Below the pieces are notes generated by a model. It had not been told where the DNA came from. It saw only the letters and a list, made by a program, of their open reading frames with translations, and made no database searches. The position numbers and the translations under genes are program-made. Shown one piece after another: positions 1 to 44,364 of a stretch of DNA of 44,364 nucleotides; position 1 is the stretch's first letter; each line of letters starts with the position of its first letter. The DNA comes from a virus. The stretch is from the IMG/VR virus record IMGVR_UViG_3300024268_000128. One strand, 5' to 3'.

Positions 1-127
1 ATCATCAATGAAGGCGATTATGTAACGGATTTGGGCTATGTGGGTAAGACCGTAGAGGGCAAGCCCATCATCATTGTGTTTGACAATGCGCTGTGTACCA
101 GCGGCCTTGAACTGGAAGGCAAGAACA
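1..127. repeat. Terminal direct repeat, identical to 44238-44364 (circular-assembly overlap or terminal redundancy)
   Basis: Read directly: bases 1-127 (atcatcaatgaaggcgatt...ggcaagaaca) recur exactly at 44238-44364. The unique length is therefore 44237 bp. Confidence 0.95.
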
Positions 128-228
128 AGGAAGCGGCTGTGCCGAAGTTCACCTTTGAATGCTTTGCAGACCTCAGCCCCGAAGCTGATACTCTGCCTTG
201 GCATATCTACTATCCGACTGAAGCCTAA
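1..228 (+). CDS. Major tail protein, C-terminal part (continues the ORF starting at 43872 across the circular junction)
   Basis: Position 1 is in frame with the ORF starting at 43872 once the 127-bp overlap is collapsed, and the stop is at 226-228. The gene sits after the connector genes and before the chaperone pair, as in typical siphovirus synteny. The joined product is about 197 aa. Confidence 0.8.
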   Translation: MINEGDYVTDLGYVGKTVEGKPIIIVFDNALCTSGLELEGKNKEAAVPKFTFECFADLSPEADTLPWHIYYPTEA

Positions 229-233
229 CAAAC

Positions 234-267
234 AGGGCGGGGGCGTTTGCTCCTGCCCTTACTTTTT
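234..267 (+). terminator. Intrinsic terminator-like hairpin after the major tail gene
   Basis: An 11-bp stem (agggcggggc / gctcctgccct, two G-U pairs) with loop gttt, followed by tacttttt. Confidence 0.5.
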
Positions 268-281
268 AAGGAGGAACGAAC

Positions 282-677
282 ATGGAAAAGACCTATACTA
301 TGCGCAGTCTGAATGCAAATGACCTGTTCGCAATGATGCGTATTATCAACAAGATTGGCATCAATGAAGTAAAGAAGATGTTTTCTTCTGCTGAGTTGAA
401 AAAGCTGCTTGCTGATACCATGAAAGACGGCAAAGTTGACGATAACGCTGCAAATGCAGTCGGTATGCAGGTGATGATTGAGCTTGCCTGTCTGGTAACC
501 AGCCACATCCCCGACTGTCAGAACGAAATCTATGATTTCATGGCTGGCCTTACTGGCATGAAGGTAAAGGACATTGCAAGCCTTGACATGATCGTATTCG
601 TGGAAATGGTCATGGATGTGTTCAAAAAGCCGGAATTTAAGGATTTTTTTCAGCGTCTTGTCGGATTGCTCAAGTAG
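282..677 (+). CDS. Tail assembly chaperone (gpG-like)
   Basis: 131-aa ORF with AAGGAGG RBS, immediately upstream of the tape measure. A slippery T7 run lies near its 3' end and the -1 frame is open beyond it. Confidence 0.8.
   Translation: MEKTYTMRSLNANDLFAMMRIINKIGINEVKKMFSSAELKKLLADTMKDGKVDDNAANAVGMQVMIELACLVTSHIPDCQNEIYDFMAGLTGMKVKDIASLDMIVFVEMVMDVFKKPEFKDFFQRLVGLLK
644..650 (+). other. -1 programmed ribosomal frameshift slippery heptamer T TTT TTT
   Basis: Zero-frame codons are gat ttt ttt cag. The -1 frame is open from 641 to the stop at 986-988. This is the canonical G/GT chaperone arrangement. Confidence 0.7.
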
Positions 678-988
678 GGGATTTAAGGTTTATTGACCTT
701 GTTTTCCAGCGTTACGCAAGCCCCATGCAGTTACTTGACAGTATGATCCTGACGCATCGACTTTCTGAATTTGTTGATAAGGTGATTGACCTGTACAACG
801 AAGAAAAGAAAGAAGAAATGTTGTGGGATGTTTGGCTGTTCCGGGTGCATGACAAATCCTATGCGGATTTTGTGGCAAGCGTGGACGATAGCAAGAGGGA
901 TAAACCCACAGAGCAAGAGACAGCGGACATTGTAAAGGAATCAAGGGGTATTTGGTTAAACTTCAAAGCAGCACCACAAGCGGAATGA
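650..988 (+). CDS. Tail assembly chaperone frameshift extension (gpT part of a gpGT-like fusion, joined to 282-650 by a -1 shift)
   Basis: Open -1 frame downstream of the T7 slippery site. There is no convincing RBS for the internal Met at 725. The sequence (EEMLWDVWLFRVHDKSYADFV) resembles T-segments of Firmicutes phages. Confidence 0.65.
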   Translation, partial: SASCRIAQVGDLRFIDLVFQRYASPMQLLDSMILTHRLSEFVDKVIDLYNEEKKEEMLWDVWLFRVHDKSYADFVASVDDSKRDKPTEQETADIVKESRGIWLNFKAAPQAE

Positions 989-1027
989 TAGGCGTTTTGA
1001 CCCTTCCTAAAACGGGAGGGGTGAAGC
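982..1027 (+). promoter_or_regulatory. Conserved leader element, copy A (GGAATGATAGG..TTTTGACCC..hairpin over the SD)
   Basis: Shares GGAATGATAGG, a T-run, TGAYCCC and a purine-rich SD with copies at 11446-11497 and 20345-20396. CCCTTCC (1001-1007) can pair with GGGAGGG (1014-1020), which is the SD of the GTG start at 1028. Confidence 0.5.
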
Positions 1028-2764
1028 GTGGAACTATTTAGATTACTTGGCACAATAGCCATTGAAAACGAACAGGCCAACAGGGCATTGGATGATACCG
1101 CAAACCAAGCGGAGGATACCAACGCCAGAACCAATACAGCCCTTGACGGTATCGGACGGGCTGCGCTTGGACTGGGCAAAATGGTGGTTGGTGCTGGTGT
1201 TGCTTTGGGCGGCGCATGGATTGCAGCCATTGAAGGTACAAGAGAATACCGGGCGCAAATGGGGCTATTGGATAGTGCCTTTCAGGCATCCGGGCATTCG
1301 TCTACAGAAGCAAAGAACACCTATTCAGAACTGAATGCGGTGCTTGGTGATACCGAACAGGCCGTAGAAGCTGCGCAACATATTGCACTGATAGCTGATA
1401 ACGAAAAGGAAATGAACACCTTAACGGAGATTGGCACGGGCATTTTTGCCACATACGGTGCAAGCCTTCCCCTTGAAGGGTTGTTTGAAGCGGTCAATCA
1501 CACGGCTTCCCTTGGTGAAGTGCAAGGCTCCCTTGCGGATGCGCTGGAATGGTCAGGTATCACGGTTGACGATTTCAACGCTCAACTTGAGAAATGCACC
1601 ACTGAGGAAGAACGGCAAGACCTGATCATGAAAACGCTGAAAGACACCTACGGGGATGCAGCTACACAGTATCAGGCAACAAACCGGGATGTGATGGAAG
1701 CCCGGAAAGCGCAGGAACGGCTAACGGATGCTTTTGCGGAGTTTGGGCGGGTTGGCGAGCCTATTCTAACGGTAGTCAAAAACGCTGTTGCTGATATGGT
1801 AACGGCTGCTATCCCCCACCTTGAAAACCTGATAAAAAAGGTCAAGGACGCAAAGAAATGGATGCAGGACAACAAAAGCACGGTTGACAAATGGAAAGCG
1901 GCCATCGTTGGTGCTGCTGCATCGGCAGCGTCCTTTGTTGTGATTCTGAAATGGTCATCCATCATGAGCAAGGCAAAGGCAGCGATAATTGGCGTTAGAA
2001 CGGCTATTTTGCTGCTCAATGCGGCAATGAAGGCAAATATTATAGGCTTGATTGTAAGCCTTGTTATCGGCCTTGTAGCGGCGTTTATAACGCTCTGGAA
2101 GAACAATGAGAGCTTCCGCAACTTCTGGATCAAACTTTGGGACAAGATTAAATCTTCCTGTTCATCTGCTGTCAAGTGGATCAAAGACAAATTCAATGAC
2201 CTAAAAGGCGTTGTATCCAATGTGGGAAAGTGGTTCGGAGATATTAAGAAATCCATATCAGATAAGATTGACGGCGCATGGCAAGCAGTGAAAAAAGCGA
2301 TTGACAAAATCAAAGGGCTGTTCCCGCTAAGTATTGGCAAGATTTTCAGCAATTTCAAGATACCGAAAATCAGTGTCAGCGGCGGCAAGGCTCCCTATGG
2401 TATCGCTGGCAAAGGCAAGCTCCCGTCCTTTGATGTAAAGTGGAATGCGGACGGCGTTATCTTCAACAAGCCAACCATCTTCAATACCCGGCAAGGCTTA
2501 CAGGGTGTAGGCGAAGCTGGGGCAGAAGTTGTATCGCCTGTATCTAAGCTGATGGAATATGTCACGGTTGCTGTAAAGAATGAGAATGGCAACCTTGGCA
2601 GAATCATCATAGAACAGAATGAGCTTTTGCGGGATTTGCTACGCCAGATCATGCCCCGTGATATTACCCTTGATGGAAATGCACTGGTTGGGCAGTTGCT
2701 TCCTGCGGTGGATACCGGGCTTGCTGACAGGCTGGTATATGCCCAGCGTGGGAACGTGCGATAA
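1028..2764 (+). CDS. Tail tape measure protein, copy 1
   Basis: 578 aa, directly after the G/GT chaperones. The N-terminus (MELFRLLGTIAIENEQANRAL) and C-terminus (GQLLPAVDTGLADRL) are TMP-like, with a central hydrophobic block. GTG start with GGGAGGGG SD. Confidence 0.85.
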   Translation: MELFRLLGTIAIENEQANRALDDTANQAEDTNARTNTALDGIGRAALGLGKMVVGAGVALGGAWIAAIEGTREYRAQMGLLDSAFQASGHSSTEAKNTYSELNAVLGDTEQAVEAAQHIALIADNEKEMNTLTEIGTGIFATYGASLPLEGLFEAVNHTASLGEVQGSLADALEWSGITVDDFNAQLEKCTTEEERQDLIMKTLKDTYGDAATQYQATNRDVMEARKAQERLTDAFAEFGRVGEPILTVVKNAVADMVTAAIPHLENLIKKVKDAKKWMQDNKSTVDKWKAAIVGAAASAASFVVILKWSSIMSKAKAAIIGVRTAILLLNAAMKANIIGLIVSLVIGLVAAFITLWKNNESFRNFWIKLWDKIKSSCSSAVKWIKDKFNDLKGVVSNVGKWFGDIKKSISDKIDGAWQAVKKAIDKIKGLFPLSIGKIFSNFKIPKISVSGGKAPYGIAGKGKLPSFDVKWNADGVIFNKPTIFNTRQGLQGVGEAGAEVVSPVSKLMEYVTVAVKNENGNLGRIIIEQNELLRDLLRQIMPRDITLDGNALVGQLLPAVDTGLADRLVYAQRGNVR

Positions 2765-2767
2765 AAA

Positions 2768-2800
2768 AGAGGGACGGCGGTTGCCGTTCCTCTTTGTTGT
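2768..2800. terminator. Bidirectional intrinsic terminator between convergent genes
   Basis: Stem agagggacggc / gccgttcctct with loop ggtt. An A-run lies upstream and ttgttgtt downstream. Confidence 0.65.
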
Positions 2801-3258
2801 TAAAATCCAAGGCCTTTGTATGGCGAAAAGGTGAGCGTATCACCTGTAAATTGAAGTGTTTGCCCTTCTTCAAGGTCAAGTTTTCCAATGTTAGTTGAAG
2901 GTGTTACGTTGTAAGTAGCAACAAGGCTTCCAGATGGAGAATAAATGTACATCAAGGCGAAAAACGTTCCTGCGCTTTTAACTGTATACGCACCAACCGG
3001 GATGTCTTTGCCGACTGTATATTGTCCGGGTGGTACAGTTGTTTCCTTTTCCGGGTTTACAATCCCTAATGGTTGCAGTCCTCTGCGTTCCATTTCGATT
3101 TTTGCATATTCATATAATGCAACAAGATTTTCGTCTGTGTGATTAGCAAACATTGTCTTTGCTTCTTCCTGCAAATCTGCGTATGTCTTAGCAAAAGCAC
3201 AAGGAACGAAAAGCATAACAACCAACAAAACAACAAGGAAACGTGATGCATTTTTCAT
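2800..3258 (-). CDS. Secreted protein of unknown function (moron; signal peptide)
   Basis: 152 aa on the opposite strand to the whole tail operon. Strong RBS (AAGGAGGTAGAAAACATG). The N-terminal signal peptide MKNASRFLVVLLVVMLFVPCAFA-KT suggests an AFA-K cleavage site, and the lipobox is not canonical. Confidence 0.8.
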   Translation of the reverse strand: MKNASRFLVVLLVVMLFVPCAFAKTYADLQEEAKTMFANHTDENLVALYEYAKIEMERRGLQPLGIVNPEKETTVPPGQYTVGKDIPVGAYTVKSAGTFFALMYIYSPSGSLVATYNVTPSTNIGKLDLEEGQTLQFTGDTLTFSPYKGLGF

Positions 3259-3279
3259 GTTTTCTACCTCCTTTTTTCC

Positions 3280-3308
3280 ATTTTATGAACAGAACCAAAT
3301 ATAGGCAA
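3280..3308 (-). promoter_or_regulatory. Sigma-A-type promoter for the reverse-strand secreted-protein gene
   Basis: On the minus strand: TTGCCT, 17 nt, TAAAAT, about 20 nt upstream of the RBS. Confidence 0.55.
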
Positions 3309-3354
3309 TGTTTGAAATGGAACGATTCAGCACCACAAAAGGAAGGTGAACGAA

Positions 3355-5130
3355 ATGACAGAAGTTTTCAAGCTGCTTGGCACAATCGCCATTGATGCAA
3401 GCGGCGTTGAAGCCACGTTAAACGATACAAGCGAAAAAACATCTGTTTTTTCGGAGAAGGTACAAAAACATTTTAGAAATATAGCCGCCACGGCTGCGCT
3501 TGTGTTTTCGCTGGATAAGGTGAAGGATTTTGCAAATGGTTGTGTAGAAGCGTATGCAACCATTTCGGCAGAAGAATCTGCCTTTGAACAGATCATGGGT
3601 GATTACTCTGACAATGCACAAGCGAAGATGCAGCATATTGCAGACCAAACGGGCGTTGTTACAAGCAGATTAACGCCATACATGACTTCGTTGACAAGCA
3701 AATTCAAGGGGCTTGGCTATGGCATTGATGAAGCAACTGATTTAGCGTCCGATGGCTTGCTAATGGCTTCTGATGCAGCAGCTTTTTGGGATCGTTCACT
3801 GGACGATTCTATGAGCCACTTAAACAGTTTTATCAACGGCAGTTATGAGGGCGGTGAAGCAATCGGCCTGTTTGCCAATGATACGCAGATGGCACAACGG
3901 GCATTGGAACAAGGGTTGATTGGCGATACAAAGGAATGGTCACAGCTTGACGAAGCAACGAAACAGTTTGCACGTTTGAACGAAGCAAAGCGGCAATTTG
4001 CAGAATCCGGCATAACGGGTCAGGCTGAAAGAGAAGCTTGGTCGTATGCTAACCAGATGCAGAACCTTGAAAGCCTGTGGACACGTTTCCAAGCAATCGT
4101 AGGTCAACCAATTCTGGAAGAAGTGCTTTTGCCTATCGTTCAAAAGCTGTCTGAATTTTTGCAATGGTGTCAAGACAATCCAGAAGTGCTTGAAAAAGTG
4201 TTCGGAAAACTGGGCGAGATTGCCGGAGAGGTTTCCGGCACGTTTTTTGACGGTGCTATTGAAGTTTTCAAGTGGATTGTCGAGAACGAAGGCGCACTAA
4301 CTGGAACACTAACAGCAATCGCACTTGCGTTTGCTGGCATTGGGCTTGCCACTCATCCTATCCTGACTGCCCTTTCGGCTATCGCTGGATTTATCATGTG
4401 GATGGCTGGGACTTATGACGAGCGACACGAAGAATTTATTGCTGGAATTGATGAAAACAAGCCCATTGCAGAAAGGAACGCTGGTAAGTATGCCGGGTGG
4501 ACGGATGCGCAGAAAGATGCTGCATACGATTACCTGTATGCATATGATGGCGGCTTTGATACAACTCCCGAAGTCGAAGCCATGAAAGCGGCTGGGCTTT
4601 CTCAGGCTGCAATTGATGAGTTTAGAAACGATGTATCTACCGCCCTTTCAGAAGGTGATTACAGCATTACCATTGAGGATACATGGTTTGACGAAACAGC
4701 GGAAACGGAGCTACAAGGCCAGCTTGATGAAATGGGGCTTGAAGCAACGGTAAGCCTTGTTCCTGACTATTCGGGTTTGGAAACATATGTGAACAGCGGC
4801 GGTACGGTGATGCCCAGCGCAGACGGTAGCCACGCAGACGGCCTAGACCGTGTTCCTTTCGATGGGTACAGAGCAATCCTTCACAAAGACGAAGCTGTTT
4901 TGAATGCTACCAACGCTTCTGTTTGGCGCAATGGTGGCGGCATGGGCGATACAAGCCGTTTGGAAGCTAAACTGGATGGTCTTATGTCAATTATGAGCCA
5001 AGTCGTAGCCAACACTGCAAACGGTCATCAGGTAGTGTTGGAAAGTGGCGTAATGGTTGGACAAATGCTCCCGGCGATTGATGCGGGGCTTGGTGCTATT
5101 GCAACCCGCAAAGGAAGGAGGAATGGCTAA
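3355..5130 (+). CDS. Tail tape measure protein, copy 2 (divergent paralogue)
   Basis: 591 aa from the ATG at 3355 (SD GGAAGGTG 7 nt upstream). The N-terminus MTEVFKLLGTIAIDASGVEATL parallels copy 1 and the C-terminus GQMLPAIDAGLGAI parallels copy 1. It also has a central hydrophobic block. Confidence 0.85.
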   Translation: MTEVFKLLGTIAIDASGVEATLNDTSEKTSVFSEKVQKHFRNIAATAALVFSLDKVKDFANGCVEAYATISAEESAFEQIMGDYSDNAQAKMQHIADQTGVVTSRLTPYMTSLTSKFKGLGYGIDEATDLASDGLLMASDAAAFWDRSLDDSMSHLNSFINGSYEGGEAIGLFANDTQMAQRALEQGLIGDTKEWSQLDEATKQFARLNEAKRQFAESGITGQAEREAWSYANQMQNLESLWTRFQAIVGQPILEEVLLPIVQKLSEFLQWCQDNPEVLEKVFGKLGEIAGEVSGTFFDGAIEVFKWIVENEGALTGTLTAIALAFAGIGLATHPILTALSAIAGFIMWMAGTYDERHEEFIAGIDENKPIAERNAGKYAGWTDAQKDAAYDYLYAYDGGFDTTPEVEAMKAAGLSQAAIDEFRNDVSTALSEGDYSITIEDTWFDETAETELQGQLDEMGLEATVSLVPDYSGLETYVNSGGTVMPSADGSHADGLDRVPFDGYRAILHKDEAVLNATNASVWRNGGGMGDTSRLEAKLDGLMSIMSQVVANTANGHQVVLESGVMVGQMLPAIDAGLGAIATRKGRRNG

Positions 5131-5552
5131 TGAGGGGCGTTACCTTTGGCATTAAACACAGTTACCGGGCGTTTGGGCTGCTGCTGAAAGAACGGCCTTA
5201 CATCAGCCCACCCGAACCGAAGACAAAGCTGATCGAAGTACCGGGAAGCGATACGGTCATTGACCTGACCGAGAGTTTGACAGGTAAAGTCCATTACGGG
5301 ATGCGAGAGGGAAAATTTGAATTTTTCGTTGCTGGCGGCAGATCGAAATGGTCTGCCGTTTATGCTGCCATTCTGAATGAGCTACACGGCAAGCGGCTGA
5401 AAATCGTATTGGACGATGACCCCAATTATTATTGGATAGGCCGTATTGCTGTGAACGAATGGGAGAGCGACAAAAAGACAGCAACTATTGTCCTTTCTGC
5501 CCAGCTTGAGCCTTACAAGTACCTTCGTTATGGCGAAGGGAGGTCTTTGTAA
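5130..5552 (+). CDS. Distal tail protein (Dit-like), copy 1, short form
   Basis: 140 aa with a TAATG overlap onto TMP2. Shares FG..HSYR, IDLTE, LHGKRLKIVLDDDP.YYW.GR and EPYKY with the ORF at 7752. Confidence 0.75.
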   Translation: MRGVTFGIKHSYRAFGLLLKERPYISPPEPKTKLIEVPGSDTVIDLTESLTGKVHYGMREGKFEFFVAGGRSKWSAVYAAILNELHGKRLKIVLDDDPNYYWIGRIAVNEWESDKKTATIVLSAQLEPYKYLRYGEGRSL

Positions 5553-7321
5553 TGGGCTATACAATCCATGCGGACGGTGAGTTGATGTTTTCAACCACGG
5601 CTGAGGAAGTGGCGCACATTGCGCTGAATCCAAAGCTGACACTTGATATTAACGCTGCCGGGTCACTCAGTTTCGTCCTTCCTCCCGGCAACGTGAAAAA
5701 TGGAAAACTGAAAAACCTTAAAAACATTATTACAGTTAAGCAGGACGGCGAACAGCTTTTTCGTGGAAGAGTAACAGAAACGGAAAAGGACGGCTTCAAC
5801 CAGCAAACAACCTACTGTGAAGGGCAAAAGAGCTTTTTACTTGACAGCCAGATTGCACCATACAGCTATAGCGGCACGGTGCATGGACTGTTTAGCAAAC
5901 TGATTGCCAACCATAACGCAAAAGTGGAAGCACCTATGCGGTTCACGGTTGGCACAGTTGATGCTGTTTCCGCATCCGAAACGGTAACGGTGGAAAGCAA
6001 ATACTATACAGACACAAACGGCGAAATTGAAAGCAAGCTGCTTGGTGCATACGGTGGCTATTTGCGGGATAGAACCGTTGGCAATACACATTATCTGGAC
6101 TGGGTAAAACAGTACGGCGGTAATAATTCGCAGGAAATCAAGTTTGCCGTGAACTTGCTTGAACTGAGGGACAAAATCAGCGCAGAAGATGTGTTCACGG
6201 TGCTGTATCCACTTGGTGCTGTGCAGATCAATGAAAACGGCGAGCAAACAGACCCGTTGACGGTTGCCAGTGTCAATAACGGGCTTGAGTACATCCAAGA
6301 TGACGCTGCCGTTGCACTGTATGGCAGGATTGAAAGAAGTTACACATGGAACCACATTGAAAGCGCATCGGAGCTTTTGCAGAAGGGGCGGGAACATCTG
6401 AAAACAGGTGTTGCTTTGCAAACCTTGACGCTAAAGGCCATTGATATGCACTTTGTAGATGGTGACATTAGCAGAATCAAGGTTGGGGACAGGGTACACA
6501 TTGTATCTGATCCTAACGGCCTTGATTTGTGGATGGTGTGCAGCCGGATTGTTATTGACCTGCTGAACCCGGAAAATACAGAATACACCTTTGGCGAAAA
6601 GCCCCGTGCGCTTACGGATAACGTTGTTGACACGGATGAAGAAGTTGACAACATGTCCGGGCGCAGAGGTGGCGGCGGTGGACGAAGAAGCGTCAATGAT
6701 GAACTGCAAGAAATCCTCCGCTGGGCAAGGATCAGCGTGGACGAAGCCAACGCACAAATCCTGTTGTCTGCTGGTGAGATTAACAACCTGACCAACCGTA
6801 CCAGCACGGCTGAAATTGCCATTGATGGCTTGAATGCTGCTGTTATCACGAAGGCAAGTATTGAAACGGTGGATGCACTGACCGGGCGGGTAAGCACGGC
6901 AGAAGCTACATTGACGGTACAGGCCAACCAGATCAGTTCCAAGGTGAGCAAGGACGGTGTTATTTCCTCCATCAATCAGACGGCAGAAAGCATTACCATC
7001 CAAGCAAACAAGGTTAATCTTTCCGGCTATGTTACTGCCAGCACATTGGCGGCAGAAATCGCCACAATCAATAAATTTTTCAGCGGCGTTGCAGAAGCAT
7101 CGGTGTTGAAAGCAACAATGGTCAACTGTACGGGTACGCTTTTGTACCAGAATACCGCTGTTAGCTGGAAGGAAAAGCGGTATGTAACATCCGTCAACAT
7201 AACGCAAGAAAAAAACATTGTATCCGTCAAGGATGTAAACGGGAATACCGTTGTCATCAATTATGTAACAAGCGTTAGCGCAAATCCTTCTACAAGCTCT
7301 ATTTCTTATCTTGGCAACTAA
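5552..7321 (+). CDS. Tail tip protein (Tal / prophage tail endopeptidase-like), copy 1, with coiled-coil C-terminal half
   Basis: 589 aa following Dit. The N-terminal approximately 130 aa align with the ORF at 8387 (IITV.QD..LFRGRV, CEG..SFLLDS, PY.YSGTV). A glycine/arginine linker (RRGGGGGRR) precedes a long repetitive coiled-coil-like region. Confidence 0.75.
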   Translation: MGYTIHADGELMFSTTAEEVAHIALNPKLTLDINAAGSLSFVLPPGNVKNGKLKNLKNIITVKQDGEQLFRGRVTETEKDGFNQQTTYCEGQKSFLLDSQIAPYSYSGTVHGLFSKLIANHNAKVEAPMRFTVGTVDAVSASETVTVESKYYTDTNGEIESKLLGAYGGYLRDRTVGNTHYLDWVKQYGGNNSQEIKFAVNLLELRDKISAEDVFTVLYPLGAVQINENGEQTDPLTVASVNNGLEYIQDDAAVALYGRIERSYTWNHIESASELLQKGREHLKTGVALQTLTLKAIDMHFVDGDISRIKVGDRVHIVSDPNGLDLWMVCSRIVIDLLNPENTEYTFGEKPRALTDNVVDTDEEVDNMSGRRGGGGGRRSVNDELQEILRWARISVDEANAQILLSAGEINNLTNRTSTAEIAIDGLNAAVITKASIETVDALTGRVSTAEATLTVQANQISSKVSKDGVISSINQTAESITIQANKVNLSGYVTASTLAAEIATINKFFSGVAEASVLKATMVNCTGTLLYQNTAVSWKEKRYVTSVNITQEKNIVSVKDVNGNTVVINYVTSVSANPSTSSISYLGN

Positions 7322-7333
7322 GGAGGGAAAACC

Positions 7334-7519
7334 GTGCAGGAAATTGTTAAAAGCCTGATTATCACGCTAAACAAAATCAGCGTGAACGGTGAGGAAAACA
7401 TGGATATGCTTTTGGGCTGTATCCAAACGCTGAAAAACCTATTGGAAACCATCAAGGAAGTACAGGAAAAGGGGGCTATGGAAAATGACGCTGAACACCA
7501 GCAAGGGGAAAACGTATGA
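7334..7519 (+). CDS. Hypothetical small protein
   Basis: 61 aa, GTG start with GGAGGG SD. Lies between the two tail-tip gene sets. Confidence 0.45.
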   Translation: MQEIVKSLIITLNKISVNGEENMDMLLGCIQTLKNLLETIKEVQEKGAMENDAEHQQGENV

Positions 7520-7748
7520 GGTTGATTGGGTGGATGTTGCATCCCTGACGAGCGGACAACTGTTCGCCCAGTTGCGGGATGACCGCCCACTGCATGAGAT
7601 TGCAGAAGAATTTGACGGCCTTGAATGGCTGGAAAGGGAATCCGATACCCAAGGGAACAAGAGGTTTGAGGGTTTCAATCGCCTGATTGGCCTTTCCCGA
7701 ACGGCTGCGAACGGAGCCGTGCAGCTTACCCTGTGTAAGGAGGGCTGA
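7485..7748 (+). CDS. Hypothetical protein
   Basis: 87 aa, ATG with AAGGGGG SD. Overlaps the previous ORF by 35 nt in another frame. The stop is followed by TAG, then the GTG start of the next gene. Confidence 0.55.
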   Translation: MTLNTSKGKTYEVDWVDVASLTSGQLFAQLRDDRPLHEIAEEFDGLEWLERESDTQGNKRFEGFNRLIGLSRTAANGAVQLTLCKEG

Positions 7749-7751
7749 TAG

Positions 7752-8387
7752 GTGAAGGGAATCGCTTTCGGGGGCTTGCACTCATACAGGGACTTGAATC
7801 TGATCCTGAGCAAGAAAGAAATCGGCGCACCACCTGTCAAGGAAAACAAACTGGAAATCGGAGGGGCAGACGGCTCCATTGATTTGACAGAGGTTTTCGG
7901 CAGGCCGAATTATGGTGATGTGACACACAAATTCACATTCACCAGCATAACCCGGAATGATTCCCTAACTAAATACAGCATGGTTAAAAACGCCCTGCAT
8001 GGTCAAAAGCTGCGGATCATCCTTGACGATGACCCCGGATTTTACTATGTGGGGCGGTGCTATGTATCCAGCTATACCGATGAAAAAGGCATAGGCACAA
8101 TTACGGTTGACTGTGACTGTGAGCCGTACAAGTACAAACTAAGCAAAACCGTTGTAACACGGGCTATAGACGGCACAGAAACAATTACATTGACAAACGG
8201 GCGCAAACGTGCAGTGCCAACCATCACAACCACAGCAGCTATGACCATTGCCTTTGGTGATGGCGTATGGACGAACAGCGCAGGAAGCTACATCCTGCCA
8301 GACTTGGAACTGGTACAAGGGGATAACGTTGTTACGGTGACAGGTACGGGCAGTATCACTTTCGCATGGCAGGAAGGTGATATGTAA
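7752..8387 (+). CDS. Distal tail protein (Dit-like), copy 2
   Basis: 211 aa, paralogous to 5130-5552 (roughly 40 percent identity by eye) with an extra C-terminal domain. Confidence 0.75.
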   Translation: MKGIAFGGLHSYRDLNLILSKKEIGAPPVKENKLEIGGADGSIDLTEVFGRPNYGDVTHKFTFTSITRNDSLTKYSMVKNALHGQKLRIILDDDPGFYYVGRCYVSSYTDEKGIGTITVDCDCEPYKYKLSKTVVTRAIDGTETITLTNGRKRAVPTITTTAAMTIAFGDGVWTNSAGSYILPDLELVQGDNVVTVTGTGSITFAWQEGDM

Positions 8388-9805
8388 TGTACCGGGTGTA
8401 TTGTGACGGCTTAACCCTGTATAACGATAAGTTAGAAAACTTGAAGCTGCTTAACCCTGCCGTGGAGCTTGAGGAAAACAAAACAGGTTCCTTTACATTT
8501 GGACTGCTGCCAGATCATCCTTGTTATAACCTGATTAACAAGCTGAAAAGCATTATCACGGTTCATCAGGATGATTATCTGCTGTTTAGGGGCAGGGTGC
8601 TGGATGACACTATTGGATGGCATAAGCAAAAGACGGTTACCTGTGAAGGCGAACTGTCTTTTTTGCTGGATAGCATCCAGCGACCTTACGACTACAGCGG
8701 CACGGTGGCTGGGTTCCTTGAATTGCTTATCACCCGGCACAATGAGCAGGTGGAAGCGTCAAAGCGGTTCGCTGTGGGAAATGTGACCGTTACAGATGCA
8801 AATGATTACATTGTACGTTCAAACATAGACCATACCGACACATGGACGGAGCTTCAAAAGAAGTTGATTGACCTGCTGGGCGGCTATATCGTGGTTCGCC
8901 ATGAAGGGAAAATCAACTATATTGATTACTTGCAAGATATTAACCTGCTATCCTCTCAGGCTATCACCTTTGGGCGCAACCTGCTTGACTTGAAACGCAT
9001 CCGAAAAGGGGCTGACATTGCAACGGCGGTCATTCCCCTTGGTGCAAAACTGAGGGATGCAGAGGACAAGGAAACCGATACCCGGCTGACCATCGAAAGC
9101 GTGAACAATGGGCTTGATTACATCGTTGATGAGGATGCACAAGCACAGTATGGGTCTATTGTCAAGACGGTCACTTTTGACGATGTAACGGAGCCACAAA
9201 ACCTGTTGACCAAGGGGAAAGCACATCTTGCTGAACTTGTCAACCTGCCAGAAACCATTGAGCTTACGGCGGCTGACCTTGCTACAGTGGACACGGCTTT
9301 TTCATCCTTCCACCTTGGAACACAGGTACGGGTGACAAGCCAGCCCCACGGCATAAATCAGCTTTTCCGGGTTAGTAAGCTGTCAATCTCACTGCTGAAT
9401 CCGGCTGCAAATAAGCTGACCTTGGGCGGGTTGCTGGACACATTCTCATCCAAAACAAGCAAAACGATTGTTCACATACCAAAAGATGGACGGGATGGTC
9501 AAGATGCTGTAACCTTGCGGATTGATTCCAGCCGGGGAACAGTATTTAAAAACAGCGAGGTTTCCACCACTCTAAAGGTTGTTATCTTCAAGGGTGGGAA
9601 AACCATCACGGATGCGGCTTCTATGATGGCTGAGTTCGGGAGCAATGCCTATCTGGAATGGCAATGGCAACGCATGGGGGAAGAAACCTTCGGGACGATA
9701 TTGGCAACTGACAGCCGTATATCTGACGAAGGTTTTTCACTGTCGCTCTCACCAAGCGATGTGGATACAAAGGTTGTTTTCAAATGTCAACTGGTAACGG
9801 AATGA
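8387..9805 (+). CDS. Tail tip protein (Tal-like), copy 2, with collagen-like and Ig-like C-terminal module
   Basis: 472 aa with an ATGTAATG overlap onto Dit2. The N-terminus is paralogous to 5552-7321. The C-terminal segment DGRDGQDAVTLRIDSSRGTVFKNSEVSTTLKVVIFKGG is repeated in the next ORF. Confidence 0.75.
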   Translation: MYRVYCDGLTLYNDKLENLKLLNPAVELEENKTGSFTFGLLPDHPCYNLINKLKSIITVHQDDYLLFRGRVLDDTIGWHKQKTVTCEGELSFLLDSIQRPYDYSGTVAGFLELLITRHNEQVEASKRFAVGNVTVTDANDYIVRSNIDHTDTWTELQKKLIDLLGGYIVVRHEGKINYIDYLQDINLLSSQAITFGRNLLDLKRIRKGADIATAVIPLGAKLRDAEDKETDTRLTIESVNNGLDYIVDEDAQAQYGSIVKTVTFDDVTEPQNLLTKGKAHLAELVNLPETIELTAADLATVDTAFSSFHLGTQVRVTSQPHGINQLFRVSKLSISLLNPAANKLTLGGLLDTFSSKTSKTIVHIPKDGRDGQDAVTLRIDSSRGTVFKNSEVSTTLKVVIFKGGKTITDAASMMAEFGSNAYLEWQWQRMGEETFGTILATDSRISDEGFSLSLSPSDVDTKVVFKCQLVTE

Positions 9806-9827
9806 TTACAAAGAAAGGAGATTATCT

Positions 9828-10472
9828 ATGGCAATCAAATCGGTAGACCAAATTTCCATCGTTGATGTAACGGACGCTTATTCCGTTATTCTGACTTCTG
9901 AAACGCATGCTTTCTTAGGTTCGACCAATGCAGCCAAAGCGGGTTCGACAACCACACAGATTGTTGCTTTGCAGGGTGCAACACAGGTAGCTTGCAGTGT
10001 TACGGTATCGGAAATCACAAAGCCAGCAGGCGTGACGGTTTCTTCTGATAGCAACGCCACATCGCCTACTTTGACTATCTCCGTTACCACGAGCGTTACA
10101 ACGGGCGGTGTCATCAAAATTCCTGTCCACATCGGGGATATTACCATTACAAAGGAATTTACCTTCACGATTGCCTTTACTGGCTCCACGGGTGCGAAGG
10201 GTGCGACTGGTGATGCTGGTGCTGATGCAATCACGCTGTCCATCACATCCAGCAATGGCACAATCTTCAAAAACAGTGCCATTGAAACGGTGCTGACTGC
10301 CCATGTGTACAAAGCTGGTGCGGAACTGAATGCAACCCAAATTGCAGCACTTGGCACTATCAAATGGTACAAGGATGGTGCTGAAACGGCGGTTGGAACG
10401 GGTGCAACGCTGACCATTGATGCAGGGGATGTGAGCCACAAAGCAAGCTATGTAGCACAGTTGGAGGGATGA
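9828..10472 (+). CDS. Tail fibre / baseplate-associated structural protein (Ig-like repeats)
   Basis: 214 aa. Contains GAKGATGDAGADAITLSITSSNGTIFKNSAIETVLTAHVYKAG, homologous to the C-terminus of Tal copy 2. Confidence 0.6.
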   Translation: MAIKSVDQISIVDVTDAYSVILTSETHAFLGSTNAAKAGSTTTQIVALQGATQVACSVTVSEITKPAGVTVSSDSNATSPTLTISVTTSVTTGGVIKIPVHIGDITITKEFTFTIAFTGSTGAKGATGDAGADAITLSITSSNGTIFKNSAIETVLTAHVYKAGAELNATQIAALGTIKWYKDGAETAVGTGATLTIDAGDVSHKASYVAQLEG

Positions 10473-10475
10473 CCT

Positions 10476-11378
10476 ATGGCTGTAAAAGCGGCGGGGCAGA
10501 TTACGCTTTCAAGCGTGGTCGATGTGCTTGCAACATATCGGTATTATCTGCTTCAGTCATCCACGGCGGCTATCCCTTCAAAACCGACAACCTTTCCACC
10601 TGCAAGTGCGTGGGATGATACCGAACCGGGATATACCGAAGGCAGCACCAACAGCCTGTACACGGTGGATTGCACGGTGTTCAGTGATGAATCCTTCCTG
10701 TATTCGTCCGTGTCCTTGTCATCCAGTTATGAAGCGGCAAAAGCGGCTTATAACAGGGCTACAAATGCCCTTCTGCATACGGTGGTACAGAGTGCAACAG
10801 CACCAACGGCAACTACTTATATGTGGCTGGATACAAGCGCAGAACCGCCAGCACTGAAGCGGTATGACACGGAAACGGCGGCATGGGTGGTTGTTAATGA
10901 TGCATCTGAAATTGTTTACAATCTGGAACAGAATCTTGAATCATCCATCACCAAAAGTGCAGAGGACATCACGGCGAAGGTTGCGGAAAGTTATTCTTTG
11001 AAGGAAGATACGGAAGCCCTTGTTTCGGAAGTCAGCACACAACTGAGCTTGACAAAGGGCAGCTTCGACATCCAATTTGAGCAGTTCGGCGCAGACATTG
11101 CGGCTGTTGCGGCTGGAACGGATGCAGAATTTGAAGAAATCCGCAAATTTATTAGATTTGTGGACGGTAAGATTCTGCTGGGTGAGGTTGGTAACGAGCT
11201 TGAATTGGTGATAGCCAATGACCGCATATCCTTCTTGCAGGATGGTGCGGAAGTGGCTTATTTCAGCAATCGAAAACTGTATGTTACAGATGCGCAATTT
11301 TTGCACAGCCTGCAACTGGGCAGCTTTGCATTTATGCCACGGGCAAATGGCAATCTCTCTTTCAAAAAATCTAACTAA
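10476..11378 (+). CDS. Tail fibre / minor structural protein
   Basis: 300 aa in the tail module. The N-terminus (YRYYLLQSSTAAIPSKPTT..WDDTEP) is typical of Firmicutes prophage tail proteins. The C-terminal half looks coiled-coil. Confidence 0.6.
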   Translation: MAVKAAGQITLSSVVDVLATYRYYLLQSSTAAIPSKPTTFPPASAWDDTEPGYTEGSTNSLYTVDCTVFSDESFLYSSVSLSSSYEAAKAAYNRATNALLHTVVQSATAPTATTYMWLDTSAEPPALKRYDTETAAWVVVNDASEIVYNLEQNLESSITKSAEDITAKVAESYSLKEDTEALVSEVSTQLSLTKGSFDIQFEQFGADIAAVAAGTDAEFEEIRKFIRFVDGKILLGEVGNELELVIANDRISFLQDGAEVAYFSNRKLYVTDAQFLHSLQLGSFAFMPRANGNLSFKKSN

Positions 11379-11445
11379 AAAAGGCTTTATTTAGTTAGCG
11401 TAGTTTGCGGCTTAATTAAAGGAAATCGCCTTTTGCTTTATTTAC

Positions 11446-11497
11446 GGAATGATAGGTCATTTTCTTGACCCCACGAAAATGATAAAGGGGCGGGAGC
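11446..11497 (+). promoter_or_regulatory. Conserved leader element, copy C
   Basis: GGAATGATAGG, then TTTT, then CTTGACCCC, then AAGGGGCGGGAG immediately before the ATG at 11498. CCCC (11469-11472) can pair with GGGG (11487-11490). Confidence 0.45.
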
Positions 11498-13561
11498 ATG
11501 GCAGCATCAGGCACTATACAGCAAGCAATCAGGACGGGCTATCGGTTGCAAATTGCATGGGAGGTCACCTCTCAATCAGTCGCAAACAACACATCCAGCG
11601 TTACAGCAAAGGTGCAGCTTGTTTCCACGGGCAGCAGTTACACCATCAACAGCAGCGCAAGCAAAAGCGGCAGTTTGACCATCAACGGGACGAAATACAG
11701 CTTTACCTTCACGGCTGCATTGTCTGGCAACCAGACCAAAACCATCTATACAAAAACGGTCACGGTTGCCCATGCATCAGACGGCACGAAAACCTGTGCT
11801 TTTTCGGCAACGGCGGGTATCAATGTTACCCTGTCGGGGACTTACTACGGCAACATTACGGCAAGCGGAAACGGCACGTTTAACACCATTGCAAGGGCAT
11901 CCAGCATTAGCAGCGTGACAAGCTCCGTAAGCGTGAACGGAACCAATGTCGTTACGGTCAACATCAGCCGTAAAAGTGACAGCTTTACACATACCGTTGT
12001 ATTCAGCTTTGGAAGCTATTCTAAGACCAATACAAGCGTAGGGACAAGTACATCCTATGCCATACCCACAAGCTGGTTAAACGCCATTCCTAACGCTACC
12101 AGCGGCACAGCAAAGGTGACTGTCACCACCTATTCTGGAAGTACCAAGATAGGCAGCGCAGTATCCAAAAACTTTACGCTTACGGTTCCGGCATCCGTTG
12201 TGCCTACCATCGGTAGTGTAGCCGTAAACGACACGACAACCCATCAGGCCACGTTTGGAAACATGGTGCAAAGCAAAAGCAAACCGAAGTGGACGATAAC
12301 AGCAAGCGGGGCGTATAGTTCCACCATCAAAACCTACAAGACGGAGTTTGAAGGGAAAAGCTATTCCGGTGCAACGCCTACTGGATCAACTATCACGGGC
12401 AGCGGAACGGTAACGGCGAAAATCACGGTAACGGATAGCCGGGGCAGGACTGCAACCACGAACAAAACATGGACAGTGGTTGCCTATACTGCGCCCAAAA
12501 TCATTAGCTTTCAGGGCTTCCGTTGCCTTGTGGACGGAACCGAAAACTACGAAGGTACATATCTGAGTGCTGCTGTCAACTTTTCTGTTTCGGCAGTAAA
12601 TAATAAGAATACAAGCAGCTATGTCATTGAATACAAGCTGCAAACAGCCACGGCTTGGACAACCTTGACAAGCGGGAGCGTTTATGCATTGAACGATACC
12701 ATCATCAGCGCATCCGGGGCTTTTGGCGTGGATAACAGCTTTGACATTCGCCTATCCGTGACTGATTCTTTCGGCACGGTCAGAAGCACGTTTGAGATAC
12801 CAACGGCATTCACCCTGCTGGACTTCAACAAGTCAGGCCGGGCTTTAGCCTTTGGCAAGGTGTCAGAGTTGACAGAGGGTATAGAATTTGCTTTGCCAAC
12901 GGTATTCAGCCATGCAGAAACGCCCAATTCCCCGATTTACCTTCAGACTGGGCAAGACCTCAATGACCTTCTGGAACCGGGGTATTATGCCATTCCAAAT
13001 ACAGCAGTCAGCACTACGCTATTAAACAAACCTTGGGCAGCGAATGCAACTGGCGGCGTGTATGTGCTGGTTGAAGGTGACGGCATGGGCAAGGTTCAGA
13101 TTGCGCACAGGCTTTCCAAGGATGACGGGGAAATATACGAACGAAGCTATTATCAAAGCGAATGGGGAAATTGGTACAGGGTACACGGTGGCAGAGGGAA
13201 AATCCTTTGGTCTGGCGGCTATTATATGACAGCAAGCCACACTATAACCCTATCGGAAAAGGTCAGCCAGCAGCCGTCCGGCATCGTGCTTGTGTTTAGC
13301 CGTTATTCTGGCGGTGCAGCGCAAAACTATCATTGGAACGAATTTTTTGTATCCAAAGAGTGGGTCAGACGGCATCCGGGAACGGGTCACTCATTCATGA
13401 TGACGAATGATGGCCTGTTTGGCCTTATGGCTTCAAAGTATCTATACATCCATGATGACAAGATTGGTGGTAACGATGTAAACGGCGAATCGGGAACAGG
13501 GGCAAGCGGTATCATTTACAACAATGCAGGTTTTGTCCTGCGCTATGTTATCGGTGTATAA
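11498..13561 (+). CDS. Large tail host-recognition protein (DUF859-like N-terminal repeats)
   Basis: 687 aa and the last large ORF of the tail operon. The N-terminal half is Ser/Thr-rich and beta-rich (SLTINGTKYSFTF, TAKVTVTTYSGSTKIG), with a distinct C-terminal globular part. Confidence 0.6.
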   Translation: MAASGTIQQAIRTGYRLQIAWEVTSQSVANNTSSVTAKVQLVSTGSSYTINSSASKSGSLTINGTKYSFTFTAALSGNQTKTIYTKTVTVAHASDGTKTCAFSATAGINVTLSGTYYGNITASGNGTFNTIARASSISSVTSSVSVNGTNVVTVNISRKSDSFTHTVVFSFGSYSKTNTSVGTSTSYAIPTSWLNAIPNATSGTAKVTVTTYSGSTKIGSAVSKNFTLTVPASVVPTIGSVAVNDTTTHQATFGNMVQSKSKPKWTITASGAYSSTIKTYKTEFEGKSYSGATPTGSTITGSGTVTAKITVTDSRGRTATTNKTWTVVAYTAPKIISFQGFRCLVDGTENYEGTYLSAAVNFSVSAVNNKNTSSYVIEYKLQTATAWTTLTSGSVYALNDTIISASGAFGVDNSFDIRLSVTDSFGTVRSTFEIPTAFTLLDFNKSGRALAFGKVSELTEGIEFALPTVFSHAETPNSPIYLQTGQDLNDLLEPGYYAIPNTAVSTTLLNKPWAANATGGVYVLVEGDGMGKVQIAHRLSKDDGEIYERSYYQSEWGNWYRVHGGRGKILWSGGYYMTASHTITLSEKVSQQPSGIVLVFSRYSGGAAQNYHWNEFFVSKEWVRRHPGTGHSFMMTNDGLFGLMASKYLYIHDDKIGGNDVNGESGTGASGIIYNNAGFVLRYVIGV

Positions 13562-13588
13562 AAATCAAAAGAAAAGGGATGAGGGGCT

Positions 13589-13834
13589 ATGGAAACCATT
13601 ATTTCTGCGGCTATCACGGGTGGACTTGCTTTAATTGGCGTTATCATCACGACCATGCAAAGCAGCAGAAAAATCGAAAGGAAACTGGAAATCCATCAGG
13701 CCGTGACTGACCAAAAGATTGAGGATTTGACACGGGAAGTAAGAGAACATAATAACTTCGCAAGGCGAATGCCTGCCCTTGAACAGAAGGTGGAAGGCAT
13801 TGATGAAAAAATCAATATCTTGCATAAGCAATAA
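13589..13834 (+). CDS. BhlA/UviB-like holin-family protein (N-terminal TM helix plus coiled coil)
   Basis: 81 aa with TM segment ETIISAAITGGLALIGVIITT followed by a charged helical tail. It sits at the end of the tail operon where lysis genes usually lie. Confidence 0.55.
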   Translation: METIISAAITGGLALIGVIITTMQSSRKIERKLEIHQAVTDQKIEDLTREVREHNNFARRMPALEQKVEGIDEKINILHKQ

Positions 13835-13838
13835 AAAG

Positions 13839-13868
13839 AGCCGGGGAACTAACCCCGGCTTCTTTTTT
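13839..13868. terminator. Bidirectional intrinsic terminator
   Basis: AGCCGGGG aactaa CCCCGGCT, flanked by an A-run upstream and TCTTTTTT downstream. Lies between convergent genes. Confidence 0.75.
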
Positions 13869-14559
13869 ATGGCAAGCGGATGACGAAAAAATCATCTTCG
13901 TTCGCTGTATATCCAGCCTGATTATTTGCGTGATAGTATATCCTATTGGCAATAATGTCTGCGGCACGAATAAGCGTTTTTTTGCCAGAATTGCAGTAAT
14001 GCAAGTTTACTATCTTGAGTTCCGGGAAGATTGGCGGGTAGAACGTGCTGAAATATTCATTATAAGTGCCGTTCTTAAATTCTTGCTCAAGCCCTTCACG
14101 GAGTTCATAACATCCGTTTGTTGCCGTTGTGTGTTCATCCACATAGAAATTGAGCGTTTCAACTTTATTGGGATCAATGATTCCTTCCCGAATAAGTTTT
14201 TGAAATAGGCGTTTTACTGCAATCTTATATGCATAATCTTGATAGCGTTGCTTATCTTTTTTGCTTGTAAATATACGATCAAGCACGTTCTGCTGGTCAA
14301 TGATTACACCAAATCGGTACTTGCTATTAAGAGAACGAAAGAGCTTTCTTCTGTTTTTGTTATTAAGTGAAGATGCTTTGGCTTCCTGAGTTCTTTCCAT
14401 CTTTGCACTTGTTTTAACATCATTTTCAGCCTTGATGTATTTTCGTGCGCATTCGTCACGTTCCTCTTTGGAAAGAAACATGATTCCACCAAAGACAAAA
14501 TAACGATTGTGGGCTTTATCGAAAACGCCAGATTCGTCAGAATAGATGTAAATATCCAT
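13867..14559 (-). CDS. DUF3800-like protein (moron; candidate accessory or defence gene)
   Basis: 230 aa from the Met at 14559. The N-terminal MDIYIYSDESGVF...YFVFGG matches the DUF3800 hallmark (IY.DESG). The 291-aa extension to 14742 lacks an RBS and contains a terminator hairpin. Confidence 0.65.
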   Translation of the reverse strand: MDIYIYSDESGVFDKAHNRYFVFGGIMFLSKEERDECARKYIKAENDVKTSAKMERTQEAKASSLNNKNRRKLFRSLNSKYRFGVIIDQQNVLDRIFTSKKDKQRYQDYAYKIAVKRLFQKLIREGIIDPNKVETLNFYVDEHTTATNGCYELREGLEQEFKNGTYNEYFSTFYPPIFPELKIVNLHYCNSGKKTLIRAADIIANRIYYHANNQAGYTANEDDFFVIRLP

Positions 14560-14576
14560 AAGCCAATGCCTTTCGT

Positions 14577-14602
14577 AAACAAAAAAGCCGCTTTGCAGCG
14601 GC
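14577..14602 (-). terminator. Intrinsic terminator 18 nt upstream of the DUF3800-like start codon (possible attenuator)
   Basis: On the minus strand: GCCGCT gcaa AGCGGC followed by TTTTTTGTTT. Confidence 0.55.
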
Positions 14603-14685
14603 CCCGTGTCCGGCGATAGCACATACCGCTTAAACTTCCGTTCGGTTGCACAGGTGTACAGTGGGATGATGTCCCCTGCGAGAGT

Positions 14686-14714
14686 ATAATACGCCAAATG
14701 AACGAGAAAAACAA
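14686..14714 (-). promoter_or_regulatory. Candidate promoter for the DUF3800-like gene leader
   Basis: On the minus strand: TTGTTT, 17 nt, TATTAT. Confidence 0.3.
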
Positions 14715-14745
14715 TGTACAGAATGGTAATAATGATGCACATGAA

Positions 14746-14776
14746 AAGCAGGGGATTGCTCCCCTGCTTCTTTTTT
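14746..14776. terminator. Bidirectional intrinsic terminator
   Basis: AAGCAGGGG attgct CCCCTGCTT, then CTTTTTT. Lies immediately 3' of the minus-strand gene ending at 14775. Confidence 0.7.
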
Positions 14777-15032
14777 ATGCTGTGCCTTTTTTCTCTTTGT
14801 CCTTCTTCCCGACAATCTTTATACCATAATCTTTCCGCTTTGCGCTGCCCATCTGCCCATATCCACCAAGTGCCTTGTCAATGGCGTTGAGTGCGCAATA
14901 ATGGCTGGCGTACAAATTGTCATCCCCCGGAATGGTTGTAGTCCATCCTTCAGGTGAACCATATATCATATGGTCACGATACTTCACGGGCTTATAATTT
15001 TTTGGTTTGCTGTCTTTCCATACTACTCTCAT
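14775..15032 (-). CDS. Small basic protein of unknown function (moron next to the attachment site)
   Basis: 85 aa from the ATG at 15032 with TAGGAGG SD, and a TATTAT -10-like hexamer about 30 nt upstream. Has a lysine-rich C-terminal tail. The longer 123-aa ORF has no RBS. Confidence 0.65.
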   Translation of the reverse strand: MRVVWKDSKPKNYKPVKYRDHMIYGSPEGWTTTIPGDDNLYASHYCALNAIDKALGGYGQMGSAKRKDYGIKIVGKKDKEKKGTA

Positions 15033-15084
15033 CTTGTGTTTCCTCCTAAATATGCTATAATAGCAGCGTTTTAACGTTGGCTTC

Positions 15085-15143
15085 AGTCGGTATCTATCAT
15101 TGGGGTGATGTAAATGATGCACACCCATCATACAAACCGACTG
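15085..15143. other. Candidate attP: long imperfect inverted repeat
   Basis: 24-bp arms at 15085-15108 and 15120-15143 match at 19/24 positions, with a perfect outer 8 bp (CAGTCGGT / ACCGACTG) and an 11-bp centre. It sits between the serine-integrase side of the genome and the boundary of the xth-homologous fragment. Confidence 0.45.
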
Positions 15144-15151
15144 CAAAAAGA

Positions 15152-15496
15152 AAACCTATCATCATTTGCGGTGACCTAAACGTTGCGGCAAGCGACATTG
15201 ACCTTAAAAATCCGAAGGCCAACCGAAACAATGCAGGGTTTACAGATCAGGAACGGGAAGCCTTTCAAAGTTTGCTTGGCAGTGGCTTTGTGGATGCGTA
15301 CCGCTATTTGTATCCTGATAAGGTCGAATATTCGTGGTGGTCTTATATGCGCAATGCAAGGGCGAATAATGCCGGATGGCGCATTGACTATTTTCTGGTG
15401 TCCGATTGGGCGGCAGACCGTATAAAGGAATGCCGGATTGATACGGACATTTACGGGTCAGACCATGCGCCCATTTCACTTGAGATAGACATCTAA
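15152..15496 (+). pseudogene. xth: Exodeoxyribonuclease III (Xth/ExoA) 3' fragment, about 115 C-terminal codons only
   Basis: KPIIICGDLNVAASDIDLKNPKANRNNAGFTDQEREAF...WWSY...GWRIDYFLVS...GSDHAPISLEI matches the C-terminal half of ExoIII-family nucleases. There is no N-terminal half, no ATG and no RBS. The 3' end overlaps the integrase 3' end by 21 nt. Confidence 0.8.
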
Positions 15497-17059
15497 GATA
15501 AATTCTTCGTTGTTTTCCCGGCTGTATTCGATTTTGTCAACAATGGCCTTCAGGTACTTGTTTTTGTCCTCTGCTTCAAGTGTAGGGTCTTGCAGGGCGT
15601 TGAGGGCATCGGTCAACTTGACAATCTTATCTGCATATTCCTCCTGCTCAGGGATTGCCGTTTCAAGGGCAGCTATTTGATCCTGAATGGCTGCAAGGCG
15701 TTCGTTGTGCTTGGCCTTACGTTCAACAAATTCATTAGCTGTGTAAACTTCATCTTCATAATCGTCAAAGAGCTTGTCCAGCTTACGTTTGACCTTGCGC
15801 ATTTCCTTTTGCAAGGCTTCAATCTGCAAGGTAACAGCATCTTCATTGACGGACGGCAGACCTTCCAGTTTTAACTCAAAATCTTCAATATACAGGCGAA
15901 GCGAATGTTCAACGGCATTCAACACATCTTCGGCAAGGGCAGATTTTACTTTGCACAGTTGCACAAACGGATGGCAGAAGCGGGGAGAAGTACCCGGCCT
16001 GTGATTGTTTGATTGGTAGTGCATGACCTTTCCGCATTTTTGGCAGGTAAGCAGGCCAGCAAGAACGTTCGTTAGTTTTAGATTGGCCTTTGTCCTGTCC
16101 GGCTTATGATCCTTGTTCGCAAGGTGGAAAACTTCTTCGGTAACGGCTGCTTTATCTTTATGGATGCCGTCATAAACCATATAATGCTCCGTGTGATTGG
16201 AACGAGGGCGGCTTGTTTTCAACTGTCCATCAGCCATAACTTTCACCTGCATTCTATCATTCCAGCGAACCTTGCCCATATTGACGGGGTTTGCAAGAAC
16301 TGTTTTGACTGTTTCCTTTGACCATTCTTTTGATTTCCCTGTGTAAGTCGGCACACCCATGTTTGTTAGGCGTTTGGCTATGGCGTGAGTTGTCAGGCCT
16401 TCCACCTTCCATGCATACATCAACTTGACAATTTCGTATTCATCGGCCTTTGGTGTAAGTGTGCGTCTTTTGCCTACTTCGACCACATCCCAGCCGTAAG
16501 GACGATAAGAGGACATGTATTCGCCTTCAACGATACATTGCAGCTTGCCCCGGTTCATACGCTTGTTAATCATCTTGTATTCACGGCGGGACATGAACAA
16601 TTCAAATTCCATGTATTCTTCATCGTCTGAATTGTGTGCAATGTCATATGTTTTTGTAGGAGTGACAACCAAAACGCCATTGTTCATGTTGCTGTATTTC
16701 AAGCAATCCATGATTACCTGTGCGTCCCCTTGGCTACCACGGGAAAGACGGGTAACTTCAACGATGATAATTCCTTTGTACAGTCCAGCATAGCAATCTT
16801 TGATAAGCTGCTGGATTTCTGGCCTGCCTTCAATGGATTCAGCACCAGACACGACTTCCTGATAGATTTTACCGACATACAAGCCCTTTTTAGCTGCAAG
16901 GTCGGTCAATATTTTCTTATGCTTTTTCAGCGTTTCTTCAACGGATTCTTCCGGGTCATCGGAACGGCTTTTTCTCAGATAGATAGCATAGACATCCATG
17001 CTTGTTGGTTTAAGTGCTTCAAACGTTTCTATAACTCTTTGTTTCTCAAATACTGTCAT
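15476..17059 (-). CDS. Large serine recombinase (integrase)
   Basis: 527 aa with an N-terminal resolvase domain (YAIYLRKSRSDD, VVEVTRLSRGS), a recombinase domain, a zinc ribbon (CQKCGKVMHY) and a C-terminal coiled coil. Confidence 0.9.
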   Translation of the reverse strand: MTVFEKQRVIETFEALKPTSMDVYAIYLRKSRSDDPEESVEETLKKHKKILTDLAAKKGLYVGKIYQEVVSGAESIEGRPEIQQLIKDCYAGLYKGIIIVEVTRLSRGSQGDAQVIMDCLKYSNMNNGVLVVTPTKTYDIAHNSDDEEYMEFELFMSRREYKMINKRMNRGKLQCIVEGEYMSSYRPYGWDVVEVGKRRTLTPKADEYEIVKLMYAWKVEGLTTHAIAKRLTNMGVPTYTGKSKEWSKETVKTVLANPVNMGKVRWNDRMQVKVMADGQLKTSRPRSNHTEHYMVYDGIHKDKAAVTEEVFHLANKDHKPDRTKANLKLTNVLAGLLTCQKCGKVMHYQSNNHRPGTSPRFCHPFVQLCKVKSALAEDVLNAVEHSLRLYIEDFELKLEGLPSVNEDAVTLQIEALQKEMRKVKRKLDKLFDDYEDEVYTANEFVERKAKHNERLAAIQDQIAALETAIPEQEEYADKIVKLTDALNALQDPTLEAEDKNKYLKAIVDKIEYSRENNEEFILDVYLK

Positions 17060-17091
17060 TTCCTCACTTCATTTCTAATAGTGTAGTTGTT

Positions 17092-17706
17092 TTATGTGTT
17101 TTCCTCTTTCTTTTCTACAAGCACAAAATTCTGCTTTGCAAGGAACATATCTACAATCTTTGACTTACGGTTATTTTCTGCCCACAAATTATCGTTGTCA
17201 GCAGTGAGCCGTTTAACTTGCTCCACCAAAAAATCAATTTTGCGTTGCGCTTCCTCCCGGATGGCCTGCATTTCAGCCTTGTAGGAATCGTGGATTTTGT
17301 CCAGTGCTTCCCGGTAGTCCCGATTATCGTCCAAAGCCCTTTCCAATTCCCGCATAGCATCATCCAGCTTTCTTTCGTCCGGCAAATTTTCTTCAAAAGC
17401 CAGATAGCAGGGGTACTGGTTGGACGAGCCAATGATAGCGTCCTCAATGCGCCTTGCGGTGTCCCGCAGAATATCCTGTTCACAACGCTGCGCCATCAGG
17501 CGTTCAATGGTTTTGATGGATACATCGGCTTTTTCTGCGATATATGCATTCGTAAGCCCGTTCAAATCCTTCATGTCCCGCATAAATTCACACCAACGCT
17601 CCAATGACATGGCGGAGGTACGGGGACCGTCACAACGGCTTTGGCGGTGGGGGCAGGAAAGGCAACGGTTGTAAGGTTTATCCGTAGCATTAGTACGCAT
17701 TTTCAT
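17092..17706 (-). CDS. HTH / coiled-coil protein upstream of the integrase (regulator or directionality-factor candidate)
   Basis: 204 aa from the ATG at 17706 (GGAGGAATTACAATG). Has a Cys-rich N-terminus (CLSCPHRQSRCDG), an HTH-like segment (LTNAYIAEKADVSIKTIERL) and a long coiled coil. Confidence 0.7.
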   Translation of the reverse strand: MKMRTNATDKPYNRCLSCPHRQSRCDGPRTSAMSLERWCEFMRDMKDLNGLTNAYIAEKADVSIKTIERLMAQRCEQDILRDTARRIEDAIIGSSNQYPCYLAFEENLPDERKLDDAMRELERALDDNRDYREALDKIHDSYKAEMQAIREEAQRKIDFLVEQVKRLTADNDNLWAENNRKSKIVDMFLAKQNFVLVEKKEENT

Positions 17707-17970
17707 TGTAATTCCTCCGTGCTGTGTTGCAGATTTTCCGAAAGCCCCTAAAGAAGCGTCTTCTAAATCCGCTACGTTACATCTGTTTTCTAACACTTTT
17801 GGCTGTTCATCCCCTTCTGATGGTGTTAATCTATCAGCGGGTCAGAAATTGGCCTATCATTCCGGGACGGCAGGGATGTTCGGGTGGTGCTGCGCATCCC
17901 TGCTATTCTATTCGGAACCCATCGACAGACAACTAAGAATGTCGGAATATTCCGAATTTGGCAAAACATG

Positions 17971-17999
17971 TTGTCAATTCTGAATTATTTTTGTACTAT
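17971..17999 (+). promoter_or_regulatory. Candidate promoter directed towards the 3' end of the repressor gene
   Basis: TTGTCA, 17 nt, TACTAT, with TG immediately upstream of the -10. Confidence 0.45.
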
Positions 18000-18051
18000 A
18001 ACAATAGAACGGTTGTTCTTATCCCCCCGGTAAGAAAGGAACGAAATCCCC

Positions 18052-18201
18052 ATGAGTGCTGCTGAAAAACTAATTGACTACATTAAATCCCTTACCCCGG
18101 AGCAAGCGGACAAAATCATTCGTCAAATGCCACGATTGATTGCATCAGTTGAAGAACCTTGTCAGCCTGATCCTCAGAAAGACCCTTTGCAAATTCAATA
18201 A
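18052..18201 (+). CDS. Small ORF (49 aa) homologous to the C-terminal tail of the CI-like repressor
   Basis: MSAAEKLIDYIKSLTPEQADKIIRQMPRLIA aligns with repressor residues KLIEFAKGLSEDQADKVLQLMQSIVA. The ORF is convergent with the repressor gene and overlaps its last 86 nt. The SD is weak (AAAGGA, 11 nt). Confidence 0.35.
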   Translation: MSAAEKLIDYIKSLTPEQADKIIRQMPRLIASVEEPCQPDPQKDPLQIQ

Positions 18202-18466
18202 GTTTGCGCTGACTTTCCGTCAGCCCGTCATCTGTGACGGGCTTTTTTTGTTTGTCCTCAATCAAATCTGATTTGAGAACGCCAAAATAGTCTGCAAGTC
18301 TTTGAATTTTGTCTATTCGTGGGAACTTCTTTCCGCTCGCCCATTCATTTAAGGTTGGTGCAGATACACCAACTGCATCCGCTATTTCTTTTTGCGTTTT
18401 CCCGGAATCTGCTATGAACTGTCGCAAATTATAGGAAAAGATTTGTTTCGACCACTCTTTAGTCAT
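18116..18466 (-). CDS. CI-like repressor, XRE-family HTH
   Basis: 116 aa from the ATG at 18466 (GGGAGGTGAAAAGTATG). HTH segment KTQKEIADAVGVSAPTLNEWASGKKFP. Divergent from a Cro-like gene. Confidence 0.85.
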   Translation of the reverse strand: MTKEWSKQIFSYNLRQFIADSGKTQKEIADAVGVSAPTLNEWASGKKFPRIDKIQRLADYFGVLKSDLIEDKQKKPVTDDGLTESQRKLIEFAKGLSEDQADKVLQLMQSIVAFDE

Positions 18467-18525
18467 ACTTTTCACCTCCCTGTTGTTCATATGAGAAAGC
18501 TTATCAATTGGGCTTTCTATATCAT

Positions 18526-18554
18526 ATTATAAGACCGATTAGCTAAAAATGCAA
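18526..18554 (-). promoter_or_regulatory. Repressor promoter
   Basis: On the minus strand: TTGCAT, 17 nt, TATAAT. The spacer contains the palindrome TTAGCTAA. Confidence 0.6.
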
Positions 18555-18585
18555 CGATAAACGCCAAAAAATTTGCTAAAAGCTA

Positions 18586-18614
18586 TTGACTTTCGGCTAA
18601 AGCTATTGTAATAT
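18586..18614 (+). promoter_or_regulatory. Early (Cro-side) promoter
   Basis: TTGACT, 17 nt, TAATAT, preceded by TG. It is overlapped by the direct repeats GCTAAAAGCTATTG (18574-18587) and GCTAAAGCTATTG (18596-18608). Confidence 0.55.
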
Positions 18615-18623
18615 AATTTCTGA

Positions 18624-18642
18624 AATTAGCCAAAAGCTAATT
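18624..18642. promoter_or_regulatory. Operator-like palindrome AATTAGC-N5-GCTAATT
   Basis: Perfect 7-bp arms between the early promoter and the cro start. The same palindrome recurs at 18864-18882. Confidence 0.55.
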
Positions 18643-18669
18643 AGCATCAAAACAAAAGGAGGGTTATAA

Positions 18670-18861
18670 ATGCCTAAAATCACTCTTAAGGCCGCACGGG
18701 TCAACGCAAGTCTTTCCCAGCAGGAAGCGGCACAGCGTTTAGGCGTTGCGGTAAGCACACTTCGGAATTGGGAAGCCGGAAAGACATTTCCAACCCAGCC
18801 GAAGATTGAAAAGCTCTGCGAGGTCTACGGGATTTCCTTTGATGTTCTTTTTTTTGCATAA
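18670..18861 (+). CDS. Cro-like XRE-family HTH regulator
   Basis: 63 aa, AAAGGAGGG SD, HTH segment LSQQEAAQRLGVAVSTLRNWEAGKTFP. Confidence 0.85.
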   Translation: MPKITLKAARVNASLSQQEAAQRLGVAVSTLRNWEAGKTFPTQPKIEKLCEVYGISFDVLFFA

Positions 18862-18863
18862 CG

Positions 18864-18882
18864 AATTAGCTTTAAGCTAATT
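18864..18882. promoter_or_regulatory. Second copy of the operator-like palindrome AATTAGC-N5-GCTAATT
   Basis: Arms identical to 18624-18642, lying directly after the cro stop codon. Confidence 0.5.
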
Positions 18883-18899
18883 AGAAAGGAGCCTACCAC

Positions 18900-19040
18900 A
18901 TGATTGTTTTGAAATTCGTCAGCCCTGAAGGTCAGGAAGGATTCACCGAAGCCCGGAACTACCACGAAGCCGTGAAGATGACGAAGGTTTACAAGCAGGA
19001 TGGTTACCGCCTTGTAGACCACTTCCTCTGGGAGAACTGA
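18900..19040 (+). CDS. Hypothetical small protein (46 aa)
   Basis: ATG preceded by AAAGGAG at optimal spacing. Too short for the supplied ORF track. Confidence 0.45.
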   Translation: MIVLKFVSPEGQEGFTEARNYHEAVKMTKVYKQDGYRLVDHFLWEN

Positions 19041-19061
19041 CAAGAAAAAGGAGGTCAGCCC

Positions 19062-19238
19062 GTGCATAGCACAGTTCAAGCGGAATACAAAATAGGCCGG
19101 GCAATCGTGCGGATGCATGGAACGCCTGACCCGGAAAACCTGAAGGCGGCAACGCTGAAGTTTATGCAGAAGGTGGAGCAAACCAGAAGAAAGCAAAGGA
19201 AGGAGGGCGTTAAGGATGGGCTTTCGTTACACAGATGA
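19062..19238 (+). CDS. Hypothetical small protein (58 aa)
   Basis: GTG start preceded by AAGGAGG. Fills an otherwise non-coding gap in a tightly packed operon. Confidence 0.45.
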   Translation: MHSTVQAEYKIGRAIVRMHGTPDPENLKAATLKFMQKVEQTRRKQRKEGVKDGLSLHR

Positions 19239-19416
19239 CCCGATAGCGGATCATGAAGCGTATGAAGCGGAGCTTGCACGGCTGGAAGAACAGGTTCCCG
19301 TCTGCGGCTACTGCAATCGGCCTGTAATGGATGATTTCTACTATGAGATCAACGAAGAACCTGTTTGCGCTGATTGCTTGGAACAGTATTTCAAAAGGGA
19401 GGTTGAAGTGAATTGA
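19216..19416 (+). CDS. Small zinc-ribbon-like protein
   Basis: 66 aa with CGYC...CADC cysteine pairs and AAGGAGGG upstream. Confidence 0.6.
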   Translation: MGFRYTDDPIADHEAYEAELARLEEQVPVCGYCNRPVMDDFYYEINEEPVCADCLEQYFKREVEVN

Positions 19417-20342
19417 AGGTTTTGAGTTTGTTTAGCGGCATCGGTGCTTTTGAAAAAGCAATGGACAACCTTGGCGTTCCTTATGAACTGGTTGCATTCT
19501 GCGAAATCGACAAGTATGCAGCCAAATCTTATCAGGCTATTCACGGCGTTTCCGAAACCATGAACCTTGGCGATATTACGAAGGTTGATGAAAAGCAGTT
19601 GCCCAAGGGTATTGACCTGATTACATACGGCTTTCCGTGTCAGGACATCAGCCTTGCCGGGAAGCAGAAAGGGCTTTTCAACGAGGATGGAACACAGACA
19701 CGTTCTGGGCTGTTCTTTGAAGCACTGCGTATCATCGAAGAAACACAACCCCGTGTTGCCATAGCTGAGAATGTGAAGAACCTCACAGGCAAGAAGTTTG
19801 CCGGGCAGTTCAAACTTGTTCTGGAATCGCTGGAACAGGCTGGCTACAACAATTACTGGAAGGTGCTGAATGCAAAGGACTTCGGCATTCCCCAGAACAG
19901 GGAAAGGGTGTTCATTGTCAGCATCCGCAAGGATGTTGACAACGGAACGTTCCGATTCCCAGAGGGCTTCCCGCTGAAGCTTCGCCTGAAGGATGTGCTG
20001 GATGATGAAGTGGACGAACGGTTCTATCTGACAAATGACCGCATCAATAGTCTGATTGAGCATCGGAAACGCAATGCCGAAAAAGGCAATGGCTTTGGGG
20101 CAAAGTTTGTCACTGACACGGATATTAGCTGTTCTTTGACCACTTCCCCCGAAAAAAGTTCGGGCCAATATCTGATTGATGAACGGCCTAAGGTTAAGCA
20201 GATTGGCAATCTGTTCCCTTCTGCTACACGGGACAATCCCAATCAAGGGCGGTTGTATGACACGCAAGGGATTGCACCAACTTTGGGCGCTATGCAGGGT
20301 GGCAATCGTCAGCCCTTTGTAACAGTAAACGAACAGAAATAA
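19413..20342 (+). CDS. DNA (cytosine-5)-methyltransferase, N-terminal polypeptide (motifs I-VIII plus one TRD-like loop)
   Basis: Motif I LSLFSGIGAF, IV GFPCQDIS, VI ENVKNL and VIII QNRERVFIV, then the TRD-like loop GIAPTLGAMQGGNRQP. Motifs IX and X are absent. Confidence 0.85.
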   Translation: MKVLSLFSGIGAFEKAMDNLGVPYELVAFCEIDKYAAKSYQAIHGVSETMNLGDITKVDEKQLPKGIDLITYGFPCQDISLAGKQKGLFNEDGTQTRSGLFFEALRIIEETQPRVAIAENVKNLTGKKFAGQFKLVLESLEQAGYNNYWKVLNAKDFGIPQNRERVFIVSIRKDVDNGTFRFPEGFPLKLRLKDVLDDEVDERFYLTNDRINSLIEHRKRNAEKGNGFGAKFVTDTDISCSLTTSPEKSSGQYLIDERPKVKQIGNLFPSATRDNPNQGRLYDTQGIAPTLGAMQGGNRQPFVTVNEQK

Positions 20343-20344
20343 CC

Positions 20345-20396
20345 GGGATGATAGGCGTTTTTGATCCCAATACAAACGGAAAGGGATTGAAAACAA
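20345..20396 (+). promoter_or_regulatory. Conserved leader element, copy B, lying inside the split methyltransferase
   Basis: GGGATGATAGGCGTTTTTGATCCC...GGAAAGGGATT. ATCCC (20364-20368) pairs with GGGAT (20383-20387). The 54-nt gap carries TAA, TGA, TAG and TGA in the shared reading frame. Confidence 0.5.
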
Positions 20397-21227
20397 ATGC
20401 CGGAGATACGGCGAATTGACATCCAGCAGCTTGTAAGGGTCAGGAAATATGAAGTTGACTGTGAACGGCTGCGAAACCTACTGAGAGAGTGCAAGAAACT
20501 TACAGGCAAGAGCAACAAAGCACTTGCGGAAGCGTTGGATGTGCCAACAACCAAGGTTGAACACTGGTTCAGAACGGATTCATGTTTTGCTATCCCGGAT
20601 GCGGAAATATGGGAACGGCTTAAAGCCGAACTGGGGATTACAACAACAGCATTCGACAGAGCCATAACAACATTTGAAGAAAGGCCAGGAGTTTATGAAA
20701 AGTCCGAACGGTGCTACTTCGCAGATGGCATTTCACCAACGCTGACAAGCACTTCGGCAGGGAATGAAAAAATCATAGTGGAGGGATGCAAAGTGGAAAA
20801 AACCGTGGCTGCTGCCATGCGGGGCAGATACAACGAAACCGGGAAGATTGAACAGCAAATTGAGGTATCAGACCGGGAGTACGCAAACACCATTACTTCG
20901 GTTCAGAAGGATTCGATGGTGGCGGCAATCGACACCATTATTGATGACACGCAAGGGTTTGACGGCACTCGTTTTTATAGCGATTACAGTCCTTCGCTTC
21001 GTGCAAGCCGTCATGGATTGAAAACAGTTGATCCCAATTCGCGCATCCGCAAGCTGACACCCAAGGAATGCTACAGGCTGATGGGGTTTGATGATTTGGA
21101 TTACGAAAAGGCGGCAAGCGTGAACAGCAACACCCAACTGTACAAGCAGGCTGGCAATTCCATTGTGGTCCCGGTGGTGCAGAACATCTTGGAACAACTG
21201 TTCATCTGTGGAGCGTTGAGCAAGTAA
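20397..21227 (+). CDS. DNA (cytosine-5)-methyltransferase, C-terminal polypeptide (HTH-like insert, further TRD-like loops, motifs IX-X)
   Basis: GISPTLTSTSAGN and YSPSLRASRHG loops, then motif IX RKLTPKECYRLMGF and motif X GNSIVVPV. In the same reading frame as 19413-20342. Confidence 0.8.
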   Translation: MPEIRRIDIQQLVRVRKYEVDCERLRNLLRECKKLTGKSNKALAEALDVPTTKVEHWFRTDSCFAIPDAEIWERLKAELGITTTAFDRAITTFEERPGVYEKSERCYFADGISPTLTSTSAGNEKIIVEGCKVEKTVAAAMRGRYNETGKIEQQIEVSDREYANTITSVQKDSMVAAIDTIIDDTQGFDGTRFYSDYSPSLRASRHGLKTVDPNSRIRKLTPKECYRLMGFDDLDYEKAASVNSNTQLYKQAGNSIVVPVVQNILEQLFICGALSK

Positions 21228-21271
21228 CTGATTGAACACATTTCAATAGAAGAAAAACGGAGGATATGAGA

Positions 21272-21766
21272 ATGGGACAGAAAATCAACGTGCCGATTAA
21301 CGTGCCTTATCTGGTTGAACTGGTTGAAAAAAGCGGTATGAACCGTGCGCAATTCAGTGAAAAGCTGATGCGTGGCAAGCAGTTTATCTCCGAACTCATT
21401 ACCAAGGGGGAAACATCGCCCCGGAATGCCCGGTATATTGCCCAGCTTGTGGGAGGCGATGAAAAGAAGCTGCTTGAAGCTGTGCCGTACAACCCGGATG
21501 ATTTCCGCTTGAAGGGCAAGAAGGAGGAACAGCAGGAGCCGCAAAAGGACGGCACGATTGCTGACTACATCGCCCTTATCTCTGACAGCCTGATTGAACT
21601 GGCAAAGAACCAGACGCAGGTTAGCGAACTGCTGACGCTTACCAGCAAGCAGATTATGGACAATGCCCGGTACGATGCCGAAAGCAACAAGTTGTTTGAA
21701 GCCGTGTTTGAAAAGTTGAATAGCATTAGCAAAAAGGTGGACGAAATCCATCGGGAGTTGAAATAA
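21272..21766 (+). CDS. Hypothetical protein with N-terminal HTH-like segment
   Basis: 164 aa from the second ATG, which has better SD spacing. N-terminal segment MNRAQFSEKLMRGKQFISELI and a helical C-terminus. Confidence 0.6.
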   Translation: MGQKINVPINVPYLVELVEKSGMNRAQFSEKLMRGKQFISELITKGETSPRNARYIAQLVGGDEKKLLEAVPYNPDDFRLKGKKEEQQEPQKDGTIADYIALISDSLIELAKNQTQVSELLTLTSKQIMDNARYDAESNKLFEAVFEKLNSISKKVDEIHRELK

Positions 21767-21779
21767 GGAGGATATGAAA

Positions 21780-21938
21780 ATGGTTAAAGCAACGATTGTT
21801 TTTAAGGATTTGACTTCTGAGGATGTTATTTTGAACGATTTTATGGAGCTTGCCGAACGGTACAAAGACCGTGAAGTTCTGGCACTTTGCGGACAGGTTA
21901 TCAACTCCAAGGAAATCCGTCAAGGGAGGGATAAGTGA
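21780..21938 (+). CDS. Hypothetical small protein (52 aa)
   Basis: AAGGAGG SD 8 nt upstream. The stop overlaps the next start (GTGATG). Confidence 0.45.
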   Translation: MVKATIVFKDLTSEDVILNDFMELAERYKDREVLALCGQVINSKEIRQGRDK

Positions 21939-22426
21939 TGGCCAGCCTTTACAGTATCGACCAAGCAATCATGGATTGCATCGACTTTGAAAGCGGTGAA
22001 GTAGTTGATGCTGAACAGCTTGATAGTCTACAGATGCTCCGTACTGAGAAACTGGAAAATGTTGCACTTTGGATCAAGAATCTGACTGCCGATGCAAAGG
22101 CTATCCGGGAGGAAGAAAAGGCACTTGCAAGCCGTAGGCAGCAGACGGAAAAGAAGGTGAAAAGCCTTAACGAGTGGCTGACCAATGCGTTGCAAGGTGA
22201 AAAGCTGAGTACGCCCAAAGTTGCCGTCAGCTTCCGCAGGTCTGAGGGGTTGGAAGTCATCGACAATGACAGCTTCTGCCTGTGGGCTATGGGCAATGAA
22301 CGGGATGATTTACTTAAGTTCACGGCTCCCACGATTGATGCAACGGCTGTCAAAAAGGCCATTAAGGCTGGATTGGATGTGCCGTATGTACGGATTGAAG
22401 AACGAATGAATATCAACATCAAGTAA
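21938..22426 (+). CDS. Siphovirus Gp157-like protein
   Basis: About 162 aa. The N-terminus (SLYSIDQAIMDCIDFESGEV) and coiled coil are typical of Gp157-family proteins. It sits first in the Gp157 / AAA_24 / DUF669 trio. Confidence 0.65.
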   Translation: MASLYSIDQAIMDCIDFESGEVVDAEQLDSLQMLRTEKLENVALWIKNLTADAKAIREEEKALASRRQQTEKKVKSLNEWLTNALQGEKLSTPKVAVSFRRSEGLEVIDNDSFCLWAMGNERDDLLKFTAPTIDATAVKKAIKAGLDVPYVRIEERMNINIK

Positions 22427-22440
22427 CGGAGGAAGGAACA

Positions 22441-23076
22441 ATGATTTTGTGCGTTATGGGTGAAAGCGGCGCAGGTAAAACAACCAGTATGCGCAACCTT
22501 GACCCCAAAACTACCTACTACATCGACTGTGACAAAAAGGGCTTGTCATGGCGTGGGTGGCGGGGACAGTACAACAAGGATAACAAGAACTACTACAGCA
22601 CGGATGACCAAAACAAGGTTCTGACGCTGCTTAAGGGCATCAATGACAAAATGCCCCACATCAAGACGGTGATTGTAGACACCATCAACGGCATCATGGT
22701 TGCGGATGAGATGCGCAGAAGCAAGGAAAAAGGCTATGACAAGTGGCTGGACTTGGCAAGCGCAATCTATGACATCATCGACTATGCACTGACCGTCAGG
22801 GATGATCTTAACGTGGTTTTTGTGGCTCATACGCAGACTGACCACGATGACAGCGGGTACAGTTTCACCCGGATCAAGACCAGCGGGAAGAAGCTGGACA
22901 AAATCACGCTGGAAAGCAAATTCCCGGTGGTGCTGCTGGCAAAGGTGATTGACGGCAAGCACGTTTTTGAAACCAAGGCCAACCATTCCACGGCGAAAAC
23001 ACCCATGGACGCATTCGATGAAAACCACATCGAAAATGACATCAGCAAAGTGCTGAAAGTACTTGAAGAATATTAA
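22441..23076 (+). CDS. Sak4-like ATPase (AAA_24 / RecA-fold recombination protein)
   Basis: 211 aa, Walker A VMGESGAGKTT, Walker B-like VIVDTI. Placed between the Gp157-like and DUF669-like genes. Confidence 0.75.
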   Translation: MILCVMGESGAGKTTSMRNLDPKTTYYIDCDKKGLSWRGWRGQYNKDNKNYYSTDDQNKVLTLLKGINDKMPHIKTVIVDTINGIMVADEMRRSKEKGYDKWLDLASAIYDIIDYALTVRDDLNVVFVAHTQTDHDDSGYSFTRIKTSGKKLDKITLESKFPVVLLAKVIDGKHVFETKANHSTAKTPMDAFDENHIENDISKVLKVLEEY

Positions 23077-23090
23077 GGAGGACACGAAAC

Positions 23091-23675
23091 ATGATTAAGA
23101 AGCCTATGAACTGGGATAACGTGCAGGAGATTGGCGAGCGCAAGACGCTGCCTTTGGGTGCGTATGTGTGCAAGGTGAAGCAGGTGCGGGTGCAGGACAA
23201 TTCTTACGGCTCCCAGCTTGCGTTGCTGTTTGACATTGCGGAGGGTGAATACGCTGGCTACTACAATCAGGAATACAACGCCAACACAAGCGATAACAAG
23301 AAGTGGAAGGGTCTGCTGCGTGTGTGGCTTCCCAAGGATGACGGCAGCGACAAGGACGAACTGACCAAGCGCATTTTTAAGGGTTTTGTTACTGCCTTTG
23401 AACGGTCTAACCCCGGATACCGTTGGGACTGGAACGAAAACAGCCTTGCAGGTAAGACCATCGGCATCATGTACCGCAACGAGGAATGGGACTATGAGGG
23501 CAAGCACGGCTGGGCGGTGCGTCCTTTCAAGGCTATCAGCGCAGATACCGTCCGGGAGGGCAACTACACCCTGCCGAAGGACAAGCCCTTGAACAATGGC
23601 AGCAGTGCAACGGTGGCCCCTGCAAATGTACCTGCTGGTTATACCGAAGTCGAAGATGAAGACCTGCCGTTCTGA
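23091..23675 (+). CDS. DUF669-like protein (SSB-like partner of Sak4)
   Basis: 194 aa. N-terminus LPLGAYVCKVKQVRV and acidic C-terminal tail EVEDEDLPF, as in SSB-type proteins. Confidence 0.65.
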   Translation: MIKKPMNWDNVQEIGERKTLPLGAYVCKVKQVRVQDNSYGSQLALLFDIAEGEYAGYYNQEYNANTSDNKKWKGLLRVWLPKDDGSDKDELTKRIFKGFVTAFERSNPGYRWDWNENSLAGKTIGIMYRNEEWDYEGKHGWAVRPFKAISADTVREGNYTLPKDKPLNNGSSATVAPANVPAGYTEVEDEDLPF

Positions 23676-23695
23676 TTGAGAAAGGAAGCAAGACT

Positions 23696-24226
23696 ATGGG
23701 AAGCATGAAGTTTGAAGCACCTAAGGGAACTTTCACGTTTAGTCTTTCCCCGTTAAACATCAAGTTTGACTCGACTCTGCTCATGGTTAACCCGGTTAAG
23801 CCTTATCGCATCACTATCGAATGTGACGGCGATACCACCACGGCAAAGATGATTGTCAACGGCAAGGAAGTAAAGACCGCCACGGCAAAGCGCAATCCTG
23901 CCGATAAGGCCAACTGGCGCATCGGCGCACAGACCGCCTTTGACCGCCTGTGGGTGAAGCAGGAAAAGCCGGAGAAACAGAAGAAGGACGGCGTTTTTAA
24001 TGTCGGGGATCGGGTGGTATCAAATGAAAAGTGTTACCACGAAGGAAAACACGGGCGAATTGTTTTGATCCATTACAGCAAAGACCATGACTTTTGTGAT
24101 ATCGGCGTGGAATTTGATGAAAACGTTGGCGGTCACGACTGTTGCGGCAATGCAAAGGTGGGTCATGGATGGTGGGTTACCGAAGGTCTTATTCGCCATG
24201 AAAAGCCGGGAAGTGACCGCAAATGA
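23696..24226 (+). CDS. Hypothetical protein
   Basis: 176 aa with an RBS, in the early operon. The C-terminal half is His/Cys-rich (HEGKHG, GGHDCCGNAKVGHGWW). Confidence 0.6.
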   Translation: MGSMKFEAPKGTFTFSLSPLNIKFDSTLLMVNPVKPYRITIECDGDTTTAKMIVNGKEVKTATAKRNPADKANWRIGAQTAFDRLWVKQEKPEKQKKDGVFNVGDRVVSNEKCYHEGKHGRIVLIHYSKDHDFCDIGVEFDENVGGHDCCGNAKVGHGWWVTEGLIRHEKPGSDRK

Positions 24227-24717
24227 GCATGAACAGACCGCTGAACAGCAACGAGCTTGTCAAGGCGGTTATGGTCAAGGTGGCAGCGGGTGCGCTGCTG
24301 GACTGCTCCAAGGAGCTTGGCAGGGTTCTTGATAAGGAATCCTGCCAAGAACTGGCGCAGATGGGCGGCAAAGCACTTGAACTGTTTGAAGCCTGCATGA
24401 CCGCCACTGGTGATGAAAATCAGGCTGTAATGGCACGGCGCAGGGCTGATGCGCTCAAAGTGGGCGTGAGCTACGACAAGAAGTACTTGCAGACCAAAAT
24501 CTGCTTAACGCCTGATGAATGCACTACGCTTGTAGGCCATGCGCTGAATTATTGCCAGCTTGAATGCCCGTATGCTGACATTACCGAAAACGGCGAACCG
24601 TTGGTAAACACAGCAGCCGTCAAGGGCTGCGAACTGCAAAAGCTGTATCGGCGCATCGGGCTTGCACATGCTGGCGTTATCAACAGCGGTTGCCCTTACT
24701 ACATGTACTGTGTGTGA
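24223..24717 (+). CDS. Hypothetical protein
   Basis: 164 aa with an ATGA overlap onto the previous gene. Confidence 0.6.
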   Translation: MSMNRPLNSNELVKAVMVKVAAGALLDCSKELGRVLDKESCQELAQMGGKALELFEACMTATGDENQAVMARRRADALKVGVSYDKKYLQTKICLTPDECTTLVGHALNYCQLECPYADITENGEPLVNTAAVKGCELQKLYRRIGLAHAGVINSGCPYYMYCV

Positions 24718-24732
24718 CGGAGGGGAAATAAC

Positions 24733-25059
24733 ATGCGCAAATCGCTTTCTAAGGTGCTTTTAACAGCTTTGATTGTGTTGTTGGCAGGACTGAACACAGC
24801 ACAGGCAAAAACGGCTAAAAACGCCTTTGTGACGCTGGAAAACAGGGATGGTTGCTTAAACGTTCGCACGGCTCCTGTTGACGGTAAGGTTATCGGTTAT
24901 CTGCATGACGGCAGGGATGTTGTCGTGATGGATACGGTGGACGGCTGGGCGTTGGTGTGCAACCCGGACGATTTGCAAGACCCGCTTGGCTGGGTGTGCA
25001 TGGATTATCTGCACATTTACGGCGGGGATATTGACTATGAAACGGAGGAAAGGCAATGA
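24733..25059 (+). CDS. Secreted SH3b-like domain protein
   Basis: 108 aa. Signal peptide MRKSLSKVLLTALIVLLAGLNTAQA, then an SH3_3-like segment LNVRTAPVDGKVIGYLHDGRDVVVMDTVDGWALV. Confidence 0.65.
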   Translation: MRKSLSKVLLTALIVLLAGLNTAQAKTAKNAFVTLENRDGCLNVRTAPVDGKVIGYLHDGRDVVVMDTVDGWALVCNPDDLQDPLGWVCMDYLHIYGGDIDYETEERQ

Positions 25060-25415
25060 CAAAAGAAGATGTTGTTGTGATGTTCAAGATGCGTGTTGAC
25101 GGCAAAACGCTTGAAGAAATCGGGAAGGAATTTGGTGTAACAAGGGAACGTGTTCGGCAATTGCTTGAAGCTCATGCAAAAGGTATTTCCAAAGAACACA
25201 ATCGTTGCAAAAGCATCTTTCCCGGATTGCGGGACTGGATGCTGGAAAACTGTTGCGCAGGGTACAAAATGTGCCACGAAACTGGCCTTGGCATTACGAT
25301 CCAATCTTTCTACAGCAAAATACAAGGCAAAAGGCCATTCAAGATTGACGAAATCCGAAAGATACTTGCTTATACCGGGCTGACCTTTGAAGAAGCCTTT
25401 GGGACGATTGAATAA
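25056..25415 (+). CDS. Sigma-70 region-4-like HTH protein
   Basis: 119 aa, with KTLEEIGKEFGVTRERVRQLLE resembling a sigma region 4.2 HTH. Confidence 0.6.
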   Translation: MTKEDVVVMFKMRVDGKTLEEIGKEFGVTRERVRQLLEAHAKGISKEHNRCKSIFPGLRDWMLENCCAGYKMCHETGLGITIQSFYSKIQGKRPFKIDEIRKILAYTGLTFEEAFGTIE

Positions 25416-25432
25416 GAAACGGAGGATTAAGC

Positions 25433-25597
25433 ATGGGTTTTACTGAGGTTTTGACGATTGTTTTCATCGTGTTGAAACTGATGGGCATTATCAATTGGTC
25501 ATGGTGGCTGGTTTTGCTGCCTGAGATTATCGCATTCAGCGTTTGCATTATAGCCATTGTGGTTTCGTGTATACGGAGTGGATCGAAATGGCGGTAA
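25433..25597 (+). CDS. Small membrane protein (54 aa, two hydrophobic helices)
   Basis: ACGGAGGA SD. The sequence MGFTEVLTIVFIVLKLMGIINWSWWLVLLPEIIAFSVCIIAIVV is strongly hydrophobic. Too short for the ORF track. Confidence 0.5.
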   Translation: MGFTEVLTIVFIVLKLMGIINWSWWLVLLPEIIAFSVCIIAIVVSCIRSGSKWR

Positions 25598-25962
25598 ACA
25601 GCAAGCAAAAGGGCGCACGGTTTGAAAGGCAGCTTGCTTCCCGGTTCCGTGAACAGGGCTATGATGCACGGCGCACGGCTCAGTATTGCGGAAACACAGG
25701 GGATGCATCTGATGTTGTGGGGCTTCCGGGAATCCATGTGGAAGCCAAGCACCAAGAAGCCATGCGACTGTATGACTGGATGGCTCAGGCCAAACGGGAT
25801 GCAGCGGCGGGGGGCAGCAATGCCCTTCCCGCTGTGTTCCACAAGAAAAACAACGCTTCCATTCTGGTTACGATGGAACTTGATGATTGGTTCAAGCTGT
25901 ACCGGGAATGGGAAGCAGGACATGATTTGAAGGCACAGGAGGATGATGGAAATGTGGGTTAA
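25588..25962 (+). CDS. PD-(D/E)XK Holliday-junction-resolvase-like nuclease
   Basis: From MAVNSKQKGARFERQLASRF..., with DASDVVGLPGIHVEAKH giving a D..E.K-type core. The upstream extension to 25543 looks spurious. Confidence 0.65.
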   Translation: MAVNSKQKGARFERQLASRFREQGYDARRTAQYCGNTGDASDVVGLPGIHVEAKHQEAMRLYDWMAQAKRDAAAGGSNALPAVFHKKNNASILVTMELDDWFKLYREWEAGHDLKAQEDDGNVG

Positions 25963-26287
25963 TGACTATCAGGTGGAAGCCATGCGCACGGCTTCTGGAA
26001 TGAACAACGAATATCCGATGTGGCTGAATGGTGTGCTTGGTCTGAACGGCGAATCGGGCGAAATTGCAGATATGGTGAAAAAGCATATGTTTCAAGGACA
26101 TCCGATTGATTTTGACCATCTTGCAAAGGAATTGGGTGATGTTGCTTGGTATGTGGCGGTTACGGCTCATGCTATCGGCTATGACCTTGAAACGGTTTTG
26201 CAGATGAATATCAATAAGCTCCGGCGCAGGTATCCGAACGGCTTTGAAGCAGAAAGAAGCCTACACAGGCAGGAAGGGGATGTATGA
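25943..26287 (+). CDS. mazG: MazG-like nucleotide pyrophosphohydrolase
   Basis: 114 aa with LNGESGEIADMVKK and ELGDVAWYVA, the EExxE/D-type helices of MazG family proteins. Confidence 0.75.
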   Translation: MMEMWVNDYQVEAMRTASGMNNEYPMWLNGVLGLNGESGEIADMVKKHMFQGHPIDFDHLAKELGDVAWYVAVTAHAIGYDLETVLQMNINKLRRRYPNGFEAERSLHRQEGDV

Positions 26288-26520
26288 TGCAGCACAGCAA
26301 TCCAACCCAAAACCAACGGATTATTGACTATATGGAACGGCATGGAAGCATAACGCAGCTTGAAGCCTTGAACGCCTGTTCAGTTATGCGCCTTGCATCC
26401 CGGATTTCTGACCTTCGCAGGAAGGGCTATCCCATCGAAAGCCAGATGGTGAAGGTAACAAACAAGTACGGCGAAACTTGCCGGGTAAAGCAGTACAGTT
26501 TGGGTGATGCAGATGGCTGA
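26284..26520 (+). CDS. Winged-helix DNA-binding protein
   Basis: 78 aa. QRIIDYMERHGSITQLEALNACSVMRLASRISDLRRKGYPI is typical of small phage wHTH proteins. Confidence 0.6.
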   Translation: MMQHSNPTQNQRIIDYMERHGSITQLEALNACSVMRLASRISDLRRKGYPIESQMVKVTNKYGETCRVKQYSLGDADG

Positions 26521-27304
26521 AGTTAAGTGGATCAAGCTTTCAACGAAAATCTTTGATAATCGGAAAATCAGGCAGATTGAATGTTTGCCTGATGGGGATG
26601 CAATCATTGTCATTTGGGTCAAGCTGCTTTGCCTTGCCGGAAACATCAACGATTCCGGGCTTGTCTATTTCACGAAGGAAATACCGTACACTGATCAGAT
26701 GCTTGCAACACAGTTCAACAGACCGCTAACAACGGTTCAACTCGCTTTGAAAACGTTCGAACAGTTTGAAATGGTTGAAGTTATTGACAACATTCTCCAC
26801 ATATCGAACTGGGAAAAGTACCAGAGCGTTGACAGGCTTTCAGAAATCCGTGAATACAACAGACTTGCAAAGCAGAAATCAAGGGAAAAGCAAAAAGCAC
26901 TGCAATCCCCTTCTGAAAGTGTCAATGACAAGTCAATGACAAGTCAACGGTGTCACGATACAGATAAAGAAGAAGAAAAAGAAAAAGAATCAGAAAAGAC
27001 TAAAGTATTATATACCCGTATTATTGCATATTTGAACGAAAAAGCAGGAACGAAGTATAAAGCCACTACGCAAAAGACAAAAACAGCAATCCATGCAAGG
27101 CTTGCGGAAGGCTTTACAGTTGATGATTTTATAACTGTGATTGATAAGAAATGTGCTGAATGGATAGGAACTGAATTTGAAAAGTATCTTCGACCTGAAA
27201 CGTTATTCAGCCCGAAGTTTGAAGGTTATTTGAATGCTAAAGCCGGGAAGCCTGTAACGGCTCCTAAACGTGATTATGACAGCGGAGATCAAGTCCCGTG
27301 GTAA
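26513..27304 (+). CDS. Replisome organizer (phage_rep_org_N / DnaD-like)
   Basis: N-terminus MAEVKWIKLSTKIFDNRKIRQIE, a central acidic/lysine linker and a DnaD-like C-terminus (YLNEKAGTKYKATTQKT...HARL). The start is uncertain, with alternatives at 26504 and 26507. Confidence 0.8.
   Translation: MAEVKWIKLSTKIFDNRKIRQIECLPDGDAIIVIWVKLLCLAGNINDSGLVYFTKEIPYTDQMLATQFNRPLTTVQLALKTFEQFEMVEVIDNILHISNWEKYQSVDRLSEIREYNRLAKQKSREKQKALQSPSESVNDKSMTSQRCHDTDKEEEKEKESEKTKVLYTRIIAYLNEKAGTKYKATTQKTKTAIHARLAEGFTVDDFITVIDKKCAEWIGTEFEKYLRPETLFSPKFEGYLNAKAGKPVTAPKRDYDSGDQVPW
26921..26955. repeat. Iteron-like tandem repeats (candidate replication origin) inside the replisome organizer gene
   Basis: GTCAATGACAA appears twice in tandem, then GTCAACGGTGTCA. 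Each unit contains the TGAC..GTCA dyad, and a purine/AT-rich tract follows (26963-27030). Confidence 0.45.
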
Positions 27305-27316
27305 GGAGGAAATCAG

Positions 27317-28165
27317 ATGGATATGAACGGTATTTTGGGTGTGCTTGCCCCGGCTATGAGCCGGGACAACACTGCCGAAGATGACCAATTCACAGAAGAC
27401 GGCCTGCGCATCTGCGCCAAGTGTGGCGAACGGAAACAAACTTGGTTTGAAGTCAATGGTCTAATTGCCCGGAACAAAGTACCCTGTATGTGCAAGTGTG
27501 AACGGGAACGGTTGGAAGCCGAAGAAGCTGCAAGGCAGCAGGAAGAGCAGTACAGGCTGATCCAGCAGTACCGCAACCGTGGGCTGACCGATGAGCAGTA
27601 CAAGGAATGCACCTTTGCTGTGGATGATGGCATGGATGAAAAGGCCAGCGCATTCTGCAAGGCCTATGTTGACAACTGGGCATGGGTACAGGAAAACAAC
27701 GCAGGAATCATGCTGTGGGGTAATGTGGGCGGTGGAAAGACCTTCTTTGCAGCTTGCATTGCTAATGCCCTGATTGACAAGGGTATTCCTGCCACAATGA
27801 CCACCATTCCAAAACTGGTATCCGCTATGACAAAGGACTTCGGCAAGGAACGAGAAAACGTGCTGTATATGGTGGCAAATGCTCCCCTGCTGGTGCTGGA
27901 TGATGTGGGTACTGAGCGCAACACAGAATACAGCAACGAGCAAGTTTATGAAATCGTCAACACCCGGTACAAAGCCAAAAAGCCGTTAATCATCACCACA
28001 AACCTGATGATGACGGAAATGAAAGGCACGGAGGATGTAACACGAAAGCGTATCTATGACCGCCTGATTGAAATGTGTACGCCTTGCAAGGTGACAAGCA
28101 CAGGCAGACGGCAAAAGGCGGCGAAGGATCGCATGGAACAGATGATGGCGCAGTTTGGCCTATAA
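27317..28165 (+). CDS. DnaC/IstB-like helicase loader ATPase
   Basis: 282 aa, Walker A GNVGGGKTF, Walker B LLVLDDVGTE, N-terminal Cys cluster. Follows the replisome organizer. Confidence 0.85.
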   Translation: MDMNGILGVLAPAMSRDNTAEDDQFTEDGLRICAKCGERKQTWFEVNGLIARNKVPCMCKCERERLEAEEAARQQEEQYRLIQQYRNRGLTDEQYKECTFAVDDGMDEKASAFCKAYVDNWAWVQENNAGIMLWGNVGGGKTFFAACIANALIDKGIPATMTTIPKLVSAMTKDFGKERENVLYMVANAPLLVLDDVGTERNTEYSNEQVYEIVNTRYKAKKPLIITTNLMMTEMKGTEDVTRKRIYDRLIEMCTPCKVTSTGRRQKAAKDRMEQMMAQFGL

Positions 28166-28186
28166 GCGTTAAGGAGGACAAATGGG

Positions 28187-28828
28187 ATGAAGAAATTTGA
28201 ACTCACCACGGAAACAAAGGTTGTTTTTGGTAAAACTCTGTACCGCATTCGTGCGTTGGTTGCGTTTGGCGATGTTAAAGCCGGGGAACTGGGCGGCTGG
28301 ATTGAGAAGGAAGCCAATTTGGATCAAAAAGGCAATGCATGGGTTTACGGCGATGCACGGGTTTACGGCGATGCACGGGTTTCCGGCAATGCACGGGTTT
28401 ACGGCGATGCATGGGTTTACGGCGATGCAGAGGTTTCCGGCAATGCACGGGTTTCCGGCAATGCAGAGGTTTCCGGCAATGCACGGGTTTACGGCAATGC
28501 ACGGGTTTCCGGCAATGCAGAGGTTTCCGGCAATGCACGGGTTTACGGCGATGCATGGGTTTACGGCGATGCAGAGGTTTACGGCAATGCAGAGGTTAAG
28601 AGACAGACGCACATTTTTCAGCTTGGCGCAATCGGTTCCCGTGATGGCTTTACAACCTTTTTCCGCACAAGGGATAAGCAAATTTTTGTTTCCTGCGGTT
28701 GTTTCTGTGGCTCTATTGCCGATTTTGCCGAAAAGGTGAAGCAAACACACAGAGAAAACAAGCACGCCAAAGCGTATGCTTTGGCGATTGAGCTTGCTAA
28801 GTTGCAGATTGAGGATGTGGAGGGCTGA
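28187..28828 (+). CDS. Hexapeptide-repeat (predicted beta-helix) protein with conserved Cys-containing C-terminal domain
   Basis: 213 aa with 15 consecutive [YS]G[DN]A[REW]V hexapeptides, followed by a C-terminal domain (GSRDGFTTFFRTRDKQIFVSCGCFCGSIADF). Confidence 0.75.
   Translation: MKKFELTTETKVVFGKTLYRIRALVAFGDVKAGELGGWIEKEANLDQKGNAWVYGDARVYGDARVSGNARVYGDAWVYGDAEVSGNARVSGNAEVSGNARVYGNARVSGNAEVSGNARVYGDAWVYGDAEVYGNAEVKRQTHIFQLGAIGSRDGFTTFFRTRDKQIFVSCGCFCGSIADFAEKVKQTHRENKHAKAYALAIELAKLQIEDVEG
28331..28600 (+). repeat. 15 tandem 18-bp units (coding) including an exact 54-bp duplication
   Basis: The unit is ggcRatgcaNNggtttMc. Segment 28439-28492 is identical to 28493-28546. Confidence 0.9.
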
Positions 28829-28830
28829 CT

Positions 28831-29475
28831 ATGAAAGTAACCCTTTTGGACAAGCCCAACCCGGAAATCTGCGGTTTGGCTGCTGCCCTGTGCTATGACA
28901 GCAAGAACCCGGAAAGCGCACTGAAACACGCTATGGATGGTGGACACGAAAGCGTACTGGAACACGCAAAGTTTACCTTCCTGGTTGAGGGTGTGAGCCG
29001 TGCTTTGCTGGCTCAGATCACCCGGCACAGAATCGCATCCTTTAGCGTACAAAGTCAGCGGTATGTGAAGTTGACAGGCGGCTTCCCTTATGTTATCCCA
29101 CCAAGGATTGAAGCGTTGGGGAAGGAAGCTGTCAAGCGGTACAAGGCACAGATGGAAATGATTGACCGTTGGTATAACGGTTGGTTGGATGCGCTGGGGA
29201 AAGACGGTGCGGAGGATGCACGAATGGTGTTGCCCAATGCCTGCTGCACAAAGCTGATTGTGACAATGAACATTCGAGAGTTGCGGCACTTCTTTGCACT
29301 GAGAACGTGCAACCGGGCGCAATGGGAAATTAGAAACATGGCTGATGAAATGTTGCGCATCTGCAAGGCAGAAGCCCCCACCCTGTTTGTGAATGCCGGA
29401 TGTGCTTGCATGGCTGGGAAGCCCTGCCCGGAAGGCAAGAAAACCTGTGGACATCCAAGGATGGTGATTGCATGA
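28831..29475 (+). CDS. thyX: FAD-dependent thymidylate synthase ThyX
   Basis: 214 aa with the ThyX signature TRHRIASFSVQSQRY. Confidence 0.9.
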   Translation: MKVTLLDKPNPEICGLAAALCYDSKNPESALKHAMDGGHESVLEHAKFTFLVEGVSRALLAQITRHRIASFSVQSQRYVKLTGGFPYVIPPRIEALGKEAVKRYKAQMEMIDRWYNGWLDALGKDGAEDARMVLPNACCTKLIVTMNIRELRHFFALRTCNRAQWEIRNMADEMLRICKAEAPTLFVNAGCACMAGKPCPEGKKTCGHPRMVIA

Positions 29476-29807
29476 CGGCCTATGAAGCTGCAAGGAAATG
29501 GGGTACAAACCAAAGCACGTTAAGAAAATGGATCAATACTGGAAAGGTTGAAGCTGTCAAAGTAAAGGAAGATGGTCACAGATGGAAATGGGTCATTCCT
29601 GATGACCACCCACAGCCGAACGCAAAAAATGCCGGTACTCCGGGGGAGATGATCCAAAAGGCTGTGCTTCGCAATGGTGGAAAGCGTGGGTACATTGCTA
29701 AATATGCAGGTACGTTTTCCGTAAGGCACATGGCGCAATTTCTGGAAACCACCTGCACAGAAGTAAAGGCTATCTATGATGATATTGTGGCGAAGGGTGG
29801 GTTTTGA
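29472..29807 (+). CDS. HTH DNA-binding protein (excisionase/MerR-like N-terminus)
   Basis: 111 aa from an ATGA overlap with thyX. N-terminus MTAYEAARKWGTNQSTLRKWINTGKVEAVK. Confidence 0.6.
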   Translation: MTAYEAARKWGTNQSTLRKWINTGKVEAVKVKEDGHRWKWVIPDDHPQPNAKNAGTPGEMIQKAVLRNGGKRGYIAKYAGTFSVRHMAQFLETTCTEVKAIYDDIVAKGGF

Positions 29808-29809
29808 CA

Positions 29810-30001
29810 ATGGCAGAGAATACGCCCATGTGGATACAAGCCTTGGATTATTTGTACAGGGAGATCAAAAACACCAAAATTTGCATTGGTCATGCAGAGC
29901 GCAGGAAGGGCATAACGGAAAAAGAACTTAACGATTTGAGCCGAAAAGCGGCTACCCTTGAATGGACGGCTGCGCTGGTGCTGAAGGAGGGAGCGGAATG
30001 A
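29810..30001 (+). CDS. Hypothetical protein
   Basis: 63 aa from the ATG at 29810, predicted helical. Confidence 0.5.
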   Translation: MAENTPMWIQALDYLYREIKNTKICIGHAERRKGITEKELNDLSRKAATLEWTAALVLKEGAE

Positions 30002-30207
30002 ACGAATTGAAGCCATGCCCATTCTGCGGAAATGTTGCGCACATCTCATCTTTGAAGCAGAGCGCAACACCTAGATATTATGTGGTGTGCAGCAATAGCA
30101 AAGGTAGGTGCATTGCATCGGAATCATATGTATTTGGCAGGAAGTATCCCAATAGAGAAGATGCAATTTACGCTTGGAACAGGAGGGCAAGCAATGAAAA
30201 CGCCTGA
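29998..30207 (+). CDS. Lar-family restriction alleviation protein
   Basis: 69 aa with LKPCPFCG...VVCSN..GRC...AWNRR, the Lar-family zinc-ribbon pattern. Confidence 0.65.
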   Translation: MNELKPCPFCGNVAHISSLKQSATPRYYVVCSNSKGRCIASESYVFGRKYPNREDAIYAWNRRASNENA

Positions 30208-30565
30208 CGAGATCAAGAAAAGTTTGGAATGCATGAAAAAAGCCTTTGATGAAAAGTGCGACTTCAAGTGCGATAGATGCCCGGTGTACGTTCCGGGTTA
30301 CAAAAACACATCAATGAGTGTTGATGCCCTCGCCTACATCCGGCAGCTTGAAGCGGAACTGGAAACAGCCAAGCGGGAAAGGGATGCTGCTGTAAAAGAC
30401 CTTTGGTACTCAGGGGAGTGTTTTGACTGCAAATACAGGAACAACCAAGAAGAATGCGAGGGTACGGGTTGCTGTTACACTTGCAAATTGGATTGCCCTT
30501 GCGCTAAGTACCCTTGCGGATACGAATGGCGTGGCGTTTGCCCGGAGAATACGGAGGTTGATTGA
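30194..30565 (+). CDS. Cysteine-rich hypothetical protein
   Basis: 123 aa from the ATG at 30194 (AGGAGGG SD), with multiple CxxC-type clusters around a coiled coil. Confidence 0.6.
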   Translation: MKTPDEIKKSLECMKKAFDEKCDFKCDRCPVYVPGYKNTSMSVDALAYIRQLEAELETAKRERDAAVKDLWYSGECFDCKYRNNQEECEGTGCCYTCKLDCPCAKYPCGYEWRGVCPENTEVD

Positions 30566-30568
30566 CAA

Positions 30569-30862
30569 ATGACTTTACGTGAACTGATTTTTGGCAAAAA
30601 CCCGGGCGTAAAAGAGATTCTTTCGGTTTTGCAACTTACAGAAATGGACATTGAGCGATTCAGAGACTGCTGGATTGTTGATGAGGAAGACAAAATCGTC
30701 ATCTTCACCCGCACAGGTGGTGGAAATCGTGAGGATTACCCGAACTCGGCACTAGTAAACCATCCGTTGTATCTGTATGACGAGGATGACGATTTCGATC
30801 AGACCTATGCTTATTACTACTTTGCAATCCCTGAAATGAGAGAGGTGCAGGACGATGACTGA
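30569..30862 (+). CDS. Hypothetical protein
   Basis: 97 aa, in the operon, with an RBS. Confidence 0.55.
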   Translation: MTLRELIFGKNPGVKEILSVLQLTEMDIERFRDCWIVDEEDKIVIFTRTGGGNREDYPNSALVNHPLYLYDEDDDFDQTYAYYYFAIPEMREVQDDD

Positions 30863-31181
30863 CCGGGAAAAGCTGGTGGAGATACTGAAATGCCAGCCGT
30901 ATGGCTACCACACATACGAGGAGATGGCGGATTATCTTCTCGCCAACGGCGTGACGGTGCATCGGTGGATTCCTGTGACGGAAAAGCTGCCGGAACCGAA
31001 TAAAGTGGTTTTGTGCATCGGTGCAAGGGGCGGGATGTTTATCGGATACCATTGTCAAGACAAAGAGCGTAGCGAGGACAAAAGCATGTTTTTCTATGTT
31101 CCGAACAGCCGAAAAGATCGGATCGCAATCAAGTGGCAGCCCCTGCCCGAACCGCCGAAGGAGGAAACTTACAATGGGTAA
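30855..31181 (+). CDS. DUF551-like protein
   Basis: 108 aa with WIPVTEKLPEPNK and KWQPLPEPPKEE, characteristic of DUF551. Confidence 0.65.
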   Translation: MTDREKLVEILKCQPYGYHTYEEMADYLLANGVTVHRWIPVTEKLPEPNKVVLCIGARGGMFIGYHCQDKERSEDKSMFFYVPNSRKDRIAIKWQPLPEPPKEETYNG

Positions 31182-31431
31182 AATCTGCCCCACAACCGGA
31201 TTAACGTGCATTGCATGTGTGCCCGGTGCGCCATGTGCAAGGGAAGATAACATCCTTGACTTCGAGGCCAATATGCCACATTCCGTGTCTGAGGTTATGT
31301 GCTGGAAGTGTGGTAAGCGTTGGATAGCGGTGTATCAGTCGGATACCTTGCTTAAAGAATTGGAATGCCCACAATGCCACAATCAAGGATTTGCCTTTTT
31401 AACAGGTCAGGAATTAAAGGAGGACGCATGA
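31174..31431 (+). CDS. Zinc-ribbon hypothetical protein
   Basis: 85 aa from the ATG at 31174, with CWKCGKRW...CPQCHN. Confidence 0.5.
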   Translation: MGKICPTTGLTCIACVPGAPCAREDNILDFEANMPHSVSEVMCWKCGKRWIAVYQSDTLLKELECPQCHNQGFAFLTGQELKEDA

Positions 31432-31892
31432 TGCAGGAAAACAAACAAAAGAAATCCATCCATCCGGCGAAGGTGTATCTTTCGGCCTACCCGGCCATGA
31501 AGAAACGCTTGGAGGATTTGAAAGAAGAACTGGAATACATAAGAGAAACCGCCACAAGGGCAACAAGCAAGCTGACCGCCGAACGGGTCAGCGGAACCAG
31601 CATGAAGGATGGTATGGCGAATGCCGTTATCAAGGGCATTGAAACAGAAGAACGGCTGCAACGTACCATCAACAACCTTTCCGAAGCCTTGACGGTACGC
31701 CTGATGCTGATTGAGGAATTGGAGGATGAATGGGAAAAGCTGATTCTGACTGAGCGATATATCAACGGCAAAAGCTGGAATCAGATTATCAAGCGTATTC
31801 CCTATTCAGAAGTACAAGCGTTTAGAATGCACGGTTTTGCGCTTAACCACTTCTGGGAAATTTACAAAAAGCATCAGAATGATAGTAAATGA
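31428..31892 (+). CDS. ArpU/RinA-like late transcriptional regulator (sigma region-4-like C-terminus)
   Basis: 154 aa from the ATG at 31428 (AAGGAGGA SD). C-terminal segment LTERYINGKSWNQIIKRIPYSEVQAFRMHGFAL. Sits directly upstream of terS, as in many Firmicutes phages. Confidence 0.65.
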   Translation: MMQENKQKKSIHPAKVYLSAYPAMKKRLEDLKEELEYIRETATRATSKLTAERVSGTSMKDGMANAVIKGIETEERLQRTINNLSEALTVRLMLIEELEDEWEKLILTERYINGKSWNQIIKRIPYSEVQAFRMHGFALNHFWEIYKKHQNDSK

Positions 31893-31912
31893 TAGTAACA
31901 ACCATGATATAA
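31877..31912 (+). promoter_or_regulatory. Candidate late promoter: tandem AATGATAGTA repeats plus extended -10 TGATATAAT
   Basis: GAATGATAGTAAATGATAGTAACAACCA TGATATAAT. There is no canonical -35. Confidence 0.45.
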
Positions 31913-31938
31913 TGCTAATGTGTTGAAAAACACACAAG

Positions 31939-31976
31939 AGCCTGACGGGGAAACTCGTTGGGCTTTTCTTATGTTT
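31939..31976 (+). terminator. Intrinsic terminator about 25 nt downstream of the candidate late promoter
   Basis: 9-bp stem AGCCTGACG / CGTTGGGCT (two G-U pairs) with an 8-nt loop, then TTTCTTATGTTT. Confidence 0.5.
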
Positions 31977-32058
31977 ACAAGTGGATGTGCGCACATTTTA
32001 AGTGGGCGGGATTTCCTCCGGCAGGGTGGGGGCTGGGGTAACAAACGAATGAAAGGCG

Positions 32059-32520
32059 GTGTTTGGTTTGGCGTTATCAATTAAACAGGAAGCCTTCTGC
32101 GTTGAATATGCCAAGTCAGGCAACGCCAGACAGGCATATAAAAACGCAGGGTATAATTGCAAAACAGATGCGTCTGTTGATGCTTGCGCAAGTCAGCTAT
32201 TAAGAAATCCTAAGGTAAAAGAAAGGCTTGCGGAGCTTGCCGAGGAAGTAAAGGCCGCTTCCATTGCTGATATTACCGAAATGCAACAGAAGCTAACGGC
32301 TATCATCCGGCAGGAGCTTGGAGAAGAAGTGGTTGTCATGGAATCCACAGGCGATTTTATGACACAGGCAACGAAGGTTGAAAAGAAACCAGCCATCAAG
32401 GATGTTATCAACGCTATCAACACACTGGGCAAGATGCAAGGCGCATTCATTGAAAAGGTGGAACAGACTGTTGATATGGATTTGAATATCACAGTTGACT
32501 ATGGGGATGGTTCTGAATGA
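32059..32520 (+). CDS. terS: Terminase small subunit
   Basis: About 150 aa with SIKQEAFCVEYAKSGNARQAYKNAGY, typical of Terminase_2/P27-type small subunits. The start is ambiguous (GTG 32059 or TTG 32068). Confidence 0.85.
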   Translation: MFGLALSIKQEAFCVEYAKSGNARQAYKNAGYNCKTDASVDACASQLLRNPKVKERLAELAEEVKAASIADITEMQQKLTAIIRQELGEEVVVMESTGDFMTQATKVEKKPAIKDVINAINTLGKMQGAFIEKVEQTVDMDLNITVDYGDGSE

Positions 32521-33752
32521 ACATCAGCGTTCAAGCCAACCCCGTTTTCAAACCCGTAAACATGAGCCAAAAACGCTATATCGTTATGAAAGGCAGTGCA
32601 GGATCAGGCAAGAGTGTTGACACGGCACAGAATTATATCCTTCGTCTTATGAGGGACAAAGGTCGCAACCTTGTTGCCCTTCGCAAATCCGATATAACCA
32701 ACCGTGACAGCACCTTTGCAGAGCTTACGGGCGCAATTTACCGTATGTTTGGCGATAAAGCCGAACAATACTGGCAAGTCAATATGTCACCCTTGAAATT
32801 GACCTGCAAGACGAACGGGAACCAAATCATATTCCGTGGAATGAATGACGAAAAGCAGCGTGAAAAGCTCAAATCTATTACATTCCAAAAGGGCAAACTT
32901 ACAGATGTTTGGCTTGAGGAAGCAACGGAGTTTACTCAAGCTGATATCGAAATCATTGATGACCGTCTTCGTGGCGAACTACCAGAAGGACAATTTTATC
33001 AGATCAGAATGACCTTTAACCCAGTATCTAGCAATCACTGGATCAAGAAGGTCTTTTTTGATATTCCTGACCCGAACGTATTGACGCACCATAGCACCTA
33101 TCTGACAAACCGCTTCATTGATGACGCATACAGAATGCGTATGGAGCGCAGAAAGGAAGTAGACCCGGAAGGTTATCAAATATACGGGCTTGGCGAATGG
33201 GGCGAAATAAGTGGCCTTATCCTCCACAACTGGAAGGTTGAGGACATATCCCAAAACCTTAACGATTATGACGATATTGCCATTGGTCAGGACTTTGGCT
33301 TTAACCACGCCAACGCCATTCTACTGCTTGGTATCAGGGATGATAACGTGTATGTTCTTGATGAAATCTATCTATTCGAAAAGGACACATCAGAAATCAT
33401 TCAAGCTGCCATTGCGAAGGCGATACCGAAGAACAGGCAGATGTGGTGCGACAGCGCAGAGCCTGACCGAATCAAGATGTGGCAAAAAGGCGGCTTTAAC
33501 AGGGCAAAAGGCGTTGACAAAGGTGGTTCTGCTGGTTCTGTAAAAGCTCAAATAGACTGGCTGAAACAGCGAAAAATCTATATCCATCCTCATTGCGTTA
33601 ACACCATTAAAGAGTTGCAGCAATGGAAATGGAAAAAGGACGAAAAAACAGGTGAATACCTTGATGAGCCTGTGCCGTTCCAAGATGACGCTATGGCGGC
33701 TTTGCGCTACGGCGTTGAGGGCTGGCGAAAAGTTAAGAAATGGTTGGTATAA
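32517..33752 (+). CDS. terL: Terminase large subunit
   Basis: 411 aa, Walker A MKGSAGSGKS, Walker B-like DVWLEEATE, C-terminal nuclease half. Overlaps terS by 4 nt. Confidence 0.9.
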   Translation: MNISVQANPVFKPVNMSQKRYIVMKGSAGSGKSVDTAQNYILRLMRDKGRNLVALRKSDITNRDSTFAELTGAIYRMFGDKAEQYWQVNMSPLKLTCKTNGNQIIFRGMNDEKQREKLKSITFQKGKLTDVWLEEATEFTQADIEIIDDRLRGELPEGQFYQIRMTFNPVSSNHWIKKVFFDIPDPNVLTHHSTYLTNRFIDDAYRMRMERRKEVDPEGYQIYGLGEWGEISGLILHNWKVEDISQNLNDYDDIAIGQDFGFNHANAILLLGIRDDNVYVLDEIYLFEKDTSEIIQAAIAKAIPKNRQMWCDSAEPDRIKMWQKGGFNRAKGVDKGGSAGSVKAQIDWLKQRKIYIHPHCVNTIKELQQWKWKKDEKTGEYLDEPVPFQDDAMAALRYGVEGWRKVKKWLV

Positions 33753-33763
33753 GGGGTGAAACA

Positions 33764-35092
33764 ATGGACAATTACAAGCTGCAACATATGGATATTGACC
33801 TATCCAAGCCGATTTGCAGAAAAAACGTTGGTTTGGTGATGGGTTCCGGGGATGAGAAAGCCAACACATTTTCAGTAGGCGTAAAAAAAGATGGGAAAGA
33901 AGTCACGCTGACTGGCTGTACGGTTGTTGGCTATCTGATTATGCCCAATGATGAAACGATCAGAATTGCTGGAAAGGTAGAGGACAACCAAGCCAGCGTG
34001 ATTGTACCAAAAAGTGGCTATGTGTATGACGGTGCGTTTACACTTACTATCAAAACAGCCGTAAGCACACAGGAAAACACGCTGGCTATTTTTGACGGTG
34101 AGATTGGGCGCACAACCTCCGGGAACATCGTTGACGGCAACAGGGTTGTCTATGGCGTTACCGACATCATGAATATGATTGACAGCATGGATCAGGCCGA
34201 AAAGGACGCAAAAGCGGCGGCTACCAGTGCAAACACTGCTGCTGCATCTGCCAATAGCGCAGCCAGCAAGGCCAACACAGCGTCAAGCAATGCCAATACA
34301 GCCACTGCGGCAGCGAACAATGCAGCGCAGGAAGCAACCACGGCAGCAGGGAATGCCGACAATGCAACAAGTGCGGCAAACGATGCAGCCCAAACGGCTA
34401 ATGATGCAGCGGGACGGGCTGAAGTGGTTGCTTCCAAATCCCCATACATAGGCGATAACGGAAACTGGTATGTGTACGATGTGGATGCTGGCGAATATGT
34501 AGACAGCGGGAGACCATCCCGTGGTGCTACAGGTGCTGTGGACGGCCTTGATTATTTCGCAAGCAGTCCGTCAGCCCTTGGCACTGCAAACCCCGGCGCA
34601 GCGAATGGCGTTGCCCGTGGTGACCATGTGCATCCTATGCCGACAGCAGATGATGTGGGTGCATTGGCAAACGCTGATTTGCTCGACAAGCTGTACCCGG
34701 TTGGGATTATCGTGCCGTTTGCAAACACAGTAGAACCGGCAGCGGTTTGGGGCGGCACATGGGAGCTGCTGGAGGAGGGACGGACGGTCATCCAATCCGG
34801 CTCGACTTATGCGCTGGGGAGCACGGGCGGCGAAGCAGCGGTGCAACTTGAAGTAAGCCAAATGCCTGAGCACAGTCATGACCTTGAGTACAGCTTGGAC
34901 GGCGGCGCAACCTACACGGCAATGAATTTGGGCAAAGATGGAACAGTAACCTCAGATAAATATGGCGGCTTAAGCAACTCCGTAACATCATTCTCGCAAT
35001 ATAAGGTGCGTGTCACTTATGAAGGCAACGGCGAACCTCACAATAACCTGCCGCCTTATTTGGCGGTAAACATCTGGCAGCGCACGGCGTAA
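33764..35092 (+). CDS. Tail fibre / receptor-binding protein (BppU-N-like domain, Ala-rich coiled coil, phage tail collar domain)
   Basis: 442 aa from the ATG at 33764. Has an N-terminal Ig-like segment, the repeats SANTAAASANSAASKANTASSNANTA, and a C-terminal collar motif QMPEHSHDL...GEPHNNLPPYLAVNIW. Confidence 0.75.
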   Translation: MDNYKLQHMDIDLSKPICRKNVGLVMGSGDEKANTFSVGVKKDGKEVTLTGCTVVGYLIMPNDETIRIAGKVEDNQASVIVPKSGYVYDGAFTLTIKTAVSTQENTLAIFDGEIGRTTSGNIVDGNRVVYGVTDIMNMIDSMDQAEKDAKAAATSANTAAASANSAASKANTASSNANTATAAANNAAQEATTAAGNADNATSAANDAAQTANDAAGRAEVVASKSPYIGDNGNWYVYDVDAGEYVDSGRPSRGATGAVDGLDYFASSPSALGTANPGAANGVARGDHVHPMPTADDVGALANADLLDKLYPVGIIVPFANTVEPAAVWGGTWELLEEGRTVIQSGSTYALGSTGGEAAVQLEVSQMPEHSHDLEYSLDGGATYTAMNLGKDGTVTSDKYGGLSNSVTSFSQYKVRVTYEGNGEPHNNLPPYLAVNIWQRTA

Positions 35093-35103
35093 GGAGGGAA
35101 GAG

Positions 35104-35466
35104 ATGGAAGTTTACGATATTAACGGAAATCGTATTAATGAGTACGATTTGTCATTGGGCAAGCTTGTGCCTTCGACACGGGTTGAACATCATGCAGCAG
35201 TTGCACCCGTTGAAGAGGTTAGCCGCTGGGAGGAAAAACATCATCCCAATGGCGGCATTTCCCGTCGCAAGATCATTGAGCAGCAAGCCATTCCGGGCGT
35301 GGATGCGTGGGATGAGGAAATAACGATTTACACATACACTCCATACACCACGGAAGAACTTGAAGAAATCGAGAATGAAAAAAACAAACCCACTACTGAG
35401 CAACGATTGCTGATGCTAGAAGAAACCATCGAAATGCTCCTTTTGGGGGTGACCTCCGATGAGTAA
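35104..35466 (+). CDS. Hypothetical protein (fibre-associated, XkdW-like position)
   Basis: 120 aa with AAGGAGGG SD, directly after the fibre gene. Confidence 0.55.
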   Translation: MEVYDINGNRINEYDLSLGKLVPSTRVEHHAAVAPVEEVSRWEEKHHPNGGISRRKIIEQQAIPGVDAWDEEITIYTYTPYTTEELEEIENEKNKPTTEQRLLMLEETIEMLLLGVTSDE

Positions 35467-35653
35467 AAAGTGGGCAAATGTGCCGGAGGAAAAGAGAAAG
35501 CAGATATTTGCCTACAATGCGGCAAATGCCAAGAGCGCAGAAGCGGCAGCGGATTTTGCTAAATTTCTTTCGATTCTCCCGTCCGGACAGAGGAAGCAAA
35601 TCCAAAAGGATGCAGAATGTGCGGTCATCCTTGCAAAGTATGGTTTTGAGTAA
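35459..35653 (+). CDS. Hypothetical small protein
   Basis: 64 aa, overlapping the previous stop. Confidence 0.5.
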   Translation: MSKKWANVPEEKRKQIFAYNAANAKSAEAAADFAKFLSILPSGQRKQIQKDAECAVILAKYGFE

Positions 35654-35669
35654 GAGGGGGTGAAACAAA

Positions 35670-37130
35670 TTGCTTTCGGTTGATGAGATCAAGCGTTTTA
35701 TTGAAAATGACCTGTCAAGCGAAAAGAAACGGTATGCCAAAACCGCTGTCAGGTATTATGAAGCAGAACATGACATCAAGGACTATCGGATGTTCTATGT
35801 TGATGCAAACGGCAACGTAAAGGAAGACAAGTACCGTAGTAACATTCGCATTTCCCATCCGTTCTTTACAGAGATTGTGGATCAGCTTGTACAGTATGAG
35901 CTTTCGAGCGAAGAGGGCTTCCTGCATTCGGATATTCCAGAGCTACAGCAAGAACTGGACGCTTACTTCAATGAGAACGAAGAGTTCCGGGCTGAGTTTG
36001 AAGAAATGGTAACGGGTGCTATCATCAAGGGAACCGATACCATGTACGCATACAAGAACAAGGAAGGCAAGACGGCTTTCCAGTATGCAGACAGCCTTGG
36101 CGTTGTTGAGGTAAACGAAAATGAAGCGGCTGATAACTGCAAATATTTGATTTTCTGGTATGTTGATAGGGTTGGCAAGGACAACAAGAAAATCAAGCGC
36201 ATACAGGTTTGGGATGAATCCCAGACCTATTTTTATTGCCAAGTTGACAACGATGAAATCGTGCCTGACAGCACCCAAGAAACCAATCCAAGGCCGCACA
36301 TCATCTATCAAAAAGACGGTGATGATTGCATTTATTATGACGGCTTTGGCTTCATTCCCTTCTTCCGTATGGACTACAACAGGAAGCAGATCAGCGCATT
36401 GAAGCCCATTAAGGACATCATTGACAGCTATGACCTGATGAACGCCGGACTTGCCAACAACATTCAAGATACCAATGAAGCCCTTTACGTTGTAAAAGGC
36501 TTTGAGGGTGACAACCTTGACGAACTGATGATGAACATTAAAACTAAGCGGCATATCGGAACCGCTGAGGGTGGCGATGTTGAAATCAGAACGCTTGATA
36601 TTCCGTATGAAGCCCGTAAGACCAAGATGGAGATTGACGAAAAGAACATCTTTAGAATGGGTATGGCTGTCAATACGGAGGGGTTGAAGGATACCAACGC
36701 AACAGTCAGCGTTGCCATTAAAAGCGCATATACGCTGCTGGAAATGAAGGCAAACAAGCTGGAAACCCAAATCAAGCTGTTCATTCGGCGGCTTTTGAAG
36801 ATTGTTCTGGATGAGATCAACGAAGCCAACGGCACTGATTATCAACAAAAGGATGTGTATTTCAAATTTGAACGGCAGATTCCCACGAACGCCCTTGAGA
36901 ATGCACAGATTGAACTGACCGAAGCCCAGAAGCGGCAGACGGAAATCAATACCCTGCTGAACATCCAAGGCCAGCTTGACAATGAAACGCTGATGCAGCT
37001 TATCTGTGAACAGCTTGACATTGATTATGATGACATCAAGGACAAGCTGCCAGACCCAGAAGCAGATGAACTGGCACAGGTGGAAGCAGCATTGCAAAGC
37101 GCACCCGTTGAAGGTGATGTAATTGAATAA
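35670..37130 (+). CDS. Portal protein (SPP1 gp6-like)
   Basis: 486 aa with TTG start and GAGGGGGTG SD. The size, acidic C-terminus and position before the MuF-like gene fit a portal protein. Confidence 0.8.
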   Translation: MLSVDEIKRFIENDLSSEKKRYAKTAVRYYEAEHDIKDYRMFYVDANGNVKEDKYRSNIRISHPFFTEIVDQLVQYELSSEEGFLHSDIPELQQELDAYFNENEEFRAEFEEMVTGAIIKGTDTMYAYKNKEGKTAFQYADSLGVVEVNENEAADNCKYLIFWYVDRVGKDNKKIKRIQVWDESQTYFYCQVDNDEIVPDSTQETNPRPHIIYQKDGDDCIYYDGFGFIPFFRMDYNRKQISALKPIKDIIDSYDLMNAGLANNIQDTNEALYVVKGFEGDNLDELMMNIKTKRHIGTAEGGDVEIRTLDIPYEARKTKMEIDEKNIFRMGMAVNTEGLKDTNATVSVAIKSAYTLLEMKANKLETQIKLFIRRLLKIVLDEINEANGTDYQQKDVYFKFERQIPTNALENAQIELTEAQKRQTEINTLLNIQGQLDNETLMQLICEQLDIDYDDIKDKLPDPEADELAQVEAALQSAPVEGDVIE

Positions 37131-38574
37131 GGCAGAAAAGGCCGTAGAACAGGTCAAATTGGACAGGGAACGGGCTGTGCTGGATGCACTGACTGAACAC
37201 TTTGAATACGCATTAAAGGGCATTAACGAGCGTTTGCAGGTGCTTCAATCCATGCCCGAAACACAGTCCACGGTATACCGTATTGACTACCAGAAGGTAA
37301 TACAGAAGCAGGTATCTGCCATTGTGGAAAACCTTCATGCCAACGTGTATCAGACCATCGACCAATACAGGCACGATGCATATACAACGGGCTTTGTTGG
37401 CACGATGTATGACCTTCATTCCCAGTCCATGCCCATTATCATTCCCATCAACCGGGATGCTGTTCTAAAGGCCGTACAGCACGATACAAAGCTGACATCT
37501 CCCCTGTATGATGCGCTTGGCATTGATACAAAGAAGATGTCAAAGCAGGTCAGCAAGGAGCTTTCAAGAGGGCTTGCATCTGGCCTGACCTATGATGACA
37601 TTGCCCGGAACATCCGCAATACTACCAAAGCCCCACTTGCAAGGGCAAAGGTCATTGCCAGAACGGAAGGCCATAGAATCCATGAGCAATCCTCACAGGA
37701 TGCGGCTGTGGCAGCAAAGGAACAGGGAGCAGACCTTGTAAAGCAGTGGGACGCTACCCTTGACGGCGATACCAGACCCAACCACAGAATGCTTGATGGT
37801 CAAATCCGGGAACTGGATGAACCGTTTGAAGTGGGCGGGTATAGGCCGATGCATCCGGGGGATTTTGGCACGGCTGGTGAGGACTGCAACTGCCGTTGTC
37901 TAAGCCTTAAACGGGCAAGGTGGGAACTGGATGAGGATGAGCTTGCAGAACTGAAAAAGAGGGCTGAGTTTTTCGGGCTGGATAAGTCGGATCAGTTTGA
38001 AGAGTTTGAAAGGAAGTACCTGAAAGCGGCTGAAGAAGAGGGCGGGAAACCTGTCAAACAGACGGCTCCCAAGCCAAAAACCGCCGCCCCAAAATCGCCC
38101 AAAACCATTGATAATTCTGGAAAAAGTGGTATAATACATATGGGTCGATTTAATACAGTTGATGATCCAATGCGTGAAGTAACTGGTGCTGGTATCGAAT
38201 CCAATCCTGAAGAAATACAAGAAATTCTGAAAGAATTGGAAGCTTCCGGGGTTGATGTTCTGTATCGTTCGGATGATATGGCATATTCGCCGGGGCTTCG
38301 TCCGGGCAAACCGGGTCAGTTCATAATCAGCAAAGCAGCAAGCTATAGCGCATGGGTACATGAATACACGCATTTTAGTGATGATAGGGATGATGGCTTC
38401 CCCGGAATGCGAATATTCATGGATGCCGAAAAATGCAAGCAGCGTGAAATTCATGCATACGATGCCGAAATTGATTTGGCAACGAAAGCTGGCAGGCAGG
38501 ATATTGTTGAACGGCTCGAATCTTTGAAGGCGAAAGAGGTGAGCAAGTATGACGAAGGCACAGATGAGGATTGA
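37123..38574 (+). CDS. MuF / SPP1 gp7-like minor head protein with C-terminal HExxH (zincin-like) domain
   Basis: 483 aa. MuF core ARTEGHRIHEQ...TRPNHRMLDGQ...CNCRC, then a Pro/Lys linker, then a domain of about 150 aa containing WVHEYTHF (HExxH). Confidence 0.8.
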   Translation: MNKAEKAVEQVKLDRERAVLDALTEHFEYALKGINERLQVLQSMPETQSTVYRIDYQKVIQKQVSAIVENLHANVYQTIDQYRHDAYTTGFVGTMYDLHSQSMPIIIPINRDAVLKAVQHDTKLTSPLYDALGIDTKKMSKQVSKELSRGLASGLTYDDIARNIRNTTKAPLARAKVIARTEGHRIHEQSSQDAAVAAKEQGADLVKQWDATLDGDTRPNHRMLDGQIRELDEPFEVGGYRPMHPGDFGTAGEDCNCRCLSLKRARWELDEDELAELKKRAEFFGLDKSDQFEEFERKYLKAAEEEGGKPVKQTAPKPKTAAPKSPKTIDNSGKSGIIHMGRFNTVDDPMREVTGAGIESNPEEIQEILKELEASGVDVLYRSDDMAYSPGLRPGKPGQFIISKAASYSAWVHEYTHFSDDRDDGFPGMRIFMDAEKCKQREIHAYDAEIDLATKAGRQDIVERLESLKAKEVSKYDEGTDED

Positions 38575-38851
38575 TGACATGCACAAAGGCAATGTAGATG
38601 CCATTGTGAGTGGTATTTCTTCGCCTGTTCCGATTGTTGTTCTGAATGCCATTTTAGCAGGGACGCAACACCACTTGCTTAATGCAGCTTTCGTTGAAGG
38701 GGTAAAACGAGCCAGCGAAAGCGATGAAACGCTTCTGGGCGTTCCTCTAAAGTCTTTTGCGGCTGCTTCTCTCCATCTACTTGGTGAGAAGAAATACAGC
38801 GGAAAAGATAGTGCTATATTAACAATGATTGATAGCAAACTCAAAATGTAA
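38549..38851 (+). CDS. Hypothetical protein overlapping the MuF 3' end (candidate immunity or partner protein)
   Basis: 100 aa with AGAGGTG SD 7 nt upstream. Overlaps the MuF gene by 26 nt and is followed by a terminator. Confidence 0.55.
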   Translation: MTKAQMRIDDMHKGNVDAIVSGISSPVPIVVLNAILAGTQHHLLNAAFVEGVKRASESDETLLGVPLKSFAAASLHLLGEKKYSGKDSAILTMIDSKLKM

Positions 38852-38881
38852 AGCACCCTGCATCTGCATGGTGCTTTTTTG
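38851..38881. terminator. Bidirectional intrinsic terminator
   Basis: AAGCACC ctgcatctgcat GGTGCTT, followed by TTTTTT. Confidence 0.7.
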
Positions 38882-38934
38882 ATGGAATTGCCCTGCCAAG
38901 GTGGAGCTTGACAGGGCTGAACATTTTTCGTTAA

Positions 38935-39396
38935 TTACGGAGGTAACAGGGATTGAAACCATTTAAGAAAAGACCGCCCAAGCCGAACAGCATTCCCTAC
39001 TATATCGAACAAGTGGTCAGCTACAATTCCAAGAACAAAGCCAGCGGTAACGTTGAATATGTTTATCCTCCAATCGTGACGGAAATGCTTTTGAGTATTC
39101 TCATCAGCATACGCTCTATCAGAAGCACGTTCAGCGTCCTTTCGGGCTTCTTCCTGTTTCTGTTGCTCAAGCTCATCTTTACGGCGTAGGGCTTCGTCAT
39201 GATAGGCATAGATGCCGTTTTGCATCACTCTGGCGAACGGAACAAAAGAATTGAGCCATAGGTAATCATTTTGATAAAGCCATATGGCTGCGGATGTGTA
39301 AGAGCCGCTTTCGTCTTTGATGATAGCAGCATCGAACTTGCCCGAACCGTATTGCTCAATTAGGCTTTCAAGCAGCTTAAAAGCATCGTTTGGCAC
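38935..39396 (-). CDS. Membrane-anchored coiled-coil protein of unknown function (reverse-strand moron)
   Basis: 153 aa from the GTG at 39396 (AAGGAGGTGAGAATGTG). Has an N-terminal globular part, a charged coiled coil (RRKDELEQQKQEEARKDAERA) and a C-terminal TM helix (INIFNVTAGFVLGIVADHLF). Confidence 0.65.
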   Translation of the reverse strand: MPNDAFKLLESLIEQYGSGKFDAAIIKDESGSYTSAAIWLYQNDYLWLNSFVPFARVMQNGIYAYHDEALRRKDELEQQKQEEARKDAERASDRAYADENTQKHFRHDWRINIFNVTAGFVLGIVADHLFDIVGNAVRLGRSFLKWFQSLLPP

Positions 39397-39420
39397 ATTC
39401 TCACCTCCTTTCCCGGCAAC

Positions 39421-39449
39421 ATTATAGCACAGGGAAGGAAGGGTTATAT
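39421..39449 (-). promoter_or_regulatory. Candidate promoter (extended -10 TGCTATAAT) for the reverse-strand gene
   Basis: The minus strand reads TGCTATAAT about 25 nt upstream of the SD. The -35 is weak. Confidence 0.4.
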
Positions 39450-39519
39450 GCCTTGAAAGGGGTGTTGCCGTTGCAGCGGTAACATAAGACAAAACACAAC
39501 AACATAACAAGAAACATAA

Positions 39520-39556
39520 AAGCAACTATTCTATTTTTTCGATAAGTTGCTTTTTT
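39520..39556. terminator. Hairpin with flanking A/T runs (bidirectional terminator-like)
   Basis: AAGCAACT, 17-nt loop, AGTTGCTT, then TTTT. An A-rich run lies upstream. Confidence 0.45.
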
Positions 39557-39585
39557 AATGCCCAAAAACGAAAGGAGAATGAAAC

Positions 39586-39849
39586 ATGATTGACTGGAAG
39601 ACCAAGCTGACCTCCCGTAAGCTGTGGGTGGCTGTATCTGAATTTGTTGGTATGCTGCTTGTGGCTTTTGGCCTTGCAGAGGATACTGTAACGCAGATCG
39701 TTGCGCTGATTATGGCTGGTGCTGGTGCGCTGGCTTATATCATCGCAGAAGGCCTTGTGGATGCGAAGGCTGCTGCTGTGGAACCCATCATCCTGCCGGA
39801 TGAAGTAGTACACGAAGCCACTGAAGGCGATGATCCTGATGACATCTAA
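39586..39849 (+). CDS. Holin
   Basis: 87 aa with AAAGGAG SD. Two hydrophobic helices (LWVAVSEFVGMLLVAFGL, IVALIMAGAGALAYIIA) and an acidic C-terminus. Lies directly upstream of the endolysin and overlaps it. Confidence 0.75.
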   Translation: MIDWKTKLTSRKLWVAVSEFVGMLLVAFGLAEDTVTQIVALIMAGAGALAYIIAEGLVDAKAAAVEPIILPDEVVHEATEGDDPDDI

Positions 39850-40654
39850 AGGAAAGGCCATTGCTGATTATGCGATAAGCAAAATCGGCTGCGCTTATAT
39901 CTACGGAGGGTATGGCGAAAAGCTATGTACACCTGCTTTCCGAAAGGAACGTGCAGGAGCCTATCCAGACCAAAGAAAGAACATCTACATTAACTGCCCT
40001 GTGCTGAGTGGCAAACAAAGCACCTGTAACGGGTGCAAATGGCATAACAAACAGGCTTATGACTGCGCCCAGCTTACCCGTTATGCATGCAAGGCAGGCG
40101 GTCAGGCTTTGGTGTCTGGTGCTAACAGCCAATGGAAGAAGACGGCATGGGATCAAAAGGGGACAATCGGCAGCTTGCCGGATGTCCCCGGCGTGATCCT
40201 GTACCACATAAACACCAAGGGAGTTATGAGCCATACGGGGGTTTATGTTGGTGGCGGCTGGGCTGTGGAAGCAAGGGCGGCGAGGTATGGTGTTGTTAAA
40301 ACACTTGTTAAAGACCGCACATGGACGCATTGGGCGGCACTTCCCGGCGTTTTGACGGGCGAAGCGGTGAATACCTCCACTCCATCAAAAGAGACGCAGA
40401 AAAACCCGTCTGAAGCCCAGAAAAAGGCAACTGTTACGGGGGTGATTACAATGACCACCTTACGACAAGGAAGCAAGGGAACACAGGTCAAGGTGCTGCA
40501 ATGGCTGCTCAATCAGAACGGCTATAACGCTGGCACGGTTGACGGCATTTTCGGTAGCAATACGCTTAAAGCACTGAAGGAATACCAGAAGGCAAAGGGG
40601 CTTGAAGTGGATGGCGTTGCCGGGAAAAACACATGGACAAAGATTCTTGCTTAA
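39839..40654 (+). CDS. Endolysin: NlpC/P60 endopeptidase plus PG_binding_1 domain
   Basis: Has the DCAQLTRYACK (Cys) and HTGVYVGGGWAVEA (His) motifs, and a C-terminal GSKGTQVKVLQWLLNQNGY...DGIFGSNTLKALKEYQ. An alternative start lies at 39830. Confidence 0.85.
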   Translation: MTSKGKAIADYAISKIGCAYIYGGYGEKLCTPAFRKERAGAYPDQRKNIYINCPVLSGKQSTCNGCKWHNKQAYDCAQLTRYACKAGGQALVSGANSQWKKTAWDQKGTIGSLPDVPGVILYHINTKGVMSHTGVYVGGGWAVEARAARYGVVKTLVKDRTWTHWAALPGVLTGEAVNTSTPSKETQKNPSEAQKKATVTGVITMTTLRQGSKGTQVKVLQWLLNQNGYNAGTVDGIFGSNTLKALKEYQKAKGLEVDGVAGKNTWTKILA

Positions 40655-40761
40655 AGGCACTTGATTATTCATGTGCTTTTTATATTACATCCGGGGGGAT
40701 GGAAAACACCTATTCCAAGCGTGATGCAACCACGGAAAAAGCGTAGAAAGGAATTGATACC

Positions 40762-41385
40762 ATGACTATTACTGAGATTTTGAAGGCAAAGGGCGTTTCT
40801 GACGAACTGATTCAAGCGATTCAAGCCGATATGAAGGCCAATAGCATTTATACGGCTTCCGAAGAAAACCTTGACATTCGCTACGGCAAGCTGAAAACCC
40901 AGCACGAAAGCACGGCAAAGCAGCTTGAGGAAGCGAACGGTCTGATTGAAACGCTGAAAAAGTCCACCAAAGGCCAAGAGGATGCACAGCAGAAAATCAG
41001 TGCGTATGAACAGCAGGTGAGCCAGTTGCAGGCCGAACTGGAACAAACCAAGCTGGAATCCGCTATCAAGGTTGAATTGCTGGCTGCAAAGGCTATGGAC
41101 GTGGATTATCTGACCTTCAAGCTCAAGGAAAAGGGCGAACTTACCCTTGATGAACAGGGCAAGATCAAAGGCTGGGATGACAAGCTGGCAGGTTTGAAGA
41201 CCCAGTTCCCCACGCAGTTTGAAGCGGAGGGAAAGAAACAGGTAATTGAAAACAAGCTGCCTACCAATGGCGAACACGGCGAAAAGACCGTAACTAAAGA
41301 AGAATTTGCCAAGATGGGCTATGGCAGCAGGGTTGCCCTTCGACAGGAAAACCCGGAACTTTACGACCAAATGATGAAAGGATGA
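40762..41385 (+). CDS. Scaffolding protein (GP20-like)
   Basis: 207 aa, highly helical and charged, immediately upstream of the major capsid gene. Confidence 0.75.
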   Translation: MTITEILKAKGVSDELIQAIQADMKANSIYTASEENLDIRYGKLKTQHESTAKQLEEANGLIETLKKSTKGQEDAQQKISAYEQQVSQLQAELEQTKLESAIKVELLAAKAMDVDYLTFKLKEKGELTLDEQGKIKGWDDKLAGLKTQFPTQFEAEGKKQVIENKLPTNGEHGEKTVTKEEFAKMGYGSRVALRQENPELYDQMMKG

Positions 41386-41392
41386 CTAAACA

Positions 41393-42253
41393 ATGGCAGA
41401 ACTGACTAACGTGACTACTCTGGTAAATGGTGATGTGTTTGATCCTCAGGTTGTTAGCGATATGATTAACGCCAAGGTTCAGAAGAAGGCTGTTATGACT
41501 GGCTATATCAAGGTTGACAACACCTTGAGCGGTGTTCCCGGCTCTACTGTGACTGTTCCCCGTTGGGGCTATATCGGTGAAGCTGTAGACCTTGAGGAAG
41601 GCCAGCCCATTGATACTACTAAGATGGCCTTTACCACTGCCCAGTATGGCATCAAGAAGATTGGTAAGGGCGTTATGCTGACTGACGAAGCCCAGCTTTC
41701 TGGTTATGGCAATCCTATGGGTACTGCTACCAACCAGATTGCTATGTCCATCTCTGAAAAGCTGGATAATGACCGTGTGGCTGTGCTGTATGAATCCAAG
41801 AACATTGTGGATGCTTCCAGTGCTGTTATCAAGTATTCCGCTATCGTGGATGGCGTGGATATGTTCGGTGAGGAAGAGGATAGCCGCAAGGTGATTCTGA
41901 TTCATTCCAAGCAGAAGACCCAGCTTCGCAAGGACACTGAGTTCCTGTCTGCTGACAAGTTCGCCCCCGGCGTGATGATGAACGGCTCCATTGGTCGCAT
42001 TGCTGGCTGTGATGTGGTCGTTTCCAATAAGGTCAAGCTGGAAGACGGCTTCTACCTCAACCCCATCATCAAGCTGAATAACGATGCGGAAACCGAAGAT
42101 GACCTGCCCGCCGTGACTTACTTCCTCAAGCGTGGCAATCTGGTTGAGCATAAGCGTGAAGAGGGCGTGGGTGATAAGGTTATCTGCACTGCCTTTGGTA
42201 TGCCTGCCCTGACCAATGAATCCAAGGTCGTTATTCTCAAGACCAAGGCGTAA
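41393..42253 (+). CDS. Major capsid protein
   Basis: 286 aa following the scaffold gene. The codon usage looks highly expressed, and the size is consistent with an HK97-fold capsid protein. Confidence 0.8.
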   Translation: MAELTNVTTLVNGDVFDPQVVSDMINAKVQKKAVMTGYIKVDNTLSGVPGSTVTVPRWGYIGEAVDLEEGQPIDTTKMAFTTAQYGIKKIGKGVMLTDEAQLSGYGNPMGTATNQIAMSISEKLDNDRVAVLYESKNIVDASSAVIKYSAIVDGVDMFGEEEDSRKVILIHSKQKTQLRKDTEFLSADKFAPGVMMNGSIGRIAGCDVVVSNKVKLEDGFYLNPIIKLNNDAETEDDLPAVTYFLKRGNLVEHKREEGVGDKVICTAFGMPALTNESKVVILKTKA

Positions 42254-42267
42254 GGGGCTGATACCCT

Positions 42268-42633
42268 ATGATCATGACCGTTGAGGAACTGAGAACGTTT
42301 GTAACAACGGATGAAACGGACGCTGTTCTTGCCGTATGGCTTGAAGCGATGGAAAACATGATTCAAGGGTACACCAACAACAACTTCCATCGGTATAGGG
42401 TGGGTGATTCCATCGCCTACCCTGCCGATGTGAAGCTTGGTGTGGTGAACCTTGTTAAATGGGAACTGGGCAACCGTGACAAGGTTGGCATTGCGTCTGA
42501 GAGCCTTTCCCGGCATTCTGTGACCTATGTTGACCAGACGGCGGCAAATACCATTGCTGGCTACCCGGCTGCATTGATGGGCTTCCTGAAGCCGTATATG
42601 AAGGCACGTTTCGGACAGGGGTTGATGGTATGA
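42268..42633 (+). CDS. Head-tail connector protein (gp6/gp15-like)
   Basis: 121 aa. The N-terminus MTVEELRTFVTTDETDAVLAVWLEAMENMI is typical of Phage_connect_1 proteins. Confidence 0.7.
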   Translation: MIMTVEELRTFVTTDETDAVLAVWLEAMENMIQGYTNNNFHRYRVGDSIAYPADVKLGVVNLVKWELGNRDKVGIASESLSRHSVTYVDQTAANTIAGYPAALMGFLKPYMKARFGQGLMV

Positions 42634-42959
42634 TTGGCGGCAATGTAAAAGCAACCATCCAGACCAAAACAACCACACGAAACGCCATTGGTGAGGATGT
42701 TGTAAGCTGGCAGGATGCGCAGACCTTGAAAGGCTTCCTTGACCTGTCTGGCGGCGATTCACGGTATACCAACTACCATGCAAAGGTGCAGGAATCCACC
42801 CATGTTTTCATTGCCGATTATGTGCCGTTGCAGGGTATAACGGCTGAGAATTGCCGTATGCTGGTTGATGGACTGCCCTACGATGTGACCTTGATTGATG
42901 ATCCTATGGGGCTACATAGGCACTGGGAAATCTATCTGAGGTTTACGGGGGGGCTGTGA
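42630..42959 (+). CDS. Head closure / head-tail adaptor protein
   Basis: 109 aa with a 4-nt overlap. TTTRNAIGEDVVSWQDAQTLKGFLD is typical of the head-tail joining family. Confidence 0.7.
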   Translation: MIGGNVKATIQTKTTTRNAIGEDVVSWQDAQTLKGFLDLSGGDSRYTNYHAKVQESTHVFIADYVPLQGITAENCRMLVDGLPYDVTLIDDPMGLHRHWEIYLRFTGGL

Positions 42960-42960
42960 T

Positions 42961-43485
42961 GTGGCAGACATTGTTTTTCACGATTACAGCCCACAGGTAA
43001 AGCAGAAAATTGAAAGCCTTGCTGTTGCATGGCTGCATGAAACTGCGTCTGCTGTAGAATCCAGCGCAAAGCGCAACACTAGCACAGAGGGCTGGACGAA
43101 TGCCGAACGTACCTCCCTGCGGGACAGTTACAGCCATAACGTTGACGAAGCAAGCAAGACTGCACAGGTCGGCAACACGTTGGAGCAGGCCTACTGGGAA
43201 GAGTTTGGCACAGGCTCCCATGCTGACACAAAGAAGAACGGCGGCAGACAAGGCCGTCAAGATTGGTGGGTATACATTCCTGGCCAAGAACCAAGGAATG
43301 AAGAAAGCACCCATTACAGGGATGAAACAGAAGCCAAGGCGGCAGCGGCTTACATTAAGGCAGAGTACGGGAAAACAGCCTATGCAACGAATGGTCGTGA
43401 GCCAAACTATACCCTTGAAAAAGCATTCACTACAGTAAGCCCGAAAGCAAAACGTGACTTGCAAAACAAACTAAAGGGGCTGTAA
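42961..43485 (+). CDS. HK97 gp10-like tail component protein
   Basis: 174 aa, called from position and the N-terminal pattern (DYSPQVKQKIESLAVAWLHETA). Confidence 0.6.
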   Translation: MADIVFHDYSPQVKQKIESLAVAWLHETASAVESSAKRNTSTEGWTNAERTSLRDSYSHNVDEASKTAQVGNTLEQAYWEEFGTGSHADTKKNGGRQGRQDWWVYIPGQEPRNEESTHYRDETEAKAAAAYIKAEYGKTAYATNGREPNYTLEKAFTTVSPKAKRDLQNKLKGL

Positions 43486-43871
43486 TGATGAGTATTGAAG
43501 CACTGGCATACATTGAAAACCTGCTAAAGTCCATCGGCATCCCCTATGAGTTGATGCGGTGGAACAAGAATGGTTGGCCTGATGAAGGCTACTACTTTAC
43601 CGGGGACTACATCGAACACGATTCCCAAACGTGGGAAGAAAACGGGCATCAAGAAAGCACATTCATCCTCCGGGGCTATACCCGTGGATCGTGGATGCTG
43701 CTTGAAGAAGCCAAAGCAAAAATCAAAAAGCATATCTCAAAAACGGCAATCCTTCCCAACGGGAACGGGATTGCTATTTTTTATGGCTCAACAACGCAAG
43801 TCCCAACCGGGGATATGGCGTTAAAGAGCATCAAGATCAATCTATCTGTACAAGAATGGAGTGTGGAATAA
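43485..43871 (+). CDS. Tail completion protein (gp17-like / DUF3168-like)
   Basis: 128 aa, the last gene before the major tail gene. Confidence 0.6.
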   Translation: MMSIEALAYIENLLKSIGIPYELMRWNKNGWPDEGYYFTGDYIEHDSQTWEENGHQESTFILRGYTRGSWMLLEEAKAKIKKHISKTAILPNGNGIAIFYGSTTQVPTGDMALKSIKINLSVQEWSVE

Positions 43872-44364
43872 ATGGCTACCATTGGTACTGAATTTAAGTC
43901 CAGCGGCATCACTGCCGATACCCCGAAGACGGTTATGCTGGGTGCTGGCACTATTCATAAGGGCTTGAAGTTTGAAAGCGACGCTTGGAACTTTGAAGAA
44001 TCCCTTATCTGTGCCACTTCTGGCGGTTCCAAGCTGTCTATCGTGCCTGAATTTTACGATGTGCCTGTAGACGGCGCACTGGTAAAGGTGAAGGGTCTGA
44101 CGGTTAAGGTTGGCGAAACTGCCACCCTTGAAATCAATCCTATTGAACTTAAGCCGGAAATCCTCAAGATGGCTGTTATCGGTGACGAAGCTGCATCTGA
44201 AACGGCTACTGGCTACAGCGAGATCAAGAGCCGTGCAATCATCAATGAAGGCGATTATGTAACGGATTTGGGCTATGTGGGTAAGACCGTAGAGGGCAAG
44301 CCCATCATCATTGTGTTTGACAATGCGCTGTGTACCAGCGGCCTTGAACTGGAAGGCAAGAACA
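43872..44364 (+). CDS. Major tail protein, N-terminal part (runs off the window end and continues at 1-228 via the circular overlap)
   Basis: ATG at 43872 directly after the previous stop. The frame is continuous with 1-228 after removing the 127-bp duplicate. Confidence 0.8.
   Translation, partial: MATIGTEFKSSGITADTPKTVMLGAGTIHKGLKFESDAWNFEESLICATSGGSKLSIVPEFYDVPVDGALVKVKGLTVKVGETATLEINPIELKPEILKMAVIGDEAASETATGYSEIKSRAIINEGDYVTDLGYVGKTVEGKPIIIVFDNALCTSGLELEGKN
44238..44364. repeat. Terminal direct repeat, identical to 1-127
   Basis: Exact 127-bp match read directly from the sequence. Confidence 0.95.

Follow-up and report, generated by a model that had tools for sequence, protein, structure and literature searches.

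Two divergent, nested sets of tape measure, Dit and Tal genes in the tail operon of a temperate siphovirus

Introduction

In known siphoviruses, the tube protein polymerises on a complex made of a tape measure protein (TMP) trimer, a Dit hexamer and a Tal trimer. That each siphovirus has one TMP, a single Dit ring and a single Tal trimer is a rule that underlies both the annotation of siphovirus tail genes and the prediction of host range. The canonical representatives, SPP1, TP901-1 and 80alpha, each carry one set per genome, arranged TMP-Dit-Tal-fibres with stop/start overlaps and a G/T chaperone pair upstream. In solved structures each tail has a single TMP3-Dit6-Tal3 set; Tal encloses the C-terminus of the TMP, and the tail completion protein binds the TMP N-termini (PMC7048315, PMC11661146).

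Here we analyse a window of 44,364 nucleotides (IMG/VR record IMGVR_UViG_3300024268_000128), the complete, circular 44.2-kb genome of a temperate gut siphovirus. Its tail operon has the same three families, gene order, overlaps and upstream chaperone pair as SPP1, TP901-1 and 80alpha; in contrast to their one set per genome, however, it contains two complete sets, one nested within the other.

Results

Two tail-tip gene sets share one chaperone pair and one tube protein

The tail-assembly chaperone pair is single (282..988, + strand; phrog_1021) and occupies the same position in all relatives. Chaperone G spans 282-677; the T frame is open from 641, with an ATG giving 725-988, and a T7 slippery run lies at 644-650. 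The major tail (tube) protein gene is likewise single (197 aa, + strand), running from 43872 to 44364 and on to about position 226 past the circular junction; the ends of the window overlap by 127 nt, and translation runs across the junction. The one chaperone pair would serve both TMPs, and the one tube protein would be common to both tip sets.

TMP1 (578 aa; 1028..2764, + strand) directly follows the chaperone pair, and TMP2 (591 aa; 3355..5130, + strand) directly precedes Dit1, its stop overlapping the Dit1 start. We place the TMP2 start at position 3355, an ATG preceded by the ribosome-binding site AAGGAAGGTG; a mechanical ORF list gives a GTG start at 3346 instead. TMP1 matches the tape measure families phrog_58 (E 1e-32) and phrog_991 (E 8e-26); TMP2 has a weak match to phrog_8125 (E 7e-7), and its counterparts in relatives, here called TMPx, match Pfam PF20155 (TMP_3). 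The two align at merely 23% identity over 213 aa (BLASTP E 1e-4), with a separate match at the C-terminal motif (10/22, E 6e-4). Both carry an N-terminal LLGTIAI motif and a C-terminal VGQ.LPA.D.GL motif (MELFRLLGTIAI and ALVGQLLPAVDTGLADR..RGNVR, respectively, in TMP1), together with a hydrophobic block (residues ~289-359 in TMP1, ~313-347 in TMP2). The presence of all three in both genes supports the proposal, made in a preliminary description, of two complete genes rather than one split gene. Several TMP1 homologues are named 'gas vesicle protein' in the JGI annotation.

Between the two TMP genes, sequence inspection identified a bidirectional intrinsic terminator (2768..2801; 11-bp stem, GGTT loop, A-run before and T-run after), which separates the TMP1 stop from that of a reverse-strand gene and of which a shorter form was flagged on both strands. 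As this is a good terminator, the genes downstream of TMP1 may be expressed differently. The reverse-strand gene (152 aa; 2800..3258, - strand) encodes an N-terminal signal peptide, has its own promoter-like site (3308-3280) and is a moron inside the late operon; its product has no family match in Pfam or PHROG, and homologues of 26-37% identity occupy the same position in several relatives (L007-9, L013, L046 and L119).

Dit1 (140 aa; 5130..5552, + strand) and Dit2 (211 aa; 7752..8387, + strand), the Dit of the constant outer set, both match the Dit profile phrog_33 (E 5.6e-11 and 5.3e-20), and Dit1 aligns with the N-terminal domain of Dit2 at 40% identity over 131 aa (BLASTP E 2e-32). The best matches of a Dit1 AlphaFold (AF2) model (pLDDT 81) in a PDB fold search are solved Dit proteins: TP901-1 (4v96), SPP1 gp19.1 (2x8k), 80alpha (6v8i), NF5 and monocin, with a TM-score on the query of 0.64-0.74; the TP901-1, SPP1 and 80alpha matches extend over all 140 residues. 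The alignment covers only the first half of these 240-270-aa targets (TM-score on target ~0.41); the search found no C-terminal galectin-like domain in Dit1, whose sequence ends after the N-terminal ring domain, relative to which Dit2 has ~80 extra residues. Lambda gpM (109 aa; 8iyk_E), also among the matches, shows that ring-only Dits exist.

A bare 140-aa ring domain, set against the 234-242-aa Dits of single-set relatives that share the Dit1 N-domain, raises the possibility that every virion contains both TMPs and both Dit/Tal pairs, with two TMP species in each lumen. Such a composite tail could have stacked Dit rings or one set mounted peripherally; T4 stacks gp48 and gp54 above its hub. 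The end motifs common to both TMPs also speak for it.

Tal1 (589 aa; 5552..7321, + strand) consists of a gp27-like hub N-domain (residues 1-360) and a fibre-like C-terminal extension. Tal2 (472 aa; 8387..9805, + strand) combines the same kind of hub domain (residues 1-354) with a C-terminal module shared with the fibre ORF at 9828 (34% over 103 aa, E 2e-11). Both match PF06605 (59.5 bits for Tal1 and 59.2 for Tal2; gathering cut-off 31.3) and phrog_3558 (E 7e-98 and 7e-127), and they share 39% identity over 348 aa (BLASTP E 2e-70). The C-terminal parts of both resemble fibre or Ig-like modules; neither Pfam nor PHROGs detected a lysin (peptidoglycan-hydrolase) domain in either protein. An independent gene caller placed two small overlapping ORFs after Tal1 (7334-7519, 61 aa; 7485-7748, 87 aa; both + strand); retained after Tal1 in relatives, with dN/dS of 0.14-0.24, they belong to the inner cassette. 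Tal2 is followed by the outer-set fibre/receptor-binding genes (9828..13561, + strand), which encode proteins of 214 aa (9828-10472), 300 aa (10476-11378) and, in a DUF859 protein, 687 aa (11498-13561), and by the operon terminator (13838-13861).

Profile, pairwise and fold evidence support all TMP, Dit and Tal assignments in the window. The preliminary description had proposed divergent, full-length duplicates of all three genes, with roughly 40% identity between the Dit and Tal N-domains and a Tal2 module shared with the downstream fibre ORF; the BLASTP values and the Dit1 fold model agree with each of these points. The alignments it suggested for the three paralogue pairs have been run, and every member matches its family, TMP2 weakly.

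The two sets are intact and recur in independent assemblies

The window was assembled from metagenomic data and its ends overlap by 127 nt, and a two-strain chimera, or a scar of recent recombination in which one set is dead, could in principle give two tip sets. Other assemblers, however, gave the same gene order independently, including a 44,378-bp ENA assembly of the same phage, and an identical TMP1 is present on 11 contigs. The same layout recurs in dozens of divergent relatives, drawn from more than 20 datasets; we found it in NCBI, JGI, ENA and Logan contigs, two GTDB metagenome-assembled genomes and one unannotated GenBank record. The junctions lack repeats, and the single DNA repeat between the copies, 35 nt at 77% identity, lies at the two TMP starts; the absence of anything longer indicates old, divergent copies rather than a recent or assembly-made repeat. 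This fits the Tal N-domain tree, in which the Tal1-Tal2 split is deeper than that between Tal2 and the Tal of distant single-set phages, and upholds the earlier inference of old divergence.

All ORFs are intact, and dN/dS is 0.05-0.26 across TMP1 (0.08-0.19), Dit1, Tal1 (0.13-0.22), Dit2, Tal2 (0.06-0.10) and the fibres. Judged from these ratios, genes of both sets are under purifying selection, which runs counter to decay of either. The two-set observation is thus confirmed at the level of sequence; we give an artefact or a decaying remnant almost no credence, and the chimera that the preliminary description had allowed for is already refuted as far as sequence data without read mapping can do so.

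Doubled tail-tip sets are the rule in a large lineage

TMP1 homologues fall into more than 120 database clusters at 68% identity or above, nearly all of 574-582 aa. A second TMP follows in all 37 distinct TMP1-type genes that have downstream sequence, and two Dit-Tal cassettes are present in ~20 of the 22 long loci. Dit1 homologues form more than 100 clusters of 140-144 aa, and Dit2 is 52-88% identical across relatives. Doubled tip sets are therefore the rule in a large, abundant lineage and not a peculiarity of one genome. The preliminary description would have counted it as a refutation if close relatives commonly carried the same arrangement, already described; they do commonly carry it, but we found no published precedent for doubled tail-tip sets in the literature.

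The TMP pair is invariant, whereas Dit-Tal doubling is nearly, not fully, universal. In two relatives, L112 and L015, Dit2-Tal2 is absent and Tal1 is followed by fibres and then the endolysin. TMP1 is still under purifying selection there (dN/dS 0.17), which implies that TMP1 has no strict requirement for the outer tip; the final 100 aa of TMP1 in this setting are unusually divergent (30-36% identity). Two selected TMPs with a single tip are a further point for two TMP species in one tail.

Single-set sister phages and prophages share their portal, capsid, tube and chaperone families with the window phage. The sisters, Dit2 included, read TMP-Dit2-Tal2-fibre with nothing in between; Clostridia examples with one set are three IMG/VR loci (L034, L052 and L064) and a prophage of the isolate Lachnospiraceae bacterium TWA4 (L206), which pairs one TMP with a Dit1/Tal1-type tip. 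Such phages use either a Dit2/Tal2/DUF859-type or a Dit1/Tal1-type tip alone, whereas the window phage carries both; by this comparison, each tip type works alone in other phages. Their sole TMP (617-1145 aa) also corresponds to parts of two proteins in the window phage: its N-half is like that of TMP2 (40-60% identity to the TMP2 N-half in sisters), and its C-half resembles that of TMP1.

The inner cassette is exchanged together with the TMPx C-terminus

Across the lineage, an outer TMP1 ... Dit2-Tal2-fibres set encloses an inner TMPx-Dit-Tal-fibres set. The synteny comparison proposed in the preliminary description, in which 2765-7750 had been read as an inserted module, bears that reading out: single-set sisters lack the segment, TMP1-type genomes have two TMPs, and in relatives the cassettes found in this slot fall into at least four unrelated Dit/Tal families and often include fibres or a depolymerase-like protein of their own. 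Where the cassette family differs, so does the class of the extreme TMPx C-terminus; the TMP1 C-terminus and Dit2-Tal2 remain constant. In Mantel tests, the TMPx C-terminus correlates with Dit1+Tal1 (r 0.66, p 0.0005) and not appreciably with the other set (r 0.11), demonstrating linkage to the cassette; correlation of the TMP1 C-terminus with Dit2+Tal2 is weak (r 0.26, p 0.02). Physical adjacency partly explains the strong TMPx-cassette correlation.

These patterns are hard to reconcile with both sets occupying one tail. A co-adapted interface would be expected to resist the swapping of unrelated inner families against a constant outer set. TMPx ranges from 467 to 928 aa and TMP1 from 570 to 602 aa (one of 636; 578 in the window), a mismatch that argues against both sharing one lumen in register. 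Either tip type suffices alone in other phages, and no solved siphovirus tip contains two Tal trimers. On balance we consider a tail built from both sets quite unlikely, despite the bare Dit1 ring, the shared TMP motifs and the single-tip relatives.

TMPx is the operon's most mosaic gene (48-57% identity where its neighbours reach 81-95%). Against a relative, TMP2 shows 94-100% identity over its last 240 aa but only 20-30% over the N-half; by such comparisons TMP2 is a mosaic, in which the 240 C-terminal residues move along with Dit1-Tal1 and the N-half is exchanged among relatives. This mosaicism would also suit a spare TMP, kept with or without a tip in a phage for whose normal host one module is enough, either because it escapes superinfection exclusion aimed at the TMP, or other defences of the host, or as a reserve cassette for recombination. 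TMP-targeting exclusion lipoproteins do exist, Ltp of phage TP-J34 being one; the TMP pair is more constant than the doubled Dit-Tal, and a reverse-strand gene for a secreted protein lies between the TMPs in several relatives. That gene, however, has no recognised Pfam or PHROG family, and duplication under purifying selection extends beyond the TMPs to whole tips with their own fibres. We regard such insurance as improbable; neither it, as TMP redundancy against exclusion, nor a composite tip is excluded.

Discussion

The comparative data speak for alternative tips rather than a heteromeric one, although function is untested. With only one distal end per tube, the presence of two full sets implies that initiation complexes come in two alternative forms. 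We propose, with confidence that is evenly balanced, that the phage builds two self-contained tail-initiation complexes with a common tube protein and chaperone pair and so makes two virion types. One would come from the conserved outer module (TMP1, Dit2-Tal2 and the 214-, 300- and 687-aa fibre proteins), the other from the acquired, exchangeable inner module at ~2765-7750 (TMP2, Dit1, Tal1 and the two small proteins). The chaperones, the tube protein and the head-proximal proteins would be common to both, in keeping with the N-terminal motif conserved in each TMP. One infection would then release a mixture of tip A and tip B virions with two receptor specificities; co-expression, independent assembly and dual host range are inferred, without expression or virion data.

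At 0.15 nm per TMP residue, and taking the ruler function as inferred, the two tails here would be near-equal in length (~87 and ~89 nm for 578 and 591 aa). In relatives they would differ (~578 versus 467-928 aa), such that one lysate would contain two tail lengths; for L046, whose TMPs have 581 and 928 aa, these would be ~87 and ~139 nm. Several observations weigh against two virion types: Dit1 is without the C-terminal domain by which the 80alpha Dit grips Tal, TMP1 correlates weakly with Dit2/Tal2, L112 and L015 keep TMP1 without the outer tip, and the terminator behind TMP1 may cause the genes after it to be expressed differently. More tentatively still, and a little short of an even chance in our judgement, two virion types may be routine bet-hedging in this lineage of temperate gut and rumen Clostridia phages, which would pair a conserved tip with an exchangeable-slot tip and set dual host range at tail initiation.

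If correct, the two-virion proposal would give one phage a new way to hold two host specificities and may help to explain related gut prophages in distant hosts. It would also provide a natural system for studying TMP-Dit-Tal cognate recognition and the tube protein's choice of initiator, and a ready-made cassette slot for tail-tip engineering. For automated annotation the locus is a warning, as its genes are unannotated or mis-named in these records.

Beyond gene number, the window phage differs from the canonical SPP1, TP901-1 and 80alpha tips, whose Dit fold the Dit1 model matches, in its ring-only Dit1 and in the absence of a detectable lysin domain from either Tal. Phages of the K1-5, phi92, CBA120 and RaK2 types carry several receptor-binding proteins per particle and widen host range with extra adsorption genes, a feature shared with the window phage. 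To our knowledge, however, they add spikes or fibres to a single baseplate and do not duplicate TMP, Dit or hub, as the window phage does. TP901-1 and Tuc2009 produce mixed virion populations by self-cleavage of Tal. Like the phage proposed here, they would thereby have two functionally different tips from one genome in one burst; their heterogeneity comes from proteolysis of one product, whereas the heterogeneity proposed here would come from two gene sets.

Mu (G segment) and P1 (C segment) likewise hold two alternative host-range determinants per genome and yield two virion types; in P1 these are the S and S' fibres (bioRxiv 10.1101/2022.07.24.501295). Both switch distal fibre genes only, using an invertase and inverted repeats. 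Around the present cassettes, a scan of positions 1-14000 revealed no long flanking inverted repeats, and no dedicated invertase was identified, a 527-aa serine integrase (15476-17059) being the single recombinase found, although not every ORF of the genome was scanned. Unlike Mu and P1, the window phage doubles whole initiation modules, TMP included, and carries both on the same strand.

Genome and tail operon

The two ends of the window are identical over 127 nt (1-127 and 44238-44364, an exact copy), from which we infer a circular assembly and a genome of 44,237 bp; an exact 127-nt terminal repeat is what a k=127 assembler leaves on a circular contig. The gene for the 197-aa major tail (tube) protein runs across the circular junction. 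The window phage is a temperate siphovirus, and encodes a large serine integrase (15476-17059, minus strand), TerL (32517-33752), an SPP1-type portal (35670-37130), a Mu-F-like protein and a major capsid protein (41393-42253). A likely endolysin (NlpC/P60 and PG_binding_1 domains; 39830-40654) lies in the head module, between the Mu-F-like and scaffold genes, rather than 3′ of the tail fibres; in relatives this slot holds an amidase or a CHAP/LysM lysin, with a holin in one case. Between terminase and portal, distant from the tail operon, 33740-35092 encodes a protein of 450 aa that combines an alanine-zipper coiled coil with a T4 Gp10 C-terminal (baseplate/fibre) domain, a slot that carries other cargo in relatives (a CBM_5_12 protein; a metallophosphatase).

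The tail operon occupies 1-13561; a 291-aa DUF3800 protein (13867-14742, minus strand) adjoins its terminator, where the lysogeny region begins. The G/T chaperone pair (282-677 and 725-988, with a T7 slippery run at 644-650) is followed by the tape measure gene TMP1 (1028-2764), a second tape measure gene, TMP2 (591 aa, ATG at 3355 behind the ribosome-binding-site stretch AAGGAAGGTG), the distal tail protein Dit1 (5130-5552), the tail-tip hub Tal1 (5552-7321), two small ORFs, Dit2 (7752-8387), Tal2 (8387-9805) and three further ORFs (9828-10472, 10476-11378 and 11498-13561). The small ORFs, of 61 and 87 aa (7334-7519 and 7485-7748), overlap by 35 nt with the second in the +1 frame, reminiscent of a frameshift pair by resemblance only, without slippery-site data; the pair is under purifying selection, and small overlapping pairs are kept after Tal1 in many relatives (58/84, 63/90 and 58/90 aa).

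Two divergent TMP, Dit and Tal pairs

These ORFs lay where the preliminary description had placed them, and its reading of two TMP, two Dit and two Tal genes held, with profile searches identifying every member. TMP1 matched TMP PHROGs at E 1e-32 and TMP2 weakly (E 7e-7); both Dits matched phrog_33, and both Tals matched PF06605 at about 59 bits (cut-off 31.3) as well as phrog_3558. Pairwise comparison reproduced the roughly 40% identity estimated by eye for Dit1 and Dit2 (40%, E 2e-32) and for Tal1 and Tal2 (39% across 348 aa, E 2e-70). The TMPs are merely 23% identical but do share the matching end motifs noted earlier, and the C-terminal module that Tal2 was thought to have in common with the ORF at 9828 aligns at 34% identity across 103 aa. 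As had been argued, the copies are not a recent repeat: no repeated DNA links the sets except 35 nt at the TMP starts (1031-1065 versus 3361-3395, 77% identity), which encode the N-terminal TMP motif and could plausibly anchor the recombination that exchanges cassettes. At the level of sequence, the observation of two complete TMP-Dit-Tal sets in one operon is confirmed.

Nei-Gojobori dN/dS for several relative pairs was 0.05-0.26 across TMP1, Dit1, Tal1, Dit2, Tal2, the 87-aa ORF and the fibres; as inferred from substitution rates, neither set is decaying.

Tal2 of most relatives is a single protein of 534 aa, in which the Tal2 N-domain is fused to what in the window genome forms the last 160 aa of the 300-aa ORF. 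An insertion within 8387-11378 in the window genome and a few related loci (L009, L111, L200, L205) has given Tal2 an Ig-like module, introduced the 214-aa ORF, in which that module recurs, and supplied the 300-aa ORF with a new N-terminus. At related locus L013, a NUMOD4/HNH homing-endonuclease gene (14330-14761) sits between Dit2 and Tal2, interrupting their usual start/stop overlap.

Occurrence in relatives

An assembly chimera, which the preliminary description had left to be excluded, is ruled out, as far as assembled sequence can show, by an independent assembly and by relatives with a matching plan in more than 20 datasets, from IMG/VR, GTDB, NCBI, JGI, ENA and Logan contigs. In the independent ENA assembly (44,378 bp) the gene order is identical, 578 / reverse 152 / 591 / 140 / 589 / 61 / 87 / 211 / 472 / 214 / 300 / 687 aa, and the exact TMP1 protein was found on 11 contigs. 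Our census comprised 39 distinct TMP1-type genes, 37 with downstream sequence, and a second TMP-like ORF follows TMP1 in all 37. Two Dit-Tal cassettes were present in about 20 of the 22 loci with at least 9 kb downstream, to which this count was restricted; L119 was ambiguous and L112 had a single tip. TMP1 belongs to a large family, whose best 120 database clusters have at least 68% identity and are almost all 574-582 aa; several homologues (database proteins P0003, P0024, P0026, P0072 and P0078) bear the JGI label 'gas vesicle protein', an apparent mis-annotation. The MAGs in which relatives occur bear Oscillospiraceae and Clostridia labels, plus one Bacteroidaceae contig that is probably mis-binned; the scanned genome contigs yielded MAGs only, without any cultured lysogen from the double-set lineage.

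By the preliminary description's own terms, an arrangement common among close relatives and already described would have refuted it. The first part proved true and the second found no support: a full-text literature search, including Heliusvirales, returned no description of a doubled TMP, Dit, Tal or tail-tip/adhesion device. Megablast of 1-12000 against deposited phages gave no match, and a protein-level search found the layout in only one deposited phage record, MT835521.1, an unannotated human-gut contig. Tal homologues occur at 146 places across 145 deposited phage records, indicating that this Tal family is hardly ever doubled among them; a second Tal belonging to an unrelated family would escape the count.

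Inner cassettes exchanged within a constant outer set

Comparison with relatives supports the earlier proposal that 2765-7750 is an inserted module, as sister phages, which have a single TMP and tip, pass directly from TMP to Dit2-type genes, and the contents of the slot vary among relatives. Sister phages have tube, chaperone and head gene families in common with the window phage, and immediately after their one TMP (617-1145 aa), whose N-half is like TMP2 and C-half like TMP1, come Dit2-type, Tal2-type and DUF859 fibre genes. A neighbour-joining tree of Tal N-domains places these single-set phages within the Tal2 clade, and among the loci sampled at that stage its Tal1 clade contained only two-TMP phages; a wider search found single-set prophages with a Dit1/Tal1-type tip, including one in the isolate genome of Lachnospiraceae bacterium TWA4 (Dit 234 aa, Tal 43% identical to Tal1). 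Since single-set phages are known for both tip types, each type is inferred to be competent alone.

At least four kinds of cassette occupy the slot between TMP1 and Dit2 in two-TMP phages: the Dit1/Tal1 type, a 287/341-aa type, a 272-277/436-670-aa type and a Dit2/Tal2/DUF859-like type. One representative each of the second and third was profiled (L016 and L171), both having a phrog_33 Dit and then a phrog_538 tail protein; other members were placed by resemblance. Many inner cassettes bring fibres or a pectate-lyase-like protein of their own. Classes of the extreme C-terminus of TMPx, the counterpart of TMP2 in relatives, track cassette family; the C-terminus of TMP1 (..LVG.L.PA.D..L.DR..H..RGN.R) stays constant, and so do Dit2-Tal2. 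A split TMP acting in series is rejected, because N- and C-terminal motifs are complete in both TMPs and the TMPx C-terminus follows its own Dit/Tal family.

Judged by its alignments, TMP2 is a mosaic: residues about 350-591 are 94-100% identical to those of related locus L204, but residues 1-300 only 20-30%, and L031 resembles TMP2 in the N-half instead. Its high divergence is thus read as domain swapping, not uniformly fast evolution.

In Mantel tests across 17 genomes, the TMPx C-terminus correlated with Dit1+Tal1 (r 0.66, p 0.0005; physical adjacency contributes) and gave r 0.11 with Dit2+Tal2; for the TMP1 C-terminus the values were r 0.26 (p 0.02) with Dit2+Tal2 and r 0.17 with Dit1+Tal1. 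Strict pairing of TMP1 with Dit2-Tal2 is weakened by that weak correlation and by L112 and L015, where Dit2-Tal2 is absent and TMP1 is kept (dN/dS 0.17), with its last 100 aa unusually divergent. Such retention implies that TMP1 has value beyond the outer tip.

Two virion types as a working model

A tail tube has one distal end. Given that single end, two complete, separately exchangeable TMP-Dit-Tal sets most simply imply two alternative initiation complexes. Both would draw on one chaperone pair and one tube protein, and one burst would yield two virion types. Conservation of the N-terminal motif in both TMPs would fit a common head-proximal partner, and TMP N-termini bind the tail completion protein (PMC11661146); N-terminal co-variation of TMP1 and TMPx within genomes gave no signal (permutation p 0.57). 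Length-matched TMPs sharing one lumen would suit this phage (578 versus 591 aa) and were rejected on the census, where TMPx spans 467-928 aa against a constant 578 aa, which argues against two TMPs in register in one lumen; the unequal lengths predict two tail lengths in some relatives, about 87 versus about 137-139 nm at loci such as L046 (581 versus 928 aa) and L006 (584 versus 909 aa). An inversion switch is also rejected, there being no flanking inverted repeats in 1-14000, so co-production is the default expectation.

In the absence of expression or particle data, we infer alternative tail tips as the function with about even confidence, and two other explanations survive. One is a composite tip; the other is that the redundant TMP serves as insurance, for instance against exclusion that targets TMP. 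They survive on account of that absence, L112 and L015, the domain content of Dit1 and a strong bidirectional terminator (2768-2801) 3′ of TMP1, which may modulate downstream expression. For insurance, the secreted 152-aa protein encoded between the TMPs is intriguing but has no family match in Pfam or PHROGs. Its gene (2800-3258, minus strand; signal peptide MKNASRFLVVLLVVMLFVPCAFA; promoter-like site at 3308-3280) sits inside the late tail operon, exactly between TMP1 and TMP2, and divergent homologues (26-37% identity) occupy the equivalent position in several relatives. We regard it as a candidate moron expressed during lysogeny, with exclusion as a possible role.

Comparison with known tail tips

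A PDB sequence search with Dit1, Dit2, Tal1 and Tal2 returned nothing useful. An AlphaFold model of Dit1 (38 homologues, pLDDT 81) best matched the solved Dits of TP901-1, monocin, SPP1, NF5 and 80alpha across all 140 residues in a fold search; it aligns only to their N-terminal half, which makes Dit1 a ring-only Dit. The 80alpha tail has three TMP, six Dit and three Tal, with the TMP C-terminus within Tal (PMC7048315). Unlike the 80alpha Dit, whose C-terminal domain grips Tal, Dit1 is without that domain. The components all come from known families; what appears to be new is their conserved, nested organisation in two modules, together with the virion dimorphism inferred from it, and the question of a double set challenges the paradigm of one tip per siphovirus.
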